Shown piece by piece: positions 1-64,000 of a stretch of DNA of 64,000 nucleotides. The stretch lies in the NCBI GenBank assembly GCA_963662795.1, contig OY759746.1, forward strand, positions 640,001 through 704,000, read 5' to 3'. Each line of letters begins with the position of its first letter. Within the stretch, counting starts at the first letter, position 1. Source of the DNA: Spirochaetia bacterium. Lineage in GTDB: Bacteria > Spirochaetota > Spirochaetia > CADAEX01. The notes under the pieces were generated by a model. The model was not told where the DNA came from. It was given only the letters and a program-made list of their open reading frames with translations, and did not search any database. Position numbers and translations under genes: made by a program.

Positions 1-256
1 CAGGGAAAATACTTTTTTCCAGGAGAATTTTCATTTCATTAAAACGGGAACCAAACCCCGCATGATAGTAAGGCTGCACAGGCATTCCATTTTCAAGGAG
101 AACTATCCATGCATTATTGTACTCTCTTGAATCAATAAGTAAGGTGCATATACCGTCACACAATTCGGTTACATCATCAGCATGAGTTATTAATCTATTT
201 ACAGTTCTAATTGCTTTTAATACTTCCAATTGGTGTGAATAATATTCAGAACCCAC
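1..256 (-). CDS. GAF-domain sensor protein, N-terminal part (runs off window)
   Basis: Manual translation from GTG at 256, preceded by GGAG: GSEYYSHQLEVLKAIRTVNRLITHADDVTELCDGICTLLIDSREYNNAWIVLLENG. This resembles the GAF domains of sensor kinases and HD-GYP proteins. Open to the window edge and absent from the ORF track. Confidence 0.65.
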   Translation of the reverse strand, partial: MGSEYYSHQLEVLKAIRTVNRLITHADDVTELCDGICTLLIDSREYNNAWIVLLENGMPVQPYYHAGFGSRFNEMKILLEKSIFP

Positions 257-570
257 TTTATTCTCCGCATATATTTTTCCCTGTCAGTATAAATCAGTAT
301 AAATCAGGATCAAGACTTAAACAAATATATTTTGGTTTATAAACAGATAATAATCCTATATTCTAATGATTACTTAAGATAATCATTTCAGCATTATCTG
401 TCATTCAATGATGTGATCCTAAAGCAGCCTTATATACAGGACAGCGGTCCGGCAAGCTTAATATCGGTTTACAGTTCTGTCTTCCAGGCTGCTAAAACAC
501 AAACCGATTAATTAATTATAAATTGATATTGGAAGGACTGCTCAATCTGATATTTTAAAGTATTAAATAT

Positions 571-600
571 AAAAAACACCTTCTTTAGAAGGTGTTTTTT
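571..600. terminator. Rho-independent terminator downstream of tRNA
   Basis: Perfect hairpin AAAAAACACCTTC-TTTA-GAAGGTGTTTTTT with A/T tails on both sides. Confidence 0.85.
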
Positions 601-601
601 A

Positions 602-675
602 TGGGCCCACTTGGACTTGAACCAAGGACCACTCGATTATGAGTCGAGGGCTCTAACCAACTGAGCTATAGGCCC
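602..675 (-). tRNA. tRNA-Ile2 (anticodon CAT, lysidine type); elongator Met less likely
   Basis: Reverse complement is GGGCCTATAGCTCAGTTGGTTAGAGCCCTCGACTCATAATCGAGTGGTCCTTGGTTCAAGTCCAAGTGGGCCCA: cloverleaf, T-loop GTTCAAGT, anticodon CAT, GGGCC acceptor typical of Ile2. No encoded CCA. Confidence 0.9.
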
Positions 676-807
676 GTGTTTAATTTACAGTTAATTTATA
701 TAAACATGGCTCTTTTTGTCAATAGGATTTGCCTTTTTTATAACGACTGATGACAGGTTATTGCAAAGGTAAGGCAGGAGCATCCGCAGAGTGAAAGCTC
801 CTGTTTA

Positions 808-836
808 TTGTCAAAATCCCTGATTACTGATAAAGT
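808..836 (+). promoter_or_regulatory. sigma70 promoter for the yjdF leader
   Basis: TTGTCA-17 nt-TAAAGT. Confidence 0.55.
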
Positions 837-857
837 ATATGCAAATCTCAATTTCAG

Positions 858-950
858 GTAGAAAAAAAACACAGCCCTGTAGGTAGTCAGGGCGGTCTTC
901 AGGCAGTTTCCGAAGATCCCGTAACCATCGCAGGATGTCCGTTTTTACCT
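858..950 (+). ncRNA. yjdF (azaaromatic) riboswitch
   Basis: AAAACACAGCCCTG..TAGTCAGGGCGGTC...TCCCGTAACCATCGCAGGATG matches recalled yjdF motif hallmarks. It lies directly upstream of a DUF2992/YjdF gene and is followed by a CCTCCA/TGGAGG anti-SD hairpin (948-972). Confidence 0.8.
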
Positions 951-978
951 CCAATATATTTATATCTGGAGGATTAAA

Positions 979-1362
979 ATGGAAAGGGTTGTATCAAACA
1001 TCATCTTTAACGGGCAGTTCTGGATCGCTTTGATTGAAAAATATCAGGAAGACGGCTCCCTGCTGGTCGGCAGGTATACCTTTGGCCCTGAACCTGCAAA
1101 TAATCATCTGCTTGACTTTTACTTGAATAAATATCACCTGTTGAAATTCCATCAATGTGAACCGGGATATAAGGTAAAAAAAGAGTATTCCGGAAAGGAA
1201 ACGGAAAATAACACTGGGAAATCACTCGAGTCATATAAAAAAGAACAAAAAAAATATTTAATGGAAAAGAAAAGAATAAGGAAGATAGAGAAAAAAGCCG
1301 CAGATGAAGATAAATTTATAATGAAGCGGAAAAAAAAGATCAAAAAGAGACGCGGACATTAA
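979..1362 (+). CDS. yjdF: YjdF family protein (DUF2992)
   Basis: FxGxFW..E, TFGxEP, Lys-rich tail ending KKRRGH; strong SD. Confidence 0.85.
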   Translation: MERVVSNIIFNGQFWIALIEKYQEDGSLLVGRYTFGPEPANNHLLDFYLNKYHLLKFHQCEPGYKVKKEYSGKETENNTGKSLESYKKEQKKYLMEKKRIRKIEKKAADEDKFIMKRKKKIKKRRGH

Positions 1363-1444
1363 TCAGCCGCATTAAAAACTGCTTCTGCAGGCGTCCTCCC
1401 GATTACCGGTTGACAAATTTTTCCGAATAATAAAACATGCCTTC

Positions 1445-2389
1445 ATGAATGAAAATACTTTGAAAGGCAGCATGATAACTGACCATAAGAATATACTTTA
1501 TACATTTATGCTTGGGGACGGTAAGATAAAGGGATACTTTATCAACGCAACCGAGCTTGTAAACAGGATAAGGGAAACCCACTCACTCGGCGTAATGGAA
1601 ACCCTTCTCCTCGGCCATGCACACATTGGATCCGCCCTTATGGCGGCAACACTGAAAAATAATGAAAGCATAAAACTGAAAATCGAATGCTCAGGGCCTG
1701 TAAAAGGACTTTCAGTCGAAGCTCACTCAAACGGAGAGATACGGGGCTACCTCTTCCAGAACCCGATACCGCTTGAGCCGGACATGAATACTTTTGATAC
1801 ATCACCTGTATTTCAGGCAGGGTTTCTCTCAGTAACAAGATTCGCTGAAAACAATAAAAGCTATTCAGGCCAGGTCATGATTGAACACGGAAGGATTGCG
1901 GAAGATCTTGCGAATTACTACCTCGTCTCGGAACAGAAGAAAACAGCTTTTAACCTGAGTGTCTTTTTTGACAAAGAGGGAGTTCCCAAGGGTGCGGGGG
2001 GGATTTTTCTCCAGACGCTTCCCGAAGAACAGAATATTACAGCTGTACACGGTATCTCTGAGGAACAGGATCTTCAGCAATTGCTTGAAAAAGCTGAAAA
2101 TGTTATAGGGACAATCCCTTCAATCGGTAAATATTTTTCTGAGAATTCAGACGCTGTCAGCTTTATCATGAACGCTTTTTCATCGCTCGGAATAGAGATA
2201 ATCGGATCAGCCCACGTCAATTTCAAATGCAGATGCAGCAGGGAGAGGTTTTTCTCCTTCCTCTCAGCTATGGATAAAAAAGAAATAAAATCAATTCTTG
2301 AGGATGGTGCGCTGCCGCTTAAAGTAACCTGCCACAACTGCAGCACGGATTATTTCTTTGATAAAGAGGAGATTACAAAATGTCTTTAA
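1445..2389 (+). CDS. hslO: Hsp33 redox-regulated chaperone
   Basis: YYxxSEQ, GAGG, and CxC...CxxC zinc motif (CRCS...CHNC). Confidence 0.93.
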   Translation: MNENTLKGSMITDHKNILYTFMLGDGKIKGYFINATELVNRIRETHSLGVMETLLLGHAHIGSALMAATLKNNESIKLKIECSGPVKGLSVEAHSNGEIRGYLFQNPIPLEPDMNTFDTSPVFQAGFLSVTRFAENNKSYSGQVMIEHGRIAEDLANYYLVSEQKKTAFNLSVFFDKEGVPKGAGGIFLQTLPEEQNITAVHGISEEQDLQQLLEKAENVIGTIPSIGKYFSENSDAVSFIMNAFSSLGIEIIGSAHVNFKCRCSRERFFSFLSAMDKKEIKSILEDGALPLKVTCHNCSTDYFFDKEEITKCL

Positions 2390-2390
2390 T

Positions 2391-2692
2391 TATGAAAATC
2401 ACAACCTTGGATGGCATATCTGATAAAATATTAACCGGGGTGTATTTATGGAACCTTATCAAAAACGAATTGTAAATAAGAAAATCAAAGTTCTTGAGCA
2501 TTCAGAAAAAACAGGAAATGTTTCTCTAACCTGCAGGTATTTTGAAATATCAAGGCAAACTTTTTATGAATGGGAAATGTTTTATAATTTGCACAGGCCC
2601 CATTATTCACTTTCAGGGAAAACCCCTTTCGAAGTTCTCATGAAAAAGTTAAAATCAGAGAAGAATTGTCACCCTTGGTCATGATCCACACA
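2391..2692 (+). mobile_element. Internally deleted IS481-family element (MITE-like, 302 bp)
   Basis: Imperfect 26-bp terminal IRs (2391-2416 vs 2667-2692, 16/26 match, right end ...ACA) enclose a truncated transposase ORF. Confidence 0.7.
2448..2684 (+). pseudogene. IS481-family transposase remnant (HTH fused to C-terminal tail, DDE core lost)
   Basis: GNVSLTCRYFEISRQTFYEW is joined directly to EMFYNLHRPHYSLSGKTPFE. Confidence 0.8.
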
Positions 2693-2725
2693 ACATCTCA
2701 TCTTAAACATTACAAAACATGACTC

Positions 2726-3910
2726 TTAACATTTGTAAATAGCATCATTTATATCGGGAATTCTTTCAATAGCCTCCATTAATTTTTCTTCACTGTTAAC
2801 AAGTGCAATCCTTACACAATTATATGAATTCCTGCCATATGTTACTCCCGGTGTAACCAGTACCCGGCTTTTTTCCCATAACCTTTTACTGAAATCAAGT
2901 GAATTGGCAATTGGTATTTCAGCCCAAACATAAATGCCCCCATGCGGTGTATGGCATTTCCAGCCTTTTTTTTCAAGCAACGGGATTACGGCATCCCTTC
3001 TGTTTTGATATTTTTTCGACTGTTTTTCATGTATATTATTTTTAAAAAACAGTTCAAGTGCCTTTGCTCCCGCTATCTGTACAGGGGCAAAAACTCCTGT
3101 CGTATAATCAACAAGTGAGGCTCCATAATTCTGCACAATTTCAGGATTTCCGACAATACATGCCAACCTCCATCCTGCCAGATTAAATATCTTTGAAAAA
3201 GTGAAAATTTCAATTCCTGTATTTTTAGCTCCGTTTGCCTGTAAAAAACTGACAGGTTCTCTATTGTCAAATAGAATTTCACCATAAGCATTGTCATGAC
3301 AAACTATATAACCATTTTTTTCAGCAAGAGCGGTTATTTTGTTAAATAAATCAATGTTAATGGTTGTTCCTGTTGGGTTATGGGGGTAATTCAAGTATAA
3401 CAAATCGCAATCACTACGGTCAAAAGCAGCGATATCCGGATTGTAATCATTTGATGAATCAAGGGCATATTCAATTTCCAGACCCCTGGCAATTTTAGCA
3501 GCAATTCTATAGGTTGGATAGCATATATCGGGAAGAAGAACTCCTCTTCCTTCATTTACAAAATTCACTGATAGATCAATAATTGCCCTTTTGGACCCCA
3601 TAATCGGAATAATTTCTTTTTCAGGGTCAAGTGTTACATTATATCTTTTTTTATACCATTCAGCTACAGATTCCCTGAATAACATTACCCCCCATTTCCC
3701 GGCATATTTATGACTACTTTCTTTATGTACTTCCGAACATAAAGTTTGTATTACATCAATTTCAGGAGCACCATCAGGGGATCCGATAGTTAAATCATAC
3801 GTTATCTCTCCATTTTTTATGCTTTTTTTCATATCTTCAAGTATGTGAAAAATATTGGATTCATCCCCAAAACTATTAATCAATGAAGATTTAATATTGG
3901 TTTTCATCAT
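2726..3910 (-). CDS. Class I/II PLP aminotransferase (LL-DAP aminotransferase/MtnE-like)
   Basis: LNYPHNPTG, HDNAY, FSKIFNLAGWR (PLP Lys). Start moved to the ATG at 3910 following GGAG. Confidence 0.85.
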   Translation of the reverse strand: MMKTNIKSSLINSFGDESNIFHILEDMKKSIKNGEITYDLTIGSPDGAPEIDVIQTLCSEVHKESSHKYAGKWGVMLFRESVAEWYKKRYNVTLDPEKEIIPIMGSKRAIIDLSVNFVNEGRGVLLPDICYPTYRIAAKIARGLEIEYALDSSNDYNPDIAAFDRSDCDLLYLNYPHNPTGTTINIDLFNKITALAEKNGYIVCHDNAYGEILFDNREPVSFLQANGAKNTGIEIFTFSKIFNLAGWRLACIVGNPEIVQNYGASLVDYTTGVFAPVQIAGAKALELFFKNNIHEKQSKKYQNRRDAVIPLLEKKGWKCHTPHGGIYVWAEIPIANSLDFSKRLWEKSRVLVTPGVTYGRNSYNCVRIALVNSEEKLMEAIERIPDINDAIYKC

Positions 3911-3923
3911 CTTACTCCAGTTG

Positions 3924-4667
3924 CTATATATCAATGATATGGCTTAAAAATGCTTTTGTTCTGTCAGATCCATTACCGGTAAAAAATTCTTTTGGGCTTC
4001 TCGTCTCAACTATATTTCCATTATCAAAAAATGAAATATGAGACGACACTTCTCTGGCAAAACCCATCTCATGCGTAACCACGACCATAGTCATCCCTTT
4101 TTTAGCCAGATTTTTCATAACATCAAGTACTTCTTTTATCATTTCTGGATCCAGCGCTGAAGTTGGTTCATCAAATAAAATTACTTCCGGATCCATGGCA
4201 AGAACCCTGATAATGGCTGTACGCTGTTTCTGTCCGCCTGAAAGCTGATATGGATATAAATCAGTTTTATCTGCAAGACCCACTGATTGAAATAGGCTGA
4301 TAGCCTTTTCTTCTACATTTTTTTTATCCCTTTTTAATATTTTAACCGGGGCAAGAAGTACATTTTCCATAGCCGTTAAATGAGGAAACAATTCAAAATG
4401 CTGAAAAACCATTCCTATTTTAGTTCTGATTCTTCTGATGTTTTTTTTATCAAGTATTTCATCTTTATAAACAATTTCACCGTCATTGATTTTTTCAAGC
4501 CCATTAATGCAATGGAGCAAAGTACTTTTCCCGGAACCGCTTGGACCGCAAATAACATGGACATCGCCTTTGCAGACATTTAAGTCAACACCTTTCAGTA
4601 TTTCCTGATGACCATATTTTTTATGTATATTTTTTATTCTCAGAATTGGTTTTTCATTGTTGTTCAT
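3924..4667 (-). CDS. Polar amino-acid ABC transporter ATPase (GlnQ-like)
   Basis: [28 protein letters not shown]. Confidence 0.93.
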
Positions 4668-4686
4668 ATCAAAAACTCCTTAATAT

Positions 4687-5340
4687 TTAAAACTGCCCGA
4701 TCATTTTCATTTTACCTTTTTTTTCAAAAAATCTTGCAGCAGTGGATAATGTATGACAAAGAATAAAATACAGAAGCATTATATAAATAAATATAATATG
4801 AGGATTCCCGTATGTTTCCATTATTTGTGTACCCATACGGGTTATTTCTACATACCCAATTGCCGAACACATTGCTGTTGATTTTATCAGCAGTATCAGC
4901 TGCCCGATTAAGGCAGGCATGGTCTGATATAAAACCTGTGGTAAAATTATATGCCACATTATCTCAAAGGTATTCATACTTAGTGATTTTCCGGCACTGA
5001 ATTGCCCTGCACTTATTCCAATTATTCCACCACGTATTATTTCAGCAACATAGGCAGTATTAAAAAGAGTAAGAGTAACAGTACTTGAAATAAAAATATT
5101 TCTTACAGGCAGGCCAAAAAAAACAAGTAATAACAGTATAAGGAAAGGGGTACCTCGCATAAACCCAATATATGCTGAAAGTATCTGGTCAACGACAGGG
5201 ATTCGCCTCGATCGGATAAATCCGACAATAATTCCAAAAATAAATGAAAAGAGAAGCGCAGTTAGGGATAGTTTCAGCGTATAAGGAAGTCCTTTTATTA
5301 TTAATAGCCTTATTGCTATAATATGTTTATCTATATCCAT
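4687..5340 (-). CDS. Polar amino-acid ABC transporter permease
   Basis: RGTP, AYVAEIIRGGI motif. Confidence 0.9.
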   Translation of the reverse strand: MDIDKHIIAIRLLIIKGLPYTLKLSLTALLFSFIFGIIVGFIRSRRIPVVDQILSAYIGFMRGTPFLILLLLVFFGLPVRNIFISSTVTLTLFNTAYVAEIIRGGIIGISAGQFSAGKSLSMNTFEIMWHIILPQVLYQTMPALIGQLILLIKSTAMCSAIGYVEITRMGTQIMETYGNPHIIFIYIMLLYFILCHTLSTAARFFEKKGKMKMIGQF

Positions 5341-6001
5341 TATTCGCCCCGCTTTTTAGATAATATTTTTGAATGATATATACTGCCAACTGAAGACTCC
5401 AGAATGTAATATTGTAGAAAATTGCAGCTCCTAAAAAAGTAGTTCCAGGTATCAGATACATACTGTTTAAATATCTTGATGCTGATGTTAACTCTGCTAT
5501 TGCCACAAGCGTTAATAATGAAGTGTCCTTTAAAATATATGAACTTTGCCCGATAAGGCTAGGAAATATACTTTTTAACGTTTGCGGCAATATAACATAT
5601 CTTAATGATTGTAAATTACTGAAACCCAGTGCCAGACTTGCCTTTTTCTGTCCGGGAGAAACAGCTTCGATACCGCCTCTTACAATTTCTGCTATAAAAG
5701 CACTTTCATTCAAAGTAATGGCCAGGATACCTGCAACTGATGCCGGCAGCATTATACCAATATATGGAAGCCCGTAATACATCAGGTATAACTGCACTAT
5801 AAGAGGTGTTTCCCGGAAAAGATCAATATACCATTTAAAAATATTTTTAATAACCGGAAGTCTGAAACTGCATAATATTCCTAAAAAGAAACCAATGATG
5901 ATTGATAACAATATACAAATAAATGTAAATTTTATAGTAACGGCAAATCCATTTAAAAATATTGGGAAAAACCGTATAAAAAGTTTTAAATTAAATTCCA
6001 T
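5327..6001 (-). CDS. Polar amino-acid ABC transporter permease
   Basis: RETPLIVQL, AFIAEIVRGGI, LKDTSL. Confidence 0.9.
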   Translation of the reverse strand: MEFNLKLFIRFFPIFLNGFAVTIKFTFICILLSIIIGFFLGILCSFRLPVIKNIFKWYIDLFRETPLIVQLYLMYYGLPYIGIMLPASVAGILAITLNESAFIAEIVRGGIEAVSPGQKKASLALGFSNLQSLRYVILPQTLKSIFPSLIGQSSYILKDTSLLTLVAIAELTSASRYLNSMYLIPGTTFLGAAIFYNITFWSLQLAVYIIQKYYLKSGANNGYR

Positions 6002-6073
6002 AATACTTCCATTGTTAATTATGTTGCTGCCGGTATATAAAAATCACAGCAGCAACACAACATAATTATTGAA

Positions 6074-6919
6074 TTATATTGATCCCAGCTTACTGTCAGG
6101 GTCCCAGTCCCTATTCATCCACTTCTTATAAAGTTCAGCATATTTTCCGGAAAGTTTGATCTCCTGAAGAAACAAGTCAATACTGTTTTTAAACCCCCAC
6201 TCTCCGTACCCTACAGCAAATCCATATGTCTCTGTTTCATAGAATCCTTCAGGAATTAATTTAAATTCTCCGGGATAAAGCTTAAACATATCTGATGCAG
6301 CAATAGCGGATTCCATAACACAATCAATTCTGCCTGTCTTCAATGCCTCAGACCATTCCATTTTTGACTGAAATATTTTTAAATTTGCCTTTGGGAATTT
6401 TTCCTGAATTAATTTTATATAAACATTCCCTTCAGTTGAAGCAATAGTCATATTTGAATTATTTAAATCAGCGTATTTTTTTACATTTGATTTAACCGGG
6501 AGTATTGCCACTGTGCCGGTGATTAAATAGGGATCGCTTAATGCAATACTTACAGTTCTTGGAATCGAACGGGTCATATGAGCTGCAACAATATCAAAAT
6601 CCCCTTTTAACAGTCCGGGGATGAGAGCTGACCAGTCAACATCCTTAAATTCAACTTTAACACCTAATTTTTCCGCATATAAATTGATCAGGTCAATTAC
6701 AAGTCCCTCGATATTGCCGCTTTCGGGATTGATAAAACCGATAGGCGGAAATTTTGCTCTTACCCCTACCACAATTTTACCATTTTCCAAAACTGTTTTA
6801 AGTGTATCCTTTGCTATTACATTTTCTCCGGACTTCGAATCATTTGCACCGCACCCTGTAAAAAAAGACAGAGCAACAGCAACTGACAACATGATTGCAA
6901 AAAGTTTGAATTTTCTCAT
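6074..6919 (-). CDS. Amino-acid ABC transporter substrate-binding lipoprotein (family 3)
   Basis: Lipobox FTGC, WSALIPGL..GDFD, Y..LYKKW; GGAGG before the ATG at 6919. Confidence 0.9.
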   Translation of the reverse strand: MRKFKLFAIMLSVAVALSFFTGCGANDSKSGENVIAKDTLKTVLENGKIVVGVRAKFPPIGFINPESGNIEGLVIDLINLYAEKLGVKVEFKDVDWSALIPGLLKGDFDIVAAHMTRSIPRTVSIALSDPYLITGTVAILPVKSNVKKYADLNNSNMTIASTEGNVYIKLIQEKFPKANLKIFQSKMEWSEALKTGRIDCVMESAIAASDMFKLYPGEFKLIPEGFYETETYGFAVGYGEWGFKNSIDLFLQEIKLSGKYAELYKKWMNRDWDPDSKLGSI

Positions 6920-6981
6920 AAAAACCTCCATTAAAAATTTTTCATTTTATTACTTAAGAGCTCTATTAAAAGGCTCTTGTA

Positions 6982-7875
6982 TTAACCTAAAATATTATAA
7001 TTTTCCAGTAATATTTTTATGCTTCTGTCTATTTCGACATCAGGAACAACTGCGGGTAACCTGTTGTTTCCGACTGATAGATCTTTTAAATAAAGAGCTC
7101 TTTTCACTAATGCAGGGGCATAACCAAGCTTATATAATGATTCACGGAAAGAAGATAATCTGCTTTGAGCTTTTTCAGCCTCAACCATGTTCCCATCAGT
7201 AGACGATTTATAAATCAGGTTAATCCATTCAGGAACAACATTGGCAAGGCCGGAAACACATCCGGTGGCTCCAAGCTGAAAACCTTTTAAAATCAGATTA
7301 TCCGGCCCGGTATATATTTCAAAATCTTTTTTTCCGTTATCCCTGATAGAACAGTACGCTTTCATATTTTCAATATTCCCGCTGGTATCTTTTATTCCCC
7401 TGAAATTCTCATGTTCAGAAAGACGGGCTACAGTTGCAACATCAACAGGATTATGGGTAAGATTTGGTATATCATATAAATAAACAGGCGTATTAAGTGA
7501 ATCAGCAAGCATGGTAAAATGCTGGTAAATTCCTTCCTGAGTACATTTAATAAAATAAGGAGTAATTGCAGCAATTCCGTCAACTCCGCATCTTTCATAT
7601 TCCCTTGCAAGCCTTATTGTTTCAAATGTTGAAGGGTATCCGGCATTGGCGAATACTTTTACCCTCCCCGCAGCTTCGTTAACCACAGTTTCAACAATTT
7701 TGACCCTCTCTTCAAAAGAAAGTGCAGAAAAATCACCGTTCGTGCCGGAGCAGAAAATATTATTTCCGGCATTGATTTGTTTTCTTACCTGCTTTCTTAA
7801 GGAATCATAATTAACTGTTTCATCGTTGTTATAGCATGTAACTAAAGCCGTAAATGGCTGGGTCGTTTTAATCAT
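6982..7875 (-). CDS. DapA/NAL-family aldolase/lyase (probably not DHDPS)
   Basis: GTNGD replaces GTTGE; YLYDIP; GIKDTSG carries the Schiff-base Lys. Confidence 0.85.
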   Translation of the reverse strand: MIKTTQPFTALVTCYNNDETVNYDSLRKQVRKQINAGNNIFCSGTNGDFSALSFEERVKIVETVVNEAAGRVKVFANAGYPSTFETIRLAREYERCGVDGIAAITPYFIKCTQEGIYQHFTMLADSLNTPVYLYDIPNLTHNPVDVATVARLSEHENFRGIKDTSGNIENMKAYCSIRDNGKKDFEIYTGPDNLILKGFQLGATGCVSGLANVVPEWINLIYKSSTDGNMVEAEKAQSRLSSFRESLYKLGYAPALVKRALYLKDLSVGNNRLPAVVPDVEIDRSIKILLENYNILG

Positions 7876-8896
7876 TATTCCCTCCCAGTTTTATAGCATA
7901 ATCTATTGCATTTATCATACTGGTCTCATTTGCCGTACCCTTACCCGCCTTGCCGAAAGCTGTCCCATGATCAACAGAACACCTGATTATTGGCAGTCCG
8001 AGGGTAATGTTGACACCGGAGACATCAAGCCATTTGTTTTTTTCCTGATCAAAAACAAAACCAATAAGCTTAAGCGGTATATGCCCCTGATCATGATACA
8101 TGCATACCACCATGTCAAACTGACCTCCCCTGGCCTTTGAGAAAACAGTATCTGCAGGAAGAGGTCCTGTTACATTTATACCTTCTGATAACGCTTTTTC
8201 AATTGCCGGAGTTATTTCTTCAATCTCTTCCCTTCCGAACATTCCATTTTCACCGGCATGGGGATTTAACCCCGCTACAGCAATACGCGGATTTACAAAT
8301 CCCATTTTTTTCAGGACTTTATCCGCAAGACAGATTACATTATATACTCTTTCCTTTTTAACTTTTTTACAGGCTTCCATCATCGATACATGTGTTGAAA
8401 CATGCACAACCATTAACCCTTCACCCGCAAGCATCATCGTGTAATCTTTTGTTCCCGTAAAATGAGCATATATTTCAGTATGTCCTGCGTAATGGAATCC
8501 TGCCAAATTGATTGATTCCTTATTTATTGGCGCGGTTACCGTAGCATCAATTTCTTTATTTATGGCAAACTCAATGGTTTTTTTTATGGATTCAAATGCT
8601 GCACGTCCGCATTCTGCAGAAACTTTTCCGAATTCAAATTCTCCTGTTTTACAGAGTGAATGCTCATAAACATCCAAAAATCCATGCCTGTATATCCCTT
8701 TTTCAATTTTATCAATTGAATTTATTCTCAGATCAGCACCAGCTATTTTATTAGCCTGTTGCATTATATCCGAGCTTCCAATTACAAGAGGGTTGCATTT
8801 ATCATAGATAGCTTTTTTATTTAAAGCTTTTATGATAATTTCAGGGCCTATACCTGCAGGATCTCCCATTGTAATGCCGATTAAAGGTTTTCTCAT
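7868..8896 (-). CDS. pdxA: PdxA/PdxA2 (4-phospho-threonate / 4-hydroxythreonine-4-P dehydrogenase)
   Basis: GDPAGIGPE, GHTE, LNPHAGE, MYHDQGHIPLK, SVDHGTAF; clustered with a DUF1537 kinase. Confidence 0.92.
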   Translation of the reverse strand: MRKPLIGITMGDPAGIGPEIIIKALNKKAIYDKCNPLVIGSSDIMQQANKIAGADLRINSIDKIEKGIYRHGFLDVYEHSLCKTGEFEFGKVSAECGRAAFESIKKTIEFAINKEIDATVTAPINKESINLAGFHYAGHTEIYAHFTGTKDYTMMLAGEGLMVVHVSTHVSMMEACKKVKKERVYNVICLADKVLKKMGFVNPRIAVAGLNPHAGENGMFGREEIEEITPAIEKALSEGINVTGPLPADTVFSKARGGQFDMVVCMYHDQGHIPLKLIGFVFDQEKNKWLDVSGVNITLGLPIIRCSVDHGTAFGKAGKGTANETSMINAIDYAIKLGGNND

Positions 8897-8898
8897 TT

Positions 8899-10059
8899 TT
8901 ATCCCCTTAATACCTTTTTATAAATATTTTCAATATCACTTACTGTCATCTCTTTCGGATTATTATCCAGAAGTCTTCTGACATTAAAAGCTGATTCTGA
9001 TAACGAAGGTATATCACTGACAGGAATATTAAATTTATCAAAGCTTTCCTGTATTGCAAGATCATCAACAAGTCCATATAAATGCCAGATAAATAAATCA
9101 GCTTTATCCCCAGTTTTCATATGTTTATCAGCAATTCCGGCAGTTTCTGCAGCAATTGCGAGTTTATCGATTATTTTTTCCTTGTTGAAATCCATTACCG
9201 GTGCAAGCAGTACTGCATTTGCAACTCCATGCGGTACCCTGTATTTTCCTCCAAGAGGGTATGAAAGGGCATGTACCGCGGTTGTGCCGGAAGATGCAAT
9301 TGCCGCTCCGCCGTAAAAAGAGGCAAGCAGCATCGAAGATCTGGCTTCTATATTGGAACCTTCAATAAAAGATTTTTTTAAAGAAGAAAGTATGAGCCTG
9401 ATTCCTTCCAGCGCTATCATATCACTGAACAGATTTGCCTTTTTTGATATATAGCATTCCAGAACATGGCATAGGGCATCAACGCCTGTCGATGCAGTGA
9501 GGTGTTTCGGAAGAGATACAGTAAGCTGGGGATCAAGAATTACATAGTCAGGAAGAAAAAATCTGCTGATAATACCTTTTTTGATATTTTCTCCCCTTAT
9601 TGCAATAATTGAATTTGGGGTAGCTTCAGAGCCTGTTCCTGAAGTAGTCGGTATCATGACTACCGGTATCCCTCTCTCATTTACTCCGTTTTCAATTATT
9701 TCAGAAACACTTGAGTTGTTTTTAAGCATAACCGATATCAATTTTGCAGTATCCATCACACTGCCGCCACCTACCGCAATTATCAGGTCAATTCTCATGC
9801 CAAACAAGTTTTTATTTATTCCTGTAACTTCATCATCATACGGCTCTGCAGGAATACCATCGATAATTATTATATTGCCAGCAATAGTCTTGATATTGTT
9901 CAGTACCAAATCACAAATACCAGATTTTCTAACGCCCTGATCAGTCAGTAATATTATTTTTCCGTCTTTAATATTTTTTGAAATTTCGTTTAATTTTGAA
10001 ATCTCTCCAAAGCCGAAAAAAATATTGCCTGGAAGAGATGAACTGAATTTATCTGACAT
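8899..10059 (-). CDS. Iron-containing alcohol dehydrogenase
   Basis: GGGSVMD, PTTSGTGSE, DALCH, HALSY, HGVAN. Confidence 0.9.
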   Translation of the reverse strand: MSDKFSSSLPGNIFFGFGEISKLNEISKNIKDGKIILLTDQGVRKSGICDLVLNNIKTIAGNIIIIDGIPAEPYDDEVTGINKNLFGMRIDLIIAVGGGSVMDTAKLISVMLKNNSSVSEIIENGVNERGIPVVMIPTTSGTGSEATPNSIIAIRGENIKKGIISRFFLPDYVILDPQLTVSLPKHLTASTGVDALCHVLECYISKKANLFSDMIALEGIRLILSSLKKSFIEGSNIEARSSMLLASFYGGAAIASSGTTAVHALSYPLGGKYRVPHGVANAVLLAPVMDFNKEKIIDKLAIAAETAGIADKHMKTGDKADLFIWHLYGLVDDLAIQESFDKFNIPVSDIPSLSESAFNVRRLLDNNPKEMTVSDIENIYKKVLRG

Positions 10060-11317
10060 TATCAATGACTCCTATTAATTGCAGTATTTTAATTATTGCG
10101 TCTTCTTCTCCAAAACCGCCGGCTTTTGTGACTATGGATATATCCCCCATATTTTCTTTTCGTATCAATTTCATAAGAGGTATTCCGGGAAGTATTTCCC
10201 TGTCAAATATGACACATTCGGTTTCAAGAAATGATACAACTTCATAGGCAGTATCACCTCCTGTAATAAAAAGCGTATCAATACCATATTCAGCGATGAG
10301 ATCCCTTATAAGTTTGCCCAGAAAACCAGAAACAACTTTACCGTCTTCCGGCTGGGGAAGATTTTTCTTAATCGGGGTTTTATCACTGCTGGCTGTTGTT
10401 CTGATCACTACAGGCAGCAAATTGCTGTTTTCAGTTATTTTAGCTTTTATCCGCTCAATTTCTCCGGCAGGATCTGTTTTCATTCTAGCAATATCAAGAA
10501 GAATTGAAAGATTTTCAACTTCTCTGGCAAATCTGTCACCCTGAAGATTGCTTGTCCTGGTAAGACTTCCAATAACTATTAGAACTTTTTTCCCTATTGA
10601 TATTTTTTTCCCATTATGATTGTCCTGTTTTGAACATAATGCCTCTGCCATACCTGAAGATCCTGCGATGAGTATTTCACTGTCAGTTTCTATTGAAGAA
10701 ATAATTTTCAAATCATTTATCGTTTCTGCATCTGCAATAATTACCTTTTTACCGTTGTTAATCTGATTGTAAAATTCCTTAAGAAAATCAGCCTCACCTT
10801 TCCTGATTACAGAAAGACCGATATGCCCTGTCTGATGGCGGAATCTGTTTTCAATTATTTTAACAACATTTGAGCTGATTACAGGATTAAATGGATCATC
10901 ACCGGATTCAGTGTTTTTGACAGGCATACCGTTTGCATAGCATATCCCGTTTTTTACTGTTCTGTTGTTACGGGGAGCAGAAGGAGCAACTAATGCGGCC
11001 CTAAAACCGGCAGCATCGATAATAGCTTCAATCTCGATACCTATATTGCCCCTCATAGTTGAATCAATTTTTTTAAATATCTGCTTTATTCCATGGGAAA
11101 CACAATCAGCAGCCACATCGTAAACTTTTTTATAGGCAGTTGCTTCATCATCAAATCTTGATTCAGTATTAATTACCTTTACATCACATTCTTTATATTT
11201 TGATGCCGTATTGTTATTAATAAATAATACCGGCATATATCCGGCTTTGCGGTAATGAATGGCAGAATCGGCGGAACCTGTAAAATCATCAGCTATTATA
11301 CATTTTTCTGGTTTCAT
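10049..11317 (-). CDS. Four-carbon acid sugar kinase (DUF1537/DUF1357, DtnK-like)
   Basis: IADDFTGS, KKIDSTMRGN, TGGDTA, TKAGGFG. Confidence 0.92.
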   Translation of the reverse strand: MKPEKCIIADDFTGSADSAIHYRKAGYMPVLFINNNTASKYKECDVKVINTESRFDDEATAYKKVYDVAADCVSHGIKQIFKKIDSTMRGNIGIEIEAIIDAAGFRAALVAPSAPRNNRTVKNGICYANGMPVKNTESGDDPFNPVISSNVVKIIENRFRHQTGHIGLSVIRKGEADFLKEFYNQINNGKKVIIADAETINDLKIISSIETDSEILIAGSSGMAEALCSKQDNHNGKKISIGKKVLIVIGSLTRTSNLQGDRFAREVENLSILLDIARMKTDPAGEIERIKAKITENSNLLPVVIRTTASSDKTPIKKNLPQPEDGKVVSGFLGKLIRDLIAEYGIDTLFITGGDTAYEVVSFLETECVIFDREILPGIPLMKLIRKENMGDISIVTKAGGFGEEDAIIKILQLIGVIDNVR

Positions 11318-11331
11318 TATGGCAACTTAAC

Positions 11332-11348
11332 TGCATTTTCTGTGCCAA
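11332..11348 (-). promoter_or_regulatory. sigma54 -24/-12 promoter
   Basis: Minus strand TTGGCAC-AGAAA-ATGCA, adjacent to a sigma54 activator gene. Confidence 0.8.
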
Positions 11349-11453
11349 TTTATGAATCCAGGAATTTATTAATGATAACTCCATACATTATAATTATTTA
11401 TTTATATTTTTTTTATTAAATATTTATTGAATCACAATACTAATGGTGATTTT

Positions 11454-13337
11454 TTAATCATCTATGATAGATAATTCACCAGCTAATTTCTTTTTCAAAG
11501 TGTTCCTGTCAATGACAAGACGTCTGGCTGTTCGTGATATATTCCGGTTTTCTTCTTCAAATATTTTTTTTATAATGCGGTTTTCTATTTCTGCAAGCGA
11601 ACCTTCACCTATGCTGTAATTACCAGATAAGGCTGAAGCAGTAAATAATCTCTCAAGATTTTTTTCTGCATACTCATTCCCATTCATATTATAAAGAATA
11701 GAAAACCGTTCCGCCATATTTTCCAATTCACGGATATTTCCCGGCCAATAGTATTTTTTCAGTATTTTTTTAAAACTACTGCTGAGTGAATTAAGTGCAA
11801 TTGTATTCCCGCTATATTTTTTAATATATATCTCGAATATCGGAAGTATATCCTCTACCCGCTGCCGAAGGGGAGGAATATTTATTTCGAGGACATTCAA
11901 CCTGTAATAAAGGTCTTTTCGGAATTTTCCCTTTAAAATTTCTTCTTCAAGGTTCCGGTTTGTAGCTGCTATGATTCTAACATTGATCGGGATAATCTTG
12001 TCATCGCCTATTCTTCTGATCTCTTTTTCCTGAAGAACACGAAGAAGTTTTGTCTGCAGATTTATATCAATTTCACTGATTTCATCAAGAAAGATTGTTC
12101 CATTATGCGCAGCCTCAAAAAGCCCATGGTGACCGCTCTTTGAGGCACCGGTAAAAGCACCCTCGATATAACCGAAAAGTTCACTTTCAAGAAGATTATC
12201 AGTCAAGGCAGCACAATTTACAGCTATAAACGCTCCGTCGTGAACAGGACTGTTGTTATGAATGCTTTGTGCAACAAGTTCCTTACCAGTACCGGTCTCT
12301 CCATATATTATAATATTACTCCTGTTTCTGCTGTACTGTTTTGCTATGGCAATGCAGTCTTTCATACAGCTGGATACATAGAAAATATCCTGAAAAGTGT
12401 ACCTGGCCTGATGACCTTTGTTTTGAAGCTGTTTCCGTATTGTTATTTCAAAGTCACGGATTGTCTCGGATTTCAGAAATGAAATAACAAGTCCTTCTGT
12501 TTTTCCACTTATAATAATGGCACGTGTATTATAGGCAAAACTCCCGCAGGAAAGATTAAAAATACCACCTGCCGATAGATTGTTTTTTTTAATCAAATTC
12601 TCATATTCTATTGACGGAATAATATCGCTAATATGTTTTCCTGGAATTGTTCTGAATTCTGTGCCAAGATAAGCCAATCCCTGCTGGTTAATCTGCCTTA
12701 TTATCCCTTTTTTATCTATATTGATGATACCTTCACTTACTGAATTCAAAATAGCATTTATTTTAGCAGCATTTTCCAGATGGTCTTTTGTACTTTTATA
12801 GATCAGTACTGCTTTTTCAAAAGCTTCTTTTAACGCTTCTCTGCCTGATTCTATCAAAAGATAATTCAAATTATATTCTTCAGCTTTTTTTACTGATATT
12901 ACATCCCCGATAACAATATCAGCTTCCTTGTCTGCAATTTCAGACATTATATCAGGCAAATCCTGATCACTTTCAAGAGTAAATATTTCAGCAGGAATAT
13001 CCAGGATATTGCAAATGGCTTTTGCAGGATGCGTTAAATTTTCAAAACCTACTATTGCTATTTTTTTTCTCAATCCTTTTAATTTCTTAAGATTTTCAAG
13101 AAGATCATAAAAAGAAACTCCTACTTCAATTACAGGTATTTCCAGCTGTTTTTTTATAAGGCTGGCAGTTCCGCCCCTGCTTACAAAAATACATCCGTGT
13201 TCATACCTGTATCTGTCAGCAATTTTAACTCCTTCAGAAAGGTCTCCAATGTGAGTCTTGATCTCTATATCATAATCATCAGCAATACTATCCGCAATAT
13301 TCTTAAGTTTTTCATATGGAGCTATAAATACAATCAT
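11454..13337 (-). CDS. PrpR-type sigma54-dependent activator (PrpR_N-PAS-AAA-HTH)
   Basis: SRGGTA, GETGTGKE, GAFTGA, WPGNIREL, C-terminal Fis HTH. Start moved to the ATG at 13337, downstream of a TGnTATAAT box. Confidence 0.92.
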   Translation of the reverse strand: MIVFIAPYEKLKNIADSIADDYDIEIKTHIGDLSEGVKIADRYRYEHGCIFVSRGGTASLIKKQLEIPVIEVGVSFYDLLENLKKLKGLRKKIAIVGFENLTHPAKAICNILDIPAEIFTLESDQDLPDIMSEIADKEADIVIGDVISVKKAEEYNLNYLLIESGREALKEAFEKAVLIYKSTKDHLENAAKINAILNSVSEGIINIDKKGIIRQINQQGLAYLGTEFRTIPGKHISDIIPSIEYENLIKKNNLSAGGIFNLSCGSFAYNTRAIIISGKTEGLVISFLKSETIRDFEITIRKQLQNKGHQARYTFQDIFYVSSCMKDCIAIAKQYSRNRSNIIIYGETGTGKELVAQSIHNNSPVHDGAFIAVNCAALTDNLLESELFGYIEGAFTGASKSGHHGLFEAAHNGTIFLDEISEIDINLQTKLLRVLQEKEIRRIGDDKIIPINVRIIAATNRNLEEEILKGKFRKDLYYRLNVLEINIPPLRQRVEDILPIFEIYIKKYSGNTIALNSLSSSFKKILKKYYWPGNIRELENMAERFSILYNMNGNEYAEKNLERLFTASALSGNYSIGEGSLAEIENRIIKKIFEEENRNISRTARRLVIDRNTLKKKLAGELSIIDD

Positions 13338-13472
13338 TACTATATAATTATAACATAAAAAGCAGACACTCAAATATATATATTTGGCATTGATCTCTAT
13401 TAACTTTCAGGAGTACATCATTATGCATAAATTTCTTGACAGATAAATCATTGTACCTGAAAATAAATCACG

Positions 13473-13820
13473 ATGAAACTGCTTGTGTTTGTCTTAAACA
13501 AGGAAGAGCTTCTCGAAGAAGTGCTTGCCGCATACCTTGAGGCAGGCATTCCAGGCGCTACAATTCTTGATTCCGAAGGAATGGGGAGATTTCTAACCTA
13601 TGAAGTTCCCCTTTTTGCCGATTTCAAGGAATTCATGAAGGGAAATAAACCATACAATAAAACAATTTTCTCTGTCATTCAGAACGAAAAATCGATTCCC
13701 CGTCTTGAAAAACTGCTTGATAAGGTCTGCGGCGGCCTTGATGAACCTGGAACAGGAATTCTCTTCACTCTCCCTTTAGATTATGCCAGGGGCCTTGTGC
13801 CTGCAGATACGGAGGATTGA
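13473..13820 (+). CDS. PII-like (GlnB-fold) protein, transporter-associated subfamily
   Basis: 115 aa, GATILDSEGMG and GTGILFTLP; lacks the canonical GlnB T-loop YRGxEY. Confidence 0.75.
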   Translation: MKLLVFVLNKEELLEEVLAAYLEAGIPGATILDSEGMGRFLTYEVPLFADFKEFMKGNKPYNKTIFSVIQNEKSIPRLEKLLDKVCGGLDEPGTGILFTLPLDYARGLVPADTED

Positions 13821-13821
13821 T

Positions 13822-14283
13822 TTGCTTAAATTATCCAGGATGCTTGATAAAGAGTGTATTAAACTTGAGATGAGCGCTGTCAGGAAAAGGGACGCGATTT
13901 CGGAACTCCTCGAAGTCCTTAAAGATAACGGGAAAATAGATGATACAATACCGCTGCTTAACGATATCTGCGAGAGGGAAAAATCAGCTTCAACCGGAAT
14001 AGGCTATGGAATAGCCATCCCGCATAAAATTGTTGACGGGCTTGAAAAAACAATAATAGCGTTTGGAAGAAAAAAAGAGGGGATCAATTTTGATTCAATT
14101 GACGGGAAACCGGTCTCCCTCTTTTTCCTTATACTGGGGAAGGAAGGAAGCACGGGAAGTCATCTGCGGCTCTTAAGCAAACTGGCAAGACTTCTTCATG
14201 ACCCTGATTTCAGGGAATCACTTTCCAGCGCGCAGTCGGCTGAGGATATCATTAACGCCTTTGCCCGGGAGGATGATGAATGA
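13822..14283 (+). CDS. PTS EIIA (Fru/Ntr-type), stand-alone
   Basis: RE..ASTGIGYGIAIPH (phospho-His), FDSIDGKPV, HLRLLSKLARLL. TTG start at 13822 after GGAGG. Confidence 0.9.
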   Translation: MLKLSRMLDKECIKLEMSAVRKRDAISELLEVLKDNGKIDDTIPLLNDICEREKSASTGIGYGIAIPHKIVDGLEKTIIAFGRKKEGINFDSIDGKPVSLFFLILGKEGSTGSHLRLLSKLARLLHDPDFRESLSSAQSAEDIINAFAREDDE

Positions 14284-14792
14284 ACCTGGCTGCAAAATGG
14301 AAAATCACAAGGATATTACTTACTTCAGTTTATCTTTTCGCGGGGTGGATGCTGTTTACGGGAAGCCTTAATCCCTTTTCCATGGCTATGGGCCTTTTTT
14401 TTTCAGTATTAACAGCGCGTTTAACCTACAGCCTCTTCATAGATGAAAAAGAGGCTGAAAGACGGGGGCTTGTCTTTAAGGTTCATTTTCTTGTTTTTTA
14501 TCTTTTATTTCTATTATTTAAAATGTATGCCTCGAGCTTTGCGGTTTTATACAATGTCATAAGGGGCAACATAAATCCGAGAGTTGTTCATTTCAGAACA
14601 AGGCTCAAATCCGACATTGCGCGCGTTATCCTTACAAACTCAATTACGCTTACTCCCGGAACAATAACCTTAAGCCTTGACGATGACCATCTGATAGTCC
14701 ACTGGCTTGAGGCAAAGACAACACATTCGCGCTATGCCGGGGAACTTATCAAGGGTAAAATGGAAAAAATACTGAAAAGGATTTTTGTATGA
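14280..14792 (+). CDS. mnhE: Mrp/Mnh antiporter subunit E (MbhA-like)
   Basis: NSITLTPGT, LIVHW. Confidence 0.88.
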   Translation: MNLAAKWKITRILLTSVYLFAGWMLFTGSLNPFSMAMGLFFSVLTARLTYSLFIDEKEAERRGLVFKVHFLVFYLLFLLFKMYASSFAVLYNVIRGNINPRVVHFRTRLKSDIARVILTNSITLTPGTITLSLDDDHLIVHWLEAKTTHSRYAGELIKGKMEKILKRIFV

Positions 14793-15061
14793 ATACGCAG
14801 ACCGCATTCAGCGTTATTATCTATCTTTTTATCGGTTCCGGCGTTATAAGCCTTTACCGGGTTATCTCCGGCCCTACAGCAGCAGACCGCCTGATCGGGT
14901 TAAATATTATATCAGCCCAGATACTTGCGGTTCTGGTTCTGTTCGCTGCTATGGAAAACCTGCATGTTTATCTTGATGTGGCGCTTGTCTACGATATATT
15001 CGGATTTGTCGGCATACTCGCTATCGCAAGGTATACCGGAAAAAAAGAAGAGTTAAAATGA
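14789..15061 (+). CDS. mnhF: Mrp/Mnh subunit F (MbhB-like)
   Basis: GPTAADRLIG, LDVALVY. Confidence 0.88.
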   Translation: MNTQTAFSVIIYLFIGSGVISLYRVISGPTAADRLIGLNIISAQILAVLVLFAAMENLHVYLDVALVYDIFGFVGILAIARYTGKKEELK

Positions 15062-15366
15062 CAGAATGGATAGTCTTCGGTTTTCTGATTCTGGGAGCCG
15101 TATTTAATCTGATGGGGCTTCTCGGCGTCCTTATTTTTCCTGATCCCTATACGCGGCTTCAGGCTTCATCGACATGCAGCACTACCTCGGTTATGTCAGT
15201 ATTTATTGCGGCAATGATAGAATCAGGCATCTCGGCCGTTACCGGAAAGATACTTGTAATAACCCTGTTCTTTTTCATTTCAAGCCCGGTATCAGCCCAC
15301 ATCATAGCGTGTTACGCCTGGAATAATGAAATAATCCCCTGGCGGCGAAAGGGGGGACCGGAATGA
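15058..15366 (+). CDS. mnhG: Mrp/Mnh subunit G (MbhC-like)
   Basis: FPDPYTRLQA, SPVSAH. Confidence 0.88.
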   Translation: MTEWIVFGFLILGAVFNLMGLLGVLIFPDPYTRLQASSTCSTTSVMSVFIAAMIESGISAVTGKILVITLFFFISSPVSAHIIACYAWNNEIIPWRRKGGPE

Positions 15367-15596
15367 CAACACTGCTTCTTGCCCTGCACGTCCTGCTTGC
15401 TGTTATAATCCTTGTATCACGTAATATGCTGACCGCGGTAATCCTCCTTGCGGTTTTAAGCCTTTTCAGCAGCCTTCTGTTCTTCATACTGCACGCGCCT
15501 GATGTCGCACTCACAGAGGCGGCCGTAGGAGCAGGCGTCTCTACTTTTCTTTATATCTGGATAATACGGAAAACTGAAATGGAGATAAAACCTTGA
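15363..15596 (+). CDS. DUF4040 / MbhD-like membrane subunit
   Basis: APDVALTEAAVGAG. Confidence 0.85.
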   Translation: MTTLLLALHVLLAVIILVSRNMLTAVILLAVLSLFSSLLFFILHAPDVALTEAAVGAGVSTFLYIWIIRKTEMEIKP

Positions 15597-15847
15597 AAAG
15601 GCTGTTTCATATTCTGATAATTGCTGTATTCTCACTTTTGCTTATCTTTGCTCTTCTCTTCGCTGACCACAGGGCGCCGGATACGGCAAAACAGTTTCTT
15701 CTTGAAAAAAGCTACGTTGAAACGGGGGCGGCAAACCTGGTTACGGCGATATACCTCGGATACAGGGCTTTTGATACGCTTGGAGAGACAATTGTGCTTA
15801 TCGCCTCTGTTACAGGCGTTGTATTTCTTATGGGAAGCAGACAATGA
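15593..15847 (+). CDS. MbhE-like membrane subunit
   Basis: NLVTAIYLGYRAFDTLGE. Confidence 0.85.
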   Translation: MKRLFHILIIAVFSLLLIFALLFADHRAPDTAKQFLLEKSYVETGAANLVTAIYLGYRAFDTLGETIVLIASVTGVVFLMGSRQ

Positions 15848-16266
15848 AAAAAACAGATATACTTGATGTCGTATCACGTAAATTGGCTCCTTTCATACTG
15901 CTCTTCGGATTTTACCTGCTGACATACGGGCACCTCTCCCCCGGCGGAGGGTTTCAGGGAGGGGTTACAATAGCATCGGCTGTAATCCTGCTGTTTCTTG
16001 CCAGGGGGACCGCAAGGGTCCTTGAGGTGTTTCCCCTTAAATCTGTTCATTACACCGAAGCATACGGATTTTTTGCATTTTTATTGACAGGTATTGCGGG
16101 TCTTGTTTACGGACAGGGTTTTCTATCCAGTTTTCTGAAAGTACAGGGGACCGGAGCAATCCCCGGCGGCGGCACAATCTTATTACTCAACATTATAATC
16201 GGGCTTAAGGTAGGCGCAGGCATAACGCTTATCTGCTATTACCTTTTCAAAGAGAAAGAGGAATAA
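15844..16266 (+). CDS. mnhB: Mrp/Mnh subunit B (MbhF-like)
   Basis: GHLSPGGGFQGG, IGLKV. Confidence 0.88.
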   Translation: MKKTDILDVVSRKLAPFILLFGFYLLTYGHLSPGGGFQGGVTIASAVILLFLARGTARVLEVFPLKSVHYTEAYGFFAFLLTGIAGLVYGQGFLSSFLKVQGTGAIPGGGTILLLNIIIGLKVGAGITLICYYLFKEKEE

Positions 16267-16604
16267 TGATTAACCTGACACTTATCGCGGCCCTGTTTAT
16301 TACCGGCGTTTCCGGTCTCATACTTTCCGGAAACCTTATAAAAAAGGTTATTGCCCTTGGAATCATAAACTCATCTGTTATTATTTTATTTATATACACA
16401 GGTTCCCTTTCAGGCGTCCTTGCTCCGATAATTACCGCCGGAGAAATGAATATTGTAGATCCTCTTCCTCAGGCCCTGATGCTTACTGCAATTGTAGTCG
16501 GGTTATGCATAACAGCCCTTGCGCTTGCCTTAATCTACAGGTTATACAGGCTTTACGGATCGCTTGATATAAGAGAAATTGAAAAAAAGGCAAGGCGCCC
16601 GTGA
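16266..16604 (+). CDS. mnhC: Mrp/Mnh subunit C (MbhG-like)
   Basis: NLIKK, DPLPQALMLTAIVV. Confidence 0.9.
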   Translation: MINLTLIAALFITGVSGLILSGNLIKKVIALGIINSSVIILFIYTGSLSGVLAPIITAGEMNIVDPLPQALMLTAIVVGLCITALALALIYRLYRLYGSLDIREIEKKARRP

Positions 16605-18304
16605 ACAATCAGCTGATTATCCTGTTTGTAATCATACCTCTTGCCGCCTCGTTTTTCGCTCTTATCGGCAAGATCAGTCACAGCAGGAATTCCGTCATGG
16701 CAAAAACTGCGGCAGCTTTCTCATTCGCGGCCGGGTTTTTACTCCTGATGCTCTTTTCCGATGTGGTATCAGGCGGGAATGTTTACAGCAATGTTATAGG
16801 GAACTGGTCAATCATTACAGGAATAAGCCAGAAACTTGACCGGCTTTCATGGACAGGACTCGCACTGATGAACATAGTCTCATCCCTTTCACTGCTTTAT
16901 GCTTTTTCAGAAAATAAATATGACAGCGATTTTTATTTTTTCTTTTTGCTTCTTCACGCGGGAATGGCGGGCATGCTCCTTGCGGATGATCTTTTCAATC
17001 TGTTTGTATGTCTTGAGATTACAGGAATCAGCACCTACGTTCTTATCGCATATACCAAAAAGGAAAAATCAATATTCGCAAGCTTTAAATATCTTATGCT
17101 CAGTTCACTCGGGATAAGTCTTTTCTTAATAGGCATTTTTATTGTTTACAGACAGACCGGATCTTTATTTTTTGACGATATGAAGAGAGTATTTTCTTCG
17201 AACAATACACATACACCTGAAACTGCTTTTGCCGTTTCAGCTTTGATTTCCGGGATCGGGGTAAGGACCGCGTTTATCCCCTATACGTGGCTTCCTGACG
17301 CGCACGCTTTTGCCCCCCACCCTGTCTCTGCCGTGCTTTCAGGCGTGCTTATAAAAGTTTCCTTTTTCGCGGTCTGGAAGCTTATAACTGTGCTTGATAT
17401 TTTTGAGGCAGGAATGTTCCTCCTCTGGATGGGAGCGGCAATCGCGCTGATAGGAGTACTGCGGGCGCTGTCGCAGACAGACTTCAAGGTACTGCTGGCA
17501 TGGCACTCGGTGTCCCAGATGGGCTTTATCTTCGCAGGATTCGGAGCCGGCACCTCCCTTTCAGTTACAGGGGCAATGTTCCATGCCATAAGTCACGGTC
17601 TTTTCAAAAGCCTCCTCTTCCTCTCTGTCAGCCTTGTAATAATAAAAACAGGAGAAAGGTCGCTTGACAGGATTTCAGGGATGGCAAAAAAAATGCCTCT
17701 GGCGGCGCTGCTTTTCGTTATCGGAGCGTTAAGCATAACAGGCATTCCCCCGTTTACAGGGTTTGTCAGTAAAAATCTGATCCTTTCGGGATTAAAGGAT
17801 TACCCTGCCGCATACTGGATTCTTATTGCCTCATCAGTTGGAACAGTGGCCTCTTTTACCAAGCTGTCGCTTGTTTTCAGGGGAAAACTTTCACCCTCAG
17901 CATCAGCAGCTTTTACCGCAGTTCCTGCCGCAGGACCTGATGGCGGTACACCCGGTGTAAAAGCCGCAGGAGGTAACAGCTTTTTTGCAGGATACACAGG
18001 CATGGGAATTCTCGCCCTCCTTTGTCTTCTTGCAGGTATATTCGGCGAACAGCTTGCATCAGCACTTAACTTTTCTGTTCCGGGACCCGGCGGACCGGAG
18101 ACAGCTTCACCATGGAAAATATCAGAATATATTAAAACCGCTTTTATCATAATTTCAGGGATATTATGTTATTTTTTTATAATGAGCAGGCCCGGTAAAT
18201 ACCTGCAGAAAAAAGCAAGAAATATTCAGCTTTCATTTGATTCACAGCTAGTGCTTTTACTGGCCGGTTTTCTGGCTTTATTGGCTTTTTTATATTTCCA
18301 ATAA
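16601..18304 (+). CDS. mnhD: Mrp/Mnh subunit D (MbhH/NuoM-like)
   Basis: DLFNLFVCLE, WLPDAH..AP.PVSAVLSG, HGLFKSLLF, GIPPFTGFVSK. Confidence 0.9.
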   Translation: MNNQLIILFVIIPLAASFFALIGKISHSRNSVMAKTAAAFSFAAGFLLLMLFSDVVSGGNVYSNVIGNWSIITGISQKLDRLSWTGLALMNIVSSLSLLYAFSENKYDSDFYFFFLLLHAGMAGMLLADDLFNLFVCLEITGISTYVLIAYTKKEKSIFASFKYLMLSSLGISLFLIGIFIVYRQTGSLFFDDMKRVFSSNNTHTPETAFAVSALISGIGVRTAFIPYTWLPDAHAFAPHPVSAVLSGVLIKVSFFAVWKLITVLDIFEAGMFLLWMGAAIALIGVLRALSQTDFKVLLAWHSVSQMGFIFAGFGAGTSLSVTGAMFHAISHGLFKSLLFLSVSLVIIKTGERSLDRISGMAKKMPLAALLFVIGALSITGIPPFTGFVSKNLILSGLKDYPAAYWILIASSVGTVASFTKLSLVFRGKLSPSASAAFTAVPAAGPDGGTPGVKAAGGNSFFAGYTGMGILALLCLLAGIFGEQLASALNFSVPGPGGPETASPWKISEYIKTAFIIISGILCYFFIMSRPGKYLQKKARNIQLSFDSQLVLLLAGFLALLAFLYFQ

Positions 18305-18356
18305 ATTATTTATTTTATATAATAAAATATCTCATCTGCAGTATGGAGACAGAAAC

Positions 18357-19829
18357 ATGATCAGCGTGCCTACGATTATTACATTTGTTCTTTATTTCTT
18401 TTTTCTTCTCTGGGTAGGAATCCACTTTTACAGGAAAACAACAAATATTGACGACTACCTTCTCGGGGGCCGTAAAATGGGAAGCTGGGTTACAGCCCTC
18501 TCCGCCCAGGCAAGCGATATGAGCGGATGGCTTCTGATGGGTCTCCCCGGCGCCGTATACCTTTCAGGCGTCAACCAGAGCTGGATTGCGATAGGCCTTC
18601 TGATCGGAACATTTCTGAACTGGATTCTTGTAGCTCCAAGGCTTCGCCTGTATACACAGGAGAAAGAATCCATAACGCTTTCAACATTTTTCGAAAGAAG
18701 ATTTAACGACCCCACAGGTCTTTTAAGAATAATATCGGCTATAATAATACTTGTTTTCTTTACAATATACGCTTCATCCGGTCTTGTCGGAGCGGGCAGG
18801 CTTTTTGAATCAATGTTTAAAATTGATTTTAAAATAACAGTAATAGCCGGCGCATTTGTAATGATTTTATATACATTCCTCGGCGGTTTTATGGCTGTCT
18901 GCTGGACCGACCTGTTTCAGGGAACACTTATGTTTATAGCCATAATATCTGTCCCTGTTACAGCATATTTCCATATTGGAGGATATTCCAATATTGCCGC
19001 GGCAATAGAAGCGAACAGGATATCGATGTCGCTCTTCAGGGACGGCACCGGAGCACTTTCCTTTTTAACTATAATATCCACAGTAGCATGGGGCCTCGGA
19101 TACTTCGGCCAGCCCCACATTCTTGCAAGATTCATGAGTATCAAATCCATAAAAGAGCTGCCAAAATCAACAGCAATTGCAATGATATGGGTTACGATTT
19201 CCCTCACAGGTGCAGTTTTTGTCGGGCTTATAGGGATTCCTATTTTCCCGGGTCTTTCCGGCGGATCGGAGGAAAAAATATTTATCTACATGATAGACAA
19301 ACTTTTCAATCCCTGGCTGGGAGGAGTATTCCTGGCTGCTATTCTGGCAGCCATAATGTCGACAATTGATTCCCAGCTTCTCGTTTCATCATCAGCGTTG
19401 ACAGAAGATTTCTATAAGCATCTTGTCAAAAAAGACGCATCAGATGCCCAGCAGATATGGATGGGAAGGGTCTGCGTCCTGATAATTTCAGCGATAGCGC
19501 TGTTCCTGGCGTTAACGCCCGGAAATACGGTTATGGGACTTGTTTCATACGCGTGGGGGGGATTCGGAGCAGCGTTCGGGCCTATAGTCTTAACCTCGCT
19601 CTTTTCAAAAAAAACATCATGGCAGTCTGCTCTCGCGGGAATGGTAACAGGAACAGTTGTCCTTGTCCTCTGGAAAAATACAGGCATGGGAAATTATCTG
19701 TATGAAATAATACCGGGATTTATTTCCAATTTCATCGCAATCTGGCTGTTCAATCTGAAATTCTCCCATGACAGTTCCGGAGAGATTGAAAATATTGAAA
19801 AACAGATTAAAGAGATAAAAAATCTGTAA
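18357..19829 (+). CDS. putP: Sodium/proline symporter
   Basis: ALSAQASDMSGWLLMGLPG, WGLGYFGQPHILARFM, MSTIDSQLLV. Confidence 0.93.
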   Translation: MISVPTIITFVLYFFFLLWVGIHFYRKTTNIDDYLLGGRKMGSWVTALSAQASDMSGWLLMGLPGAVYLSGVNQSWIAIGLLIGTFLNWILVAPRLRLYTQEKESITLSTFFERRFNDPTGLLRIISAIIILVFFTIYASSGLVGAGRLFESMFKIDFKITVIAGAFVMILYTFLGGFMAVCWTDLFQGTLMFIAIISVPVTAYFHIGGYSNIAAAIEANRISMSLFRDGTGALSFLTIISTVAWGLGYFGQPHILARFMSIKSIKELPKSTAIAMIWVTISLTGAVFVGLIGIPIFPGLSGGSEEKIFIYMIDKLFNPWLGGVFLAAILAAIMSTIDSQLLVSSSALTEDFYKHLVKKDASDAQQIWMGRVCVLIISAIALFLALTPGNTVMGLVSYAWGGFGAAFGPIVLTSLFSKKTSWQSALAGMVTGTVVLVLWKNTGMGNYLYEIIPGFISNFIAIWLFNLKFSHDSSGEIENIEKQIKEIKNL

Positions 19830-19848
19830 CAGAAAAAAAGAGAAAGTA

Positions 19849-20445
19849 ATGGACGAATTGTCTTTACCTGAAGAAAAAAAACATCTCAGAAACAGCATGA
19901 AAAAGCTGCTGCTTCAGCTTTCAAAGGAAATGCGGTCTGAAATGAGCCTTAAGGTTCTTGAGAATTTACAGAAACTCGATGCCTGGAAAAATGCCGATAC
20001 CGTACTTGCTTTTCTCTCAATGAAAGATGAAATTGAAACAGAAAATATAATTAATGCCGCTCTCAAGGAAGGTAAAAAATGCGCGGTCCCGAGATTAGAC
20101 GGGGAGGTCATGGAGTTTTACTATATTGATTCCTTATCAGATAAAAGCCTTTTAAAGCACAGTTACGGAATGTATGAGCCCTCTCCCTCCTCCCCAAAAG
20201 TTTCCGGTGATGACTTTAAATCGCGCAGCATCCTTCTTCTTGCGCCAGGTCTCGCGTTTGACAGCAGATGCATGCGCCTTGGCAGGGGGAAAAGCTTCTA
20301 TGACAGGTTTTTGTCAAAACATGAAAATGAGTGCGTCAGGGCTGGAATTGCATTCCAGTTTCAGATAACTGATAAAGTTCCTGCCGAAGTACATGATATC
20401 AGGCTTGATTTTGTAATCACCGAAAACAGGGTATATTCAGCATGA
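19849..20445 (+). CDS. 5-formyltetrahydrofolate cyclo-ligase
   Basis: PGLAFD...RLGRGKSFYDRFL, HDIRLD. Confidence 0.9.
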   Translation: MDELSLPEEKKHLRNSMKKLLLQLSKEMRSEMSLKVLENLQKLDAWKNADTVLAFLSMKDEIETENIINAALKEGKKCAVPRLDGEVMEFYYIDSLSDKSLLKHSYGMYEPSPSSPKVSGDDFKSRSILLLAPGLAFDSRCMRLGRGKSFYDRFLSKHENECVRAGIAFQFQITDKVPAEVHDIRLDFVITENRVYSA

Positions 20446-20452
20446 AGAAATT

Positions 20453-21301
20453 ATGAACACGAGTGTTTTTATCCTTGTCCTGTTTGCAGCTTTTACCCAT
20501 GCGGTATGGAATTTTTTTACAAAAAAAGTATCAGGTAATTTTACAATTTTCTGGTACGGTCTTGTTATTGTAAATCTTCTTATGCTGATTTATACAGTTT
20601 ACTCTGTCATAACAGCCGGAATTGACGGCAGGGTTTTTATTTTTATTCTTGTTTCAGCCGCAGCCCACGGACTTTATTACCTGGCGCTTCTCTATACCTA
20701 CTCGAGAGGGGATATCTCAACAGCCTACCCCATAGCAAGGGGAACCGGAGTTGCGGGGACAACACTGCTCTCCTACTTTCTGCTGAAAGAGCTGATCACA
20801 CCGATGGCCGCGCTCGGTATCACAGCGGTCTTTTCCGGTATAGTATTTATCGGGTTAAGCAGGATTAAAAACCAGAAGAGGGATATAAAATCATACGCAG
20901 TCTCAATACTCACAGGTGTTTTCATCTTTACCTACTCAATAACAGACAAGCTGGGGGTAGGAATGGCCAACCCGGTAGTATATGTCAATATTCTCGACCT
21001 TATTGCCCTTACCGCTCTTGCCGGATTTGCAAACCAGGGCGGAGTAAAAAAATCCATTAAGCTTGTCAGGGCCAATTTAAAGGAAACACTGATAATCGGG
21101 ATCGGCTCATCAGGAACCTATCTTATTATTCTTTTTGCCATGCAGCTTGAAAGGGCAAGTTATATTGTCTCGATGAGAGAGTTCTCAGTAGTTATTGCAT
21201 CTGTCATGGGGTTTGTTTTCCTCAGGGAAAAACCTACATTATTTAAAATAACAGGGATTATCCTTATTACAGCAGGACTTGTACTGATAAAACTCGGATA
21301 G
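20453..21301 (+). CDS. EamA/DMT family transporter
   Basis: HAVWN, AYPIARG, REFSVV; about 10 hydrophobic segments. Confidence 0.85.
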   Translation: MNTSVFILVLFAAFTHAVWNFFTKKVSGNFTIFWYGLVIVNLLMLIYTVYSVITAGIDGRVFIFILVSAAAHGLYYLALLYTYSRGDISTAYPIARGTGVAGTTLLSYFLLKELITPMAALGITAVFSGIVFIGLSRIKNQKRDIKSYAVSILTGVFIFTYSITDKLGVGMANPVVYVNILDLIALTALAGFANQGGVKKSIKLVRANLKETLIIGIGSSGTYLIILFAMQLERASYIVSMREFSVVIASVMGFVFLREKPTLFKITGIILITAGLVLIKLG

Positions 21302-21304
21302 TAT

Positions 21305-21333
21305 TTGACTATGACAGAGAATGTTATTAAAAT
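21305..21333 (+). promoter_or_regulatory. sigma70 promoter
   Basis: TTGACT-17 nt-TAAAAT. Confidence 0.65.
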
Positions 21334-21392
21334 TCAGTTATACGGGACTTCGGTATGTCCCGATTAAAGATTAAAAACTGGAGATCAGATAT

Positions 21393-21983
21393 ATGGGTGA
21401 AATAAAATCCGCGCTTGAACTTGCGCTTGAAAAAACAGACAGTGTAAAAAGCGACAGGACCCTTATAGTAAAGAATGAGGCTGATGAAGCCGGCAGAAAA
21501 GCCGCATTTGAATACCTTGAAGAAAGCAGTATAAAACCCTCTTCTCTTGAGGCAAAGTTAAAAGCCGCGGACAAAAACAACAGGCAATGGGTAAAAGAGG
21601 GGATGTTCAAGGTGTTCAGCAACAATTTAAAACTGCCTGAAGATAAAAGCTCATTTGAAAAAATCGGCAGGCTGAAAGAAGGGTTTGCTGCAATTGCCGA
21701 GAAGAAGAAAGAGGTGCTTTTTCTGTTTGACCAGATTGAAAGCCTTTATAACAACTATCTCCAGAATAAGACTTCTGCGGTTGAGAAGCTTAAAAACAGC
21801 TATGCCCGCAAACTAAAGGAAAAGGAAATGGCGCTATCGCAGCAGCTTGGAAAAGAAGTCCATCTCACTCCGGAGAAAGACCCTGAGTTTCTGGAGTATC
21901 TTCACAAAACCATTGGCCAGCTTGACGATCAGTATCAGGAAGTTCTGGGCAAGGTAAAGGAAGAGCTTAAGAAAAGGATATAA
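21393..21983 (+). CDS. Conserved hypothetical protein (DUF6657-like, helical)
   Basis: N-terminal MGEIKSALELALEK motif, recalled from spirochaete proteins; good SD. Confidence 0.6.
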   Translation: MGEIKSALELALEKTDSVKSDRTLIVKNEADEAGRKAAFEYLEESSIKPSSLEAKLKAADKNNRQWVKEGMFKVFSNNLKLPEDKSSFEKIGRLKEGFAAIAEKKKEVLFLFDQIESLYNNYLQNKTSAVEKLKNSYARKLKEKEMALSQQLGKEVHLTPEKDPEFLEYLHKTIGQLDDQYQEVLGKVKEELKKRI

Positions 21984-22020
21984 AAATTGCTGCCGCTTAT
22001 TAAAGCTGTAAACTTAAAAT

Positions 22021-22056
22021 AAAAAACCCGGTTCATGACGCGAACCGGGTTTTTTT
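22021..22056. terminator. Bidirectional Rho-independent terminator
   Basis: AAAAAACCCGGTTC-ATGACGC-GAACCGGGTTTTTT between convergent genes. Confidence 0.9.
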
Positions 22057-22080
22057 TATCCAGATAATTCAGGGCGTATT

Positions 22081-22530
22081 TCAGTCTTCCCTGAAAAGCT
22101 CCACAACTTCTTCGGGAGTAGCAGCATTTACAAGAAGCCGGCAGAAACTCTGCGAACGGGTTATCCTTGCAATTTCAGCAAGCGCTTCAATATGAGGGCC
22201 TGACTGATTGGGCTGGGCAAGAAGAAGGAAAAAAAGCTTTGACTTTTCACCGTCAAGAGCGTCAAAATCAACTCCGTCCGGAGCAATTCCGATAGCAAGG
22301 GTGAGGTTTTTAACTTTTTCTGTTTTGGCGTGGGGAACAGCAATCCCTTTTTCAAGGCCTGTGCTTCCCATGTTTTCCCTTGCGATTACAGCATTGAAGA
22401 CGCTTTCCTTATCGCTGATTTTATCTGCTTTATCGAGAACATCAACCAGTTCCCTGATTACTTCTGTTTTGGTTTTTGATTTCAGCGGGACTCTTACCAC
22501 GCTGGTTGATATAAGATCTACTATAGCCAT
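22081..22530 (-). CDS. PTS EIIA (Fru/Ntr-type), stand-alone
   Basis: RENMGSTGLEKGIAVPHAK, FDALDG, HIEALAEIAR. Confidence 0.9.
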   Translation of the reverse strand: MAIVDLISTSVVRVPLKSKTKTEVIRELVDVLDKADKISDKESVFNAVIARENMGSTGLEKGIAVPHAKTEKVKNLTLAIGIAPDGVDFDALDGEKSKLFFLLLAQPNQSGPHIEALAEIARITRSQSFCRLLVNAATPEEVVELFRED

Positions 22531-22569
22531 TCTTCTCCATCCTTCTTAAAAACGGTTACCATTGTATAT

Positions 22570-23058
22570 TTAAACAAGCTGATTGTAAAGACTCCAGATG
22601 CGCTCTTCATCCTTGGCAATCAGTACAGAACAGTTTACACTTCTCATTGCCCTTTCTGTCTCGTTGTAAAGCTCATCTCTCCTGCTTCTTATTTTTGAAA
22701 GTTCACCTATTATTAAAAGATCAATTTCATTTTCATTAACCTTGTTCTTTATTTCCACATTGACGCTTCCGCTTGATTTAAGGGTTTTTACAGCTACCCC
22801 TTTCTCTCTTGCCATTTGTTTAATATGGTTAAGATACCTGTCAGCATCATGTTCAAGGTCTTTTTTATATTCCTCTTCCTCAGCCTGCAGGAATATTTTA
22901 GCGTTCACAAGGTCGCTCAGGGCCCTTGTATTTACAATGTATAATGCATAAAACTCTGCTCCGGTCGCCCTTGCAAGGCAGATTCCGTACTGGGCAGCTG
23001 TTATCGATTCTTCAGTGCCGTCAACATATACCATTATCTTTTTAACAGGTCCGTCCAT
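22570..23058 (-). CDS. Universal stress protein
   Basis: KKIMVYVDGTEES, DLLIIG, CSVLIAK. Confidence 0.88.
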   Translation of the reverse strand: MDGPVKKIMVYVDGTEESITAAQYGICLARATGAEFYALYIVNTRALSDLVNAKIFLQAEEEEYKKDLEHDADRYLNHIKQMAREKGVAVKTLKSSGSVNVEIKNKVNENEIDLLIIGELSKIRSRRDELYNETERAMRSVNCSVLIAKDEERIWSLYNQLV

Positions 23059-23072
23059 GAAGCTCTCCTGAA

Positions 23073-23711
23073 TTAATTATCGCTTTTTTCTTTTTTCTTT
23101 TCCAGTCTTGTTTTAATCATTTTAAGGAGGATAATCATATCCCTCTCATTCTCCTCAAGCCTGTTCTGAATATATTTTACTGTTTCCTTAAGTTCCGGAA
23201 TGGCAATCTTCTCAAGAGCGTTAACCTTCCGGATTGTTTTTTTGACTTCCCTTGCAAGCCGCATGATTGATATTTTAAGCTCAGCAAGTTTTCCCATAAT
23301 CTGGAGAACTGCCTTGAATTCATTAAGGGAGCTGTCAATCCAGAAACTGTTGTTCATCGGGCTGTAGTAAGGGGGATAATCATCAAACTCCGTATCAACT
23401 ACAGGAAGACCTACCCCCATTACTTTTCTCTGGGTAATTTTAACCCGGCTTTCAATATTTATGGCGCTTGCTACCTGAGTCACTTTCAGTTTACCCATGT
23501 CGATGACAGCCTCTTCAAGTGTCCTGTACGCTTCAGCAAGGGCTTTTTCCACTTTCTCCTCATGATCTGCGGCCTGGTCAACAAGATTTAAAAGCTCTAT
23601 GACGAGAATGTTTCTTTTCTGGTCAAGCAGCTCATAACCCAGTCTTGCGAATTTTAATTCATGGCCGAGAGAGAGCAGGTTGGTTTTTGTAGGCGCTATA
23701 TTGGTTTTCAT
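23073..23711 (-). CDS. atpD: V/A-type ATP synthase subunit D
   Basis: PTKTNL, GYELLDQKR, RKVNALEK. Confidence 0.93.
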   Translation of the reverse strand: MKTNIAPTKTNLLSLGHELKFARLGYELLDQKRNILVIELLNLVDQAADHEEKVEKALAEAYRTLEEAVIDMGKLKVTQVASAINIESRVKITQRKVMGVGLPVVDTEFDDYPPYYSPMNNSFWIDSSLNEFKAVLQIMGKLAELKISIMRLAREVKKTIRKVNALEKIAIPELKETVKYIQNRLEENERDMIILLKMIKTRLEKKKEKSDN

Positions 23712-25123
23712 TATCTGCCGTAATACTTTTCGATCTCTTCTTCAGTAACCCTGTGAAGTTCATCCTGGGGAAGAAGGCCGAGACATTCCCATCCTAAATT
23801 CAATGTTTCCTCAATTGATCTGTCTTCGCTCATTTTCTGGGAAACAAACCGTCTTTCAAAAGCTTCGCCGAATTCCATATACTGATGATCAAGGGGGGTC
23901 AGCTCCTCCTCTCCGATAACAGAGGCCAGGTTTCTTACATCCTTGACATAGCTGTAGGCAGCGAAAAGCTGGCTGGCAAGATGGGGATGGTCCTCCCTTG
24001 TCATTCCTTCTCCGATACCGTCTTTCATAAGTCTTGAAAGGGAAGGCAGCCCCGCTACCGGCGGATAAATATTTCTGCTGTACATCTCTCTTTCAAAAAC
24101 TATCTGCCCTTCAGTAATGTATCCTGTAAGGTCAGGGATCGGATGCGATATATCATCGTTAGGCATGGTCAGAATAGGAAGCTGGGTGATTGACCCGCTG
24201 AAACCTTTTACCATTCCTGATCTTTCGTAAAGTTCTGCAAGGTCAGAGTAAAGATATCCCGGATATCCTTTCCTTGAGGGTATTTCACCCCTGATTGTTG
24301 AAATCTCGCGGAGCGATTCGCAGTAATTAGCCATATCTGTCATGATTACAAGTACGTGCATGTTCTTGTTGAATGCCAGGTGCTCGGCAAGGGTAAGGGC
24401 GGTACGGGGTGTAATGGTTCTTTCTATTGAAGGGTCATCTGCCAGAGAAAGGAAAAGCGCGACATTGTCGAGGACTCCTGTCTCTTCAAAAGACCTTACA
24501 AAGTACCTGGCAACATCATGCTTTACACCCATTGCCGCGAAAACTACGGCGAAATTTGTCTTGCTCCCCTTTATTTTTGCCTGCCGCGCTATCTGTGCAG
24601 CAAGTTCGTTATGAGGCAGCCCGTTGCCCGAGAATATCGGAAGTTTCTGCCCCCGGATCAGGGTATTCATGCCGTCAATTACGGAAATACCTGTCTGGAT
24701 AAAGTCTTTCGGATACTCTCTCGCTGTGGGATTGATTGCCATGCCGTTTATATCAAGTTCAGTCTCTGCGACAGGCATCGGCCCGTTGTCTATCGGGTGG
24801 CCGAGACCGTTGAAAACACGCCCGAGCATTTTCTCGCTTACGCCGAGCTTGAGCGGTTCGCCCATGAACCTTATATGTGTATCCGGCATCGTAAGACCGG
24901 AAGTCCCCTCAAAAACCTGAACACAGACTATATCGCTTGAAGTATCAAGGACAAGGCCGAGCCGTGTTGCACCTGAAGGGTCAACGCATTCCACCAGCTC
25001 GCGGTATCCGACAGCATGTGTCTTTTTTATAAATACCAGCGGCCCGTCAATCCTGTCTACACCGATATATTCAAGCCCTGTTTTGAGTTTTTTCTGCTTT
25101 TCATGCATATCTATCTTAGACAT
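23711..25123 (-). CDS. atpB: V/A-type ATP synthase subunit B
   Basis: [33 protein letters not shown]. Start moved to the ATG at 25123. Confidence 0.95.
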
Positions 25124-26888
25124 ATACGCTCTCCAGTTGATCAAGTGACCTTTCAAGTCTTGCGGTAAGCTTATCGAGAAGTTTAAGATCTTCGTTAGGC
25201 ACATTGAATTTCATCTTTACAATGTCCTGGTTAACACTCATTTTCTTGAGCTTCACAAGGGTACCGCCCCTCTTTAAAACCTCGGCTCCCCTTCTGTAAT
25301 ATGTCAGAATTACCTGAAGCATCTTCATCTGTTTTTCAACAGTTGAGAATCTGTCAATATCATCAAAAGCGTTCTGCTGAAGAAACGCGTTCTTGAAAAG
25401 GGTACAGACATCAATTATGAATTTCTGACTGTCGGGAAGTGCGTCCGGCCCTACAAGTTTTACAACCTGCTGAAGCCTTACCTCTTTCTGCAGCAATTCC
25501 ATAATCTCCGCCCTGTCATCAGACCATGTAGGGCCGGCATGCTGTTCCCACCAGGGAATAACCTCAAGAAGGTATTCGCTGTAGCTCTCAAGCCATGAAA
25601 TAGCCGGATAGTGGCGCGCGTTGGCAAGCTGCCGGTCCAGGCCCCAGAAACACCTTACAAACCGTTTTGTATGCTGTGTTACAGGTTCTGAAAAGTCGCC
25701 GCCCGGAGGAGATACAGCTCCGATAAGGGAAACCGAACCATCTTTGCCGCACAGCGTATTCATGTAGCCGGCCCTTTCATAGAACTCGGCTATCCTTGTT
25801 GGAAGATACGCCGGAAAGCCTTCCTCTGCAGGCATCTCTTCCATACGGCCGGAAAGCTCTCTTAAAGCCTCTGCCCATCTTGATGTCGAGTCTGCCATTA
25901 CGGCCACATGGTAACCCATGTCCCTGTAATATTCCGCCAGTGTTACACCGGTGTATATGCTTGCCTCTCTTGCGGATACAGGCATGTTGGATGTATTCGC
26001 GATAAGAATCGTCCTTTCCATAAGGCTTCTGTTTGTCCGCGGGTCGATGAGCTTGGGGAATTCCGTGAGAACATCTGTCATCTCGTTTCCCCGCTCGCCG
26101 CAGCCTATATAAACAATAAGGTCTGCATCGCACCACTTGGCAATGGCGTGCTGAGTCATTGTCTTTCCTGTCCCGAACCCTCCCGGGATTGCGACAGTAC
26201 CGCCCTTGGCAATCGGGAACAGGGTGTCTATAACCCTCTGTCCTGTGATAAGGGGAATATTAAGCGGCTGCCTCTCTTTTACAGGGCGGGGGACACGTAT
26301 GGGCCATCTCTGGATCATGGTAACATTGACATCGCCGTCTTTAGTTTCAACAACTGCTATAGGATCTTCTACAGCGTATTCCCCTTCAGGGAATAATTTC
26401 TTTAAAGTGCCGCTAACGCCTGGAGGAATGAGAATTTTGTGATTTATCCTTTCTGTTTCCTGCACTGACCCTATAATCTCACCAGGATAGATAATATCGC
26501 CGGTTTTTATATCTTCAGGGACAAAACTCCATTTTCTTTCCTTATTGATGGAAGAAACCTGGATTCCCTTTTCAATATAATGACCTGATATTTTGTATAT
26601 TTCTTCAAGCGGCCTCTGGATACCGTCATAGATTGTTCCTATAAGACCGGGGCCCAGCTCTACCGATAAAGGCATGCCTGAACCGTAAATATTATCTCCG
26701 GGGCAAATACCGGTTGTATCCTCATATACCTGGATTACAGCGGTCTGCCCTTCAAGTTTTATTATCTCACCGATAAGACGAACTTCAGCTACCCTTACCA
26801 GTTCAAGCATCATCGCGTCTGTAACGCCTTTTGCTTCAATTACAGGTCCATTAACCCTTCTGACCTGTCCGATTATCCGTTCTCTCAT
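25116..26888 (-). CDS. atpA: V/A-type ATP synthase subunit A
   Basis: [10 protein letters not shown]-loop, [21 protein letters not shown]. Confidence 0.96.
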
Positions 26889-26941
26889 TCCGAACCTCTA
26901 TCTTGTTTCAGGCTGCACTACTTTGCTTAATCAATATCAGT

Positions 26942-27583
26942 TTACGCGAAAAACTCTTTATGTATTGTTTTCCGCATTTCAGCCTGATATCTTAAAAGCC
27001 TTGTAGGTACCTGATTGTTAAATGCTGTTTTATTATTCCTTGATGTTAAAACCACGCCCTGGGCGAAAAGAGGATTTTTATCTGATTTTACAAGATGTAT
27101 TTTCCCGCCTGTCAGATCAAAATACCTTTTTTCAGTTTCCCTTAAAAAACTATCACTTAAGATTTCAAGTTCTTTTACAGAACCGTTTATTACAGCCTCG
27201 TCCTCGCCAAGCCCGATAGCAGCATCAAGAATCCAGCCCCGCAGGATTTCAGGATAATCTTTTGATTTTCCTATCTCCCCGATTATATCCCGGACCTTCT
27301 CAACAACATTGTTAATTACTTTTTCCCTGATCTTGAGTACTACCCTTTTCTTTTCAACAGATATTGCCGACGCGCTGTTCTTTTCAATTACTGCTACCTG
27401 CTGCTCAATTTTTTTTGCCGTATCCCTGTCTATGGATTTAATCTGCATCTCTTTGGACATCTGTTTATCTGAGGCTGTTTTTTCGGCATCTTCAATAATT
27501 CTTTTTGCCTCTTGTTTCGCGTCCAGGGTAATACCTGAAATCAATTCGCTTCTATCGTCACTGGATGTTTTCATATTCTGCAC
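26942..27583 (-). CDS. atpE: V/A-type ATP synthase subunit E
   Basis: Coiled-coil N-terminus, GVVL...FNN, operon position. Confidence 0.8.
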   Translation of the reverse strand: MQNMKTSSDDRSELISGITLDAKQEAKRIIEDAEKTASDKQMSKEMQIKSIDRDTAKKIEQQVAVIEKNSASAISVEKKRVVLKIREKVINNVVEKVRDIIGEIGKSKDYPEILRGWILDAAIGLGEDEAVINGSVKELEILSDSFLRETEKRYFDLTGGKIHLVKSDKNPLFAQGVVLTSRNNKTAFNNQVPTRLLRYQAEMRKTIHKEFFA

Positions 27584-27592
27584 CTTAAAACC

Positions 27593-27898
27593 TTAAAGTT
27601 TTATGCCTATAGCCTCGTTAACCATAGCCCTGATACCCGGCCTGCCGGGGAGCCTCCCTTCCCGGCCGGGAACTTCAACTATCAGCGGAAACTGCTCTGT
27701 AAAAATATACCGGTCGACAAGGGGTCTTATCATATCAGCGATTTTGTAATCAATGATAATAATCCCGACATCGCTGTCTTCAAGAGCTGAGTTGAACGCG
27801 GTTTCTGCTTCTGCCGGGTTCTCTGCTTTTACACCCTGAACTCCCACAAGACCAAAACCTAAAACAGCATCTTCATCGCCGATAACAAAGTATTTCAT
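27593..27898 (-). CDS. atpF: V/A-type ATP synthase subunit F
   Basis: VIGDEDAVLGFGLVG, PLIVEVP. Confidence 0.9.
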   Translation of the reverse strand: MKYFVIGDEDAVLGFGLVGVQGVKAENPAEAETAFNSALEDSDVGIIIIDYKIADMIRPLVDRYIFTEQFPLIVEVPGREGRLPGRPGIRAMVNEAIGIKL

Positions 27899-27907
27899 GA
27901 CCGGGCC

Positions 27908-28276
27908 CTAAATTTTACCCAGTATCATCAGCGCAGTTATAAAACCGAATACGACAAGACCTTCAGCAAGCGCGATAAAAATAAGTGCCTGGGAAGCCAG
28001 TTCAGGTTTTTCCGCGATTGCGCCCATGGCGGCGGAACCTACATTTCCGATTGCAAGACCTGCGCCGAGAGCCCCGAAACCAAATGCAATAGCTGCTGCA
28101 ATAAGACCGAATTTTGCGACTCCCGCTTCCTGTTCTGTCATTGCCGCGTTTCCAGTTGAATGGTCCTGGGCAACTACATCCGCTACACTTCCTACCGCAA
28201 ACATTGTAATGGCGGCGAACAGAATAACCAGACTAAAATTGACCTTTTTCCTGAATTCCCCTGTTGTGTTATTCAT
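27908..28276 (-). CDS. atpK: V/A-type ATP synthase subunit K (c-ring)
   Basis: GAIAEKPE loop, IALAEG ion-binding Glu, signal-like N-terminal extension. Confidence 0.9.
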   Translation of the reverse strand: MNNTTGEFRKKVNFSLVILFAAITMFAVGSVADVVAQDHSTGNAAMTEQEAGVAKFGLIAAAIAFGFGALGAGLAIGNVGSAAMGAIAEKPELASQALIFIALAEGLVVFGFITALMILGKI

Positions 28277-28293
28277 AAGTAACTCCTCCTTCT

Positions 28294-30342
28294 TTAGCTG
28301 TTTCCCTTCAACGCGATCGGAGCATAAGCTTTACCGGTACCGCTGAAATATTTGGAAAAGAATTCATAATAATTTAATCTCAAAGACTGAATGCCTGCAG
28401 AGAGGCCTTCAAGTCCGATAACCAGTATATTGCCGGCAACAATTATAAGAATGGACCAGATGTTAAATCCGCCAACTCCTCCTGTTACCATTTTTGAAAT
28501 CTGGTCAAACGCCATCATAAGGCTTACATGGGCTATTCCAAGCCCGGCAACCCTCATGAAGGAGAGCGTATTTGCCAGATATCCGGAAAAAATCTCAAGC
28601 ATTTCGACAAGCCAGTCCATCGAAAAATTCATCAATGAAAATACCGTGAATTTATGGGGGTTATTGGGATGTTTCCTGTTATGAAGTACCATTTCAAGAG
28701 GGGACTTCATCATAAATAAAACAGCCGGAAGGCCGACCAGGAAAAAAAGTGTATTGCCTTCAGGCAGCTGTTTGTAGTCATGCTGAGCGAAAAAGAAAGC
28801 AACATAGGTTCCGGCGCCGTACATCCAGCCTCCGAGCAGTCCGCCCTTATCCAGAAAAAGCCTGAACCAGTTTCCTTTTGAAATACAGTTTATCCAGTTC
28901 AGGATCAGCCCAAGCCCTATTACAGTAATACCGAAATAGATTGTTACAAGGAGTATGCCCGAGATGTCAGTTATAAGTCCCGGCCCTGCATGGCCCGCGA
29001 TTATACCGTGATAGTCAAACCACACAGGATTAAACCATTTATGCCCGAAATATGAACCGAACAGTATTCCTGTTATTATCGCTGATGCGCCGCACCATAT
29101 CATAAGCTGAAACAGCTTATTTGTTCCGCTTCCTGATTCTTTCCGCGTCATGAATATCCCGAAAAGGCCGATTAATGCGATAACAAACCCATGGCCGGCA
29201 TCGCCGAACATCAGACCGAACATTATAAGATAGGCGACAGCAACAATCGGAGTCGGGTCGATTGTTCCGTATTGCGGAATAGCGTAATTTGTAACCAGCA
29301 TTTCAAAAGGGGAAAGAAGCTTCGGATTTTTCATTTTCACGGGAACATCCGGATCTTTTTTATTTATCTTTTTTATTTCCTGGGGATCGCTCCACTCAAG
29401 ATAGCATCTCTTATCTGTGACCTTCAATATAGCGGATTCAAGGGAATCCTTCTTTGATGCCGGAAGCCATCCGGAAAAAAGCATAGTCCGGGATGTCTTG
29501 CTGTAGAAAGACTGCATTTTATAAAAAAGTTCGTTCATTCTCAGATTCGACCACATATCCTCAAGGAAATCCTTTCTGGCAAGGATAAATTCCTTTGCCT
29601 CATTAGCGGTCTCTTCCTGTTTAATTTTAAGATTGTTTATTTTTTCATCAATTTCAGATTTTGCGTTAATTCCAAGATTATCAATATTGCCTGAAACATC
29701 CATTTCTTCCCATTCAAACTTCTGAAGAAGCTTTTCAACCCTCAGGGAATCTCTTTTCATTGTTATCAGCAGTATTGTAATAATTTCTGCCTGCTGACCC
29801 AGCTTTATCTGTACCGACGGAACAGACTGAAAGCTGTTTATAAATTCTTCCTCTTTGGAGTAATGAAGTTTACCGGTCTGGATGGAAAGAAAAGCATATT
29901 TATTTCCTGTTTCAATATTTTCACCAAGACTGTCAAATAAGGCAAGCTGTCTTTTAATTTCTTCAAGCTTGTGAATTTCCTGCTGTATGTTTTTCTGTTT
30001 ATCCCTCATCTTCTGAAGACCGGATGCCACAGAATCAAGCTCATTATTGCACTCTTCAATATCTACAGGGCTTAATTTTGAAACATCAAGGTCCTTTACA
30101 TCAACAGGATTGTGTTCAACAATATTGAAAAAAGAATCAATCCTTCTTCTTGTATCCGCAATTTTACTCTGCGGGACCTTTGGAGAGACATTCGCAAGAT
30201 AGTTTCCTGAATTTTCCGCAACCTCGGTTACTTTAACAAAATGAAGCACTCCCTGCTTAAGCAGTTCTTTGGTTACATTATCAACATCCTGTTCCAGAAC
30301 AATTGCCGCCAGCTGGCACATTTTTGTGGTAAACATTATCAT
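28294..30342 (-). CDS. atpI: V/A-type ATP synthase subunit I
   Basis: GWLP, FGLMFGDAGHG, NTLSFMRV, LRLNYYEFFSKYF. Confidence 0.93.
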   Translation of the reverse strand: MIMFTTKMCQLAAIVLEQDVDNVTKELLKQGVLHFVKVTEVAENSGNYLANVSPKVPQSKIADTRRRIDSFFNIVEHNPVDVKDLDVSKLSPVDIEECNNELDSVASGLQKMRDKQKNIQQEIHKLEEIKRQLALFDSLGENIETGNKYAFLSIQTGKLHYSKEEEFINSFQSVPSVQIKLGQQAEIITILLITMKRDSLRVEKLLQKFEWEEMDVSGNIDNLGINAKSEIDEKINNLKIKQEETANEAKEFILARKDFLEDMWSNLRMNELFYKMQSFYSKTSRTMLFSGWLPASKKDSLESAILKVTDKRCYLEWSDPQEIKKINKKDPDVPVKMKNPKLLSPFEMLVTNYAIPQYGTIDPTPIVAVAYLIMFGLMFGDAGHGFVIALIGLFGIFMTRKESGSGTNKLFQLMIWCGASAIITGILFGSYFGHKWFNPVWFDYHGIIAGHAGPGLITDISGILLVTIYFGITVIGLGLILNWINCISKGNWFRLFLDKGGLLGGWMYGAGTYVAFFFAQHDYKQLPEGNTLFFLVGLPAVLFMMKSPLEMVLHNRKHPNNPHKFTVFSLMNFSMDWLVEMLEIFSGYLANTLSFMRVAGLGIAHVSLMMAFDQISKMVTGGVGGFNIWSILIIVAGNILVIGLEGLSAGIQSLRLNYYEFFSKYFSGTGKAYAPIALKGNS

Positions 30343-31412
30343 ATTACACTCTTTATCCTGTCTTCTTCAATATTATAGTATTTGGCATTAAGTATTGTCA
30401 TAACCTTGCGAAGTTCATTCTTCTTGAGCACAAAGTATGCAAGCACAATACCGATATTAAAGGGATAACCGCCTTTGACTTTCTTCACTTCATAGAGGAT
30501 AACCTGATCGAGAAGCCTGCCGAGCAGCACAAGCTTTGACTGGTTGTCCGAGCTCTGTACAGCCAGCATTGAAGAGAGCGCTGTGTATTTTTTGCTTATC
30601 AGGCTTCTTAAAATCTCTGTTGAGTCTCCTGTATTAAAAGCATCTTCAAGCGCTTTTTTATCAAGATGATGGCCATAGGGGATCATATTAGCCAGGGACT
30701 GATCCATTGTCATCTTGTAAAAATCCCTGAATCTGACAAGCCAGGAGATATTCTCCATATCGATTTCCACGCCGAGCATTCTCTTTGTAATATCAAAATC
30801 CATTTTATCAAGTTTCTTCATCTTGTCATAAAGCTGCTTGTAAAAATATCTGTCAAGAGCAATTTCAACAGGAAAGAGGTTCCTGGCAACATCCATCTGG
30901 GAAGAGTTTTCTTTAATTATCTGGGCATAAGGGGTTCCTGAAAGAACTTCAACAATTCCCTCTATTGAATCGACATTAATTATCTGGTCTACATGAAGAT
31001 CATAATGGATTTTTTCCCTGAAAAGATAACCGGTAAGACCGTCGATATTTCTTTTCCTGATTACACGGTCAAACCATAGTCTTATTGCTGCTTTAAGGTT
31101 TTCAATCTCGTATTTTCCTGTAAGGGCTTTTACAAATTCAAGAACCTCGCCGCTTATATATCTTTCAAGCTCGTGATAAAGCTCAATTTCTTTTTTATAC
31201 AGTTCAAGCTCCGCGAGCTTAAGATCGCCTGTCCTGTTATATACCTCTTCAAGGATCTGAAAAGAAGTATCGTGCAGAATTCTTACGGCTTCGCCGAGAG
31301 ACCTTGACTTGGCCATATTGATAAGTACTTCGTCCGGTAGTATATTGCTTATCCTGGCCCTGAGTTTGGCGTTGATAAAGGCATATTTTTTAAGCCTCGC
31401 CTGCCCGATCAT
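30339..31412 (-). CDS. atpC: V/A-type ATP synthase subunit C
   Basis: YAFINAKLRA, EIDMENI; size and position. Confidence 0.85.
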   Translation of the reverse strand: MIGQARLKKYAFINAKLRARISNILPDEVLINMAKSRSLGEAVRILHDTSFQILEEVYNRTGDLKLAELELYKKEIELYHELERYISGEVLEFVKALTGKYEIENLKAAIRLWFDRVIRKRNIDGLTGYLFREKIHYDLHVDQIINVDSIEGIVEVLSGTPYAQIIKENSSQMDVARNLFPVEIALDRYFYKQLYDKMKKLDKMDFDITKRMLGVEIDMENISWLVRFRDFYKMTMDQSLANMIPYGHHLDKKALEDAFNTGDSTEILRSLISKKYTALSSMLAVQSSDNQSKLVLLGRLLDQVILYEVKKVKGGYPFNIGIVLAYFVLKKNELRKVMTILNAKYYNIEEDRIKSVI

Positions 31413-31430
31413 GATTTTGCTCCTGATGTT

Positions 31431-31760
31431 TTATTCGCGTTCATATTCAGGCCTGATCAGCGACTGGGCTATAAGCCGTGCAACCGCTTCTGTCCTGCCT
31501 GAACTTTTTTCAAGAAAAGCGTTGTTTTCCTTTTCAGCTTCTTCTACAGCTTTTTTAAAATCCGCTTCTGCTTTTTCCTGGGCTGCCTTGACTGCGGTTT
31601 GTATTCTTTTCTGGGCTTCTTCTTTAGCGGACAAAACAGACTGGTTATAATCTGCATCTGCGGCCGAAATAATCTCACCGGCTTTTTCACGTGCCTGCTG
31701 AATAAGCTTTTCCGCTTCTTTTTCTGCGTTAATAATTTCTTCAAGAACTGATTTCTGCAT
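31431..31760 (-). CDS. V/A-type ATP synthase peripheral-stalk subunit G/H
   Basis: 109-aa A/E/K-rich coiled coil (IINAEKEAEKLIQQA), first gene of the operon. Confidence 0.8.
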   Translation of the reverse strand: MQKSVLEEIINAEKEAEKLIQQAREKAGEIISAADADYNQSVLSAKEEAQKRIQTAVKAAQEKAEADFKKAVEEAEKENNAFLEKSSGRTEAVARLIAQSLIRPEYERE

Positions 31761-31785
31761 ATTAATACTCTGCTTATTTTTTTTT

Positions 31786-31814
31786 ACTATGCGCTTTAGG
31801 GCAATCTATGTCAA
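31786..31814 (-). promoter_or_regulatory. sigma70 promoter of the V-ATPase operon
   Basis: Minus strand TTGACA-17 nt-CATAGT. Confidence 0.6.
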
Positions 31815-31987
31815 GACTGACTGTCTTTTTGATATTCCGGACTCTTTTCCCCCGCACCTCCATGAAAAACAGCTGGTATCAATGCAGCTGCCGGAGAAAA
31901 GGACTTTCCGTTATTCCTTATTTTATCAGCAGTTATTTAAACTGATAAAGCAAAAAAGATGCAGAATAAATCTGACTTAATGGAATT

Positions 31988-32016
31988 CCATGCTCTCTCC
32001 ATGCTCTCTCCATGCT
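31988..32016. repeat. Short tandem repeat (CCATGCTCTCT) x2.6
   Basis: ccatgctctct ccatgctctct ccatgct. Confidence 0.7.
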
Positions 32017-32191
32017 GCGATTCAGAGAAAAAGATCGTAATTACGGTAATTGCGGTTATGAAAAAAAAGAATGAAGCAGTTTATTTTTTCTTATTATTTC
32101 AATAACTTATAGTTATTGAAATTGCTGTATGATAACTTTTGCAAACATTTTTAACAGCCGGTGATAAGCTGTTTATCAGTCGTCTGCATGA

Positions 32192-32220
32192 TTGAAACAG
32201 GGAAAGTTTTACTCTATAAT
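32192..32220 (+). promoter_or_regulatory. sigma70 promoter of pyrK-pyrD
   Basis: TTGAAA-17 nt-TATAAT; the TTG start in the ORF track is this -35 box. Confidence 0.75.
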
Positions 32221-32230
32221 TTCAACTCAA

Positions 32231-33106
32231 ATGATAATGGAAAAAGGGACACTGTCAGCAGTAAAAGAAATCGGGGAGAACCTTTATTATTTAAAGGTTA
32301 ATCTGCCCCTTATTGCGGGTAAAATCAAACCGGGAAATTTCATATCGATTCTCCCGCCTCCTGAATCCGGCAGGTATATAAGACGCCCGTTTTCTGTTGC
32401 CGGAACTGTTTCCGGATGCGTTGAACTGGTTATTAAAAATATCGGGCCGGTAACATCTTCCTTGTGCAGACTCAAAGAAGGAAACAGGCTTGACGTACTC
32501 GGTCCGCTTGGAAATACCTATAACCTGAACCGGAAAAGCATATGGATGATCGGAGGCGGGACAGGTATTGCATCAATACTTTTTTTAAACTCTTCGCGGT
32601 TTAAAGCAGACTCATCATCAATATGCGACAGGGTGCTTTGGGCTGGAAAGACAGCATCAGCTCTCCCGCCGGAAACTGTAATGAGGAACAAATTTTTCTC
32701 TTCGGTTTTCAGACAGAACATAAGTTTTGCGACAGATGACGGGACTGCCGGCGAAAAGGGGACAGCCCCTGATGTACTTGAAAAATGGCTTAAGGCAGCC
32801 TTCCGCGAAACCGGCAAAACTCATGAAAATCGAAACAGCAGCGGCAGAGAAGTTTCAGCAGGCAGGACAGCCGGCGAATACATGGAAACTCCGGATGCTA
32901 TAGTTTCCTGCGGCCCGCACGCCATGATGAAAGCGGTAAAGGAAACTGCAGACAAGGCCGGTATTCCTTCATGGTTTTCACTTGAAGAGTTTATGGCGTG
33001 CGGCGCAGGGGCGTGCGCAGGTTGCGCAGTTCCTGCCGCCGGCGGCGGATATTTAAAGGCCTGCAGCGACGGCCCGGTTTTCGCCGGCAGCGAGGTGATA
33101 CTGTGA
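32231..33106 (+). CDS. pyrK: Dihydroorotate dehydrogenase B electron-transfer subunit
   Basis: RRPFS, GPLGN, GGGTGIA, CGP..MM, MACGAGACAGC...CSDGPVF. Start at 32231 or 32237. Confidence 0.92.
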   Translation: MIMEKGTLSAVKEIGENLYYLKVNLPLIAGKIKPGNFISILPPPESGRYIRRPFSVAGTVSGCVELVIKNIGPVTSSLCRLKEGNRLDVLGPLGNTYNLNRKSIWMIGGGTGIASILFLNSSRFKADSSSICDRVLWAGKTASALPPETVMRNKFFSSVFRQNISFATDDGTAGEKGTAPDVLEKWLKAAFRETGKTHENRNSSGREVSAGRTAGEYMETPDAIVSCGPHAMMKAVKETADKAGIPSWFSLEEFMACGAGACAGCAVPAAGGGYLKACSDGPVFAGSEVIL

Positions 33107-34056
33107 AAGGATACGGCAGGATTGATACTGCAGTTGATATTACCGCCGGCACCGGGAAAGGTCTTGTTATTAAAAATCCCTTTATCGCTGCCAGCGGCAC
33201 TTGCGGCTACGGCACGGAATACTCATCCATTACGCCGCCTGAAGACTGGGGGGCCATGGTGCTGAAAACAGTAACACCGCAGCCGCGAAAGGGAAACGCC
33301 CCGCCGCGCACCTGCGAAACAGATTCAGGCATGCTCAATTCAATAGGGCTTGCAAATGCGGGGCTTGAAAAGTTTATACTGGAAAAACTCCCTGAATTTA
33401 CGACCCGTCACCCCGGGGCCTGTGCTGTTGCAAGCATAGCAGGCGAGAGTGCCGAAGAGTTTGAAATGCTTGCAGGTAAAATCGGCGCCTGCAAAGGGGT
33501 AAGTGCAATTGAGCTTAACTTTTCATGCCCAAATGTCGCGCGCGGAGGCATTCACTTCGGTGCCGATACAGTTTCCGCAGCCGAAGCAGTGAGCGGGTGC
33601 AGAAAGGCGGCATCTCTGCCGATATGGGTAAAAATCAGCCCGGCAGCATCCGACCCTGTAAAAATCGCTGCTGCTGCAATTGAAGCTGGAGCAGATGCAA
33701 TTGTCGCCGGAAACACAATGCCGGGCATGGTAATCGATATAAAAAAATACAAACCTCTGCTCGGCAACACAACAGGCGGCCTTTCCGGCCCTGCAATTTT
33801 CCCGATTGCGCTGCGCACAGCCTACATCATTGCAAAAGCACTTCCGGGAATCAGACTTATCGGATGCGGCGGGATAGACTGCGCTGAAAAGGCAATCCAG
33901 TTCATGCTTGCTGGGTGCTGCGCGGTTGAAATAGGAACAGCAGTATTCAGATCGCCTGATATACTTAAAGTTATTGAAGAAGGACTTATAAAATGGATGC
34001 AGGCTGAAGGCTTTACTTCACTGAAAGATTTCACAGGAAAAGCCCTCAAATCTTGA
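33103..34056 (+). CDS. pyrD: Dihydroorotate dehydrogenase 1B catalytic subunit
   Basis: ASGT, GMLNSIGLAN, ELNFSCPN, GGLSGPAI. The GTG start overlaps the pyrK stop (GTGA) after GAGG. Confidence 0.93.
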   Translation: MKGYGRIDTAVDITAGTGKGLVIKNPFIAASGTCGYGTEYSSITPPEDWGAMVLKTVTPQPRKGNAPPRTCETDSGMLNSIGLANAGLEKFILEKLPEFTTRHPGACAVASIAGESAEEFEMLAGKIGACKGVSAIELNFSCPNVARGGIHFGADTVSAAEAVSGCRKAASLPIWVKISPAASDPVKIAAAAIEAGADAIVAGNTMPGMVIDIKKYKPLLGNTTGGLSGPAIFPIALRTAYIIAKALPGIRLIGCGGIDCAEKAIQFMLAGCCAVEIGTAVFRSPDILKVIEEGLIKWMQAEGFTSLKDFTGKALKS

Positions 34057-34191
34057 CCTTGGGGGCTGTATCATATATTTTCTATGTAAAGAATTATCCT
34101 GTACACCAAGCAGCAACCCTGGCTCAAAATTGGCCGGGGCTTGTTTTATACTGAAGATAATTCGCCAGATTTTAAGGAATACGGTAAAAAT

Positions 34192-35364
34192 ATGCAGGAA
34201 AGAAGTTACCTTGTCATAGAAGGGGGAAAGATTTTCCCCGGTTATTCATTCGGGGCACTTGCGCCAAAAACAGATGAACTTGAAAATTTCGATATAAAAC
34301 AGAAAGGATCAGGCGAGGTTGTGTTCAACACCGGGATGTCAGGTTATCACGAAATTCTTACAGACCCTTCCTATACCGGGCAGATTGTAACAATGACCTA
34401 TCCCCACGGCGGAAACTACGGTACAGAAAAAAGCTGGAGCGAAATCGGACCTGAAGGGAGCCGAAAGCTTCCGGGAATCAAACTCGCGGGGCTTGTTATC
34501 AAAAAACTGTACAGGGGACCGGTCCCGGAGGGAAGAGATACGCTTGATAATTTCATGAGAGACAACGATACACCGGGTATTGAGGGGATTGACACAAGAG
34601 CCCTGACTCTGCATATCAGGGATAACGGAAGCCCTAAAGGGGTCATAGTCCGCCCCGCAGATACAAACCCGGAAAAACTTACAGATAAGGATATTGCGTC
34701 GGCACTGGCTTTTATCAAAACTATTCCCGACATGGAAGGATGCAATCTGATCGGCGAAGTCGGGACATCTGATTTTGAAATCATAAACCCTGAAGGGACT
34801 GTTCATATGGCCCTGGTTGACTGCGGCATTAAGGCAAACATAATCAGGGAGCTTGTAAAACGAAACTGTAAAATATCATTTTTCCCGGAGGAAAGTTCAT
34901 CCGGGGATATATTAAAGGTAAAACCGGACGGAATACTTTTCTCAAACGGCCCCGGAGACCCGGCAGTACTTGGAAAACAAGTCGAAATGATAAAAGAGCT
35001 TATCGGCAGGATTCCGGTTTTCGGCATCTGCCTCGGCCACCAGATCATAAGCCAGGCGCTCGGGGCAAAGACATACAAGATGAAATTCGGCCATCACGGC
35101 CTGAATCATCCGGTAAGGGATATAAGAACGGGAAAGGTTTTTGTCACTTCACAAAACCACGGTTTTGCGGTTGACGCATCAACCCTCCCCGAAGGGGTAG
35201 AGGAACGCTTTATAAACGCCAATGACAAAAGCCAGGAAGGAATTGTCTGCGATAAACTATCAATTCTGACAGCACAGTTTCATCCGGAAGCGTCTCCGGG
35301 ACCTGTTGACTCATCCTGGATATTCGACGATTTTGTGGAAATTGCAAAAAAATCCAAAAAGTAG
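34192..35364 (+). CDS. carA: Carbamoyl-phosphate synthase small subunit
   Basis: [36 protein letters not shown]. Confidence 0.95.
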
Positions 35365-35393
35365 ATACGCTTAATCACGGCAAGGAGGAAAAT

Positions 35394-38300
35394 GTGCCGG
35401 CACGAAATGATATAAAAAAGATACTTATAATCGGTTCAGGCCCGATAGTAATAGGACAGGCATGCGAATTCGACTACTCAGGCACACAGGCGGTAAAAGC
35501 GCTTAAAGAAGAAGGGTATGAGGTAATTCTTGTAAACCCCAATCCGGCGACAGTCATGACAACGCCCGGCATTGCTGACAAAATATATATGGAGCCTCTT
35601 GAAGTAAACTACCTTGAGGAAATCATCAGCAGGGAAAGGCCTGATGCAATACTCCCGACCATCGGGGGACAGACCGGACTCAACCTATCGCTTGACCTTT
35701 ATAACGCAGGTATTCTCGATAAATACAAGGTTGAAGTAATAGGGGCGAGCGTAAACTCCATCATGCTTGCTGAAGACAGGGGAAAGTTTAAAAAAGTTGT
35801 ACAGGACATCGGCCTTGAAGTCCCGCGGTCGGTTATCGCAAAAAATTTCAGGGACGCGCAGGAGCTTTACAATGAAACAGGCCTCCCCCTTGTAATAAGG
35901 CCCAGCTACACCCTTGGGGGCAAGGGAGGAAGCATAGCCTATACAGATGAGGAGTTTGAAATACTCATCGACAAAGCGTTATCCGAAAGCCCTGTAGGCG
36001 AGGCCCTGATTGAGGAATCCCTTATCGGCTGGAAAGAGTTTGAAATGGAAGTCGTGCGAGACAAGGCAGATAACGCTGTAATAATATGTTCCATAGAAAA
36101 TGTCGATCCGATGGGAGTTCACACAGGAGACAGCATAACAGTCGCTCCTATTCAAACCCTCTCCGATGTTGAATACCAGAAGATGAGAACGGCAAGCCTT
36201 GATATTCTGCGGGCAATCGGAATTGACTGCGGCGGTTCAAACGTCCAGTTCGCCGTAAAACCTGATACAGGCAGAATGGTGGTAATAGAAATGAACCCGA
36301 GAGTTTCCCGCTCATCCGCCCTTGCCAGCAAGGCAACAGGTTTTCCGATAGCCAGGTGTTCAGCAAAGCTTGCTGTAGGCTATACCCTTGATGAGATAGT
36401 AAATGATGTTACAGGAAAAACAGTTTCGGCATTCGAGCCCGCCCTTGACTATGTCGCGGTAAAGATACCCCGCTTTGAACTTGAGAAATTTCCGAAGGGA
36501 TACGCCCAGCTCGGAACCCAGATGAAATCGGTCGGAGAATCGCTTGCGCTCGGACGGACTTTCAACGAGGCGCTTAACAAGGCGGTACGGTCGGTAGAGA
36601 ACGGCCGTGACGGGCTTGAAGGGCTTGACGTCAAGGATGAGCTGCTTGAAAAAATGCTTACAACACTTCATCCATTAAGAATATACGCAATCTACACTGT
36701 CCTGCTTAAAAAAGGAGAGGCGGCGATAGATGAGCTTAATATAAAATCCAGTTACGACAAGTGGTTTTTATATAACATGGCAGTCATGGCAGGAATCGAA
36801 AACAGCCTCAAAAAAATTCCCCTTAACGGAAAGATGCTTCTTGACGCGAAACAGAACGGATTTTCGGATAAAAAGATTGCAAGGCTTACAGGATTAAAAA
36901 TCAGTGAAGTGGAAAAAATGAGAGAGGACGAAGGGATAAACCCTTCATATCACTTTGTCGACACCTGTGCCGGTGAATTTTCCGCCGACACTCCCTACTT
37001 TTACTCTACTTTCGGGGAAGTTGATGAAGGAGGAAGCATAGGAGGGGATGCGGTAATAATTCTCGCCAGCGGCCCCAACAGAATCGGACAGGGACTTGAG
37101 TTTGATACCGGATGTACCCTGGCCTCCATCGCCTACAGGGGAGAAGGGGTCAGGTCGATAATGGTCAATTCAAACCCTGAAACAGTTTCAACAGACTTCA
37201 ATGTATCTGACAGGCTCTATCTTGAACCGCTTGTCGCGGAAGATGTAAAAAATATAATCAGGAAGGAAAAAGTAAAGGATGTCGTTGTCCAGCTAGGAGG
37301 ACAGACACCCCTTAACATGGCTGAAGAGCTTGAAAAATGGGGAGTCAACATAGTCGGCACATCGGTTGAGTCTATCAACAAGGCAGAAGACAGGGGGCTT
37401 TTCGCCTCCCTCCTTAAAAAGCTGAACCTCCGGCAGCCGGAAAACAGGACTGCGTTTTCCTTTGACCAGATAGTAAACTGCGCAGACGAAATAGGATATC
37501 CGGTACTGCTGCGCCCTTCATTTGTACTCGGCGGAAGAAGTATGTTTATAGCATATACAAAAGAGGAGCTTGAATTTTTCATAAACCAGGGAATTGAAAT
37601 ATCGAAAGAAAGGCCGGTTCTTGTAGACAAATTTCTGGAAGATGCTTTTGAATACGACATAGATGCGCTATGCGACGGTAAAAACGTGTATATTGCGGGG
37701 ATCATGCAGCATATCGAAGCTGCCGGTATCCACTCCGGAGACTCTGCCTGCGTATTTCCGGCATATAAATCCACCCCTGAAATTATTCAGGAGATGACAG
37801 AAGCGACGGTAAAAATCGCCCGCGAGATATCGGTAAAGGGATTTTTGAATATCCAGTATGCGGTTAAGGACAACATTCTTTATGTTCTTGAAGTAAACCC
37901 CAGGGGGTCAAGAACAGTCCCCTTCCTTTCCAAGGCATCCGGAATCAATCTTATTCAGGCTGCGGTAAGGATCTGGAGAGGCAAGGATTTAAAGCAGCAG
38001 AAGCTTGCGACAGAACGCGCCCCGTTCATTAAGGAAGAATGTTATCTTGGAATAGGTGTTCCGCAGACAGGATGGGCGGTAAAAGAGGCAGTGTTCTCAT
38101 TCGACAGATTTGTCGACTTTGATCCGGTTCTGGGACCTGAGATGAAATCGACAGGGGAAGTAATAGGAACAGGTGATACATTCGGCGAGGCTTTCGCAAA
38201 AGCGCAGATAGCTGCAGGGACTAAAATACCGGTTGAAGGGAAAATATTCGTGTCTGTTCATAAAAATGACAGAAAAACAATCCTTCCTATAGTAAAAGAC

Positions 38301-38639
38301 CTGCACTCAATGGGGTTTGCCATTGCCGCGACAAGGGGAACTGCGAACTTTCTCTTTGAAAACGGAATTTTTGCCGAAGTTATCCTTAAAATACACGAAG
38401 GGCACCCAAACGTAATCGACCACATGAAGAGTAAAAAGTTTGCACTTCTGATAAATACGCCGCTTGGAAAGTTTGCGGAAATCAGTGATACGGAAATAAG
38501 GATAGAAGCTGTAAAGAGAAAGCTACCCTACACCACAACTACATCCGCCGCCCACGCAGCGACAGAGGGGATACGGTACCTTAAAAAGAAAGAAGTTCTT
38601 GTGCGGCCGCTGCTCGATCTGCTGGGAAGCTTCAGGTAA
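35394..38639 (+). CDS. carB: Carbamoyl-phosphate synthase large subunit
   Basis: [28 protein letters not shown], second ATP-grasp domain, MGS domain. Confidence 0.97.
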
Positions 38640-38653
38640 TCATCCCGGGCTGC

Positions 38654-40492
38654 TTATTCTGTAATAATAATGTTTATTTCCTTTCCGGCAGGCATCTGCC
38701 GGAATTTTATATTTTTACCTGAAGAGTCCGTTATGCGGAATTCCATATCCTTAAATCCTCCGGCGGTAAATCCGGCGCCGCTGAAAGCTTTTCCATTGAT
38801 TATCTGTATATCAATTTTTTTATCGTTTTCAATCAGCCTGTAATCCAGAAGAGCCCTGTTTCGCCAGAAATCCCCGTATTCGGAGATACTGCCCATCCAG
38901 CCGTCCCTGCTTTTTACATACTTCATAATCCCTTCCTGGGCGACCAGTTTATAATCATTGTCTCTTGTGTCAGAAGGGTGCATTAAAAGAACAGTTACAG
39001 ATCCATTGTCCGCGTTTTTTTTAATTATATCATTCCAGAGACTGATCACATCCTTAACAGATTTGCTTGTAAGAAATCCCATGGAATCATCAATTGATAC
39101 AGGGATCTCGATAACATCAGTAACCGGCGATCCGGTTACTCTCTCGCTGAAGGCAAAAAAAGGAAATGCTGTAAGTATATCATTTGATGAGAATGTTGAA
39201 TCGTATTTATATCCGTACTCTGCAAGCACACCTATAAGGGCGCGCGGAAATGCGAGATTACCCGAGCGATAGCTTATTGTATTCTGACCTGGAATGTCCC
39301 TGTCAAGAAGCTCCTTGCTTACCCCTGCCTCTCCCCTTATTGTGAACTGTTTTAACGGGTTATAGTTAACGAATTTCACCCCTTTTTCCCCGAGAGGCGC
39401 ATTGGTAAGATCAACATAATGCGACACTGTATGGGAGCCGATATCAAACCCCATATTTTTAAGTTTTATAATCGCTTCCCTGTTTTCCGGTACATTATAG
39501 TAATCTATATCCTGATAATCCCTGAAATATTTAGTATTCTCAAAATATGTGGCTGAAGCATTATACTTTTTCTCAAGCTTTGCGAATTTAAGGGAATCAA
39601 GAAATGATGTCTGGGCATCAACATCATGCGACAGAACAAGAGAAGTACTTTTAAGGGAAGGGTTTGTCCCCTTGTAGAAATACTTGCCGTTATGCTGCAT
39701 GTAAATTGATTTTACAATAAGCATGACAACGTCTGCCGAAGGTTCAAAACTGTTAACAAACTTTCTCTGAGCCTCATAATCGTTTCCCATCTGCGGAAGA
39801 AGAACCGATTCGGTAAATGAAACACCAAAGAGATATGCATTCCCTCTTCCGTATCTTTTCTTTATGAATCCCGCGAAGTTGTCCGGATAACTGCCAAGTA
39901 TATGTCTTTTATCGGAAACCTTATATCCATGAGACCAGATAACATTTTCATATATCGGGCCTGTTCCGTTTCCGAGTGATATTGTTCTCTCTTCATCCGT
40001 ATCAAGATAAGCGAGGACAGGATCATCACCGGAGAAAGAAAGCCTGTATCTTTTCCTTGTGGCGCTATATTCTTCAATGTCAAAAAGAGAGAAATAGGTT
40101 TTTCCGATTTCTCCGGCAGTCATAAATGTTCCGCCGTTTTCTACAAATTCATACAGGATATTGGCAAAATCCTTTCCCGCCCCCTTATCAGTAAGCGGTC
40201 CCGAAATAAAAGCTGTTTTATACTTAAGTAAATCTTTCGGATCTGATAATACATCATAGGGTATTCCCTGAATATCAAAGATCCTTTTCATGGCGATGAA
40301 TTCAGTAGAACCGGAAGTTCCTGCTGAAGCGCTCGGATCATAAATACCGCCGGAGACTGTTTTGCTGTCATCAGCAGTATCTGCACCGGTCCGGAAAAGT
40401 GCCGTTTTCACGGAAAAGGTGATGTCTTTTTCCGCACTGAAAAGACTTGCTGACGTCAGAAGGAAAATATATAAAATCATTTTTTTGTTCAT
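38654..40492 (-). CDS. Secreted polysaccharide deacetylase (CE4-like) domain protein
   Basis: Signal peptide; SHDVD, GSHTVSH, YRSG, YDST, LLMHP NodB-type motifs. Confidence 0.7.
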   Translation of the reverse strand: MNKKMILYIFLLTSASLFSAEKDITFSVKTALFRTGADTADDSKTVSGGIYDPSASAGTSGSTEFIAMKRIFDIQGIPYDVLSDPKDLLKYKTAFISGPLTDKGAGKDFANILYEFVENGGTFMTAGEIGKTYFSLFDIEEYSATRKRYRLSFSGDDPVLAYLDTDEERTISLGNGTGPIYENVIWSHGYKVSDKRHILGSYPDNFAGFIKKRYGRGNAYLFGVSFTESVLLPQMGNDYEAQRKFVNSFEPSADVVMLIVKSIYMQHNGKYFYKGTNPSLKSTSLVLSHDVDAQTSFLDSLKFAKLEKKYNASATYFENTKYFRDYQDIDYYNVPENREAIIKLKNMGFDIGSHTVSHYVDLTNAPLGEKGVKFVNYNPLKQFTIRGEAGVSKELLDRDIPGQNTISYRSGNLAFPRALIGVLAEYGYKYDSTFSSNDILTAFPFFAFSERVTGSPVTDVIEIPVSIDDSMGFLTSKSVKDVISLWNDIIKKNADNGSVTVLLMHPSDTRDNDYKLVAQEGIMKYVKSRDGWMGSISEYGDFWRNRALLDYRLIENDKKIDIQIINGKAFSGAGFTAGGFKDMEFRITDSSGKNIKFRQMPAGKEINIIITE

Positions 40493-40494
40493 TG

Positions 40495-41820
40495 TTATTT
40501 ACTCCAGAACAGATCATCAGGTTTGGAAAGCAGATGTTCCGCGATGATATACCATGCAGTGCCGGCTACGCTGGGGAAAGAGCTGAAATGATGCGGCACA
40601 TCGGTAGACACATAAAGCAAGCCTCCGTTATCCGCCATCTTTGCAGCAGCTTTAATTATTTCCCGGCCCTTTTCAGGATTGCCTGCCCTGATGTATGCGG
40701 ACGCTGCGCCCAGAGACCCTTCAGACCAGACAATCGAAATGTCCCTCCAGGTTTTTATTCCTGGTCCGATCAGGGCTGATGCGATTTCAGGCGATTCGTA
40801 TATATTTTCATCATGATAAGGGCCGTATCCTGAAAATCCTTTATCTTCAGTTTTGAAATTTTTCTCTATCTCTTCAAGTGATTTAAAGGCCTTTCCACGG
40901 GCCCCGACACTTGTAAGGAAAAGGGATCCCCACGACGCCCCGTCAAGGGGAAGGGCAAGGTCAGGTTTCCCGTCACCCTTAATTCCTCTGAAAAACTGGT
41001 TATTATCCTTATCCCACATGTTTTTCATAAGGGAGTTCTTTACTATTTCCGCCGCGTCGGCCCATTCTTTTTTCCCTGTAAGCCGGCCCAGGTCACGGAA
41101 CAGGAAATAAGCATCGATGTTATGCTCCATGCTCACCCAGTCTATGACAGTTTCCCTGAAAACCTCTTCGACTTTTTTTGTATCTGAAGAATACTCAAGC
41201 ACATAGCTTCCCTGTCCCCCGGTTACGAGGCCGAACCTTTTGTCTTTTTTATCTGTTATCTGCCTGTTTTTCAGGTAACCGGCTATTTTTTCAGCCATAG
41301 CCAGGTACTGCCCTGCAAGATAATCATTTTCAGCAAACCCCGGCTCCTCAATCTGCCTTGAAAGAATGTAATAAACAGGCGCGTAACCTGCCCATGCAAG
41401 GGCGCCGCTTCTTATAACAGCACCGTAATGATCTTCAGGAGAAGGCCAGCTGTTTTGCGTATTGCAGGAAAACCAGATACTTCCGTCATCATTTAAAAGC
41501 CTTTCCATCGCACTTAGAATATATTCTGAATATTTGTACTCCCCTTTCATGGTAAAGGCTATAACGGCAAGGGCATCATCATATATAAAGGATTTACCGG
41601 AGATATAAGGATAGGCAGGATCGCTTTCAGGGAGCCTGTAGCTGAGGATAAGCCTTCTTCTCTCCTGAACCGGATTTTCAATCGTATCATTCGGGACAAT
41701 CTGCGATTTAAGCCAGCTTATGCTTTTATCAGTCATTTCATCTGCGTGTATCTGTGCAAACCCGGCAAATAAAAACATAACCGGTGCTGCAAGTAAAATC
41801 AATCTTTGTTGTTTTCCCAT
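40495..41820 (-). CDS. Secreted hypothetical protein, putative (alpha/alpha)6 glycosidase-like fold
   Basis: Signal peptide; YDDALA, AWAG, SMEHNID, LDG.SWG, WSEG motifs. The fold call is inference. Start moved to 41820. Confidence 0.5.
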   Translation of the reverse strand: MGKQQRLILLAAPVMFLFAGFAQIHADEMTDKSISWLKSQIVPNDTIENPVQERRRLILSYRLPESDPAYPYISGKSFIYDDALAVIAFTMKGEYKYSEYILSAMERLLNDDGSIWFSCNTQNSWPSPEDHYGAVIRSGALAWAGYAPVYYILSRQIEEPGFAENDYLAGQYLAMAEKIAGYLKNRQITDKKDKRFGLVTGGQGSYVLEYSSDTKKVEEVFRETVIDWVSMEHNIDAYFLFRDLGRLTGKKEWADAAEIVKNSLMKNMWDKDNNQFFRGIKGDGKPDLALPLDGASWGSLFLTSVGARGKAFKSLEEIEKNFKTEDKGFSGYGPYHDENIYESPEIASALIGPGIKTWRDISIVWSEGSLGAASAYIRAGNPEKGREIIKAAAKMADNGGLLYVSTDVPHHFSSFPSVAGTAWYIIAEHLLSKPDDLFWSK

Positions 41821-41948
41821 AGGTATAATTAATTTAATACCAATATATATCCAAATCAATATTTATTTCATCCAGCCAGGAAGCATCAAAATATGATATA
41901 CCCGGGTAAGTCTTGATTTTTGCCTTATTTTGGAATAATCATTAGAAC

Positions 41949-42551
41949 ATGAATTCATGGATGCATATCTGGTCTTCAGCTTTTATTCTCCTGTTTGTCA
42001 TAGATCCTTTCGGCAATATCCCGATCCTCCTCACCATTCTTAAAAACCTTGAAGGGCGGAGAATGAGCTATGTAATATTCAGGGAAATGATGATAGGGCT
42101 TTTTCTTTTAATACTCTTTCTCTATTTCGGCAATGTTTTCCTTAAGCTTTTTCATCTCGAAACAGGGGCCATTACAATATCAGGGGGAATAATTTTCTTT
42201 ATAATAAGCCTCAGGATGATATTTCCCGGGCCTAAAGGCTCAAATATCTACGCATCTGAAAAAGAGCCGTTCATTGTACCCATTGCAATGCCGATGATTG
42301 CAGGTCCTGCCGCCCTTGCCACCCTCCTGATAATGGGAGATAGCAGCGGAAACAACAAAACATCCCTGCTGCTATCGCTTTTCTGCGCCTGGCTCATATC
42401 ATTTATGATACTCATCCTCTCCCCCCACCTCTTAAACCTTCTCAAGGAAAGGGGGCTTACCGCCCTGGAAAGGCTGATGGGGATGCTCCTTCTGATTATG
42501 TCTGTCCAGAAATTTATTGACGGGCTAAGGGAAATTGTGCCGAATTTTTAA
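41949..42551 (+). CDS. MarC family membrane protein
   Basis: IDPFGNIP, VPIAMPMIAGP, ERLMGMLL. Confidence 0.9.
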   Translation: MNSWMHIWSSAFILLFVIDPFGNIPILLTILKNLEGRRMSYVIFREMMIGLFLLILFLYFGNVFLKLFHLETGAITISGGIIFFIISLRMIFPGPKGSNIYASEKEPFIVPIAMPMIAGPAALATLLIMGDSSGNNKTSLLLSLFCAWLISFMILILSPHLLNLLKERGLTALERLMGMLLLIMSVQKFIDGLREIVPNF

Positions 42552-42555
42552 ACAG

Positions 42556-44094
42556 TTAATTTTTAATCTGTCTTATCGTATCGATAATAGTGCCGTCCCT
42601 GTATTCGACAAGGGCTACAATCTTTTTCTCAAACTGTATCTGCTCAGGCCGTCCGACTATTTTTTCCGCCTTGTTTTTAAGCTCATCAATTGAATAGACG
42701 GGAAGCTTGCAGCTCTTAAGCCTTTCCATGATTTCAGGGCGCCTGGGATTTACAGCTATACCCCTGTCCGTGACAAGCACATCGACTGTGGAGCCGGGAG
42801 TAATAACGGTCTGTACGCTGTCAATTACAGTGGCAGTTCTTCCCCGCACTAAAGGGGCCACTATTATGGAAAGGCCTGAACCGACGGCAGTATCAGAATG
42901 ACCTCCTGATGCTCCCCTGATTATTCCGTCGGAGCCTGTTATTACATTAACATTAAAGTCCTTGTCTATCTCAAGAGCGCTTAATATTACAACGTTGAGC
43001 TTGTTGACAGCGCACCCCTTGTTAAGGGGATTGGCATAATAGGATGCGTCAATTTCCGTGTGATAGCGGTTTTCACCTATTGATCTTATCGCCTCTCCGT
43101 CAAAGCTCTGCACATCAAGGAGCCTTCCTATAAATCCGTCCTCGTGCAGCTTTACCATCGGGCCTGAAATACCTCCAAGAGCCCATCTTGCCTTTACATT
43201 TCTCTCTTCCATATATTCCCGCAGGAACCTTGTTACGGCAACGGAAGCTCCGCCGGAGCCTGTCTGGAGCGAAAATCCGTTTTCGAAATATCCTGAGTTG
43301 ACCACAACTTCCGATACAAGCTTTGCAAGGAGAAGGTCGCGCGGGTTTTTTGTTATCCTTGTCGCACCTGTCGTAATTCCCCTGGGATCCCCCACCGAAT
43401 CAACAGCTACAATGTAATCAACCATATCCTGATGGATCGAGAACGGGGTATTGGGATACTCGACAATGTTGTCTGTTATGAGTACCACATTTTTGGCAAA
43501 CCCTGCGTCGACCATTGCATACCCCAATGATCCGCATGCGGATTTGCCGGTATAGCCGTTTGCGTTCCCGTATACGTCGCATGAGGGTACCCCGAGAAAT
43601 GCTACATCTATCACAATCTGACCTGACTCAATTGCCCTGGCCCTTCCGCCGTGGGAATGGATAAGTACCGGTGTTTCCATGATTCCGTTTGAGACTGCCT
43701 CTGCAAGTTCTCCCCGCAGTCCCGAAGTTATTATCCTCTTTATGACTTTATTTTTTATATGTTTTACAAGCGGAGCGTGCACATCGGAGAGCGAGCTTGC
43801 CGCAATCGTGATATCCTTTATCCCCATATTGGCAATAACGTCCATAACCATGTTTACTATTCTGTCGCCGCTTCTGAAGTGGTGATGAAAAGATATTGTC
43901 ATGCCGTCCTTAAGAGCGGTTTTTATTATAACCTGTTCAATTGTATCAACAAGTTTATTCAATTTGGGAAGCTGCCTGTTCCCCTTGTCTTTCTTTACAA
44001 GAGGAGTATATTCATAAGCTCCCCTGAAGGGAGTAAGTATTCCTATGTTATCAACCTTTTCAGGTATTTTTCTTCCAAGCGTGTTTTCTGTCAC
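42556..44094 (-). CDS. citF: Citrate lyase alpha subunit (citrate CoA/ACP-transferase)
   Basis: SFHHHFRSGD, HSHGGRARAI, QTGSGGAS, GASGGHSDTA. Confidence 0.95.
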   Translation of the reverse strand: MTENTLGRKIPEKVDNIGILTPFRGAYEYTPLVKKDKGNRQLPKLNKLVDTIEQVIIKTALKDGMTISFHHHFRSGDRIVNMVMDVIANMGIKDITIAASSLSDVHAPLVKHIKNKVIKRIITSGLRGELAEAVSNGIMETPVLIHSHGGRARAIESGQIVIDVAFLGVPSCDVYGNANGYTGKSACGSLGYAMVDAGFAKNVVLITDNIVEYPNTPFSIHQDMVDYIVAVDSVGDPRGITTGATRITKNPRDLLLAKLVSEVVVNSGYFENGFSLQTGSGGASVAVTRFLREYMEERNVKARWALGGISGPMVKLHEDGFIGRLLDVQSFDGEAIRSIGENRYHTEIDASYYANPLNKGCAVNKLNVVILSALEIDKDFNVNVITGSDGIIRGASGGHSDTAVGSGLSIIVAPLVRGRTATVIDSVQTVITPGSTVDVLVTDRGIAVNPRRPEIMERLKSCKLPVYSIDELKNKAEKIVGRPEQIQFEKKIVALVEYRDGTIIDTIRQIKN

Positions 44095-44991
44095 TTATTC
44101 CTCCCTGCTTGCAGGAATAGTCATTCCTGAGGCTTTTGCAAGTTCAATTATTCTTTCCGCCCGCTCGACAATGGGTTTGTCAACCATTTTTCCGTTGACA
44201 GCTATTACTCCGGATGATTTAGCCTCTGCCTCTTTTATTCCATCAACAACCTGCAGCGCGTGTTCCAGTTCTTCCCGTGCAGGGGCGAATATCCTGTTTA
44301 CAGGATCTATCTGACGGGGACTGATTATTGACTTGCCGTCAAAGCCGAGCTGCTTTATCAGGCTCACTTCCCTGACAAAACCTTCCTCATTGTTAAGATC
44401 TGTATAAACGGTATCAAGTGCGTATATTCCTGCCGCCCGTGCAGCGTTTACTATCATGCTCCTTGCGAAAAGAAGTTCCGTCCCGTCATCGTAGCGCCTT
44501 GTTTTCATGCTTGTAACGTAATCCTCTGCTCCAAGCGCGATCCCTATAAGACGGCTGCTTGAAACTGCGATTGCATAGGCGTTTAAGACTCCTTTTGGGG
44601 TTTCAATTGCTGCCATAAGCTTTATTGTGCCGGCCACGATTCCAAGCTTCTTCTCTTCCTTCCCGACAAGCTCCTCGACATCAAGCAGATCCTGTGCAGT
44701 TTCTGTTTTCGGAAGTCTTATAACTCCCGGCCGGGCAAGTACCATCGCCTTTATGTCTTCCTTCCCGTGCGGGCTGTCAAGTGAGTTGATTCTTACCACA
44801 GTTTCTATTCCCTCATAATCCTGTGTACGAAGCGCTTTATACACCAGAAAGCGGGCGGCGTCTTTTTCATTTACGCTTACGGAATCCTCAAGATCAAACA
44901 TTATTGAATCAGATCTGTATATCTGCGCGTCCTTTACCATTCCGGCGTTATTGCCCGGTACATAAAGCATTGTTCTTCTAAGTTTCTGCAT
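44095..44991 (-). CDS. citE: Citrate lyase beta subunit
   Basis: RRTMLYVPG, FDLEDSV, IALGAEDY, GFDGKS. Confidence 0.95.
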   Translation of the reverse strand: MQKLRRTMLYVPGNNAGMVKDAQIYRSDSIMFDLEDSVSVNEKDAARFLVYKALRTQDYEGIETVVRINSLDSPHGKEDIKAMVLARPGVIRLPKTETAQDLLDVEELVGKEEKKLGIVAGTIKLMAAIETPKGVLNAYAIAVSSSRLIGIALGAEDYVTSMKTRRYDDGTELLFARSMIVNAARAAGIYALDTVYTDLNNEEGFVREVSLIKQLGFDGKSIISPRQIDPVNRIFAPAREELEHALQVVDGIKEAEAKSSGVIAVNGKMVDKPIVERAERIIELAKASGMTIPASREE

Positions 44992-45284
44992 CAGATTTTC
45001 TCCCAGCTGTAGGATGTTATCCCGCAGGCCCTGTAAACAGCTGCGGCAAGCCGGGCTTCAATTGTGCAGTCAAGGGCGCCTTTGTCATTAAGCTGTACCA
45101 CAGCTTCATCAATGCCAAGTACTTCAAGTTTTTCCTTTACTACTTTTTTTATCTGGCTTCCGAACTGCCTCTCTACAATACTCTGAAGAAGTATTTCAAC
45201 CCCTTCCCCCGGGTTTTCCCTTACCGTGACAAGGACATCGCTTGACTCAAGGGTTCCGGCCATTCCGGTTTTCACTACTTTCAT
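44991..45284 (-). CDS. citD: Citrate lyase acyl carrier protein
   Basis: AGTLESSD (prosthetic-group Ser), DKGALDCTI.AR. Confidence 0.93.
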   Translation of the reverse strand: MKVVKTGMAGTLESSDVLVTVRENPGEGVEILLQSIVERQFGSQIKKVVKEKLEVLGIDEAVVQLNDKGALDCTIEARLAAAVYRACGITSYSWEKI

Positions 45285-45327
45285 TTTATAGACCTCTTAT
45301 TTTCTTCAAAATCTGATTCGCGCTTAT

Positions 45328-46812
45328 TTATACAGCGGTTTTATCCTTTTTGCGTAAATAGGGAGAAATAAAAGCAATAAGTGAAATAATTAAAATCACA
45401 AGAGAAATCGGCCTGGTTACAAAACCGAGCCAGCTTCCATCCCCGATTATCAGCTGTTTTCTAAGTGAGTTCTCAGCTATACCGCCGAGAATAAGGCCGA
45501 GAATAAAGGCAGAATTTGAATATTTAAAATGGTCAAATAAATATCCGATAAATCCGAATCCGAACATTATAAGAACATCATAGAAGCTGTTCTGAAGGGA
45601 ATAGGCACCCACTGTCCCGAGGAGAATGATAAGAGTTCCAAGCAGAGGATAAGGCAATTTCAGGATTCTCGCAAATTCCCTGGTCATGAATCTTCCTCCC
45701 AGAAAAAGCAGCAGCGAGGCAATAATTATTGATATAAAGACTGAATTAAGAAGAATAGGCTGATCCTTGAAAAGAAGAGGGCCGGGCCGGAGGCCGTGAA
45801 TCATAAAAGCTGCCATGATTACCGCGGCAGTCGGGCTTCCGGGAATACCGAGAACAAGAGTAGGCACCATTGATCCGCCGACAGCAGCGTTATTCGCGCT
45901 TTCAGGTGCTATGATGCCTTCCGGCTTGCCCTTGCCGAACTCATCAGGATTTTTACTAGACCGCACCGCTTCGCTGTACGCGACAAGCGATGCTATTGAA
46001 CCGCCTGCAGCTGGAATAATTCCAATAACTGTTCCGATTATTGATGACTTGACAAATGTAGCCCACATTTTAAGCATGGCCGATATCTTTTCAAGTTTTA
46101 ATGATATTTTATTTTCAGTAATCAGGTCTGAACTTCTGCTTGCTGTATCGCGGATATTTTTAAAAACTTCTGCAAGTGCAAAAACGCCGATCATTACAGG
46201 TATATAGCTTATACCATTCATCAGGAAAGGCTGGCCGAATGTAAAACGGTTTGATCCATTAATCGGGTCAATACCAATTGTTGAAAATAAAAGGCCGAGA
46301 ATTGCTGAAAGAAGTGATTTAAGCTGGTTTTTTGCACCCAGGCTTGTAATGCAGCTTAAGCCCAGCAGTGCAAGCATAAAATATTCGGCGCTCTGAAACC
46401 TTAAGGCAAGTTTTGCAAGCAAAGGGGCGCTCAAAACCATCATAAATGCAGAAAATATACCGCCGAAGGATGATGCAGTTACCGCAAGTCCTAAAGCCCT
46501 TCCTGATTCACCGCGGAGAGACATGGGATACCCGTCAAATGTTGTTGCAACTGCCTCAGGTGTACCGGGGATGCGGAGAAGTATTGCGGAAATTGAACCT
46601 CCGCAGGCACCTCCTACATAGACTGAAACCAGCGTGACAATTGCTGTAACAGGATTCATTGCATATGTAAAAGGCAATACAAGAATAATTGCCATTGATG
46701 AACTTAAACCAGGCAGCGCGCCGCATACCATTCCAAAAATAGTACCGCCCAGTAAAAGTGCAAAATTAAGCGGATTTGCCATGAAAATAATTGATTGTAG
46801 CAAAATTTCCAA
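45328..46812 (-). CDS. tctA: Tripartite tricarboxylate transporter large subunit
   Basis: GALPGL, IPGTP..ATTFDGYPM, APESANNA, LGIPGS. Confidence 0.93.
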   Translation of the reverse strand: MEILLQSIIFMANPLNFALLLGGTIFGMVCGALPGLSSSMAIILVLPFTYAMNPVTAIVTLVSVYVGGACGGSISAILLRIPGTPEAVATTFDGYPMSLRGESGRALGLAVTASSFGGIFSAFMMVLSAPLLAKLALRFQSAEYFMLALLGLSCITSLGAKNQLKSLLSAILGLLFSTIGIDPINGSNRFTFGQPFLMNGISYIPVMIGVFALAEVFKNIRDTASRSSDLITENKISLKLEKISAMLKMWATFVKSSIIGTVIGIIPAAGGSIASLVAYSEAVRSSKNPDEFGKGKPEGIIAPESANNAAVGGSMVPTLVLGIPGSPTAAVIMAAFMIHGLRPGPLLFKDQPILLNSVFISIIIASLLLFLGGRFMTREFARILKLPYPLLGTLIILLGTVGAYSLQNSFYDVLIMFGFGFIGYLFDHFKYSNSAFILGLILGGIAENSLRKQLIIGDGSWLGFVTRPISLVILIISLIAFISPYLRKKDKTAV

Positions 46813-46851
46813 AATAAAACCTCCTGCTTTTATAAACCAAAAGCATTACTG

Positions 46852-47334
46852 CTAATAAATGAAATAACTTAATTCCCGTAAAAATCCAATTCCGCGCGGA
46901 AGCGGGACATAAAACAGTTTGCCGAAAAGAATTACAAAGATTGCTGTAACAATTGATGAATAAAGCAGTAAAAGCAGGTTTTTTTTGTAACCCATAGACC
47001 TGGCCGCGCTCAGTGAGTATAAGAATGTTGTCAGGATATAGCCGGTAATATTAAGCAATGAAATATATGCTGTAAACAGAACAATATTTAATACTATAGT
47101 TTTTCCCGAACCGGTACTAAAATCAATAATTTTAATTTTGGAATATTCTTTTTTCCGGAATTGAATAATTATTATAACTGCTAAAATAATTATTCCAATT
47201 ATTATAAGTAATGCAGGGAAACCGCTGGATTTCAGTAAATCTCCATCAACTGAATCATTTCTGAAAGTTGCTGAAACAAAAAGCATCGCAGCAAGGAATA
47301 CTCCAACCGCGATATTAAACACCTGTTCTCCCAT
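46852..47334 (-). CDS. tctB: Tripartite tricarboxylate transporter small subunit
   Basis: 4 TM segments, C-terminal VPLPRG. Confidence 0.85.
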   Translation of the reverse strand: MGEQVFNIAVGVFLAAMLFVSATFRNDSVDGDLLKSSGFPALLIIIGIIILAVIIIIQFRKKEYSKIKIIDFSTGSGKTIVLNIVLFTAYISLLNITGYILTTFLYSLSAARSMGYKKNLLLLLYSSIVTAIFVILFGKLFYVPLPRGIGFLRELSYFIY

Positions 47335-47441
47335 AAATCCTCCTGTCTGGTTATCTGCATGATTTTTAAATAAGAAATGCCGCAGCCATGTATAAATTGA
47401 ACTGCAATTTAAGGCAGCCGCGGCAGCATAATTTTTTTAAT

Positions 47442-48446
47442 TTATTTTATTAATCCGCTTTTCGTGAATATTGTAACATATCCCTGATATTCAGCGTCCC
47501 ACATCTTTGCAAAATCATCAGCTTTGGCATAGCCCGGCCTGATATTTGTCATTGCTTTCTCTTCCATCGCCTTATAGCCGGGATCCTCATAAGCTTTCTG
47601 CAGCGCATCAATAAGAATTGCCTTGACATCAGCAGGTACTCCTTTCCTGATTGCGAAACCTCTCCATGATCCCTGTGTAAAATTGATTCCAAGTTCCACT
47701 GAGCATGGAAGGTCTTTAATTTCCGCAACCTGTGTAAGTCTGGTATCGTTAAGGACTGCCAGCGGCCTTATGTCGCCTGACGCAACAAGCGGAAGAAAGG
47801 AAATCAATTTATCCTGGTAAACATCAAGCTCTCCTCCAAGAACAGCTGCCTTGATCTCAGAACCTGACTTATAAGGAACATATGTCCATTCAATTCCGGC
47901 CGCTTCGGAAAATCCGCTCTGCATATAATCATCAAGACCGCCTGGTGATAATCCGCCGATTTTCAGTTTTTTGGGATTTTCTTTTGCGAACGCTCTCAAC
48001 TCCTCAAATGTTTTAAACGGGCTTTTTGCCGCTACTCCGATCAGCTGCACATCTGCCTGGACCTTAAGCAGGGGTTCAAAATTTTCACGGAAATTTATCT
48101 GACTTGCCTTGAGAGCTTCCTTGATAAGAAGTGAAGGAGTTATTTCAAGAATAGTGTAACCGTCAGCAGGTGCGTTATAAGCATATGTCATTCCCTCAAC
48201 TGTGCCTGCGCCGCCCTTGTTGATGGCTGTGATCGGCTTTCCAAGATATTTTTCAGCGAGCTGCGCATACTGTCTTGCAAAAATATCACTGGCTCCTCCT
48301 GCTCCGAACGGGATAACCATTTCCACAGGCCTTTTTGGAAAATCTGTCTTCAGCGCTGCTGCGCTTCCCGCTTCACACTTTCCGCCGGCATAAAGCATGG
48401 CGCCTGCTAAAGTCAAAATCAGTAAAAATAGAATTGATTTTTTCAT
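47442..48446 (-). CDS. tctC: Tripartite tricarboxylate transporter substrate-binding protein
   Basis: FPKRPVEMVIPFGAGGASD, ADGYT, VPYKSG. Confidence 0.92.
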   Translation of the reverse strand: MKKSILFLLILTLAGAMLYAGGKCEAGSAAALKTDFPKRPVEMVIPFGAGGASDIFARQYAQLAEKYLGKPITAINKGGAGTVEGMTYAYNAPADGYTILEITPSLLIKEALKASQINFRENFEPLLKVQADVQLIGVAAKSPFKTFEELRAFAKENPKKLKIGGLSPGGLDDYMQSGFSEAAGIEWTYVPYKSGSEIKAAVLGGELDVYQDKLISFLPLVASGDIRPLAVLNDTRLTQVAEIKDLPCSVELGINFTQGSWRGFAIRKGVPADVKAILIDALQKAYEDPGYKAMEEKAMTNIRPGYAKADDFAKMWDAEYQGYVTIFTKSGLIK

Positions 48447-48464
48447 TAGTTTCTCCTCTTTGAA

Positions 48465-49601
48465 TTATTTATAATATACTGTACCTTGCATGATCAGCCT
48501 GGCTGTCCTGTAGCCTACTGCCCACGCAATATTCAGATCACCCTTATTTTCCCGTTCAGCAATTACCCCTGCAGGAATAATGCCTCCGGGATGCCCGATC
48601 AATACTGATTCCGGATTAAAACCGGATTTTATAAATCTGTTTACTATTGTACCCTCAATTACCGCGGCTCCTGCCGTACAGAGGGCGCCGGTAAGGGCGT
48701 ATGTCTTGTGTGTCTTCTGCATTGACATCATTCTTCCGGTTATATCAATTTCTTCTTTTGATATTTTAATACCTGATGCTGAGGTATAACTTTTGGATTC
48801 TGAAATGATTGTCATTTTAGGAACTGCGGGTGATTTGACAGAAGACTGATCAGGATCATCAATAAATCCCAATAGGTGTGCAGCTACCCCCCTTATTCTT
48901 TCAATCCGTTCAAGCATGGCAGGATTTGAGTCAATTGCATCAGGCAGTTCTGTCCCTTCAAGTCCTGCATCTTCCGCTTTAACAAATACAGCCGGATTTG
49001 TGACATCAACAATAGATATTCCGATCTTTCCGATTCCCTTAACATCAATAATGTCATAAGGACTCCCGGTAGGCAGAAGTGTCCCGGTAACCGCGCCTGC
49101 AGGATTCATAAAAGCCAGTTTGATTTTTGAAGCTGTTCCCGGAACACCTGATATTGAAAAATCACCGTAATACTCTACCCGCCCGCCGGGTGTCGGAACA
49201 TAGGAATGAATAATCTTGTTGGTATTTGTATTATATATTCTTACCACTGTTTCAGGGTTTACTGCTTCTACAAGGCCTGCCTCAAGTGCATAGGGACCTA
49301 CTGCTGAAGACATATTGCCGCAGTTGCCGTTATAGTCAACTATAGGTTTGTCTATTGATACCTGCGCGAAAGTATAATCCACATCAGCATCTGCCCTCTC
49401 TGATCTGGAAATAATCGCAACCTTGCTTGTCGTGGATACAGCGCCGCCCAATCCGTCTATCTGCCGGATATCCGGGCTTCCCATAACGCTTAATAAAAGA
49501 GAATCACGGCTGCCGCCTTTTTCAGGAAGCAGCTCTTCCCGGAAAAAAACTCCCCTGCTTGTGCCGCCCCTGAAAATTGTACATTCAATCTTTTTCATCA
49601 T
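48465..49601 (-). CDS. prpF: PrpF-family isomerase (aconitate/methylaconitate/methylitaconate isomerase-like)
   Basis: RGGTSRG, QIDGLGG..STTSKV, GNCGNM (catalytic Cys), HPGG, RTAR. Confidence 0.88.
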   Translation of the reverse strand: MMKKIECTIFRGGTSRGVFFREELLPEKGGSRDSLLLSVMGSPDIRQIDGLGGAVSTTSKVAIISRSERADADVDYTFAQVSIDKPIVDYNGNCGNMSSAVGPYALEAGLVEAVNPETVVRIYNTNTNKIIHSYVPTPGGRVEYYGDFSISGVPGTASKIKLAFMNPAGAVTGTLLPTGSPYDIIDVKGIGKIGISIVDVTNPAVFVKAEDAGLEGTELPDAIDSNPAMLERIERIRGVAAHLLGFIDDPDQSSVKSPAVPKMTIISESKSYTSASGIKISKEEIDITGRMMSMQKTHKTYALTGALCTAGAAVIEGTIVNRFIKSGFNPESVLIGHPGGIIPAGVIAERENKGDLNIAWAVGYRTARLIMQGTVYYK

Positions 49602-49630
49602 ATTACTTCACCCTTAATTTCTTTATCAGT

Positions 49631-51562
49631 TTAACGGCCGCCGGCAGATGCATAATTAAGTGCGCCGCCGGAGAGAATTATTTCTTTCTGTCTTTTTGTG
49701 AGATTACAGACAGTATTGATTTCCAGACCCTTAGTAATGTTTTTTACAACAACATTTTCCCGGTCAGTAAGTAAATCAAGATTATCAATTTCAATCCTGT
49801 CGCCTGTCTCAATTTTTTCATAATCGTTTTCGTTTTGAAAAAGAAGCTGAAGAATGCCGAAATTAACAAGATTCGCGGAATGGATCCGCTCAACACTTTT
49901 AGCCAGCAGGACCCTTACACCCAGATGCATCGGGCATATGGCAGCATGCTCACGCGATGAACCCTGCCCGTAACTTAACCCGGCAATAATAACTGAGTGC
50001 AGACCTTCTGCAGAATTATTTTTACAACGTCCGGCGAAGTCAGGATCAATATTATGAAAAACATATTCAGAATATTTAGGAATATTTGATCTGTATTTCA
50101 GATACTGGCCTGCAGGCATTATATGATCTGTAGTAATCTTGTCCCCAACTTTTATGGCAGCGGCTGCTTTTAAATTTGCAGGCATCCCGGTATTTACCGG
50201 AGGATTACCGATATTTGGACCTCTGAAAACTTTAATTTCTTTTCTGCATGACGGTTCTATAATCAGCCCGTCGTCAATTATGAATTTTTCAGGCACTGAT
50301 ACTGAAGGATAAGGGATATCAAGACTTCGGGGATCAGTAATTACACCTTTAAGTGCGGATGCAGCTGCAATTTCAGGACTTACAAGATATACCTGCGCAT
50401 CTTTAGTGCCGCTTCTCCCTTCAAAATTTCTGTTGTTTGTACGAAGCGATACACCGCCGCTCTGCGGAGCCTGTCCGCAGCCGACACAAAAACCGCATGT
50501 AGTCTCAAGAATTCTCGCCCCCGCCTTTAAAAGGCTTCCCAGGCTCCCGTCATGTGCAGCCATTGCAAGAACCTGTTTTGAACCTGGCGCCAAACCAAAA
50601 CTTATCTCAGGATGAACCCTGCGCCCTGCAAGTATCCCGGCAATTACTGAAACATCCCTGTATGATGAATTTGTACAGCTGCCGGCAAGCACCTGATTGA
50701 CTTTAAGGCCTTCAATTTCACTTACCCGGCACACGTTATCCGGAGAATGCGGACAGGCTGCCATAGGTTCAATATTATCAAGCTCAATATCAATGATCCG
50801 GCTGTATAATGCATCAGCATCCGGCAATAGGGGCTTCCACTGATTTTCCCTGCCCTGGGCTTTGAAAAACTGCCCTGTTACTTCATCGCTCGGGAAAACC
50901 GAGGTCGTGACTCCCAGTTCGGCGCCCATATTTGATATTGTAGCCCGCTCAGGCACGCTCAAAGTCGGCAGACCTGAACCGCCGTATTCAAGGACTTTAC
51001 CGACATTCCCCTTTGTTGTAAGGAGTTTTAAAATCTGAAGTATTATATCTTTTGCAGAACACCAGGGTTTAAGATTACCGTTAAGATTAATCCTGATTAC
51101 CTGCGGATAGACAAAATAGTAAGGCCCTCCAGCCATAGCCACCGCTACATCAAGGCCCCCGACTCCCATTGCTGCCATTGCAGCTGCGCCGCATGTCGGA
51201 GTGTGGCTGTCAGAGCCTATCAGAACAGCACCCGACCGGCTGAAGCGCTCAAGGTGGACCTGATGGCATATCCCGTTACCGGGTTTTGAAAATTTTATCC
51301 CATACCTGTCTGCCGCAGTCTGTAAATACATATGGTCATCAGCATTTTCAAATCCATCCTGAAGAGTGTTATGATCAACATAAGAGACAGATTCGGTTTT
51401 TACCCTGTCTACATTCATGGATTCAAACTGCAGGTAAGCCATTGTGCCAAGCGCATCCTGGGTAAGAGTTTGGTCAACCTTTATACTGATTTCATTTCCC
51501 GGGATCATTTTTCCTGAAACAAGGTGTTCTGAGATTATTTTTTCAAATATGTTAAGACCCAT
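49631..51562 (-). CDS. Aconitate hydratase (single-chain ~640-aa type)
   Basis: QDALGTM, DHN, GICHQ, DSHT, GSCTN, CGFCVG, NRNFEGR, TTDHI, GSSREHAA. Confidence 0.92.
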   Translation of the reverse strand: MGLNIFEKIISEHLVSGKMIPGNEISIKVDQTLTQDALGTMAYLQFESMNVDRVKTESVSYVDHNTLQDGFENADDHMYLQTAADRYGIKFSKPGNGICHQVHLERFSRSGAVLIGSDSHTPTCGAAAMAAMGVGGLDVAVAMAGGPYYFVYPQVIRINLNGNLKPWCSAKDIILQILKLLTTKGNVGKVLEYGGSGLPTLSVPERATISNMGAELGVTTSVFPSDEVTGQFFKAQGRENQWKPLLPDADALYSRIIDIELDNIEPMAACPHSPDNVCRVSEIEGLKVNQVLAGSCTNSSYRDVSVIAGILAGRRVHPEISFGLAPGSKQVLAMAAHDGSLGSLLKAGARILETTCGFCVGCGQAPQSGGVSLRTNNRNFEGRSGTKDAQVYLVSPEIAAASALKGVITDPRSLDIPYPSVSVPEKFIIDDGLIIEPSCRKEIKVFRGPNIGNPPVNTGMPANLKAAAAIKVGDKITTDHIMPAGQYLKYRSNIPKYSEYVFHNIDPDFAGRCKNNSAEGLHSVIIAGLSYGQGSSREHAAICPMHLGVRVLLAKSVERIHSANLVNFGILQLLFQNENDYEKIETGDRIEIDNLDLLTDRENVVVKNITKGLEINTVCNLTKRQKEIILSGGALNYASAGGR

Positions 51563-51696
51563 AGAACAGGTACCTCCATGGCAGTAAACCGAATTATATT
51601 TTTTACGTTAACATGGCAATATCAATAAGTAAAATATTATATTTTTATTGCTTTCCATAAAAATATTTTATATCATCTCGCAGGGGGAGATGAATT

Positions 51697-52578
51697 ATGG
51701 ATGAACGGGACTGGATAATGCTTAAAACAATCGCAGATGAGAAAAGTATTACAAAAACCGCGGAAAAACTGTATATATCTCAGCCGGCAATTACGTACAG
51801 GCTCCGGGCAATGGAAAACGAGTTTAAGTGTAAAATAGTTTTCAGGACTTCCAATGGAGTAATGCTCACTCCCCAGGGAGAATTCCTCCTTTCCCATGTC
51901 AGGGAGATGATTCTCAAACTTACAAAAACAAAAGAGCGGGTACAGAGCATAAGCGGCAAGGTAAGCGGACCGCTGCGCATAGGATCATCCGCAATTTTTG
52001 CAGCCTTTATACTGCCGGATCTTCTGCAGGGATTTCTGGAAAAATATCCCGAAGTTGAAATATTTCTCAATACAGGAAGAAGCAGGGAAGTAACAAAAAT
52101 GCTCGGCAATGAGGAAGTTGCAGTTGCTATAGTCCGGGGCGATTATCCATGGAAAGAGAAAAAACTTTTTTTGCGCGAGGAAAATATCTGTCTTGTCTCG
52201 TGTGCCAGGCTTGAAATTGAGGAACTGCCTGAAAAACCCAGGATTATATACAGCACCGATTCGTCGCTGCAGAAAATGGTTGATGACTGGTGGCATGAAA
52301 CCTTTTTCAAGCCGTCTTATGTATCGATGGCAGTGGATACCATGGATATCTGCCGCAGGATGGTAAAAAAGAACCTGGGCTGGGCAATTCTGCCTGATAT
52401 CGGTATGAGCGAGCTTGGCGGGATTCATAAAACAAATCTTTACTGGAAAGACGGGAAGCCTGTAGCGAGGCGTACATGGCTTTACTGCCACAATTATTCA
52501 CTTGAGCTGCCAGCCGTAACAGCGTTCATCGCATATCTGGAAGAAAACATCAGCACGATTCAGGAAAAATATTCATGA
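51697..52578 (+). CDS. LysR-family regulator (divergent from the aconitase operon)
   Basis: SITKTAEKLYISQPAITYRL HTH, LysR substrate domain. Confidence 0.93.
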   Translation: MDERDWIMLKTIADEKSITKTAEKLYISQPAITYRLRAMENEFKCKIVFRTSNGVMLTPQGEFLLSHVREMILKLTKTKERVQSISGKVSGPLRIGSSAIFAAFILPDLLQGFLEKYPEVEIFLNTGRSREVTKMLGNEEVAVAIVRGDYPWKEKKLFLREENICLVSCARLEIEELPEKPRIIYSTDSSLQKMVDDWWHETFFKPSYVSMAVDTMDICRRMVKKNLGWAILPDIGMSELGGIHKTNLYWKDGKPVARRTWLYCHNYSLELPAVTAFIAYLEENISTIQEKYS

Positions 52579-52590
52579 CTTTTATTCAGG

Positions 52591-53220
52591 TTATTCAATC
52601 TGCAGATCCCCTGCAATATCAATGCTGCAGTTGTAGTCTGCAGGGGATGTTTTTGAATTAAAGGCAATCACAGGTACCAGGCCTTCCTGGATTGAGCTAT
52701 GGGAGGGTACAGATATATATGCATCAAATATTCAATTATGAAAACATACTGGATATCTGATCCCTTTTCTTATATTGTTTGATGAAGGGCGCGGTAAAGC
52801 AGGTGGTTAATAGACGCTGAATAAATTTTTTCAGCCCTGTCGGTTTTACACACAAGTCCGCAATTGGATCCCCGGCAGATACGAAAAAAGAGATTCCCTG
52901 TTTCAGTTTCATTTTTGGTTTGTTTTTTAATGTAAATACCGCAGCCTTAAGGCGACCTGTAAGCATTTTGAAAAATATTTTCAGCACAGAGGAATTCAGG
53001 CTATTTCGGATATGTACCGGCGTTATTTTCAGTAATTCCATGGACAGCAGGTCAGGCGCTGCATACTGTTAAAACGCTGTTTACATTTGAAACGGCTTTA
53101 TGACAGATAATACTTCACACTTCTTTCCTAAAGCCGGTTTTAATCTTTTGCCTGATACTGGATATATTAATAGTCAAAATATTGCCTGTTTCCGGCATCA
53201 ATTAATAATTTTCTTTTCAC
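52591..53220 (-). pseudogene. Decayed copy of the phosphonoacetate hydrolase gene
   Basis: Colinear DNA similarity to 54290-55399 (start MKRKLLIDAG vs MKRKILIAVIDAG; end DIAGDLQ vs DIAGNLQ; shared gatgaagggcgcggta). Early stop, frameshifts and an internal deletion of roughly 480 bp. Confidence 0.85.
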
Positions 53221-53236
53221 TACAATCTGTTGTCAT

Positions 53237-54100
53237 TTACGCGTTGTTCATCAGGGCGCTTACCTCATCATGCATTTTTTTCCACGCCTCAACGGTGTAG
53301 TCCGGGCCATAGGAAAAAGGAGGAGTTTCTATGCACATTGTCCCTTTATAATCCAGTTTCCTGACTTCCTTAAAGAACTCCTTCCAGAAAAATCTGCCGT
53401 GCCCCGGGGCAAGATGGGAATCCCTGTCTCCGGCATTGTCAGCAAGGTGGAATGCTATGAGTTTTTTCTTCATGAAATCAAAAACATCCATGGCCTTTTC
53501 ATGATGCGAGACAAGGGCATGTCCTGTGTCAAGGCAGAAACCAAGCTGCGGATGATCATAGCGCCTTGTAATTTCCTTAAGATGGTTTATATTGCTTCCA
53601 AGCCGGTCACCCATGTTGGGGAGCATATTTTCAACAGCTAATTTAAAACCGTAAAGTTCACAGTGCCTGAGCAGCGCTTCAAGTGTCTTCCCGAGCTGTT
53701 CCATCAGGCGCGGAAATCCCTCCTCTTCAGTAAGGCAGTCTTTCTTTGTTGTAGGATGAAGGATCCCTATTGACGCGCCGAGGATAACAGCCCTGTCAAT
53801 TTCTCTTTTCATTTTATACTCAACCTTCTTCCTGTCTGCCTCATAAAGGGCTGAGATATCATCTTTGACCGGGTCTGCAAAGGGAAGGTGATATGTTTCA
53901 ATTACAAGTCCTGCTTTTTTGAAAAGAGCACCTGCATCCTCAAGCTCTTTTTCCTTCAGTTTTTCAAACATGGCAGTGCAGCCTTCCATGCCGGCAAAAC
54001 CTGAATCAAGGCATATTTTTACAATCTGCTCAAAGCTCTTTCCTGTTTTCTGAAATCCTGAATTTACTGATGCAATGGTAAATCCTTTTATTTCCGACAT
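53237..54100 (-). CDS. Sugar phosphate isomerase/epimerase (AP-endonuclease-2 TIM barrel), copy B
   Basis: AVENM, CLDTGHA, HLADN...DSHLAPG.G, IE metal ligands. Confidence 0.85.
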   Translation of the reverse strand: MSEIKGFTIASVNSGFQKTGKSFEQIVKICLDSGFAGMEGCTAMFEKLKEKELEDAGALFKKAGLVIETYHLPFADPVKDDISALYEADRKKVEYKMKREIDRAVILGASIGILHPTTKKDCLTEEEGFPRLMEQLGKTLEALLRHCELYGFKLAVENMLPNMGDRLGSNINHLKEITRRYDHPQLGFCLDTGHALVSHHEKAMDVFDFMKKKLIAFHLADNAGDRDSHLAPGHGRFFWKEFFKEVRKLDYKGTMCIETPPFSYGPDYTVEAWKKMHDEVSALMNNA

Positions 54101-54289
54101 AGTAAATCCTCCATATGATAAATTTATTATACATTGATTTTTACAGGGATTGTATAGAAAAAAAACCTGTTGGCAGCCCTAAACCGGACAATTTTCTCAT
54201 TTCGTTTTAAAAAGAGCCGCTTTATAATTTATATGAGGAAGACAGCAGGGATCAATGTCCGATAGAGTTTAAGAAAAACCGGGCAATGG

Positions 54290-55399
54290 CTAATGCTGAA
54301 GATTCCCTGCTATATCAATGCTGCAGCTGTAGTCTGAAGGGGATGTCTTTGAATTATAGGCAATCACAGGGACGCGGCCTTCATAAGTTGAACCGTGTGA
54401 GCGGATTGATATCTCCCTTACATCCTCATCAAATTCGCTGAATACTGTATCAATATCGCCCAAGACCACTATATCACCGATTCTTTCAGGCATGAGATGG
54501 AAAACAGATGCAGCCTCTTCCCGGCTGTAAACCTTCTCAACGCCTGCGATGCTCCCTAAAATTGCCGAAGCTGATTCCCTTGTTTTATCAAATAAATTTT
54601 TATATTCGCTGTCCAGGTAGATATAGGCTATGCCGCCGAGGTTTTCATGGTGAACAACGTATTTATCTTTGATGACAGGTATGAACTCAGCTGATATGTT
54701 CTCCCTTGCAAGAAAATTGAGAAGATTAACTGCCCTGCTCTTGGGATTCATCCCGTGGTCAGCTGTCATGTAGACTTCCATATCGGGATAATCATTTAAG
54801 ATCATTCCAAGGACAGAATCAATACCGTTCATATGGGATATTGATACTTCGTGTTCAGGCGGATATTTATGCATTACATAATCAGTAGTGGAAATATAAT
54901 GAATATCAAAATCCTCTTCCTTCATTTTATGATGAAGGGCGCGGTACAGCCAGTGGTTGATACCGGCAGAGTATACATCTTCCGCAGGACCGACAGCACT
55001 TACAAGCCCCGGAGCCGGATTCTCGGCAGAAACAGAGAATGAGGCACCCTGCTCAAGCATCAGCTTAAGTTTGTTTTTTGACGTAAAGACAGCAGATTTC
55101 AGGCCGGAGCGGGCGGATTTCTGAAACAGGTTTTCAGCCAGCAGGAATTCCGGAGATTCCATATATGTGCCGGCACCGGTTTGGGGATTGTGCCAGTAAT
55201 TTGCCGTTATTCCATGAACTTCCGGCCAGGCGCCGCATACAATCGATACATTGTTTACATTTGTGACTGAAGGGATAACAGATGATACTTCTTTCATAAA
55301 TCCGCTTTTAATCATCTGCCTTATATTGGGAATATCTGCAGACAGAAAATATTCACTGCTTCCCGCGTCAATAACTGCGATAAGTATTTTTCTTTTCAT
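54290..55399 (-). CDS. phnA: Phosphonoacetate hydrolase-like (alkaline phosphatase superfamily)
   Basis: PSVTNVNNVSI..G.WP.VHGI.ANY, STTDYVMHKY, TADHGM, RSHG match PhnA motifs. Confidence 0.8.
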   Translation of the reverse strand: MKRKILIAVIDAGSSEYFLSADIPNIRQMIKSGFMKEVSSVIPSVTNVNNVSIVCGAWPEVHGITANYWHNPQTGAGTYMESPEFLLAENLFQKSARSGLKSAVFTSKNKLKLMLEQGASFSVSAENPAPGLVSAVGPAEDVYSAGINHWLYRALHHKMKEEDFDIHYISTTDYVMHKYPPEHEVSISHMNGIDSVLGMILNDYPDMEVYMTADHGMNPKSRAVNLLNFLARENISAEFIPVIKDKYVVHHENLGGIAYIYLDSEYKNLFDKTRESASAILGSIAGVEKVYSREEAASVFHLMPERIGDIVVLGDIDTVFSEFDEDVREISIRSHGSTYEGRVPVIAYNSKTSPSDYSCSIDIAGNLQH

Positions 55400-55414
55400 T
55401 TCATCCCCCTGCGG

Positions 55415-56278
55415 TCACGCCTGATGCATGATGACGGAGACCTCATCATGCATCTTTTTCCATGCTTCAACTGAGTAGTCAGGGCCGTATGAAAACGGCG
55501 GCGTCTCTACACACATGAAACCACTGTAGTTTATTTTTTTAAACTCCTCTGCAAACTCTTTCCAGAAAAATCTTCCGTGGCCGGGAGCGAGATGAGAATC
55601 CCTGTCTCCGGAGTTATCCGCAAGATGAAATGCTATAAGCCGGTCCTTCATGAAATGAAAAACATCCATCGCCTTTTCATGATGGGAAACCAGGGCATGA
55701 CCTGTATCAAGGCAAAAACCAAGAAGAGGGTGGTCATTGCGTTTCAGAATCATCTCCAGATGTATTATTTTTGATCCCAGTCTGTCGCCGAGATACGGCA
55801 GCATGTTTTCCACTGCGATTTTAAAACCGTACTGCTCGGAATGCCTCAGTGTCCCCTGAATTGTCTTTCCTGCCTGCCCGAGAAGCCTGTCAAGTCCTTC
55901 ATCTTCTGTGAGGCAGTCTTTTTTTGAAGTGGGATGAATCACTCCGACAGAGGCCCCGAGCGCGACAGCAATATCTATATGCTTTTTCAGATTATTTTCT
56001 ACTTTTCTGCGGTCTGTTTCATAAAGGGTCGCAATATCATTTAAAAGGGGATCTTTATAGGGAAGATGATAGGTTTCAATTACAAGACCTGCATCCCTGA
56101 AAAGCTTCCTTATTCTTTCAAGCTCTTTAAAAGGAACTTTTTCGAAGAGATTAGGTCCCCCTTCAAGCCCTTCAAATCCAGACTTAAGGCATATATCGAC
56201 AATCTGCTCAAAACTTTTTCCGGTTCTGTCAAACCCGGAGTTTGCAGCAGCAATGGCAAATCCTTTAATTACTGACAT
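55415..56278 (-). CDS. Sugar phosphate isomerase/epimerase (TIM barrel), copy A
   Basis: Same motifs and same 287-aa length as 53237-54100. Confidence 0.85.
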   Translation of the reverse strand: MSVIKGFAIAAANSGFDRTGKSFEQIVDICLKSGFEGLEGGPNLFEKVPFKELERIRKLFRDAGLVIETYHLPYKDPLLNDIATLYETDRRKVENNLKKHIDIAVALGASVGVIHPTSKKDCLTEDEGLDRLLGQAGKTIQGTLRHSEQYGFKIAVENMLPYLGDRLGSKIIHLEMILKRNDHPLLGFCLDTGHALVSHHEKAMDVFHFMKDRLIAFHLADNSGDRDSHLAPGHGRFFWKEFAEEFKKINYSGFMCVETPPFSYGPDYSVEAWKKMHDEVSVIMHQA

Positions 56279-56545
56279 AATAATTCTCCTCTGTTTTATA
56301 AATTATAAATTGAGAATAAAAAAACCGATATGGGGGAATACACCCAATATCAGCTTAAAAATAAGTAATATGCTCATACCGCTTTGATTTTTATTACACT
56401 TGATTATCAAAGACCTGCTGTTATTATATTTAATGGCATTGCAATGGACCGTTGAATCTATAGCGGCTTTTTAATATATCACGCTACATTAAAAACGTTA
56501 GTTGTCTGCCCTGCCTGTTAAGGCGGAACTGAGTAGGAAAAATAA

Positions 56546-57544
56546 TTAAAAACCCGGAGTCGGGATAAGGCCTGCTTCAATCATGTACCTGAGAGCGCCC
56601 TTATGAAACGCAATAGGAACACCTTCCCTGTTATCCTTCCTGTTAATCAAACCAAGTGTATCAGGAACATACTGCTCAATAAAATCTGCATTTTCCCACC
56701 AGAGTTTTGTAATCCTGTAAACCACATCTTCCGGCATGGAATCCGAACAGACAGCCACACTTGGCGTCATAAGCTGCATCATCTTTTTCGAACCTTTTGA
56801 TTTATCTGAATCTTTGAGATAAAAATAGGGATAAATTTTTAAAAATTCCCTGATATTCTCATCCGGCTCAACCGGAACCAAAACATAATTTTCCGCTTTG
56901 GAATCTACAAAAAAAGGAGATTTCAGGTAGTTTTCTCCATACCCCAGGTCATACCAGATACAGTCCACTTCTTTGAGCATAAACATGCTGATACCGATAC
57001 TCTCGCGAATACGGTATATTTCTGTATTACTTCGGTTTATTCCATAAAACTGCAGCAGGAACTCAAGGAGATCTCCTGCAACTGAATTTTCTGAATTTAT
57101 TGCAATACTTTTTCCTTTTATATCTTCGATCTTACTGATACCGCTCTCAGTGTGCGCTATCAGACTGTATACAGCAGGCCACAACGCAAACAGGGCCCTT
57201 ATTGGCTGTGCTTTTTCCCAGTATACAGGATCTCCATAGTAGGCAAGGTTTGCTTCCGGCCCTTTTATAAAAGCGACCTGAGCCCTGTTTTCAATAAGCA
57301 TTCTTATTTTTTCATTCTCTATTATGGAAGAGGTGCTGTTAACACCTATAAATCCCTTGTCTGCAGTAATTAATCTTGACAGGGCAGAACCTGCAAAATA
57401 ATAAGAGCCTGTATTGTAGGATTTTATGATAAAGAAGATTCTGCTGCCGAGCGATTTCTGTGAATTTGCAGCTTTGCACCCGGCCGCAGTAAATGATGCG
57501 GCAATTAAAAAACTAATGAATATTACAATCGAAAATCTCTTCAT
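56546..57544 (-). CDS. TAXI-family TRAP substrate-binding lipoprotein
   Basis: Lipobox AAGC, TGSYY..G, DVVYRITK, FHKGALRY. Confidence 0.8.
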   Translation of the reverse strand: MKRFSIVIFISFLIAASFTAAGCKAANSQKSLGSRIFFIIKSYNTGSYYFAGSALSRLITADKGFIGVNSTSSIIENEKIRMLIENRAQVAFIKGPEANLAYYGDPVYWEKAQPIRALFALWPAVYSLIAHTESGISKIEDIKGKSIAINSENSVAGDLLEFLLQFYGINRSNTEIYRIRESIGISMFMLKEVDCIWYDLGYGENYLKSPFFVDSKAENYVLVPVEPDENIREFLKIYPYFYLKDSDKSKGSKKMMQLMTPSVAVCSDSMPEDVVYRITKLWWENADFIEQYVPDTLGLINRKDNREGVPIAFHKGALRYMIEAGLIPTPGF

Positions 57545-57644
57545 AAATCCATTTTACTCTGATAGATGTTTACAGTCCAGTTAAAACATTATACAAAAAT
57601 CATATGAGTGGCGTAAACCAGTTTTTAGGGATATAATAAAATTT

Positions 57645-58940
57645 GTGCAGCCAGTAATATTATTAATAGGTAAAATCAGAAATTATATTTTTTATTTTTT
57701 TATATTTCTGTTTATCATAACACTTGTTTATCTACTCTCATTATACTCATTCAAAAAGGTAGAAGATCTGGTTTCATACCGGGTTGAAATAAGCAGAATA
57801 TATGAAAAATGGCTTGTTGTAAAATCTGATGCCCTCAGCTATCTTAAATCCGACAAGCAGGAAAACATAAAAGCAAAACTCAATCAAAGTCTAAAAATAT
57901 TTGAAAGGGATTTTCTTTTTTTCTCCAGAACTGAATTTAATGCTTTAAAAAAAGAATCTCCTGAGATTTTTGAGAACAGCAGACTTCTTATTAATTCATG
58001 GCAAAAGGTTCAGACAAATGTGAGGGAGATTCTTCAGACAGACAGCAGTTTTGAAAATTTCAGCCGACAGATTTACTGGATTTCAAATGATACAGTTGTT
58101 TTCGAACAGAATCTGAAAGAACTTCTGCTTTGGTTTGATTCCTACAACAGCAGCCAGATGCTGTTTCACTGGAGATCATTCTATTTTTTTGCTGTTGTAA
58201 TAATCCTCGCAACATTATTTGCAGCAAGACTTGGAAAAAAATACTTGAAGGAGAAAATTGAAAAGGAGAAAACCCTTGAATTGATGCATTCGATTGTATC
58301 TGAACGGGAATCAGAAAGATTAAAAATTGCTCTTGAGATACACGATACAATAATACAGGATCTGACATTTTCCAGAATGCTTTGCGGGGATTTAAGTGAT
58401 TCACTTCTGCGTATGGATACTCAGCTGAAACTAGATGAACTTACAAAAATTATTATGAAGGCGATAAAGCAGATCAGGGAAATCACATATGACCTTATGC
58501 CGCCGGAACTTGAAAACAATGATATTGAGAGCATCTTTTCAAACTACTGCAGGAATTTTATGAATAAAAGCGGTATAAATACAGCACTTAACGTTACTGG
58601 CTTTAAAAATATTAGAATCAACGATTCACAGAGACTTACTCTTTACAGGATACTTCAGGAGTGCCTGACAAATTCAAGAAAACACTCCGGGGCGAAAAAT
58701 ATTTCAGTAAAGCTTTTGCTTACATATCCGTATATTATCTTCAGGGTATCGGATGACGGAAAAGGGATTGATCAAAATTTAATTGATAAAAATCCTGATC
58801 AGCGTATCCATATAGGGCTTAAGGGGATACAGGAGCGGGTTGCCATGTTTGATGGCGAGATGAACATCAAAAATATTCCGGGAAGAGGATTTTCAATTGG
58901 AATTAAAATGAAGCTGAGGGAGATGCAGGATGAAAAATAA
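57645..58940 (+). CDS. Membrane sensor histidine kinase (HisKA_3, NarX/DegS-like)
   Basis: 2 TM segments, ERLKIALEIHD, QECLTNSRKHS, DDGKG, GLKGIQER. Confidence 0.92.
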   Translation: MQPVILLIGKIRNYIFYFFIFLFIITLVYLLSLYSFKKVEDLVSYRVEISRIYEKWLVVKSDALSYLKSDKQENIKAKLNQSLKIFERDFLFFSRTEFNALKKESPEIFENSRLLINSWQKVQTNVREILQTDSSFENFSRQIYWISNDTVVFEQNLKELLLWFDSYNSSQMLFHWRSFYFFAVVIILATLFAARLGKKYLKEKIEKEKTLELMHSIVSERESERLKIALEIHDTIIQDLTFSRMLCGDLSDSLLRMDTQLKLDELTKIIMKAIKQIREITYDLMPPELENNDIESIFSNYCRNFMNKSGINTALNVTGFKNIRINDSQRLTLYRILQECLTNSRKHSGAKNISVKLLLTYPYIIFRVSDDGKGIDQNLIDKNPDQRIHIGLKGIQERVAMFDGEMNIKNIPGRGFSIGIKMKLREMQDEK

Positions 58941-59604
58941 TTACACTGTAGTAATAATTGACGACCATCACCTCATCCGTGAAGGATTAAAATCAGTTAT
59001 TAATAAAAGCAGAAAACTTACTGTTGCCGGAGAGGCTGATAACGTTGATGACGGGTATGAACTTGTCATGAAAATCAAACCTGATATTGTACTGCTTGAT
59101 CTTATACTGCACGGAGCTTCAGGCCTTGAACTTGGAAAACGGCTGATTAAAGCGGACCATGAGTTAAAAATAATTGCAATTACAATGCATTCTAAAATTC
59201 AGTATATTATCAGCGCGCTTGAAAACGGAATCAGGGGCTATATTCTCAAGGACACATCCCCGGAAATTATTCTAAAAGGGATTGAAAAAGTTTTAGAGGG
59301 TGAAATATTTATTGATAGTTATATATCAAACAAGGTTATTTCAAAACTTATACAGAAAGGCGTAGACAGCAGCGAAATATTCAGCAGCAAGCCGTATGAA
59401 TCGCTTTCAACAAGGGAGCAGGAGGTCTTAAGGCTTCTTGTTAACGGGGTATCGATAAAACAGATCGGAAATGAACTTTTTATTAGCTCAAAAACAGTTG
59501 AAAATCACAAAGCCAGCATAATGGCAAAGCTTAAATGTAAAAATATGGTTGAACTTGTGAGATTTGCTTTTGAGATAGGACTTGTTGACACTTCAGATCC
59601 CTGA
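58930..59604 (+). CDS. NarL/FixJ-family response regulator
   Basis: DDH, LLD, GYILK, LSTREQEVL...SKTVENH. Confidence 0.93.
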   Translation: MKNNYTVVIIDDHHLIREGLKSVINKSRKLTVAGEADNVDDGYELVMKIKPDIVLLDLILHGASGLELGKRLIKADHELKIIAITMHSKIQYIISALENGIRGYILKDTSPEIILKGIEKVLEGEIFIDSYISNKVISKLIQKGVDSSEIFSSKPYESLSTREQEVLRLLVNGVSIKQIGNELFISSKTVENHKASIMAKLKCKNMVELVRFAFEIGLVDTSDP

Positions 59605-60855
59605 CCCTGCCTTTTTATCATTCTTCTCTATCAGATAAACAAAACCTGCAGATGCAGCAAGCATCATTGATAAGACAAGGAACATCAGATCGATTCCCAT
59701 ATATGGGAGCAGGAAAAAGGCAAGCGGGGGACCGGCGGCACTTGCGAGGTCTCCTGCCGTAAGAACAAATCCTATTGCCCGCCCCTGCCGGTTTGTTCCT
59801 GCCATGTCGCCGGCTATTGTTCTCATCAGCACATTGATGCTGCTTCCCGGTACAGAACCGAGCAGCAGCCCGGCAAATATTAAAACAGGCATTTTAAGGG
59901 TAATCATAAAAAGACCGAGGCTTCCGCATAACAGGCATATTACAACAGCAGACCACCTGTCTTTGAATCTGTCAGAAAGGAAACCGGCAGCCGGAGCTGA
60001 TATCATGCTGATTACAGTTTTTGAACTGCTTATAATCCCTGTCAGAGTTGAAATACCGATTAACGCAAGCCCTGGAGATATTTTATCTCTTGTTATAACG
60101 CTTAACAGAGCTGCTACAAAGCCTGAAAAGACAAACCGCGATATACCAAGTACTCCTGCGGCAAGGTAGATTTTACTGTTAAACTTTATTTTATAATCTT
60201 TTTTTATATCTGAGAACGAAGGTCTTGGATAAACTGTTTCATTCAGTGCCGGCATAAATATATAAACTGCAATAACGCTTGCAAGTGAAATTGTACCATT
60301 TACAGCCATTGCTCCCCGGTAACCGATAATATCGGAAAGAAAACCGCCGAGAAAAGACCCGAATGCGCTTCCTGCCAGAGTCCAGACATGATAGAGCCCT
60401 ATCCATTTCCCCCTGTTTTCAGGATTGGTTTCTGCAAGCAGTATACTTGTTCCGCCGATTGAGATTCCTGACCAGGCAACCCCCCACAGGATCCTCGCCG
60501 CAAAAAGAGGCCAGAATCCTGTAAATGCGGCATAGGAAAGAGTCGAAAGTGATCCCGCCAGCAGAGAGAGGATAAAAATCTGTCTTTTCCTGCCGAAATC
60601 AAAAAGGTATCCTGAAATTGTGTTTGAAAAAATTCTGACAAAACGGTTGATTCCCATCAGGATACCGACTGCAGCAAGGGTTATTCCTGCCGCCTCAATA
60701 TGCAGGGGCAGGATTGTATAGATGGTACTGTCACCGAGCATAGACATTGCCGAGCCGAATCCAAGCGGAATAATAATTCTGTAAAAACTTTTATCTTTCA
60801 ATGTCGATATTTTATTTAACAACAGTCGGATCCAGATTATCCCTGACCCAGTCAC
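59593..60855 (-). CDS. MFS transporter
   Basis: About 12 TM segments, GFLSDRF motif; exact start uncertain. Confidence 0.85.
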   Translation of the reverse strand: MTGSGIIWIRLLLNKISTLKDKSFYRIIIPLGFGSAMSMLGDSTIYTILPLHIEAAGITLAAVGILMGINRFVRIFSNTISGYLFDFGRKRQIFILSLLAGSLSTLSYAAFTGFWPLFAARILWGVAWSGISIGGTSILLAETNPENRGKWIGLYHVWTLAGSAFGSFLGGFLSDIIGYRGAMAVNGTISLASVIAVYIFMPALNETVYPRPSFSDIKKDYKIKFNSKIYLAAGVLGISRFVFSGFVAALLSVITRDKISPGLALIGISTLTGIISSSKTVISMISAPAAGFLSDRFKDRWSAVVICLLCGSLGLFMITLKMPVLIFAGLLLGSVPGSSINVLMRTIAGDMAGTNRQGRAIGFVLTAGDLASAAGPPLAFFLLPYMGIDLMFLVLSMMLAASAGFVYLIEKNDKKAGSGI

Positions 60856-61669
60856 CTACAATACTCATAGCCAGTGTAGTCAGAAAAATAACTATTCCCG
60901 GAATAACAGCCATCCACCATTGGGACATAAGATACCCTCTTCCATAAGCCATCATGCTGCCGAGGCTTGTCTCCGGCGGCTGTATTCCCAGCCCGATAAA
61001 ACTTAAAGAAGTTTCAACTATGATTTTCTGCGGGAAATTAAGGGTAAACTGCACAATAATAATATTTGAGACATTTGGGAAAATGTGTCTTGCATAAATT
61101 CTGAACGGGGTCGCTCCAAGCTGTTTGACAGCAACAGCATAGCCGTCCTCCTGAGCGGATAGCGCCATTCCCCTGGCAAGACGTGCAAATCTCATCCAGC
61201 CCTGTATCCCCAGCAGAATAACAAAAAGAATAATATTGTTGCCGAAAAAAGCCAGAACCAGAAGAGCCATTATCATGAACGGCATCGCATACTGAAAATC
61301 AACAAGAGTCATAAGTATCTCGTCAACAATGCCCTTGAAATGCGCAGCTATAAAACCGACAATTGTTCCGAGTACCGCAGTTATGATCGACCCGATAAAC
61401 GCGACTGTAAGACTGGTATAAATTGATCGTATCAGCCTGCTTAAGGTATCCCGGCCGAGAGCATCTGTTCCGAAAAATCCCTGATCGCCTCCCATAAAAG
61501 AAGGAGGGGCCAGCCTGTTAACAAGATCTGTTGACACGGGATCATAAGGCATTAAGTATTTATGAAATATAGCTATCAGAAAAACAGTAATAATCCATAC
61601 TATTGCGATAAAAATCAAAGGAGGAACTTTTCTGAAAAACTCATTAAAAGCATTTTTCTGTTTCAGCAT
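60812..61669 (-). CDS. Peptide/nickel ABC permease (OppC/DppC)
   Basis: FGTDALGRD, ETSLSFIGLGIQPP. Confidence 0.9.
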   Translation of the reverse strand: MLKQKNAFNEFFRKVPPLIFIAIVWIITVFLIAIFHKYLMPYDPVSTDLVNRLAPPSFMGGDQGFFGTDALGRDTLSRLIRSIYTSLTVAFIGSIITAVLGTIVGFIAAHFKGIVDEILMTLVDFQYAMPFMIMALLVLAFFGNNIILFVILLGIQGWMRFARLARGMALSAQEDGYAVAVKQLGATPFRIYARHIFPNVSNIIIVQFTLNFPQKIIVETSLSFIGLGIQPPETSLGSMMAYGRGYLMSQWWMAVIPGIVIFLTTLAMSIVGDWVRDNLDPTVVK

Positions 61670-61670
61670 A

Positions 61671-62603
61671 TTACACCCCCCCCTTTTTTGTTCTTATGCG
61701 GGGATCAAGAATACCATAAAGAATATCAACAATCAGATTTGCAGTAACAATAGTTATACTTAAAAGCATAACTATTGCCTGAACAACAGACAGATCTCTT
61801 GCCCCTACAGAAGTAACAAGCAGTCTGCCCACCCCCGGCCAGGCAAATACTGTTTCTATGACAATACTTCCTGCAATAATTCTCCCTACCGTTGCTCCTA
61901 TTATTGTTATTACCGGTATTGCCGCGTTAGGCAGGGCATGCCCGTATATAACCCTGTTTCTCGAAAGGCCTCCTGCAATTGCTGTCCTTATATAGGGTTT
62001 GGTAAGAACAGAAAGCATTGAAGACCTTGTAAACCGCGAATAAGATCCGACATAAGCCAGGCCTGTTGTAAGCAGAGGCAGTATGATATGTTTCCAGGAG
62101 TCGCTCCCGCTGCTCGGCAGTATTTTAAGTTTAACGCTGAAAAGAAGGATCAGAAGGATTCCCAGAAAAAAGTTAGGCATGCTGAACCCGAAAACAGCGG
62201 TTCCCATTGTAAAGCGGTCTATAAATGTATTTCTGTTAAGCGCGGCTTTAACTCCCATGGGAATTGCAATAATTACAGCAAACACAATTGAAAGCGTCAT
62301 CAGGTAAATTGTTTTAGGAAGTCTTTCCGCCAAAATATCAGTAACCGGCCTCCTGTCTCTGTATGACTGACCGAAATTACCTTTAAGTATATTAAGCCAG
62401 TAAACACCATATTGTTCATAAATCGGCTTATCAAGTCCCCACATGGATCTAAAAAGCTCTATATCCTGCTGCGTAGCATCCTCAGGCAGCATAGCCTGTG
62501 CCGGGTCGCCGGTAGCTCTTAAAACTACAAAGACAAATGTTACTACAAGTACCATTGTAAAAAGAGCTCTTGCAATTTTACCAAGAAAATATGTTATATG
62601 CAT
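61671..62603 (-). CDS. Peptide/nickel ABC permease (OppB/DppB)
   Basis: GDPA, RSSML, HALPNA, IETVFAWPGVG, LDPRI; start moved to 62603. Confidence 0.9.
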   Translation of the reverse strand: MHITYFLGKIARALFTMVLVVTFVFVVLRATGDPAQAMLPEDATQQDIELFRSMWGLDKPIYEQYGVYWLNILKGNFGQSYRDRRPVTDILAERLPKTIYLMTLSIVFAVIIAIPMGVKAALNRNTFIDRFTMGTAVFGFSMPNFFLGILLILLFSVKLKILPSSGSDSWKHIILPLLTTGLAYVGSYSRFTRSSMLSVLTKPYIRTAIAGGLSRNRVIYGHALPNAAIPVITIIGATVGRIIAGSIVIETVFAWPGVGRLLVTSVGARDLSVVQAIVMLLSITIVTANLIVDILYGILDPRIRTKKGGV

Positions 62604-62613
62604 TTTTTCAACC

Positions 62614-63624
62614 TCACAGCTCACCTGGCCTGTAACAGGCCACCTTATGATTATTTCCTTTATCTTCAAGCAAAGGTTCTTCTATCCGGCATTTATCTAT
62701 TGCTATAGGGCATCTTGAGGAAAACCGGCAGCCCCGGGGAAGGTTAACCGGGCTCGGAGGTTCTCCCGGAAGTATGATTCTTTCCTTTTTAAATGAAGGG
62801 TCCGGGACAGGAATTGATGCAATCAGTGCTTTAGTGTAAGGATGTGCTGTATTTTTAAAAAGTTCCGTGCAGTCAGCCTCTTCAACAATTTTACCAAGAT
62901 ACATGACTGCAACCCGGTTGCATATATAACGGATAATTCTTAAATCATGACTTATGAAAATATAAGTAAGACCGCGTTCCTTCTGTAAATCCTTAAGCAG
63001 GTTGATCACCTGTGCCTGTATCGAAACATCTAACGCAGAGACAGGTTCGTCACACACAAGCAGATCAGGCTCAAGAATAAGCGCTCTTGCAAGGACAGCC
63101 CGCTGCCTCTGACCTCCGCTTATTTCATGAGGAAACCTGTCATACATATAATCTTCCATACCTACAGATCCAAGAAGTTTTATTGCTTTTTCCCTTCTTT
63201 CGCCTGGAATTCCGATTTTGTGAATATCAAGAGGTTCTTTTATCTGCCTGCCTATTGTCATGTAGGGGTCAAGTGCACCCAGGGGATCCTGAAAAATCAT
63301 CTGCATATCTTCCCTCAAAGCTCTCCACTTTGCAGGTTTCAGGTTAGTCATTTCAAGTCCCCTATAAAGCACTTCGCCGGAGGTTGGAGATATCATATTA
63401 AGAACAAGTTTTGCTGTAGTTGACTTTCCGCATCCGCTTTCCCCGACTATCCCGAATGTTTCGCCTTTTTTTACATTAAAATTAATCCCGTCTACAGCCC
63501 GGAGCTTTCTTTTTTTTCCGAATAATGTTTCGCTCTTGACAGAAAAATGACAGACAAGGTCTTTTATTTCCATAATAGAGCTGCTGTTTTTATTTTTATC
63601 CAGGTTTATTATTCCGGTTGCCAT
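62614..63624 (-). CDS. Peptide ABC ATPase (OppF/DppF)
   Basis: GESGCGKST, ISGGQRQR, DEPVSALDVSIQAQ, HPYT, C-terminal Cys motif. Confidence 0.92.
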   Translation of the reverse strand: MATGIINLDKNKNSSSIMEIKDLVCHFSVKSETLFGKKRKLRAVDGINFNVKKGETFGIVGESGCGKSTTAKLVLNMISPTSGEVLYRGLEMTNLKPAKWRALREDMQMIFQDPLGALDPYMTIGRQIKEPLDIHKIGIPGERREKAIKLLGSVGMEDYMYDRFPHEISGGQRQRAVLARALILEPDLLVCDEPVSALDVSIQAQVINLLKDLQKERGLTYIFISHDLRIIRYICNRVAVMYLGKIVEEADCTELFKNTAHPYTKALIASIPVPDPSFKKERIILPGEPPSPVNLPRGCRFSSRCPIAIDKCRIEEPLLEDKGNNHKVACYRPGEL

Positions 63625-63653
63625 GAACACCTCATTAGTTTTATATCTGTAAA

Positions 63654-64000
63654 TTATATTTCTGCGTGAAAACAGGCAGCCTTATGGTCTTCTGATCCCA
63701 GAGATTCAAGCACCGGCTGCTTTTTAAGGCAAATTTCTGTGCTGCGGCTGCATCTCGGCTGAAAACAGCATCCGGAAGGCCGGTTTTCCGGGGAAGGAAC
63801 CACTCCCTCTATGGGAACAAGAGGCCTTTCTTTATCATCAGTCATTCTGGGAAGCGATTTTAAAAGTCCCTGTGTATAAGGATGGGCCGGGTTTTTAAAA
63901 AGAACATCTACCGGAGCTTCTTCAACAACCAGGCCTGCATATAAAACAAAAACCCGCTCCACATTTTCTGCTATAACACCAAGATCATGTGTTATCAAAA
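63654..64000 (-). CDS. Peptide ABC ATPase (OppD/DppD), C-terminal part
   Basis: ITHDLGV, HPYTQGLL, GC.F.PRC; 5' end lies outside the window. Confidence 0.88.
   Translation of the reverse strand, partial: LITHDLGVIAENVERVFVLYAGLVVEEAPVDVLFKNPAHPYTQGLLKSLPRMTDDKERPLVPIEGVVPSPENRPSGCCFQPRCSRSTEICLKKQPVLESLGSEDHKAACFHAEI

What the first reader, a model, noticed from the sequence alone, without database searches (positions are those of the whole stretch)
2726..13337. Candidate new catabolic pathway for a polyhydroxy amino acid: DUF1537 kinase/PdxA2 cluster wired to an amino-acid ABC importer and an aminotransferase
Seen: one tightly packed sigma54 operon of kinase-FeADH-pdxA-DapA-like-SBP-permease x2-ATPase-aminotransferase, with its own PrpR-type activator. 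Established: DUF1537 kinases plus PdxA2 convert D-threonate/D-erythronate to DHAP + CO2 and also act on 4-hydroxy-L-threonine. The characterised clusters use acid-sugar transporters. Inference: here the imported substrate carries an amino group. It may be transaminated to a 2-keto(-3-deoxy) acid, cleaved by the DapA-like lyase (GTNGD variant) to pyruvate + tetrose, oxidised, then phosphorylated and decarboxylated. A simpler alternative is 4-hydroxythreonine uptake.
Basis: partly seen in the sequence, partly recalled or inferred. Interest (0 to 1): 0.7.

Follow-up and report, generated by a model that had tools for sequence, protein, structure and literature searches.

The report
Amino-acid-fed variant of tetronate pathway
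A ten-gene, sigma-54-controlled operon that probably imports an unusual hydroxylated amino acid and breaks it down to pyruvate and a glycolysis intermediate, using a four-enzyme back end that many related bacteria couple to other importers.

Summary
Ten co-directional, tightly spaced genes encode a PrpR_N/sigma-54 activator, a DUF1537 kinase, an Fe-ADH, a PdxA2-type dehydrogenase, a DHDPS-family enzyme, a polar-amino-acid ABC importer and a class I aminotransferase.

The importer and aminotransferase recur with the kinase module in two unrelated MAGs.

New here: kinase, Fe-ADH, PdxA2 and DHDPS-like form a back end that is common in the window's class. PdxA2 relatives occur in 47 of 401 genomes. 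The back end is joined to interchangeable front ends:
- amino-acid ABC with aminotransferase (plus Alr-type racemase);
- TctABC or TRAP with D-2-hydroxyacid dehydrogenase (plus LarA-type epimerase);
- Opp-type ABC with a sialidase-like BNR_2 protein.

This pattern points to a shared 2-oxo acid as the DHDPS-like enzyme's substrate.

My inferred route is: 2-oxo-3-deoxy C7 diacid gives pyruvate plus 2,3-dihydroxy-4-oxobutanoate, then D-threonate, then 4-phospho-D-threonate, then DHAP plus CO2. The pectin sugar Dha fits that 2-oxo acid. The window would then import its 2-amino analogue. The substrate is unproven.

Plain 4-hydroxythreonine uptake is disfavoured. New variant of a known kind.

The parts
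11454..13337 (-). Sigma-54 enhancer-binding activator (PrpR_N sensor, AAA+ sigma-54 domain, HTH_8). The ORF is open to 13373; the likely start is ATG 13337.
   Evidence: Pfam. NCBIfam PrpR scores 353.6, below its cut-off of 499. Start codon. EBPs of the same family stand in 12 of the 23 other loci clustered. All 7 further ones scanned carry PrpR_N plus the sigma-54 domain.
11332..11347 (-). Sigma-54 -24/-12 promoter-like element TGGCAC-N5-ATGCA. It ends 14 nt before the kinase ATG, which predicts a leader of about 4 nt.
   Evidence: The same element stands at the same distance before the kinase gene in related loci.
10049..11317 (-). DUF1537-family kinase, a putative D-threonate/D-erythronate 4-kinase.
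   Evidence: Pfam SBD_N + NBD_C. Best NCBIfam hit is D-threonate kinase at 244.8 bits, below the 450 cut-off. PDB hits 4xfm, 4xfr, 1yzy and 3dqq score 88-115 bits.
8899..10059 (-). Group III iron-containing alcohol dehydrogenase. Proposed reductase of the C4 aldehyde product.
   Evidence: Pfam Fe-ADH + ADH_Fe_C. All NCBIfam hits are below cut-off: ErcA 259, lactaldehyde reductase 245, 4-hydroxybutyrate DH 218. PDB best is 1,3-propanediol oxidoreductase at 178.8 bits. An Fe-ADH of this BLAST family stands in 20 of the 24 loci clustered.
7868..8896 (-). PdxA2-type decarboxylating dehydrogenase, putatively acting on 4-phospho-D-threonate/erythronate to give DHAP + CO2.
   Evidence: Pfam PdxA 369 bits. 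PDB: PdxA2-type chains 4jqp, 2hi1 and 6e85 score 284-308 bits against about 180 bits for PdxA1 chains. It is the only PdxA in the genome. PdxJ and PdxS were not found.
6982..7875 (-). DHDPS-family class I (Schiff-base) enzyme. Proposed pyruvate-forming aldolase for a 2-oxo-3-deoxy acid; it is not DapA.
   Evidence: Pfam DHDPS. In the alignment to 3hij the Lys and Tyr133 equivalents are kept, GTTGE reads GTNGD, Tyr107 is Phe and Arg138 is Leu. A canonical DapA lies elsewhere in the genome. It is 47-59% identical to partners in nine related clusters.
6074..6919 (-). Family-3 solute-binding lipoprotein of the ABC importer. Member of a small family.
   Evidence: Pfam SBP_bac_3. 21 other clusters at 39-60% identity among 5.8 billion proteins. 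Closest solved relatives are arginine-binding-type proteins. The TxxxxR arginine, an extra arginine (20 of 21) and an acidic residue after GRxDxx are conserved.
5327..6001 (-). ABC permease 1 (polar amino acid type).
   Evidence: Pfam BPD_transp_1; NCBIfam HEQRo_perm_3TM above cut-off. 57-65% identical in L013-L017.
4687..5340 (-). ABC permease 2 (polar amino acid type).
3924..4667 (-). ABC ATPase (GlnQ/HisP type).
2726..3910 (-). Class I PLP aminotransferase. Its nearest models are DapL/AlaT-type, all below cut-off. Proposed to convert the imported amino acid to the 2-oxo acid.
   Evidence: Pfam Aminotran_1_2. NCBIfam DapL 333 bits against a 593 cut-off. 62% identical in L014 and 54% in L017. 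Start codon.

Best explanation
The region is one sigma-54-dependent catabolic operon of nine genes. Its own PrpR_N-type activator is encoded just upstream.

SHOWN (family assignments and conservation): a polar-amino-acid ABC importer, a class I aminotransferase, a DHDPS-family Schiff-base enzyme, an Fe-ADH, a DUF1537 kinase and a PdxA2-type dehydrogenase travel together here and in two unrelated MAGs. The last four form a back end that is common in the window's class and is joined to different front ends.

INFERRED mechanism:
1. The importer takes up an alpha-amino acid with a gamma-hydroxyl.
2. The aminotransferase makes the 2-oxo-3-deoxy acid.
3. The DHDPS-like enzyme cleaves it to pyruvate plus a four-carbon aldehyde that already carries a carboxylate (2,3-dihydroxy-4-oxobutanoate).
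4. The Fe-ADH reduces this with NADH to D-threonate (or D-erythronate).
5. The kinase makes the 4-phosphate.
6. PdxA2 oxidises and decarboxylates it to DHAP + CO2, giving the NADH back.

[quoted passage not shown] By my reading of its configuration its C4 fragment reduces to D-threonate. The window's substrate would then be the 2-amino analogue, 2-amino-2,3-dideoxyheptarate.
For: 1.

2. The whole gene set recurs in two other genomes.
- L014 (a MAG titled Sphaerochaetaceae): DapA-like 40%, PdxA 56%, Fe-ADH 41%, kinase 31%, EBP 47%, SBP 55%, AT 62%, followed by an Alr-family racemase.
- A MAG titled Anaerolinea: kinase, Fe-ADH, PdxA, DapA-like, a non-orthologous class I AT (24% identical), SBP, two permeases, ATPase, racemase and EBP. 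These lie on two contigs that overlap by 55 nt.

3. The back end is widespread. PdxA at 49% identity or more occurs in 47 of 401 genomes of the class. Of 21 contexts fetched (L034, L065-L084), 13 hold kinase, Fe-ADH, PdxA and a close DapA-like gene. Two more hold a distant DHDPS-family gene.

4. Front ends sort with transporter type.
- D-2-hydroxyacid dehydrogenase occurs in 9 loci: 7 with TctABC, 1 with TRAP, 1 with an Opp-type ABC. Six loci in all carry a LarA-type isomerase: 5 of these 9 (L034, L074, L077, L081, L083) plus L084. That dehydrogenase never occurs with an AT.
- The 4 SBP_bac_5-ABC loci that have the close DapA-like gene lack the dehydrogenase. Three of them carry a BNR_2 sialidase-like gene.
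- This pattern fits enzymes that deliver one common 2-oxo acid.

5. The window's DapA-like protein is 47-59% identical to those of the Tct-type and BNR_2-type clusters.

6. Several hints point to a distal carboxylate.
- The Arg138 equivalent, recalled as the aspartate-semialdehyde carboxylate binder of DHDPS, is kept in 9 of 9 closest relatives.
- The second-best NCBIfam model is the DHDPS-type aldolase for a C7 diacid, TIGR02313.
- The hydroxy-acid version uses TctABC carboxylate importers.
- An extra Arg in the SBP binding loop is present in 20 of 21 family members.

7. PdxA is of the PdxA2/D-threonate-4-phosphate type, and the kinase's best model is D-threonate kinase.

8. PdxJ and PdxS were not found, so the role is catabolic.

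9. The sigma-54 element and PrpR_N activators are shared across front-end types.

10. Dha's structure and occurrence come from passages read.
Against: - No biochemical or expression data exist. No RNA run was available.
- The window's own DapA-like protein has Leu where its 9 closest relatives have Arg. Its substrate or activity may therefore differ.
- All enzyme-specific NCBIfam models are below cut-off, except the generic pdxA model and, by 0.5 bit, dapA.
- The SBP's nearest solved relatives bind arginine-type ligands.
- The proposed amino acid is not a compound I know to occur in nature.
- In L017 and L018 orthologous SBP (+AT in L017) sit next to a different DHDPS-family gene (29-32% identical). 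In L017 there is no kinase or PdxA within 10 kb. The importer/AT pair is therefore not strictly tied to this back end.
- In L014/L080 a TctABC set lies 2.5 kb away.
- The L014 racemase passes the alanine-racemase model, which suits the rival 'alanine/pyruvate' reading.
- The BNR_2 proteins resemble GH33 sialidases only weakly. The PDB search listed no DHA-hydrolase chain.
- The kinase is only 31-37% identical among clusters.
Confidence: 0.5

Rival explanations
1. The imported amino acid is a C7 mono-acid. Transamination gives a 2-keto-3-deoxyheptonate (for example DAH). The lyase gives pyruvate plus a free tetrose, which is oxidised to a tetronate and then phosphorylated and decarboxylated.
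For: It uses the same gene set. A DHDPS-family lyase could cleave a 2-keto-3-deoxy-aldonate. D-erythrose would give D-erythronate, a substrate I recall for PdxA2 pathways.
Against: No aldehyde dehydrogenase or lactonase occurs in the operon, and none recurs in the 24 loci clustered. The only redox enzyme besides PdxA is an Fe-ADH, whose relatives interconvert alcohols and aldehydes. The route would yield two NADH with no sink. The Arg138 equivalent in relatives and the TctABC front ends suggest a second carboxylate.
Confidence: 0.12
2. 4-Hydroxythreonine (or another 2-amino-2-deoxytetronate) is imported. It is either phosphorylated and oxidised directly by the kinase and PdxA2, or transaminated to 2-oxo-tetronate and reduced to a D-tetronate first.
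For: DUF1537 kinases phosphorylate 4-hydroxythreonine, and PdxA2 can carry out the PdxA reaction (passages read). The transporter is of the amino-acid type.
Against: The DHDPS-like enzyme has no role, and in the direct route the Fe-ADH has none either. Yet an Fe-ADH of this family stands in 20 of 24 and a DHDPS-family gene in 17 of 24 clustered loci, and 13 of the 21 fetched class contexts hold all four genes. PdxJ was not found, so the PdxA product of 4-phosphohydroxythreonine would be a dead end. The BNR_2/Opp-type and Tct-type front ends on the same back end do not fit a C4 amino acid.
Confidence: 0.1
3. Two functions share one promoter. The back end degrades an acid sugar taken up elsewhere. 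The ABC importer, aminotransferase and (in relatives) Alr racemase handle alanine or another common amino acid, linking the pyruvate produced to L- and D-alanine or supplying amino groups.
For: The L014 racemase passes NCBIfam's alanine racemase model at 292.6 bits against a 168 cut-off. The AT also resembles alanine transaminase models. L080 has a TctABC set nearby. G000 holds at least 8 TctA genes.
Against: In the window and in the Anaerolinea MAG the amino-acid ABC is the only transporter in the operon. The SBP belongs to a small, specific family and is not a housekeeping one: no relative above 34% identity in 40 related genomes. The strict pairing of AT with the amino-acid ABC and of 2-hydroxyacid dehydrogenase with carboxylate importers is hard to explain by a pyruvate sink. 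The hydroxyacid dehydrogenase is nearest to PGDH/glyoxylate reductase, not D-lactate dehydrogenase.
Confidence: 0.15
4. The imported compound is a cationic or diamino acid, such as a hydroxylated lysine, arginine, ornithine or diaminopimelate analogue. Its 2-oxo form is processed by the DapA-like enzyme as in a reversed lysine-biosynthesis step.
For: The SBP profile is closest to arginine-binding-type proteins. The AT's best models are LL-diaminopimelate aminotransferases. The DapA-like protein scores at the dapA cut-off.
Against: The same back end works with TctABC/2-hydroxyacid dehydrogenase and BNR_2 front ends, which do not suit diamino acids. An amino-bearing C4 product would end as an aminoketone phosphate with no PdxJ to use it. 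All DapL and DapA models are at or below cut-off, and DapA's key residues have changed.
Confidence: 0.08

Closest known systems
D-threonate / D-erythronate catabolism by DUF1537 kinases (DtnK/DenK) with PdxA2. Zhang et al. 2016 PNAS was not held and is recalled. It is cited in passages of PMC7954711 and PMC9997740, read.
   Same: A DUF1537 kinase sits next to a PdxA2-type dehydrogenase. The predicted end product is DHAP + CO2, and the role is catabolic rather than PLP synthesis.
   Different: Here the pair is fused to an Fe-ADH, a DHDPS-family enzyme, an amino-acid ABC importer and an aminotransferase under a sigma-54 activator. The tetronate is proposed to be made inside the cell, not imported. 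Both enzymes score below the equivalog cut-offs.
E. coli glucarate/galactarate lower pathway: GarL aldolase, GarR tartronate-semialdehyde reductase, GarK glycerate kinase (recalled).
   Same: The logic is the same: a 2-oxo-3-deoxy aldarate is split into pyruvate plus an aldehyde-acid, which is reduced to a hydroxy acid and phosphorylated.
   Different: The chain is one carbon longer (a C4 fragment instead of C3), so an extra decarboxylating step (PdxA2) is needed. All four enzyme families differ.
Sialic acid catabolism: sialidase plus N-acetylneuraminate lyase NanA, a DHDPS-family enzyme.
   Same: A DHDPS-family lyase stands beside a sialidase-like BNR protein and an importer in the sister clusters L065, L072 and L075.
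   Different: NanA models score only 115-131 bits against cut-offs of 281-382. No ManNAc-processing genes are present. The window itself has no BNR gene.
DapA (4-hydroxy-tetrahydrodipicolinate synthase) and DapL (LL-diaminopimelate aminotransferase).
   Same: These are the best-scoring named models for the lyase and the aminotransferase. The Schiff-base Lys and the Tyr133 equivalent are kept.
   Different: GTTGE reads GTNGD, Tyr107 is Phe and Arg138 is Leu in the window. The genome has a separate canonical DapA. DapL scores 333 bits against a 593 cut-off.
DHDPS-type 2,4-dihydroxyhept-2-ene-1,7-dioate aldolase (NCBIfam TIGR02313, 'HpaI-NOT-DapA').
   Same: It is a precedent for a DHDPS-fold enzyme that cleaves a C7 dicarboxylic 4-hydroxy-2-oxo acid into pyruvate plus an aldehyde-acid. 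It is the second-best model for the window's and relatives' enzymes.
   Different: It scores 138-187 bits against a 396.7 cut-off, so the window's enzyme is not a member. The proposed substrate also carries two more hydroxyls.
PrpR, the sigma-54 activator of propionate catabolism.
   Same: The architecture is the same: PrpR_N sensor, AAA+ sigma-54 domain and HTH_8.
   Different: It scores below the PrpR equivalog cut-off (353.6 against 499.2) and controls an unrelated operon.

Membership tests
DUF1537 kinase family | Two-domain architecture: SBD_N (PF07005) plus NBD_C (PF17042). | tested here: met
   182.9 and 89.4 bits, both above the gathering cut-offs.
D-threonate kinase DtnK (NCBIfam NF047819 equivalog) | Score at or above the curated cut-off of 450 bits. 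| tested here: not met
   244.8 bits. It is still the best of the three kinase models.
PdxA2 / D-threonate 4-phosphate dehydrogenase | Closer to PdxA2-type than to PdxA1-type proteins, and passing the equivalog cut-off (NF002891, 583 bits). | tested here: inconclusive
   PDB PdxA2-type chains score 284-308 bits against about 180 bits for PdxA1. NF002891 scores only 342.7 bits. The generic TIGR00557 pdxA model passes at 360 bits against a 290 cut-off.
PdxA of PLP biosynthesis | Works with PdxJ in the DXP-dependent pathway. | tested here: not met
   No PdxJ (PF03740) match in G000, which is 98% complete. No PdxS either.
DapA (DHDPS, TIGR00674) | Catalytic Lys161 and Tyr133; the Thr44-Thr45 GTTGE motif; Tyr107; and Arg138, which binds the aspartate-semialdehyde carboxylate. 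Residue roles are recalled. | tested here: not met
   Lys and Tyr133 are kept. The motif reads GTNGD, Tyr107 is Phe and Arg138 is Leu in the alignment to 3hij and to the genome's canonical DapA. The model score is 206.7 bits against a 206.15 cut-off.
N-acetylneuraminate lyase (NanA) | Score above the NCBIfam cut-offs (281 / 382 bits). | tested here: not met
   131.4 and 114.7 bits.
Polar amino acid ABC importer (PAAT type) | An SBP_bac_3 binding protein, two HEQRo-type permeases and a GlnQ/HisP-type ATPase. The binding protein keeps the Arg that holds the alpha-carboxylate and an acidic residue for the alpha-amino group. Residue roles are recalled. | tested here: met
   (HEQRo_perm_3TM above cut-off in both permeases). 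The Arg of T-x-x-x-x-R is invariant and an E/D follows GRxDxx in 21 of 21. Ligand binding itself was not tested.
LL-diaminopimelate aminotransferase DapL | Score above the equivalog cut-off (593 bits). | tested here: not met
   333.5 bits.
Sigma-54-dependent operon | An EBP with a sigma-54 interaction domain, rpoN in the genome, and a -24 GG / -12 GC promoter. | tested here: met
   EBP domain 226.5 bits. RpoN DNA-binding domain 187 bits. TGGCAC-N5-ATGCA stands before the kinase gene and is conserved in related loci. The transcription start was not measured.

The most novel reading that the evidence does not exclude
The four-gene back end (DHDPS-like aldolase, Fe-ADH, DUF1537 kinase, PdxA2) is the so far undescribed catabolic route for Dha, the seven-carbon keto-diacid of pectin RG-II and some algal walls. 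It would run through D-threonate to DHAP. The window's operon would feed this route with a natural amino acid that has not been described, 2-amino-2,3-dideoxyheptaric acid (2-amino-4,5,6-trihydroxypimelate). Sister clusters would feed it with the 2-hydroxy analogue or with Dha glycosides. A side claim is that these operons are transcribed from sigma-54 promoters as nearly leaderless mRNAs.
Probability: 0.22. Interest if true: 0.8.

Novelty: new variant of a known kind. Interest (0 to 1): 0.62.

Why it matters
DUF1537/PdxA2 pathways are known for imported four-carbon acid sugars. This operon and its many sister clusters suggest the pair is also the lower half of a longer pathway.

In that pathway a DHDPS-type lyase and an Fe-ADH would make the tetronate inside the cell from a larger 2-oxo acid. 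If that acid is Dha, this would give a directly testable route for one of the rare pectin (RG-II) sugars. I found no catabolic route for it in the library.

The amino-acid front end predicts a new natural hydroxy amino acid as a nutrient. The clear swap of front ends (aminotransferase, hydroxyacid dehydrogenase, glycosidase-like protein) on one back end is a compact example of modular pathway evolution. It also gives three independent handles for finding the substrate.

Tried and rejected
- A prophage next to the operon. I guessed this from ORF sizes. Pfam shows a PTS EIIA-2 gene and Mrp antiporter genes instead.
- Diaminopimelate or 4-hydroxy-DAP as substrate. This was considered because of the DapL-like and DapA-like scores. 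It gives no role to the kinase and PdxA2 and does not fit the Tct and BNR_2 sister clusters.
- 4-Hydroxyglutamate (HOG aldolase-like GSNGE motif, recalled). Glyoxylate gives no C4 acid.
- Tartrate or 3-hydroxyaspartate as the shared C4 substrate. This would need carboxylate reduction.
- Fe-ADH as L-threonate 3-dehydrogenase. By its abstract, the paper I opened describes an SDR enzyme, not an Fe-ADH.
- The first related-loci scan of genome contigs with the single SBP found nothing. The profile scan found 2 loci.
- SBP relatives: none above 34% identity in 40 related genomes. AT orthologues at E <= 1e-90: 1 of 401 genomes in the phylum sample, G000 only, and 1 of 258 in the order of G437, G437 only.
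- RNA evidence: no RNA holder was listed by the look-up of sequencing runs.
- Horizontal transfer by composition: cluster GC is 35.7% against a genome mean of 39.7% (sd 3.9). 16% of equal-sized windows are as low, so this is not telling.
- BNR_2 protein against solved structures: only weak GH33 sialidase matches, so no direct support for a Dha hydrolase.
- Zhang et al. 2016 and its supplements could not be read. Its genome-neighbourhood tables may already list DHDPS or Fe-ADH neighbours of DUF1537. The claim that the module is undescribed rests only on searches of the held library.

Full report
WHAT IS THERE

Ten ORFs lie head to tail on the minus strand between 2726 and 13373. Pfam assigns them as follows.
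- A PrpR_N + sigma-54 AAA+ + HTH_8 activator
- A DUF1537 kinase (SBD_N + NBD_C)
- An iron-containing alcohol dehydrogenase
- A PdxA-family dehydrogenase
- A DHDPS-family protein
- A family-3 solute-binding protein
- Two BPD_transp_1 permeases
- An ABC ATPase
- A class I/II aminotransferase

NCBIfam places every enzyme below the cut-off of its best specific model:
- D-threonate kinase 244.8 against 450
- D-threonate-4-phosphate dehydrogenase 342.7 against 583
- LL-DAP aminotransferase 333.5 against 593
- PrpR 353.6 against 499

The exceptions are the generic pdxA model (360 against 290) and dapA, which passes by half a bit (206.7 against 206.15).

Start-codon inspection favours ATG 13337, 10059, 6919 and 3910 for the activator, Fe-ADH, SBP and aminotransferase. 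From kinase to aminotransferase the junctions overlap or leave at most 72 nt.

A TGGCAC-N5-ATGCA element ends 14 nt before the kinase ATG. Alone it is no more than chance would give: 4 matches at one mismatch in the window against 11.1 expected. The genome has rpoN and 13 EBP-like genes, this one included.

IS THE IMPORTER/AMINOTRANSFERASE TIED TO THE KINASE?

The SBP belongs to a small family. There are 21 other clusters at 39-60% identity among 5.8 billion proteins. No relative exceeds 34% identity in 40 related genomes.

A profile scan found two genome loci and four close metagenome contigs.
- L014 (record titled a Sphaerochaetaceae MAG) holds DapA-like, PdxA, Fe-ADH and kinase on one strand. 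Diverging from them are EBP, SBP, two permeases, ATPase, AT (62% identical) and an alanine-racemase-family gene.
- In a MAG titled Anaerolinea the SBP contig (L013) starts with a different class I aminotransferase (24% identical). It carries the ABC genes, an Alr-family racemase and the EBP. A second contig (L024) carries kinase, Fe-ADH, PdxA and DapA-like in the window's order and runs off its end. The two contigs overlap by 55 nt.

The full set is thus conserved in three genomes. Once, the aminotransferase was replaced by a non-orthologue, which argues that transamination is needed.

Against a strict tie: in L017 and L018 orthologous SBP (+AT in L017) stand beside a different DHDPS-family gene (29-32% identical). 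L017 has no kinase or PdxA within 10 kb.

The set is rare. AT orthologues were found in 1 of 401 genomes sampled from the phylum and in 1 of 258 from the order of L014's genome. PdxA was found in 0 of 19 genomes of the window's own family.

THE BACK END IS A COMMON MODULE WITH SWAPPABLE FRONT ENDS

A relative in the same class (G028) has kinase, PdxA (60%), Fe-ADH (50%), a D-2-hydroxyacid dehydrogenase, a DapA-like gene, TctCBA, a LarA-type nickel-pincer isomerase and a LacI regulator. A perfect TGGCAC-N5-TTGC element stands before the kinase gene.

PdxA at 49% identity or more occurs in 47 of 401 genomes of the class. I fetched 20 further contexts, chosen from the 31 best-scoring matches of that search other than the window's own, and clustered their ORFs.

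Of the 21 contexts (L034, L065-L084):
- 13 hold kinase, Fe-ADH, PdxA and a close DapA-like gene;
- 2 hold a distant DHDPS-family gene instead;
- 4 hold the trio without one;
- 2 hold kinase and PdxA only.

L080 is the same locus as L014 and is counted once.

Front ends sort cleanly.
- The 2-hydroxyacid dehydrogenase occurs in 9 loci: 7 with TctABC, 1 with TRAP and 1 with an Opp-type ABC. Five of these 9 also carry a LarA-type gene. A sixth LarA-type gene lies in L084, which has no 2-hydroxyacid dehydrogenase.
- The 4 loci with an SBP_bac_5 ABC and the close lyase lack the dehydrogenase. Three of them carry a BNR_2 sialidase-like protein. One also carries esterases.
- The aminotransferase occurs only with the amino-acid ABC.

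The window's lyase is 47-59% identical to those of nine Tct-type, BNR_2-type and amino-type clusters. L014's lyase is 52% identical to G028's. All 7 further activators scanned have the PrpR_N sensor.

The simplest reading is that all front ends deliver one 2-oxo acid to the lyase:
- by transamination of a 2-amino acid;
- by oxidation of a 2-hydroxy acid, with a C2 racemase or epimerase in both of these cases;
- by hydrolysis of a glycoside of a 2-ulosonic acid.

WHAT THE BACK END PROBABLY DOES

PdxA here is of the PdxA2/D-threonate-4-phosphate type (284-308 bits against about 180 for PdxA1 structures). It is the only PdxA in a genome in which PdxJ and PdxS were not found. Its role is therefore catabolic.

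DUF1537 kinases act on four-carbon acid sugars and on 4-hydroxythreonine (passages read; the primary papers are recalled).

The lyase keeps the Schiff-base lysine and the Tyr133 equivalent but is not DapA. The Fe-ADH resembles propanediol, lactaldehyde and 4-hydroxybutyrate dehydrogenases.

For a single alcohol/aldehyde oxidoreductase to turn the lyase product into a kinase substrate, the aldehyde should already carry the carboxylate. In that case 2,3-dihydroxy-4-oxobutanoate is reduced to a tetronate. This makes the parent a seven-carbon 2-oxo-3-deoxy diacid, and the route is redox-neutral. It parallels the recalled GarL-GarR-GarK logic, one carbon longer.

Hints for a second carboxylate:
- the Arg138 equivalent is kept in 9 of 9 closest lyases;
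- TIGR02313, the DHDPS-type C7-diacid aldolase, is the second-best model;
- the hydroxy-acid version uses TctABC importers;
- the SBP binding loop has an extra arginine in 20 of 21 family members.

[quoted passage not shown] By my own reading of its configuration, which is an inference, its C4-C7 fragment reduces to D-threonate. That matches the best kinase and PdxA models. The sialidase-like proteins in sister clusters suit a 2-ulosonic acid glycoside. They match solved GH33 sialidases only weakly.

I found no paper in the held library that links heptulosaric acid to DUF1537, PdxA2, D-threonate or tetronates. I also found none on its catabolism. The key 2016 paper and all supplements could not be read.

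THE WINDOW'S OWN VERSION

On this reading the operon imports the 2-amino analogue of that acid and transaminates it.

Caveats:
- The window's lyase has Leu (codon CTT) where all nine close relatives have Arg.
- The SBP's nearest solved relatives are arginine binders.
- The predicted amino acid is not a compound I know from nature.
- There are no expression data.

VERDICT

My confidence:
- about 0.5 for the general mechanism;
- about 0.2-0.3 for Dha and its amino analogue;
- about 0.15 for the main rival, a co-regulated but separate alanine/pyruvate function.

This is a new variant of a known kind of pathway and is well suited to a direct biochemical test.

Noticed in passing
window 11317-11347, and upstream of the kinase gene in L024, L034, L065-L079: The sigma-54 -24/-12 element sits at a fixed, very short distance from the kinase start codon. 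Motif end to ATG is 11-15 nt in 18 loci, and there is no Shine-Dalgarno sequence. This predicts leaders of about 1-5 nt, that is, nearly leaderless sigma-54 transcripts. L014/L080 is the exception, with a 25-nt leader and GAGGTGA. The strict pattern matched 15 of 23 kinase genes, and 4 more by eye with TTGT or TAGC at -12.
   Followed up: partly
window 42556-52578: A second carboxylate cluster: aconitase-family protein, PrpF, TctC-TctB-TctA, a CitE-like HpcH/HpaI lyase and the citrate lyase alpha subunit CitF on the minus strand, with a divergent LysR regulator. It looks like a tricarboxylate (citrate/aconitate-type) utilisation locus.
   Followed up: partly
G000 whole genome: Neither PdxJ nor PdxS was found in a 98% complete single-contig genome. 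The organism may depend on vitamin B6 salvage.
   Followed up: partly
G000:C1 about 917000, 1652000, 1734000 and 1832000: Three to four paralogous DHDPS-family genes carry GTNGE and YNNPSVAAG motifs. Some lie next to D-2-hydroxyacid dehydrogenase and LarA-like genes. The genome holds at least 8 TctA, 3 LarA-like and 11 2-hydroxyacid-dehydrogenase matches. This suggests many hydroxy-acid catabolic clusters built on the same plan.
   Followed up: no
G000:C1 3726675-3734147: A second DUF1537 kinase (25.5% identical) lies about 5 kb from another class I aminotransferase-like gene (25.7% identical). Its context was not examined.
   Followed up: no
L076 and L078 (two genomes of one genus): The kinase, Fe-ADH and PdxA stand alone behind the sigma-54 element, without lyase or transporter. 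The trio may therefore be a functional unit of its own.
   Followed up: no
L017 8071-14151 and L018: Orthologous SBP, permeases, ATPase and AT (50-54% identical) pair with a different DHDPS-family gene (GSTGE motif, Cys at the Arg138 position) and a GntR regulator. In L017 an amidohydrolase and an M20 peptidase lie nearby. This may be a related amino-acid pathway with another lower half.
   Followed up: partly
window 13783-18304: A PTS EIIA-2 (nitrogen-PTS-like) gene directly precedes Mrp-type Na+/H+ antiporter genes, just upstream of the activator gene on the opposite strand.
   Followed up: no

Follow-up and report, generated by a model that had tools for sequence, protein, structure and literature searches.

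PII-family proteins gate transporters, as GlnK does with AmtB, SbtB with SbtA and PotN with PotABCD, and the EIIA protein PtsN acts on TrkA and KdpD; canonical PII and PtsN proteins have many targets each. In its unphosphorylated form, PtsN binds and inhibits the K+/H+ antiporter YcgO (PMC11808508). Among Mrp antiporters, a stand-alone Mrp of Pyrococcus furiosus is encoded by seven genes, mrpEFGBB'CD (PMC8415708), and the ferredoxin-fold domain of MrpE is placed in the cytoplasm, at the proposed cation entry (PMC7419157).

We compare these systems with a locus in a 64,000-nucleotide stretch of spirochaete DNA (the window), where the list of open reading frames holds ten tightly abutting genes at 13473-18304 on the plus strand: a PII-like gene, an EIIA gene and then eight Mrp genes. 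As in Escherichia coli PtsN-YcgO/CvrA (CPA1), a stand-alone EIIA_2 protein with a phosphorylatable histidine is linked to a cation/proton antiporter and, as with PtsN, the phosphorylation state would be the signal of a regulatory, not sugar-transporting, PTS branch. Unlike YcgO, a CPA1 protein with a CorC/RCK tail, the candidate target is the multi-subunit Mrp, and a PII-like partner is obligatory. The window EIIA also differs from PtsN in being encoded with its putative target, not in the rpoN operon, and in scoring below the PtsN equivalog cut-off (TIGR01419; 91.5 versus 138.7 bits). The PII-like protein shares with GlnK, SbtB and PotN a PII fold with a T-loop and a gene that adjoins the putative target transporter, but it belongs to a separate family below the Pfam P-II cut-off (PF00543; 19.4 versus 25 bits), its T-loop is longer and of other sequence, the canonical ATP-binding lysine and arginine residues are missing, its partner is an EIIA and its candidate targets are antiporters.

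Operon anatomy and Mrp subtype

The PII-like gene (13473..13820, 115 aa) is followed by EIIA (13822..14283), MrpE/MnhE (MbhA-like; 14280..14792, MNHE 6.4e-34), MrpF (14789..15061, MrpF 7.5e-14), MrpG (15058..15366, MnhG 4.5e-21), the two pieces of the MrpA C-terminal region, of which the first is MbhD-like (DUF4040; 15363..15596, MbhD 1.5e-20) and the second MbhE-like (15593..15847, MbhE 5.4e-09), MrpB/MnhB (MbhF-like; 15844..16266, MnhB 1.1e-28), the NuoK-like MrpC (16266..16604, Oxidored_q2 4.1e-22) and a single MrpD of 567 aa (16601..18304, Proton_antipo_M 6.3e-62), all on the plus strand. Every Mrp subunit in this list scores above its Pfam cut-off, as do both pieces of the MrpA C-terminal domain. 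These genes and coordinates agree with those of an earlier note on this DNA, including the ATGA in which the MrpE start at 14280 overlaps the EIIA stop ending at 14283, and the seven further abutting subunits, F to D, from 14789 to 18304. The EIIA frame may start at TTG 13822, one base past the PII-like stop (153 aa), or at ATG 13840 (147 aa); TTG 13822 is favoured because the orthologues, 147-159 aa long, mostly begin at the equivalent position, and with this start the 1-nt gap between the two genes holds. The single promoter of the earlier note is not demonstrable. Its candidate, TTGACA-17-GAAAAT at 13436..13464 (+), agrees with the consensus at 10 of 12 positions and ends 8 nt 5' of the first ATG; because the region holds nine such sites and shuffled sequence 9.2 +/- 2.9, the count equals expectation and the site is no promoter evidence. 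If used, it would yield a nearly leaderless mRNA.

MrpD is the operon's only antiporter-like subunit. No MrpA N-terminal antiporter-like module was found in the operon, which holds one Proton_antipo_M gene, and the genome's other three lie in a hydrogenase-like operon. By its gene content, the operon probably specifies a cation/proton antiporter of the MrpA-less Mrp kind with a single antiporter-like subunit, the type of the stand-alone Mrp of Pyrococcus. The P. furiosus Mrp, in the consulted part of its description (PMC8415708), likewise begins with E-F-G, lacks the MrpA N-terminal module, has a single MrpD and carries the MrpA C-terminal part as small separate proteins. The window operon differs in being bacterial, in having MbhD-like and MbhE-like proteins from two genes, not one MrpB, and in the two signalling genes that precede its Mrp, of which that part of the article makes no mention. 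Group 1 and 2 bacterial Mrp complexes (Bacillus, Anoxybacillus; structures PMC7419157, PMC9568556) have homologous small subunits, but their MrpA supplies a second antiporter-like module and they are not known to have signalling partners of their own; without the MrpA N-terminal module, the window Mrp is, as far as its genes indicate, not of this Bacillus type.

The two signalling proteins

NCBIfam models gave no match to the PII-like protein, and its best PDB profile-search E-value was 0.0053. Its AlphaFold model (pLDDT 75) is a twofold beta-alpha-beta structure, with elements E2-8, H11-23, E30-33, a loop, E63-69, H74-86 and E95-101. A Foldseek search of the PDB places only canonical PII proteins at the top (E 3.6e-6 to 3.6e-5, probability 1.00), and its matches include the PotN structure 7o4x. 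Judged by its predicted fold, the protein is a member of the PII superfamily, though the sequence match is weak. Its family has no name and is large, with 442 clusters at E<=1e-10, and relatives carry the label 'nitrogen regulatory protein P-II' in some public sources; the same genome encodes a separate true P-II (83.7 bits), with which it is barely alignable (hhalign E 0.07).

Within the family, the long T-loop (residues about 36-62) is nearly invariant, and the MKL... N-terminus is invariant in 24/24 aligned orthologues. The GDGK B-loop and C-terminal basic residues bind the ATP phosphates in E. coli GlnB. In alignments, the PII-like protein has GTGI(L/F)F in place of the canonical GDGKIF, and its C-terminus carries GLV at the position of RIRSGE in the genome's own PII, the C-terminal arginines being absent; as aligned, the canonical ATP-phosphate residues are missing. 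The earlier note had proposed that nucleotide status, through adenylates or c-di-AMP, and PTS phosphorylation state directly tune antiport. Its outline gains from the conserved and recurrent gene association described below, and its ligands lose by these substitutions: adenylates and c-di-AMP are guesses.

The EIIA protein scores 129.5 bits (1.2e-37) against PTS_EIIA_2 (PF00359), reaches 73.9 bits against NF008145 (cut-off 221) and barely passes a fructose IIA domain model (107.1, cut-off 103.5). The phospho-histidine that was earlier called intact is His68, in an AIPH motif; together with a second conserved histidine, His114, it is retained in at least 97% of 75 EIIA orthologues (40/40 of those aligned).

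A complex model of the PII-like trimer with EIIA, in which the PII-like protein is present in three copies and the score covers the EIIA partner only, has an ipSAE of 0.44 (runs 0.44, 0.44 and 0.46; best control 0.00). At least 91% of contacts are shared between runs, with a partner pLDDT of at least 88. Of 80 solved complexes, 58 reach the mark used for such models, as do 2 of 110 mismatched pairs; those that reach it at 0.60 or under are only 7 of the solved complexes, but both of these mismatched pairs; the verdict is 'weak support', and the model weakly suggests that PII-like protein and EIIA form a complex. A natural PII/EIIA fusion folded as a monomer has a pTM of 0.54, and therefore shows no fixed interface between its two domains.

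Conservation and recurrence of the gene pair

The earlier note had asked for a gene-neighbourhood survey of this PII clade, and the association proves strongly conserved. The synteny sample consists of the 80 best PII-like matches of 300 genomes holding a relative, and these loci represent one clade because they were picked as such matches. MrpE lies within 900 bp of the PII-like gene at all 75 loci whose downstream sequence reaches 1.2 kb or more, EIIA separates the two at 74 of 77, and the set E, F, G, B, C and D is complete at 52 of the 54 with at least 5 kb downstream. By record title, the carriers are Spirochaetota, Moduliflexota (KSB3) and Aerophobota. The gap between the PII-like gene and EIIA is -8 to +4 nt at 71/76 loci, under a start-choice rule that favours small gaps, and the translational coupling of the two genes is kept across loci. 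Because it is conserved across genomes, the PII-like/EIIA/Mrp arrangement is far beyond chance. One further locus (L166) has a PII-like gene and a weak EIIA_2 match (1.8e-5) inside the Mrp operon, flanked by the MbhD-like gene and MrpB, and is an independent arrangement of the pair with Mrp. Genome G110 (L162) has a close PII-like gene and an EIIA gene at a distance from its Mrp operon.

The pair also marks a subtype, the MrpA-less Mrp with a single antiporter-like subunit: exactly one such subunit is present at 35 of 41 PII-associated Mrp loci, and at least two at 17 of 20 other spirochaete Mrp loci, where no EIIA or PII-family reading frame was found within the fetched 7.6-10 kb. Across 401 spirochaete genomes, MrpE is found in 69 and the PII-like family in 24. 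The pair is thus absent from the majority of Mrp operons in spirochaetes, which we count against the gating of Mrp by it.

Elsewhere in the family, the pair accompanies unrelated ion transporters: Mrp, CPA and CLC. Of 80 metagenome loci of a sister clade, 71 are informative on the position of EIIA, and in 61 of these it immediately precedes the PII-like gene. Among the 61 loci with an informative neighbourhood, 22 have a CPA pair directly downstream and 4 others have one within 4.5 kb; 5 have a CLC channel nearby, and in 1 an Mrp follows. None of these three transporter kinds was found nearby at 29 of the 61, where neighbours include a protein kinase and HisRS among others; the pair is therefore not always beside a transporter. 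Fusions occur in both orders (PII-EIIA in P0121, EIIA-PII in P0175 and P0235), and fused EIIA-PII proteins follow a Na_H_Exchanger gene at 7/7 spirochaete loci examined. Clades of the PII-like tree correspond to transporter type, with support of 98/99 for the Mrp clade and 100/100 for the fused-CPA clade.

Control of antiport and the role of the PTS

The pair heads an antiporter operon and its relatives stand beside other ion exchangers; therefore, it is probably an undescribed switch between ion balance and metabolic state. As the earlier note supposed, PII or EIIA regulation of Mrp seems to be new, since our literature search found no paper on it. We give a probability of roughly 0.55 to the reading that a cytoplasmic PII-like/EIIA sensor pair gates Mrp antiport. 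The mechanism that we infer extends to Mrp binding, to whether antiport is raised or lowered, and to a docking site and a ligand. In it, the two proteins would be made with Mrp in fixed proportion. The EI/HPr relay would phosphorylate His68, so that EIIA reports carbon and energy state, and the PII-like trimer would bind a small ligand that changes the shape of its long T-loop. Docked on the cytoplasmic side of Mrp, the two would serve as its detachable regulatory domain and switch antiport on or off, much as unphosphorylated PtsN inhibits YcgO and GlnK and SbtB plug AmtB and SbtA. The PII-like protein is probably the nearest partner to the transporter, and docking could plausibly take place at the proposed cation entry, on MrpG and the ferredoxin-like domain that MrpE has in the cytoplasm.

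Alternatively, EIIA itself may bind the transporter, as PtsN binds YcgO, while the PII-like protein only sets EIIA phosphorylation or availability, for example by ligand-dependent sequestration. An EIIA acting on an antiporter has the published precedent (PMC11808508), the two-order fusions and the weak complex score argue for contact between PII-like protein and EIIA rather than with the transporter, and four other EIIA proteins of this genome stand at ion systems with no PII-like partner. We nevertheless hold this to be unlikely: the PII-like gene still directly precedes MrpE at loci with no intervening EIIA (L006, L011, L024, L036, L141, L142), the tree groups PII-like clades by transporter type, and conservation is much higher in the PII-like protein than in EIIA (median identity to the window 77% versus 45%, at loci picked by PII similarity). 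It is also rather improbable that the pair, co-expressed with Mrp, reads ion or energy status and targets transcription factors, the PTS or enzymes, with no gating. The sister-clade loci lacking the three transporter kinds, the pairs at L171 and L162 with no adjacent transporter and the many targets of canonical PII and PtsN would fit such a role; the tight coupling to the first Mrp gene at 75/75 loci, the pair embedded in the Mrp operon at L166 and the recurrence beside three unrelated classes of ion transporter speak against it.

The link to the one-antiporter-subunit subtype, the very high conservation of the PII-like protein and a coupling that implies production at a set ratio would also suit a structural or assembly subunit of MrpA-less Mrp that is no signal-dependent regulator. 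Its family, however, also occurs with CPA, CLC or no transporter, its partner is a phosphorylatable EIIA with an invariant histidine, and in the consulted part of PMC8415708 the stand-alone P. furiosus Mrp consists of seven mrp genes, with no mention of such a partner; we consider a purely structural role quite improbable. That an ordinary nitrogen PII and an ordinary sugar-PTS EIIA stand beside Mrp by chance is hardly credible, for all that the database labels and the fructose IIA score suggest it: such an adjacency is contradicted by the separate true P-II, by EIIB/EIIC domains that go unmatched genome-wide (three Pfam families) and by synteny kept across phyla.

The gating of Mrp by the pair would draw on a PTS whose components are legible in this genome (98% complete, one contig). 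EI is represented by a PEP-utilizers_C match in a 595-aa frame and another in an 866-aa frame that also matches HPr, and a separate HPr gene adjoins HprK; the EI and HPr that charging of EIIA would require are thus encoded. The earlier observation that no EIIB or EIIC is near the operon is true and extends genome-wide for the three families searched (PF02378, PTS_EIIC; PF02302, PTS_IIB; PF03611, EIIC-GAT). All five EIIA_2 domains of the genome adjoin ion-translocating systems: Mrp, a V/A-ATPase, a group-4 hydrogenase-like complex, a CPA antiporter and a CitMHS/ArsB-type permease that lies beside further V-ATPase genes. From EI, HPr and HprK, the three unmatched families and the EIIA neighbours, the PTS here is, on gene content, regulatory.

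Taken jointly, these observations lead us to a more tentative view, which we think somewhat doubtful as yet: the PTS in this spirochaete, and probably in many uncultivated bacteria, may have left sugar uptake and become a master regulator of the ion-motive economy. A single EI/HPr/HprK relay would feed five EIIA outputs, each on a different ion-translocating machine, and the large PII-like family would be a ligand-sensing adaptor that links EIIA to antiporters with no regulator of their own, namely MrpA-less Mrp, RCK-less CPA and possibly CLC. If this is true, these organisms would possess a two-input switch, combining phosphorylation state with a metabolite, that acts directly on membrane exchangers.

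The Mrp operon and its PII-like protein

The unit of ten genes described in the earlier note is borne out by the reading frames, as ten plus-strand ORFs abut or overlap across window positions 13473–18304. The first encodes a 115-aa PII-like protein (13473–13820, +). The second is an EIIA ORF ending at 14283 (+), whose in-frame TTG start at 13822 lies one base past the TGA of the PII-like gene, with an alternative ATG at 13840. The ATG of MrpE (+) overlaps the EIIA stop codon (ATGA, 14280–14283), and the genes for MrpF, MrpG, an MbhD-like protein, an MbhE-like protein, MrpB, MrpC and one MrpD follow in this order. Junctions from MrpE onward overlap by 1 to 4 nt; at MrpB–MrpC, the MrpC ATG starts on the last base of the MrpB stop codon. 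Every Mrp gene scores above its Pfam cut-off, and the second gene of the operon matches PTS_EIIA_2 (1.2e-37, Pfam). The MbhD-like and MbhE-like proteins are the two halves of the MrpA C-terminal region, the MrpA N-terminal module is absent, and the operon contains a single Proton_antipo_M protein, as does the stand-alone Mrp of P. furiosus. For that stand-alone Mrp, the authors of PMC8415708 report no MrpA homologue or energy-input module and state that its driving force is unknown; section 13 of the same paper states that both the driving force and the control of the MrpA-less Mrp type are unknown. We found neither a second member of the PII-like family nor a second E-F-G Mrp operon in the window's own genome.

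A PutP Na+/proline symporter gene (TIGR02121, 2.1e-192; 18357–19829) starts 52 nt after the operon, and it was rejected as part of the conserved unit because it adjoins the operon only in the two closest relatives (loci L001 and L002). Upstream, a promoter-like site with a 10/12 consensus match ends 8 nt before the first ATG. Promoter and terminator matches are no commoner in this region than in shuffled sequence, and the one promoter of the earlier note is putative. Genes for a sigma-54 PrpR-like activator (TIGR02329, 1.8e-105, below cut-off) and a D-threonate-kinase-like protein are divergent from the operon (window 10049–13373, −). Because of this activator, we inspected the upstream region by eye for a TGGCAC-N5-TTGC sigma-54 promoter, and saw no match before the PII-like gene.

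By sequence, the PII-like protein is a marginal family member: it scores 19.4 bits against the Pfam P-II cut-off of 25, it matches no NCBIfam model, and its best E-value in a profile search of the PDB is 0.0053. Its predicted model shows a double beta-alpha-beta fold in which residues 36–47 form a loop of low confidence, and every top Foldseek match in the PDB is a PII protein with a probability of 1.00, so that the PII fold is clear at the level of the model. The Pfam score below cut-off, the absence of an NCBIfam match and an hhalign E-value of 0.07 to the genome's true P-II (Pfam 83.7 bits) led us to reject a canonical nitrogen PII identity. The gene for the true P-II, with GDGKIF and RIRSGE motifs, is located at 2747685–2748038 of the window's own genome (2686–3039 of locus L175), so that a true PII and a PII-like protein coexist in this organism.

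In our alignments, the B-loop of the PII-like protein reads GTGI(L/F)F as compared to GDGKIF in PII, and the C-terminal RxR of PII is missing. We take the B-loop and C-terminal RxR residues to be those that hold the ATP phosphates in E. coli GlnB, and because they are not kept here, the adenylate or c-di-AMP ligand suggested in the earlier note is unsupported, though it may yet apply. The T-loop region (about residues 36–62) exceeds that of PII in length and hardly varies within the close clade. The genome also contains a gene for DAC, the c-di-AMP cyclase, at 3774116–3774469.

Conservation of the association and the Mrp type that carries it

The close PII-like family has 904 matches in the protein collection, 71–100% identical among the 120 listed. 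A scan of one genome per species identified 300 genomes with a relative, and the synteny of the loci in the best 80 of these 300 genomes was counted by a tblastn survey; according to record titles, their taxa are mostly Spirochaetota, with 6 KSB3/Moduliflexota, 4 Aerophobota and 1 unclassified. Within these best 80, the association with Mrp holds up: MrpE lies at most 900 bp after the PII-like gene in all 75 loci with at least 1.2 kb downstream, an EIIA lies between the two in 74 of the 77 loci with at least 600 bp downstream, and the full set of E, F, G, B, C and D is present in 52 of the 54 loci with at least 5 kb downstream. By tblastn, a detectable MrpD is missing in locus L030 and a detectable MrpF in L053. 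The loci without an intervening EIIA are L006, L011 and L024; in L006 and L011 an EIIA is encoded further along, about 7.3 kb and about 5.8 kb past the PII-like gene, respectively. MrpE also comes directly after the PII-like gene in L036, which has too little downstream sequence to count. The PII–EIIA junction falls between −8 and +4 nt in 71 of 76 loci, with start codons chosen by a rule biased towards short gaps. Compared with the window proteins, EIIA has a median identity of 45%, the Mrp subunits 40–61% and the PII-like protein 77%, the last value being inflated because the loci were picked by PII similarity.

Across an even sample of 401 Spirochaetota genomes, MrpE is present in 69 and the PII-like family (counted at E ≤ 1e-10) in 24. 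Eight of these genomes, including the window's own, have a close PII-like copy, and MrpE lies about 0.5 kb downstream of it in seven. The eighth is genome G110, where the close PII-like sequence is located away from Mrp. There (locus L162, 5011–7714), it ends a 747-aa open frame that is followed by an EIIA gene; the first 630 residues of the frame have no Pfam match, and the frame could be a new fusion or simply a product of the ORF calling.

The pair is absent from the other Mrp loci sampled. As a comparison set, we took 20 Mrp loci that lie in genomes, or at places, with no PII-like match close by, and an EIIA or PII-family ORF occurs in none of them (stretches of 7.6–10 kb); 17 have at least two antiporter-like subunits, and two of the other three are truncated where the stretch stops. 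Of 41 PII-associated loci for which at least 7.5 kb of downstream sequence is available, 35 carry a single antiporter-like subunit, the remainder being four loci with two such subunits, one with three matches and one with none. Consequently, the pair is an accessory of the MrpA-less Mrp type and not a general Mrp subunit. The same PII-like/EIIA–Mrp association has an independent layout in genome G119, where EIIA_2 (a weak match, 1.8e-5) and PII-like genes are inserted within the Mrp operon (locus L166, 4526–9101, −) in the order E-F-G-MbhD-EIIA-PII-B-MbhE-C-D.

The wider family and the genome's PTS

A search of 1.84 billion representative proteins with the close-clade profile returned 1016 clusters at E ≤ 1e-3, 442 at E ≤ 1e-10 and 11 at E ≤ 1e-30. 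PII-like and EIIA domains are fused in either order (PII-EIIA in representative protein P0121, EIIA-PII in P0175 and P0235); a search for longer relatives yielded one close fusion only, and the representative-protein search yielded more. In all seven Spirochaetota loci examined, the fused EIIA-PII gene directly follows a Na_H_Exchanger gene.

With a 12-sequence alignment as the query, we collected 80 metagenome loci of a sister clade. EIIA is directly upstream of the PII-like gene in 61 of the 71 loci with enough upstream sequence, and also in L161, which was missed in this count through the ORF call only. A CPA-type protein pair, consisting of a Na_H_Exchanger protein (1.9e-28) and a divergent paralogue (25% identity, E 2e-15), comes directly after the PII-like gene in 22 of the 61 loci with at least 600 bp downstream and lies at most 4.5 kb away in 4 more. 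A CLC channel with CBS domains is found in 5 of the 61, Mrp follows in 1, and 29 have no CPA pair, CLC or Mrp, with neighbours including protein kinase and HisRS genes; L141, too short to count, also has MrpE directly after. The divergent CPA paralogue is recognised by no Pfam model (CPA pair at L121, 6341–8826, and at 21 similar loci). In the CLC loci (L099, L107, L115, L119 and L135), the EIIA/PII-like pair is up to about 3.5 kb upstream of the CLC chloride channel/antiporter gene, in some cases with a PEGA-domain Ser/Thr kinase and HisRS in between. In a maximum-likelihood tree, 54 family members fall into groups that share gene context, with support of 98/99 for the Mrp clade and 100/100 for the fused-CPA clade; the genome's true PII is on a very long branch, and the position of L166 is unsure because its branch is long.

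In EIIA, His68 (AIPH) and His114 occur in every one of 40 aligned orthologues, and at least 97% of a set of 75 retain them. Because the protein falls short of the PtsN equivalog cut-offs and narrowly passes the one for the fructose IIA domain, we name it a stand-alone EIIA_2 and not PtsN. The genome (3.93 Mb, one contig, 98% complete) has EI, HPr and HprK, and no match anywhere to PTS_EIIC, PTS_IIB or EIIC-GAT, which extends the earlier observation of no nearby EIIB or EIIC to the whole genome for these three families. A sugar PTS is rejected on these grounds, and from its gene content the PTS looks purely regulatory.

All five EIIA_2 domains of the genome adjoin ion-translocating systems, so that EIIA is naturally read as a means of PTS control over ion transport. 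Besides the Mrp-associated EIIA (window 13822–14283, +), another stand-alone EIIA_2 gene (3.1e-35; window 22081–22530, −), no more than 8 kb away from Mrp, closes a V/A-type ATPase operon and is preceded there by a universal stress protein (Usp) gene; this operon (subunits E, A, B and D, −) includes 22570–23058 and 23073–27583. The third is an HTH_17-EIIA_2 fusion that heads a group-4 membrane-bound hydrogenase-like operon (L081, 4788–14902; genome positions about 2203788–2213900) whose products include three Proton_antipo_M proteins, a fused 30/49-kDa large subunit, a Fer4 plus 20-kDa small subunit and a NuoH-like protein. A second HTH_17-EIIA fusion (L172, 3808–6136, −) overlaps the start of a Na_H_Exchanger-CBS gene, and the gene for an EIIA-CBS protein (L173, 3941–8661, −) lies between V-ATPase c and I subunit genes, upstream, and a CitMHS/ArsB-type permease gene that follows it directly.

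A proposed mechanism for control of Mrp

A modeled complex of three PII-like chains and one EIIA has an ipSAE of 0.44 (runs 0.44, 0.44 and 0.46), compared to 0.00 for the best of three controls, and received the tool's verdict of 'weak support'. Among reference cases, 58 of 80 solved complexes and 2 of 110 mismatched pairs attain the ipSAE mark; those that do so at 0.60 or under are just 7 of the 80 solved complexes, together with both passing mismatches. The runs agree in at least 91% of contacts, with a partner pLDDT of at least 88. When a natural EIIA-PII fusion is modeled as a single chain, both domains fold (pLDDT 79.7), and the pTM of 0.54, from only 9 sequences, speaks neither for nor against a fixed interface between them. 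Together, the complex model and the fusions in both orders make a PII–EIIA complex likely.

We propose, at slightly better than even odds, that the PII-like/EIIA pair is a detachable regulatory domain that docks on the cytoplasmic face of Mrp and gates exchange. EIIA would carry the PEP/HPr signal on His68, while the PII-like trimer would hold a metabolite signal in its inter-subunit sites and T-loops; docking together, they would supply a regulatory domain to an antiporter that lacks one. Of the two proteins, the PII-like one probably sits closest to the transporter, because it persists beside MrpE where EIIA is displaced or absent and because its clades track transporter type. We infer that a plausible docking site would be the cytoplasmic ferredoxin-fold domain of MrpE with MrpG; Steiner and Sazanov place likely cation entry at the MrpE ferredoxin-fold domain/MrpG and suggest gating (PMC7419157). 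The nearest published mechanism is that of PtsN and YcgO, in which unphosphorylated PtsN binds and inhibits the K+/H+ antiporter YcgO (PMC11808508).

It is already known that PII-family proteins gate transporters and that EIIA proteins control cation transport. The earlier note knew of no PII or EIIA control of Mrp, and searches of the openly searchable full-text literature agree, yielding no paper with such a link and none on a PII-like/EIIA pair on antiporters; nor did we find a post-translational regulator of any Mrp there.

Salt and pH tolerance depend centrally on Mrp antiporters, which are also the evolutionary core of complex I. The proposal is directly testable, as the genes are small, antiporter-deficient E. 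coli offers an assay for Mrp, and the PII-like/Mrp unit occurs in at least one named strain (L065, of Marispirochaeta type). The PII-like family is seen in many unlabelled metagenome contigs as well as in genomes whose labels are Spirochaetota, Moduliflexota and Aerophobota. If the proposal is true, the family would count as a large new PII subfamily with hundreds of sequence clusters, the dedicated PII-like/EIIA pair would be a control mechanism for the MrpA-less Mrp type, and EIIA control of ion transport would widen from the enterobacterial PtsN cases to a general principle.

Follow-up and report, generated by a model that had tools for sequence, protein, structure and literature searches.

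A nine-gene cluster in the genome of a Spirochaetia bacterium appears to comprise an inducible operon for the fermentation of trans-aconitate, and probably of aconitate in general, together with its divergently transcribed regulator; we put the probability of this reading at roughly 60%. The cluster lies in a 64,000-nucleotide stretch of DNA, which we refer to as the window. In the proposed pathway, TctC would bind a tricarboxylate in the periplasm for import by TctBA, the PrpF-family isomerase would shift the double bond to yield cis-aconitate, a private aconitase would hydrate cis-aconitate to citrate, and CitDEF would split citrate into acetate and oxaloacetate. A CcpC-like LysR-type regulator may sense a tricarboxylate and control the operon from a conserved AT-rich operator. 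The operon would further need CitC and CitXG in trans to build and acetylate the prosthetic group of the lyase, as well as a Na+-type oxaloacetate decarboxylase, all of them encoded at or beside a second, complete citrate locus. We infer each of these steps from protein families and gene context.

Plants contain trans-aconitate in abundance, and the acid inhibits aconitase. Biochemical knowledge of its anaerobic fermentation goes back to the 1990s, and in the literature that we found no gene cluster is tied to it; what is new here is the layout of a regulator-controlled operon, the kind of pathway being already known. If the proposal is correct, the operon and its relatives encode the complete route as used by anaerobes, the tar system reported in 2024 is extended to a binding-protein-dependent importer and a fermentative outlet, and the unassigned Escherichia coli proteins YbhH and YbhJ gain a directly testable substrate.

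Organization of the gene cluster

The sequence-only reading had described eight co-oriented genes under a divergent LysR gene, and this arrangement is borne out: open reading frames lie exactly at the borders that it gave, and Pfam and NCBIfam assign their families (Table 1), with the matches of all nine proteins far exceeding the Pfam gathering scores. The gaps between the operon genes range from -1 to 107 bp, and 134 bp separate the operon from the LysR gene. Methylcitrate synthase and lyase genes, also said to be missing, are indeed absent from the window (Pfam). Genome-wide, prpB had no match at the cut-off (best 130 bits vs 354), and the one citrate-synthase-family gene in the genome is at 1.139 Mb, unlinked to the cluster. 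The GC content of the cluster is 43.9%, compared to 39.7 +/- 3.9% in 10-kb genome windows (z = 1.09), and base composition gives no sign of a foreign origin.

Table 1 Features of the cluster, with positions in the window
Feature	Position	Strand	Evidence or remarks
LysR-type regulator, CcpC-like	51697..52578	+	Divergent from operon; Pfam HTH_1 and LysR_substrate
Putative operator, conserved AT-rich block	51605..51675	.	Inside the 134 bp between the LysR and aconitase genes
Aconitate hydratase, 643 aa, PRK07229 type	49631..51562	-	NCBIfam PRK07229 equivalog, 883.6 bits (cut-off 612)
PrpF-family delta-isomerase, proposed aconitate isomerase	48465..49601	-	Pfam PrpF, 448 bits
TctC, periplasmic solute-binding protein, signal peptide	47442..48446	-	Pfam TctC, 117.7 bits
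TctB, small membrane subunit	46852..47334	-	Pfam TctB, 54.5 bits
TctA, large membrane subunit	45328..46812	-	Pfam TctA, 495.9 bits
CitD, citrate lyase acyl carrier protein (gamma subunit)	44991..45284	-	TIGR01608, 115 bits (cut-off 63.5)
CitE, citrate lyase beta subunit	44095..44991	-	TIGR01588, 443.1 bits (cut-off 443.4); Pfam HpcH_HpaI, 258.8 bits
CitF, citrate lyase alpha subunit	42556..44094	-	TIGR01584, 771.5 bits (cut-off 501.45)
Duplicated tract, 22 nt upstream of citD through citF stop codon	42556..45306	-	Copy at genome 1237471-1240222

Isomerase, private aconitase and importer

The PrpF-family isomerase, which is encoded by a single-copy gene in the genome, scores below both NCBIfam equivalog cut-offs (OMA tautomerase, 356 bits vs 440; prpF, 321 vs 440.55). 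Among solved structures its closest relative is 3-methylitaconate isomerase (3G7K, 329 bits), ahead of Shewanella PrpF (2PVZ, 294 bits) and YbhH (6OTV, 232 bits), and because of this ranking we can only infer that aconitate is the substrate. The route from trans-aconitate through cis-aconitate and citrate to acetate and oxaloacetate that the sequence-only reading had put forward remains the best fit to the comparative genomics, with this protein as a candidate aconitate isomerase. The protein is only 34% identical to a PrpF protein of a Bacillus thuringiensis plasmid, which is taken to be TbrA-like from its DMT-transporter neighbour.

The aconitase scores above the cut-off of the aconitate hydratase equivalog but not above that of AcnD (156 bits vs 1420). 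A second aconitase, encoded at genome positions 3361405-3363315 (957 bits), is 52% identical to it; we regard this second enzyme as the housekeeping one and the aconitase of the window as a private paralogue. In the AcnD-PrpF branch of 2-methylcitrate metabolism, as far as the account for Shewanella oneidensis in PMC5690661 extends, a PrpF-family isomerase likewise acts with an aconitase-family enzyme, and the catalytic residues K73 and C107 of Shewanella PrpF align with Lys60 and Cys94 of the window PrpF. Unlike in that branch, however, the window proteins fall short of both AcnD and prpF, prpB is missing at its cut-off and the citrate-synthase-family gene is far off, and an AcnD/PrpF methylcitrate role was ruled out on the three scores given above (156/1420, 321/440.55 and 130/354).

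TctC, TctB and TctA, encoded together, make up a full tripartite tricarboxylate transporter (TTT) set (Pfam), and the N-terminus of TctC is hydrophobic. Within the genome, TctC is at most 33% identical to seven other TctC paralogues and TctA is 37-43% identical to seven other full-length TctA paralogues. Among 13 TTT-linked PrpF loci, by comparison, TctC is 57-80% identical to that of the window in 12 and 44% identical in one (L008). The solved relatives of TctC are distant (at most 125 bits in a PDB search), and the ligand is not readable from the sequence. Binding-protein-dependent TTT systems import and citrate lyase is catabolic; on these general grounds a role in the production or export of trans-aconitate was ruled out.

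Citrate lyase genes shared with a second citrate locus

A tract containing citDEF is 97.2% identical over 2752 nt (2.75 kb) to a second copy in the genome, and the flanks of the two copies are unrelated. Codon differences between the copies comprise 56 synonymous and 10 non-synonymous changes, and the CitDEF proteins are 97-99% identical to those of the second locus (L002), a citC-citDEF-tctCBA-citXG cluster some 550 kb away. This near-identity argues that the enzyme of the window is a citrate lyase, which has to be supplied with citrate by the preceding steps. In two organisms, the short-read contigs are broken at either end of the tract (contigs only). In organism B, a second contig joins the citD end of the tract from another flank.

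Like the cluster in the window, the second locus pairs its CitDEF with a TTT importer. It differs in having the ligase and holo-ACP enzymes and in lacking an aconitase and PrpF, and its TctC and TctA are only 29% and 38% identical to their counterparts. It is preceded by a histidine kinase/response regulator pair, and citXG is followed by a LysR gene in the opposite orientation. The cluster had been called self-contained, which does not hold: the window encodes no CitC, CitX or CitG, citC was found only at genome 1236388-1237497 and citXG, a fused gene, only at 1243455-1244879, and the oxaloacetate decarboxylase alpha/beta genes (oadA/oadB) are at or beside the same distant locus. The duplication would offer a clean example of a catabolic module that borrows, and then homogenises, a shared downstream enzyme with its accessory genes left in trans.

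Distribution of related gene clusters

The same nine-gene order occurs in another genus of the same family (L003), with 62-88% protein identity, and the core of divergent LysR and Acn-PrpF-TctCBA occurs in four Treponemataceae/Spirochaetota loci (L004-L006 and L009). Because both the full order and the core recur, the arrangement is more than chance. In five genomes the core lacks a full adjacent citDEF, and four of these five carry a full-length CitF elsewhere. The flanks of the cluster had no tblastn match at the L003 locus, so synteny could not date the insertion. Among relatives, counting the genome of the window, PrpF was found in 2 of 41 genomes and in 0 of 2 genomes of the same genus, and in a sample of the class (301 genomes, the window's included) four had a match at E <= 1e-60, only two of them close. 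This rarity leaves few independent replicates of the exact layout and is silent on function.

The sequence-only reading had asked for a survey of such clusters. In ours, which covered same-strand genes within 8 kb of 80 PrpF-homologue loci, 42 of them flanked by 5 kb or more on each side, PrpF was found in many anaerobes beside an aconitase-family gene, a carrier and a divergent LysR gene, and often beside citDEF. In particular, an aconitase-family gene was near PrpF at 37 of 80 loci (20/42 with full flanks), a TTT or MatC/CitMHS carrier at 61 (34/42) and a divergent LysR gene upstream at 57 (34/42). Genes of citD/E/F were nearby at 21 of 80 loci (14/42), 20 of which also had an aconitase-family gene; adjacent citDEF was missing at 59, and 14 (6/42) had none of the partner genes. 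In a quick IQ-TREE tree of PrpF with SH-aLRT support, citDEF co-location falls in several separate branches. The aconitase position is taken by either of two unrelated subfamilies, 27% identical to each other: that of the 643-aa enzyme in the window and, at other loci, the YbhJ type. This is consistent with a requirement for aconitase chemistry itself.

Comparison with known systems

By its description, the closest characterized system is tarR-tarAB of Bacillus velezensis FZB42, in which, as far as PMC11495376 was available, a divergent LysR protein activated by trans-aconitate accompanies a PrpF-superfamily isomerase and an importer. Our literature searches found no paper describing the operon itself; the earlier statement that it is not known to be characterized therefore stands for this operon, with the qualification that tarR-tarAB is a characterized relative. 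Each has a divergent LysR gene, a PrpF-superfamily isomerase, which in the window is the presumed key enzyme, and an importer of its own in the operon. According to the same partial source, however, the tar importer is the MFS protein TarB, whereas that of the window is TctCBA, with no MFS gene in the operon, and only the window cluster has, in addition, an aconitase and a citrate lyase of its own. With these additions the product would be cleaved fermentatively rather than fed to the aerobic TCA cycle as with tarAB.

The physiology had been said to be known in Acidaminococcus, and this agrees with the part of PMC3035267 available to us, which cites Hartel & Buckel 1996 and Cook & Russell 1994 for the fermentation of trans-aconitate by Acidaminococcus fermentans via citrate, oxaloacetate and pyruvate. 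The gene table of that genome paper gives aconitases, carriers and citDEF but no isomerase. We found a PrpF-family match in 17 of 17 genomes of the genus (L047) and a close orthologue in 10; MatC adjoins PrpF in all ten and a divergent LysR gene is present in nine. These modules, some with a YbhJ-type aconitase, belong to an anaerobe with the same proposed chemistry, and their PrpF is 53% identical to that of the window. They differ in having a MatC/CitMHS carrier and a 760-aa YbhJ-type hydratase where the window has a TTT system and a 643-aa aconitase, and the phylum differs from that of the window (Spirochaetota).

The ybhD-ybhHIJ module of E. coli (L083), whose function is unassigned in the part of PMC9068703 available, also consists of a divergent LysR gene, a PrpF-family protein (YbhH, 40% identical), an anion carrier and an aconitase-family hydratase. 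Here YbhJ, a 750-aa YbhJ-type hydratase, is 27% identical to the window aconitase, the YbhI carrier belongs to another family, with no homologue in the window operon (Pfam), and citrate lyase genes are not adjacent. Related Bacillota loci carry YbhJ orthologues 66-70% identical to that of E. coli. A broader and tentative reading, which we would place a little short of even odds, is that the window represents a widespread operon family found in anaerobes of several phyla (divergent LysR, tricarboxylate carrier, PrpF-type isomerase, aconitase-family hydratase and often citrate lyase), that this family provides the genes so far missing for the anaerobic fermentation of trans-aconitate, that YbhJ-type hydratases are its aconitases, which would give ybhD-ybhHIJ a function, and that here gene conversion replaced the citDEF of the citrate locus with the private copy, leaving one lyase type for both pathways.

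Alternative explanations

A separate locus for the uptake and cleavage of citrate is already present in the genome. Of the entry substrates that we considered, an additional aconitase is required only for aconitate (cis or trans) or isocitrate, and an isomerase only for trans-aconitate or a substituted analogue of it. It is nevertheless conceivable, if rather unlikely, that the operon serves cis-aconitate, isocitrate or mixed tricarboxylates, with the aconitase supplying citrate to the lyase and PrpF only salvaging trans-aconitate that arises spontaneously and inhibits aconitase. Aconitase and CitDEF alone would suffice for these substrates, trans-aconitate is a competitive inhibitor of aconitase in the portion of PMC13188880 available, and the sequence of TctC does not fix its ligand. 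Yet the pairing of PrpF with its TctC is maintained across phyla, as seen in the TTT-linked loci, and many of the surveyed loci consist of LysR, PrpF and a carrier only, without any aconitase, which makes isomerization the central reaction at those loci, as it is in tarAB.

That the lyase nearly matches the one in the second citrate locus, that the aconitase exceeds the aconitate hydratase cut-off (884 vs 612) and not that of AcnD, and that the genome has no prpB at cut-off all speak against a substituted analogue as substrate. Such a substrate would be a tri- or dicarboxylate bearing a methyl, hydroxy or methylene group; PrpF would then act like a 3-methylitaconate or 2-methylaconitate isomerase, and its substituted product would be processed by the aconitase and the lyase. 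The best PDB match and the source names of some homologues (3-methylitaconate isomerase) point that way, as does the nicotinate pathway of Eubacterium barkeri, in which Mii (3G7K) works by the same logic of isomerase, aconitase-family hydratase and lyase. In nicotinate fermentation the neighbours of Mii are 2-methyleneglutarate mutase, the split hydratase DmdAB and dimethylmalate lyase. Neither these partners nor any lyase of the PEP-mutase type are found among the open reading frames of the window, whose lyase is instead a three-subunit citrate lyase, and we consider this explanation improbable. Least probable of all, and in our judgement very much so, is a second citrate-uptake operon in which aconitase and PrpF are anabolic, housekeeping or mere neighbours: a TTT system and CitDEF are enough for citrate fermentation and form the layout of the other locus, but the genome encodes a housekeeping aconitase paralogue at another site, citrate cleavage does not involve PrpF, the TctC proteins of the two loci are only 29% identical, and other spirochaete loci keep the Acn-PrpF-TctCBA core under LysR without a full adjacent citDEF.

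Regulator and divergent intergenic region

For the proposed aconitate operon, the regulator points to a tricarboxylate as the signal. CcpC is a citrate-responsive regulator, and it is both the best NCBIfam match of the LysR protein (234 bits, below the cut-off of 400) and its best solved relative (5Z72, 165 bits, E 1.8e-47). The TarR operator, in the available text of PMC11495376, contains TTATAA motifs, whereas the 134-bp intergenic region of the window contains none. A promoter and terminator scan found nothing in excess of shuffled sequence, and this holds for the promoter-like sites of the region, among them hexamers of promoter type at 51598-51635 on either strand. The AT-rich block in this region is kept in all six aligned loci (the window, L003-L006 and L009) and probably contains the LysR operator together with the promoters. 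Within it are a palindrome, AAAATAT-N-ATATTTT, at 51631-51645 and an ATAA-N7-TTAT dyad at 51657-51671.

Gene content and organization of the cluster

The ORF map of the window gave borders identical to those proposed in the sequence-only reading, and Pfam and NCBIfam agreed with its gene content for all genes, such that all nine products could be assigned with high scores. In particular, the aconitase lies above the cut-off of the PRK07229 aconitate hydratase equivalog (883.6 bits versus 612; NCBIfam), CitF and CitD lie above their own equivalog cut-offs, and CitE falls 0.3 bits short of its own. Spacing within the cluster is between -1 and 107 bp, the divergent gap between lysR and the aconitase gene is 134 bp, and a terminator scan found no minus-strand terminator-like sites between the cluster genes; the few such sites lie within coding regions, at a frequency not above that of shuffled sequence. 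A convergent MarC-family gene has its stop codon 4 bp from that of citF.

Positions of the cluster genes in the window
Feature	Position	Strand	Assigned by
LysR	51697-52578	+	Pfam, NCBIfam
Aconitase, PrpF, TctC, TctB, TctA, CitD, CitE, CitF (in this order)	51562 down to 42556	-	Pfam, NCBIfam
PrpF	48465-49601	-	
TctC	47442-48446	-	

The citDEF genes are duplicated at a distant citrate locus

The cluster had been described as self-contained, a description that did not survive inspection of the whole genome (3.93 Mb, one contig, 39.7% GC), of which the window covers 640001-704000. The one copy of citC (citrate lyase ligase) that was found, at 1236388-1237497, belongs to a distant, complete citrate locus that encodes, in order, a histidine kinase, a response regulator, CitC, CitD, CitE, CitF, TctC, TctB, TctA and a fused CitXG. 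A lysR gene in the opposite orientation follows citXG, and genes for the beta and alpha subunits of oxaloacetate decarboxylase lie approximately 4-7 kb beyond citXG. The citDEF tract of the window (42556-45306, 2752 nt) is 97.2% identical to that of the citrate locus; the duplication begins 22 nt ahead of citD and ends with the stop codon of citF, and the sequences on either side are unrelated between the two copies. The citDEF repeat is real. Short-read contigs from each of two organisms, A and B, end at both tract borders. Organism B stems from a different study and has 77% of the words of the cluster; there, citDEF occupies a 2666-nt contig with two distinct contigs running into its citD end. 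Because 56 of the 66 codon differences between the copies are synonymous and only 10 are non-synonymous, both copies look functional.

Among 41 genomes of relatives, the window's own included, PrpF was found in two (0/2 of the same genus and 1/19 of the others in the family); in a sample of the class, 4 of 301 genomes gave a PrpF match at E ≤ 1e-60, of which just two were close. The sole other relative with PrpF, a Spirochaetia MAG (G012), has the identical nine-gene order, with proteins 62-88% identical, and an additional citDEF adjoining a TctC of the citrate-locus type. Between the two CitDEF sets of G012, identity is 70-82%; between those of the window's genome it is 97-99%. Both sets of the window's genome resemble the aconitate-cluster copy of G012 (76-88%) more than they do its citrate-locus copy (69-82%). 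The simplest reading of these identities would be an old duplication of citDEF and, later in the window's lineage, gene conversion or a renewed duplication, in which case the citrate-locus copy would have been replaced by the aconitate-cluster type. The present position of this lyase type beside citC and citXG speaks for an ordinary citrate lyase. Separately, the genome of another spirochaete locus (L005) has two citF matches, of 784.9 and 784.5 bits, on two contigs, one of them at a contig start, and may represent a second lineage with near-identical citDEF duplicates.

PrpF and the likely substrate of the cluster

The window PrpF is a clear member of its Pfam family (448 bits) that falls under both curated NCBIfam equivalogs (4-oxalomesaconate tautomerase, 356 versus 440; prpF, 321 versus 440.55). 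Its solved relatives are, in order of score, 3-methylitaconate isomerase (3G7K, 329 bits), Shewanella PrpF (2PVZ, 294), YbhH (6OTV, 232) and oxalomesaconate isomerases (206-211). Lys60 and Cys94 align to K73 and C107 of Shewanella PrpF, the catalytic residues of that enzyme, which is reported to act as an aconitate isomerase as well (PMC5690661), and a GNCGN motif is present in 78 of 79 full-length homologues. A PrpF protein that adjoins a DMT transporter on a Bacillus thuringiensis plasmid shares 34% identity with the window PrpF; by our comparison, this pairing fits tbrA-tbrB as published. TarA and TbrA are themselves reported to be only 33% identical (PMC11495376). Substrate is thus beyond the reach of sequence similarity, and context must decide.

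The lyase of the cluster is a citrate lyase. A second citrate operon would share that lyase with the citrate locus; however, the latter has its own TctC, only 29% identical to that of the window, and the extra aconitase of the cluster points one step upstream of citrate, making this reading highly improbable. The aconitase would equally serve general uptake of aconitate or isocitrate, with PrpF in a salvage role, a reading we regard as unlikely; the presence of an isomerase points to trans-aconitate as the substrate. A substituted analogue, of the kind handled by some of the solved relatives of PrpF, seems less likely still. We favor the reading, at a probability of roughly 0.6, that the cluster takes in trans-aconitate, which the isomerase and then the aconitase would convert to citrate for cleavage by citrate lyase. 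The gene content originally proposed stands; the putative route to acetate and oxaloacetate finds partial support, and not as a self-contained one. Note that PrpF is encoded once in the genome and full-length TctA by eight paralogous genes, and that another aconitase shares 52% identity with that of the cluster (PRK07229, 957 bits).

Neighborhoods of PrpF homologues

We scanned one genome per species for PrpF relatives, took the best 80 of 110 loci, and used tblastn to locate partner genes on the same strand up to 8 kb from PrpF.

Partner genes at PrpF loci
Partner	Best 80 of 110 loci	Loci with 5 kb or more on each side
Aconitase-family gene	37/80	20/42
643-aa type aconitase	6/80	4/42
YbhJ type hydratase	32/80	16/42
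TTT system	13/80	9/42
MatC/CitMHS carrier	48/80	25/42
TTT or MatC/CitMHS carrier	61/80	34/42
Divergent LysR upstream	57/80	34/42
citD/E/F	21/80	14/42
Neither aconitase, carrier nor citD/E/F	14/80	6/42

Among these best 80 of 110 loci, 20 of the 21 with citD/E/F also had an aconitase-family gene. Two of the four spirochaete loci that have the core (LysR, aconitase, PrpF and TctCBA) and lack a full adjacent citDEF have part of a citrate lyase gene where the contig ends (citE in L005, citC in L004). Full-length CitF is encoded elsewhere in four of the five genomes with the core and no full adjacent citDEF, the fifth having only a CitF fragment at a contig end, and several genomes have at least two copies of citF. 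In the Treponemataceae locus L004, a second 643-aa aconitase gene (9476-11392) comes straight after tctA, and behind it the contig runs out in the first part of citC.

A different layout, LysR divergent from carrier, PrpF, hydratase and CitDEF, occurs in Lacrimispora, other Lachnospiraceae, an Oscillospiraceae MAG and a termite Treponema, mostly with CitXG and CitC after CitDEF; its 760-aa hydratase shares 66-70% identity with E. coli YbhJ and 27% with the window aconitase. One operon of an uncultured Clostridiaceae MAG (L010, 323-12390) encodes an MmgE/PrpD-family protein, PrpF, both YbhJ-type and 643-aa-type aconitases, CitDEF, a LarA-like protein and TctC; the co-occurrence of the two hydratases suggests that they may not be interchangeable. 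In a quick PrpF tree, the window protein pairs with that of G012 (SH-aLRT 99) within a 12-row clade (SH-aLRT 99) of mixed Spirochaetota and Bacillota, TTT genes adjoin PrpF in 11 of the 12 rows, and adjacency to citDEF appears on several separate branches. A 'Candidatus Shapirobacteria' contig (L007) and a Treponemataceae contig (L014) have nearly identical PrpF proteins, and the clusters of two 'Paenibacillaceae' MAG contigs (L079, L080) are nearly identical to those of Lacrimispora; the titles of L007, L079 and L080 fit their content poorly, and mis-binning is likely.

The regulator and its putative operator

CcpC is a citrate-responsive regulator that binds ATAA-N7-TTAT boxes. The top NCBIfam match of the window LysR is CcpC (234 bits, under the cut-off of 400), and its closest solved relative is CcpC 5Z72. 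An AT-rich block of approximately 70 bp (51605-51675), kept in all six aligned intergenic regions, contains a 15-bp palindrome and an ATAA-N7-TTAT dyad; the TarR motif TTATAA was not found in the 134-bp intergenic region.

Comparison with known systems

The closest characterised system is tarR|tarAB of Bacillus velezensis. There, a LysR activator responds to trans-aconitate, TarA is a PrpF-superfamily isomerase, TarB is an MFS importer, and tar homologues are reported to be widely distributed (PMC11495376); the text makes no mention of citrate lyase, anaerobes or tripartite transporters, and neither does a 2026 follow-up. E. coli ybhD|ybhHIJ shares the theme of the cluster and has no substrate assigned. 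We found no published description of the operon in the literature. For the trans-aconitate route of Acidaminococcus, the gene table of the genome paper lists aconitases, MatC carriers and citDEF, with an isomerase absent from the list (PMC3035267). A PrpF-family match occurs in 17/17 genomes of that genus and a close orthologue (at least 66% identity) in 10/17; MatC is adjacent at all ten of these close loci and a divergent LysR at nine, and a YbhJ-type gene can be seen to begin in five, the loci being short.

Other features of the window

A PhnA-like phosphodiesterase gene (54290-55399) lies between two xylose-isomerase-like TIM-barrel paralogues (53237-54100 and 55415-56278). At the DNA level, 52712-53926 shares 68% identity with 54862-56104, and 52600-52686 shares 88% with 54296-54382, so that the region 52600-56278 looks like an old tandem duplication with an upstream element. 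A minus-strand cluster at 2726-13373, under a PrpR_N/sigma-54 activator (11454-13373), resembles a catabolic island, with genes for a four-carbon acid-sugar kinase-like protein (SBD_N/NBD_C), an Fe-alcohol dehydrogenase, a PdxA-family dehydrogenase, a DHDPS-family lyase, an amino-acid-type ABC transporter and an aminotransferase. The window also holds a complete minus-strand V-type ATPase operon (23073-31412) and Mrp-type antiporter subunits (14280-18304), which are relevant to a Na+-based energy economy given the Na+-type oxaloacetate decarboxylase encoded elsewhere in the genome.
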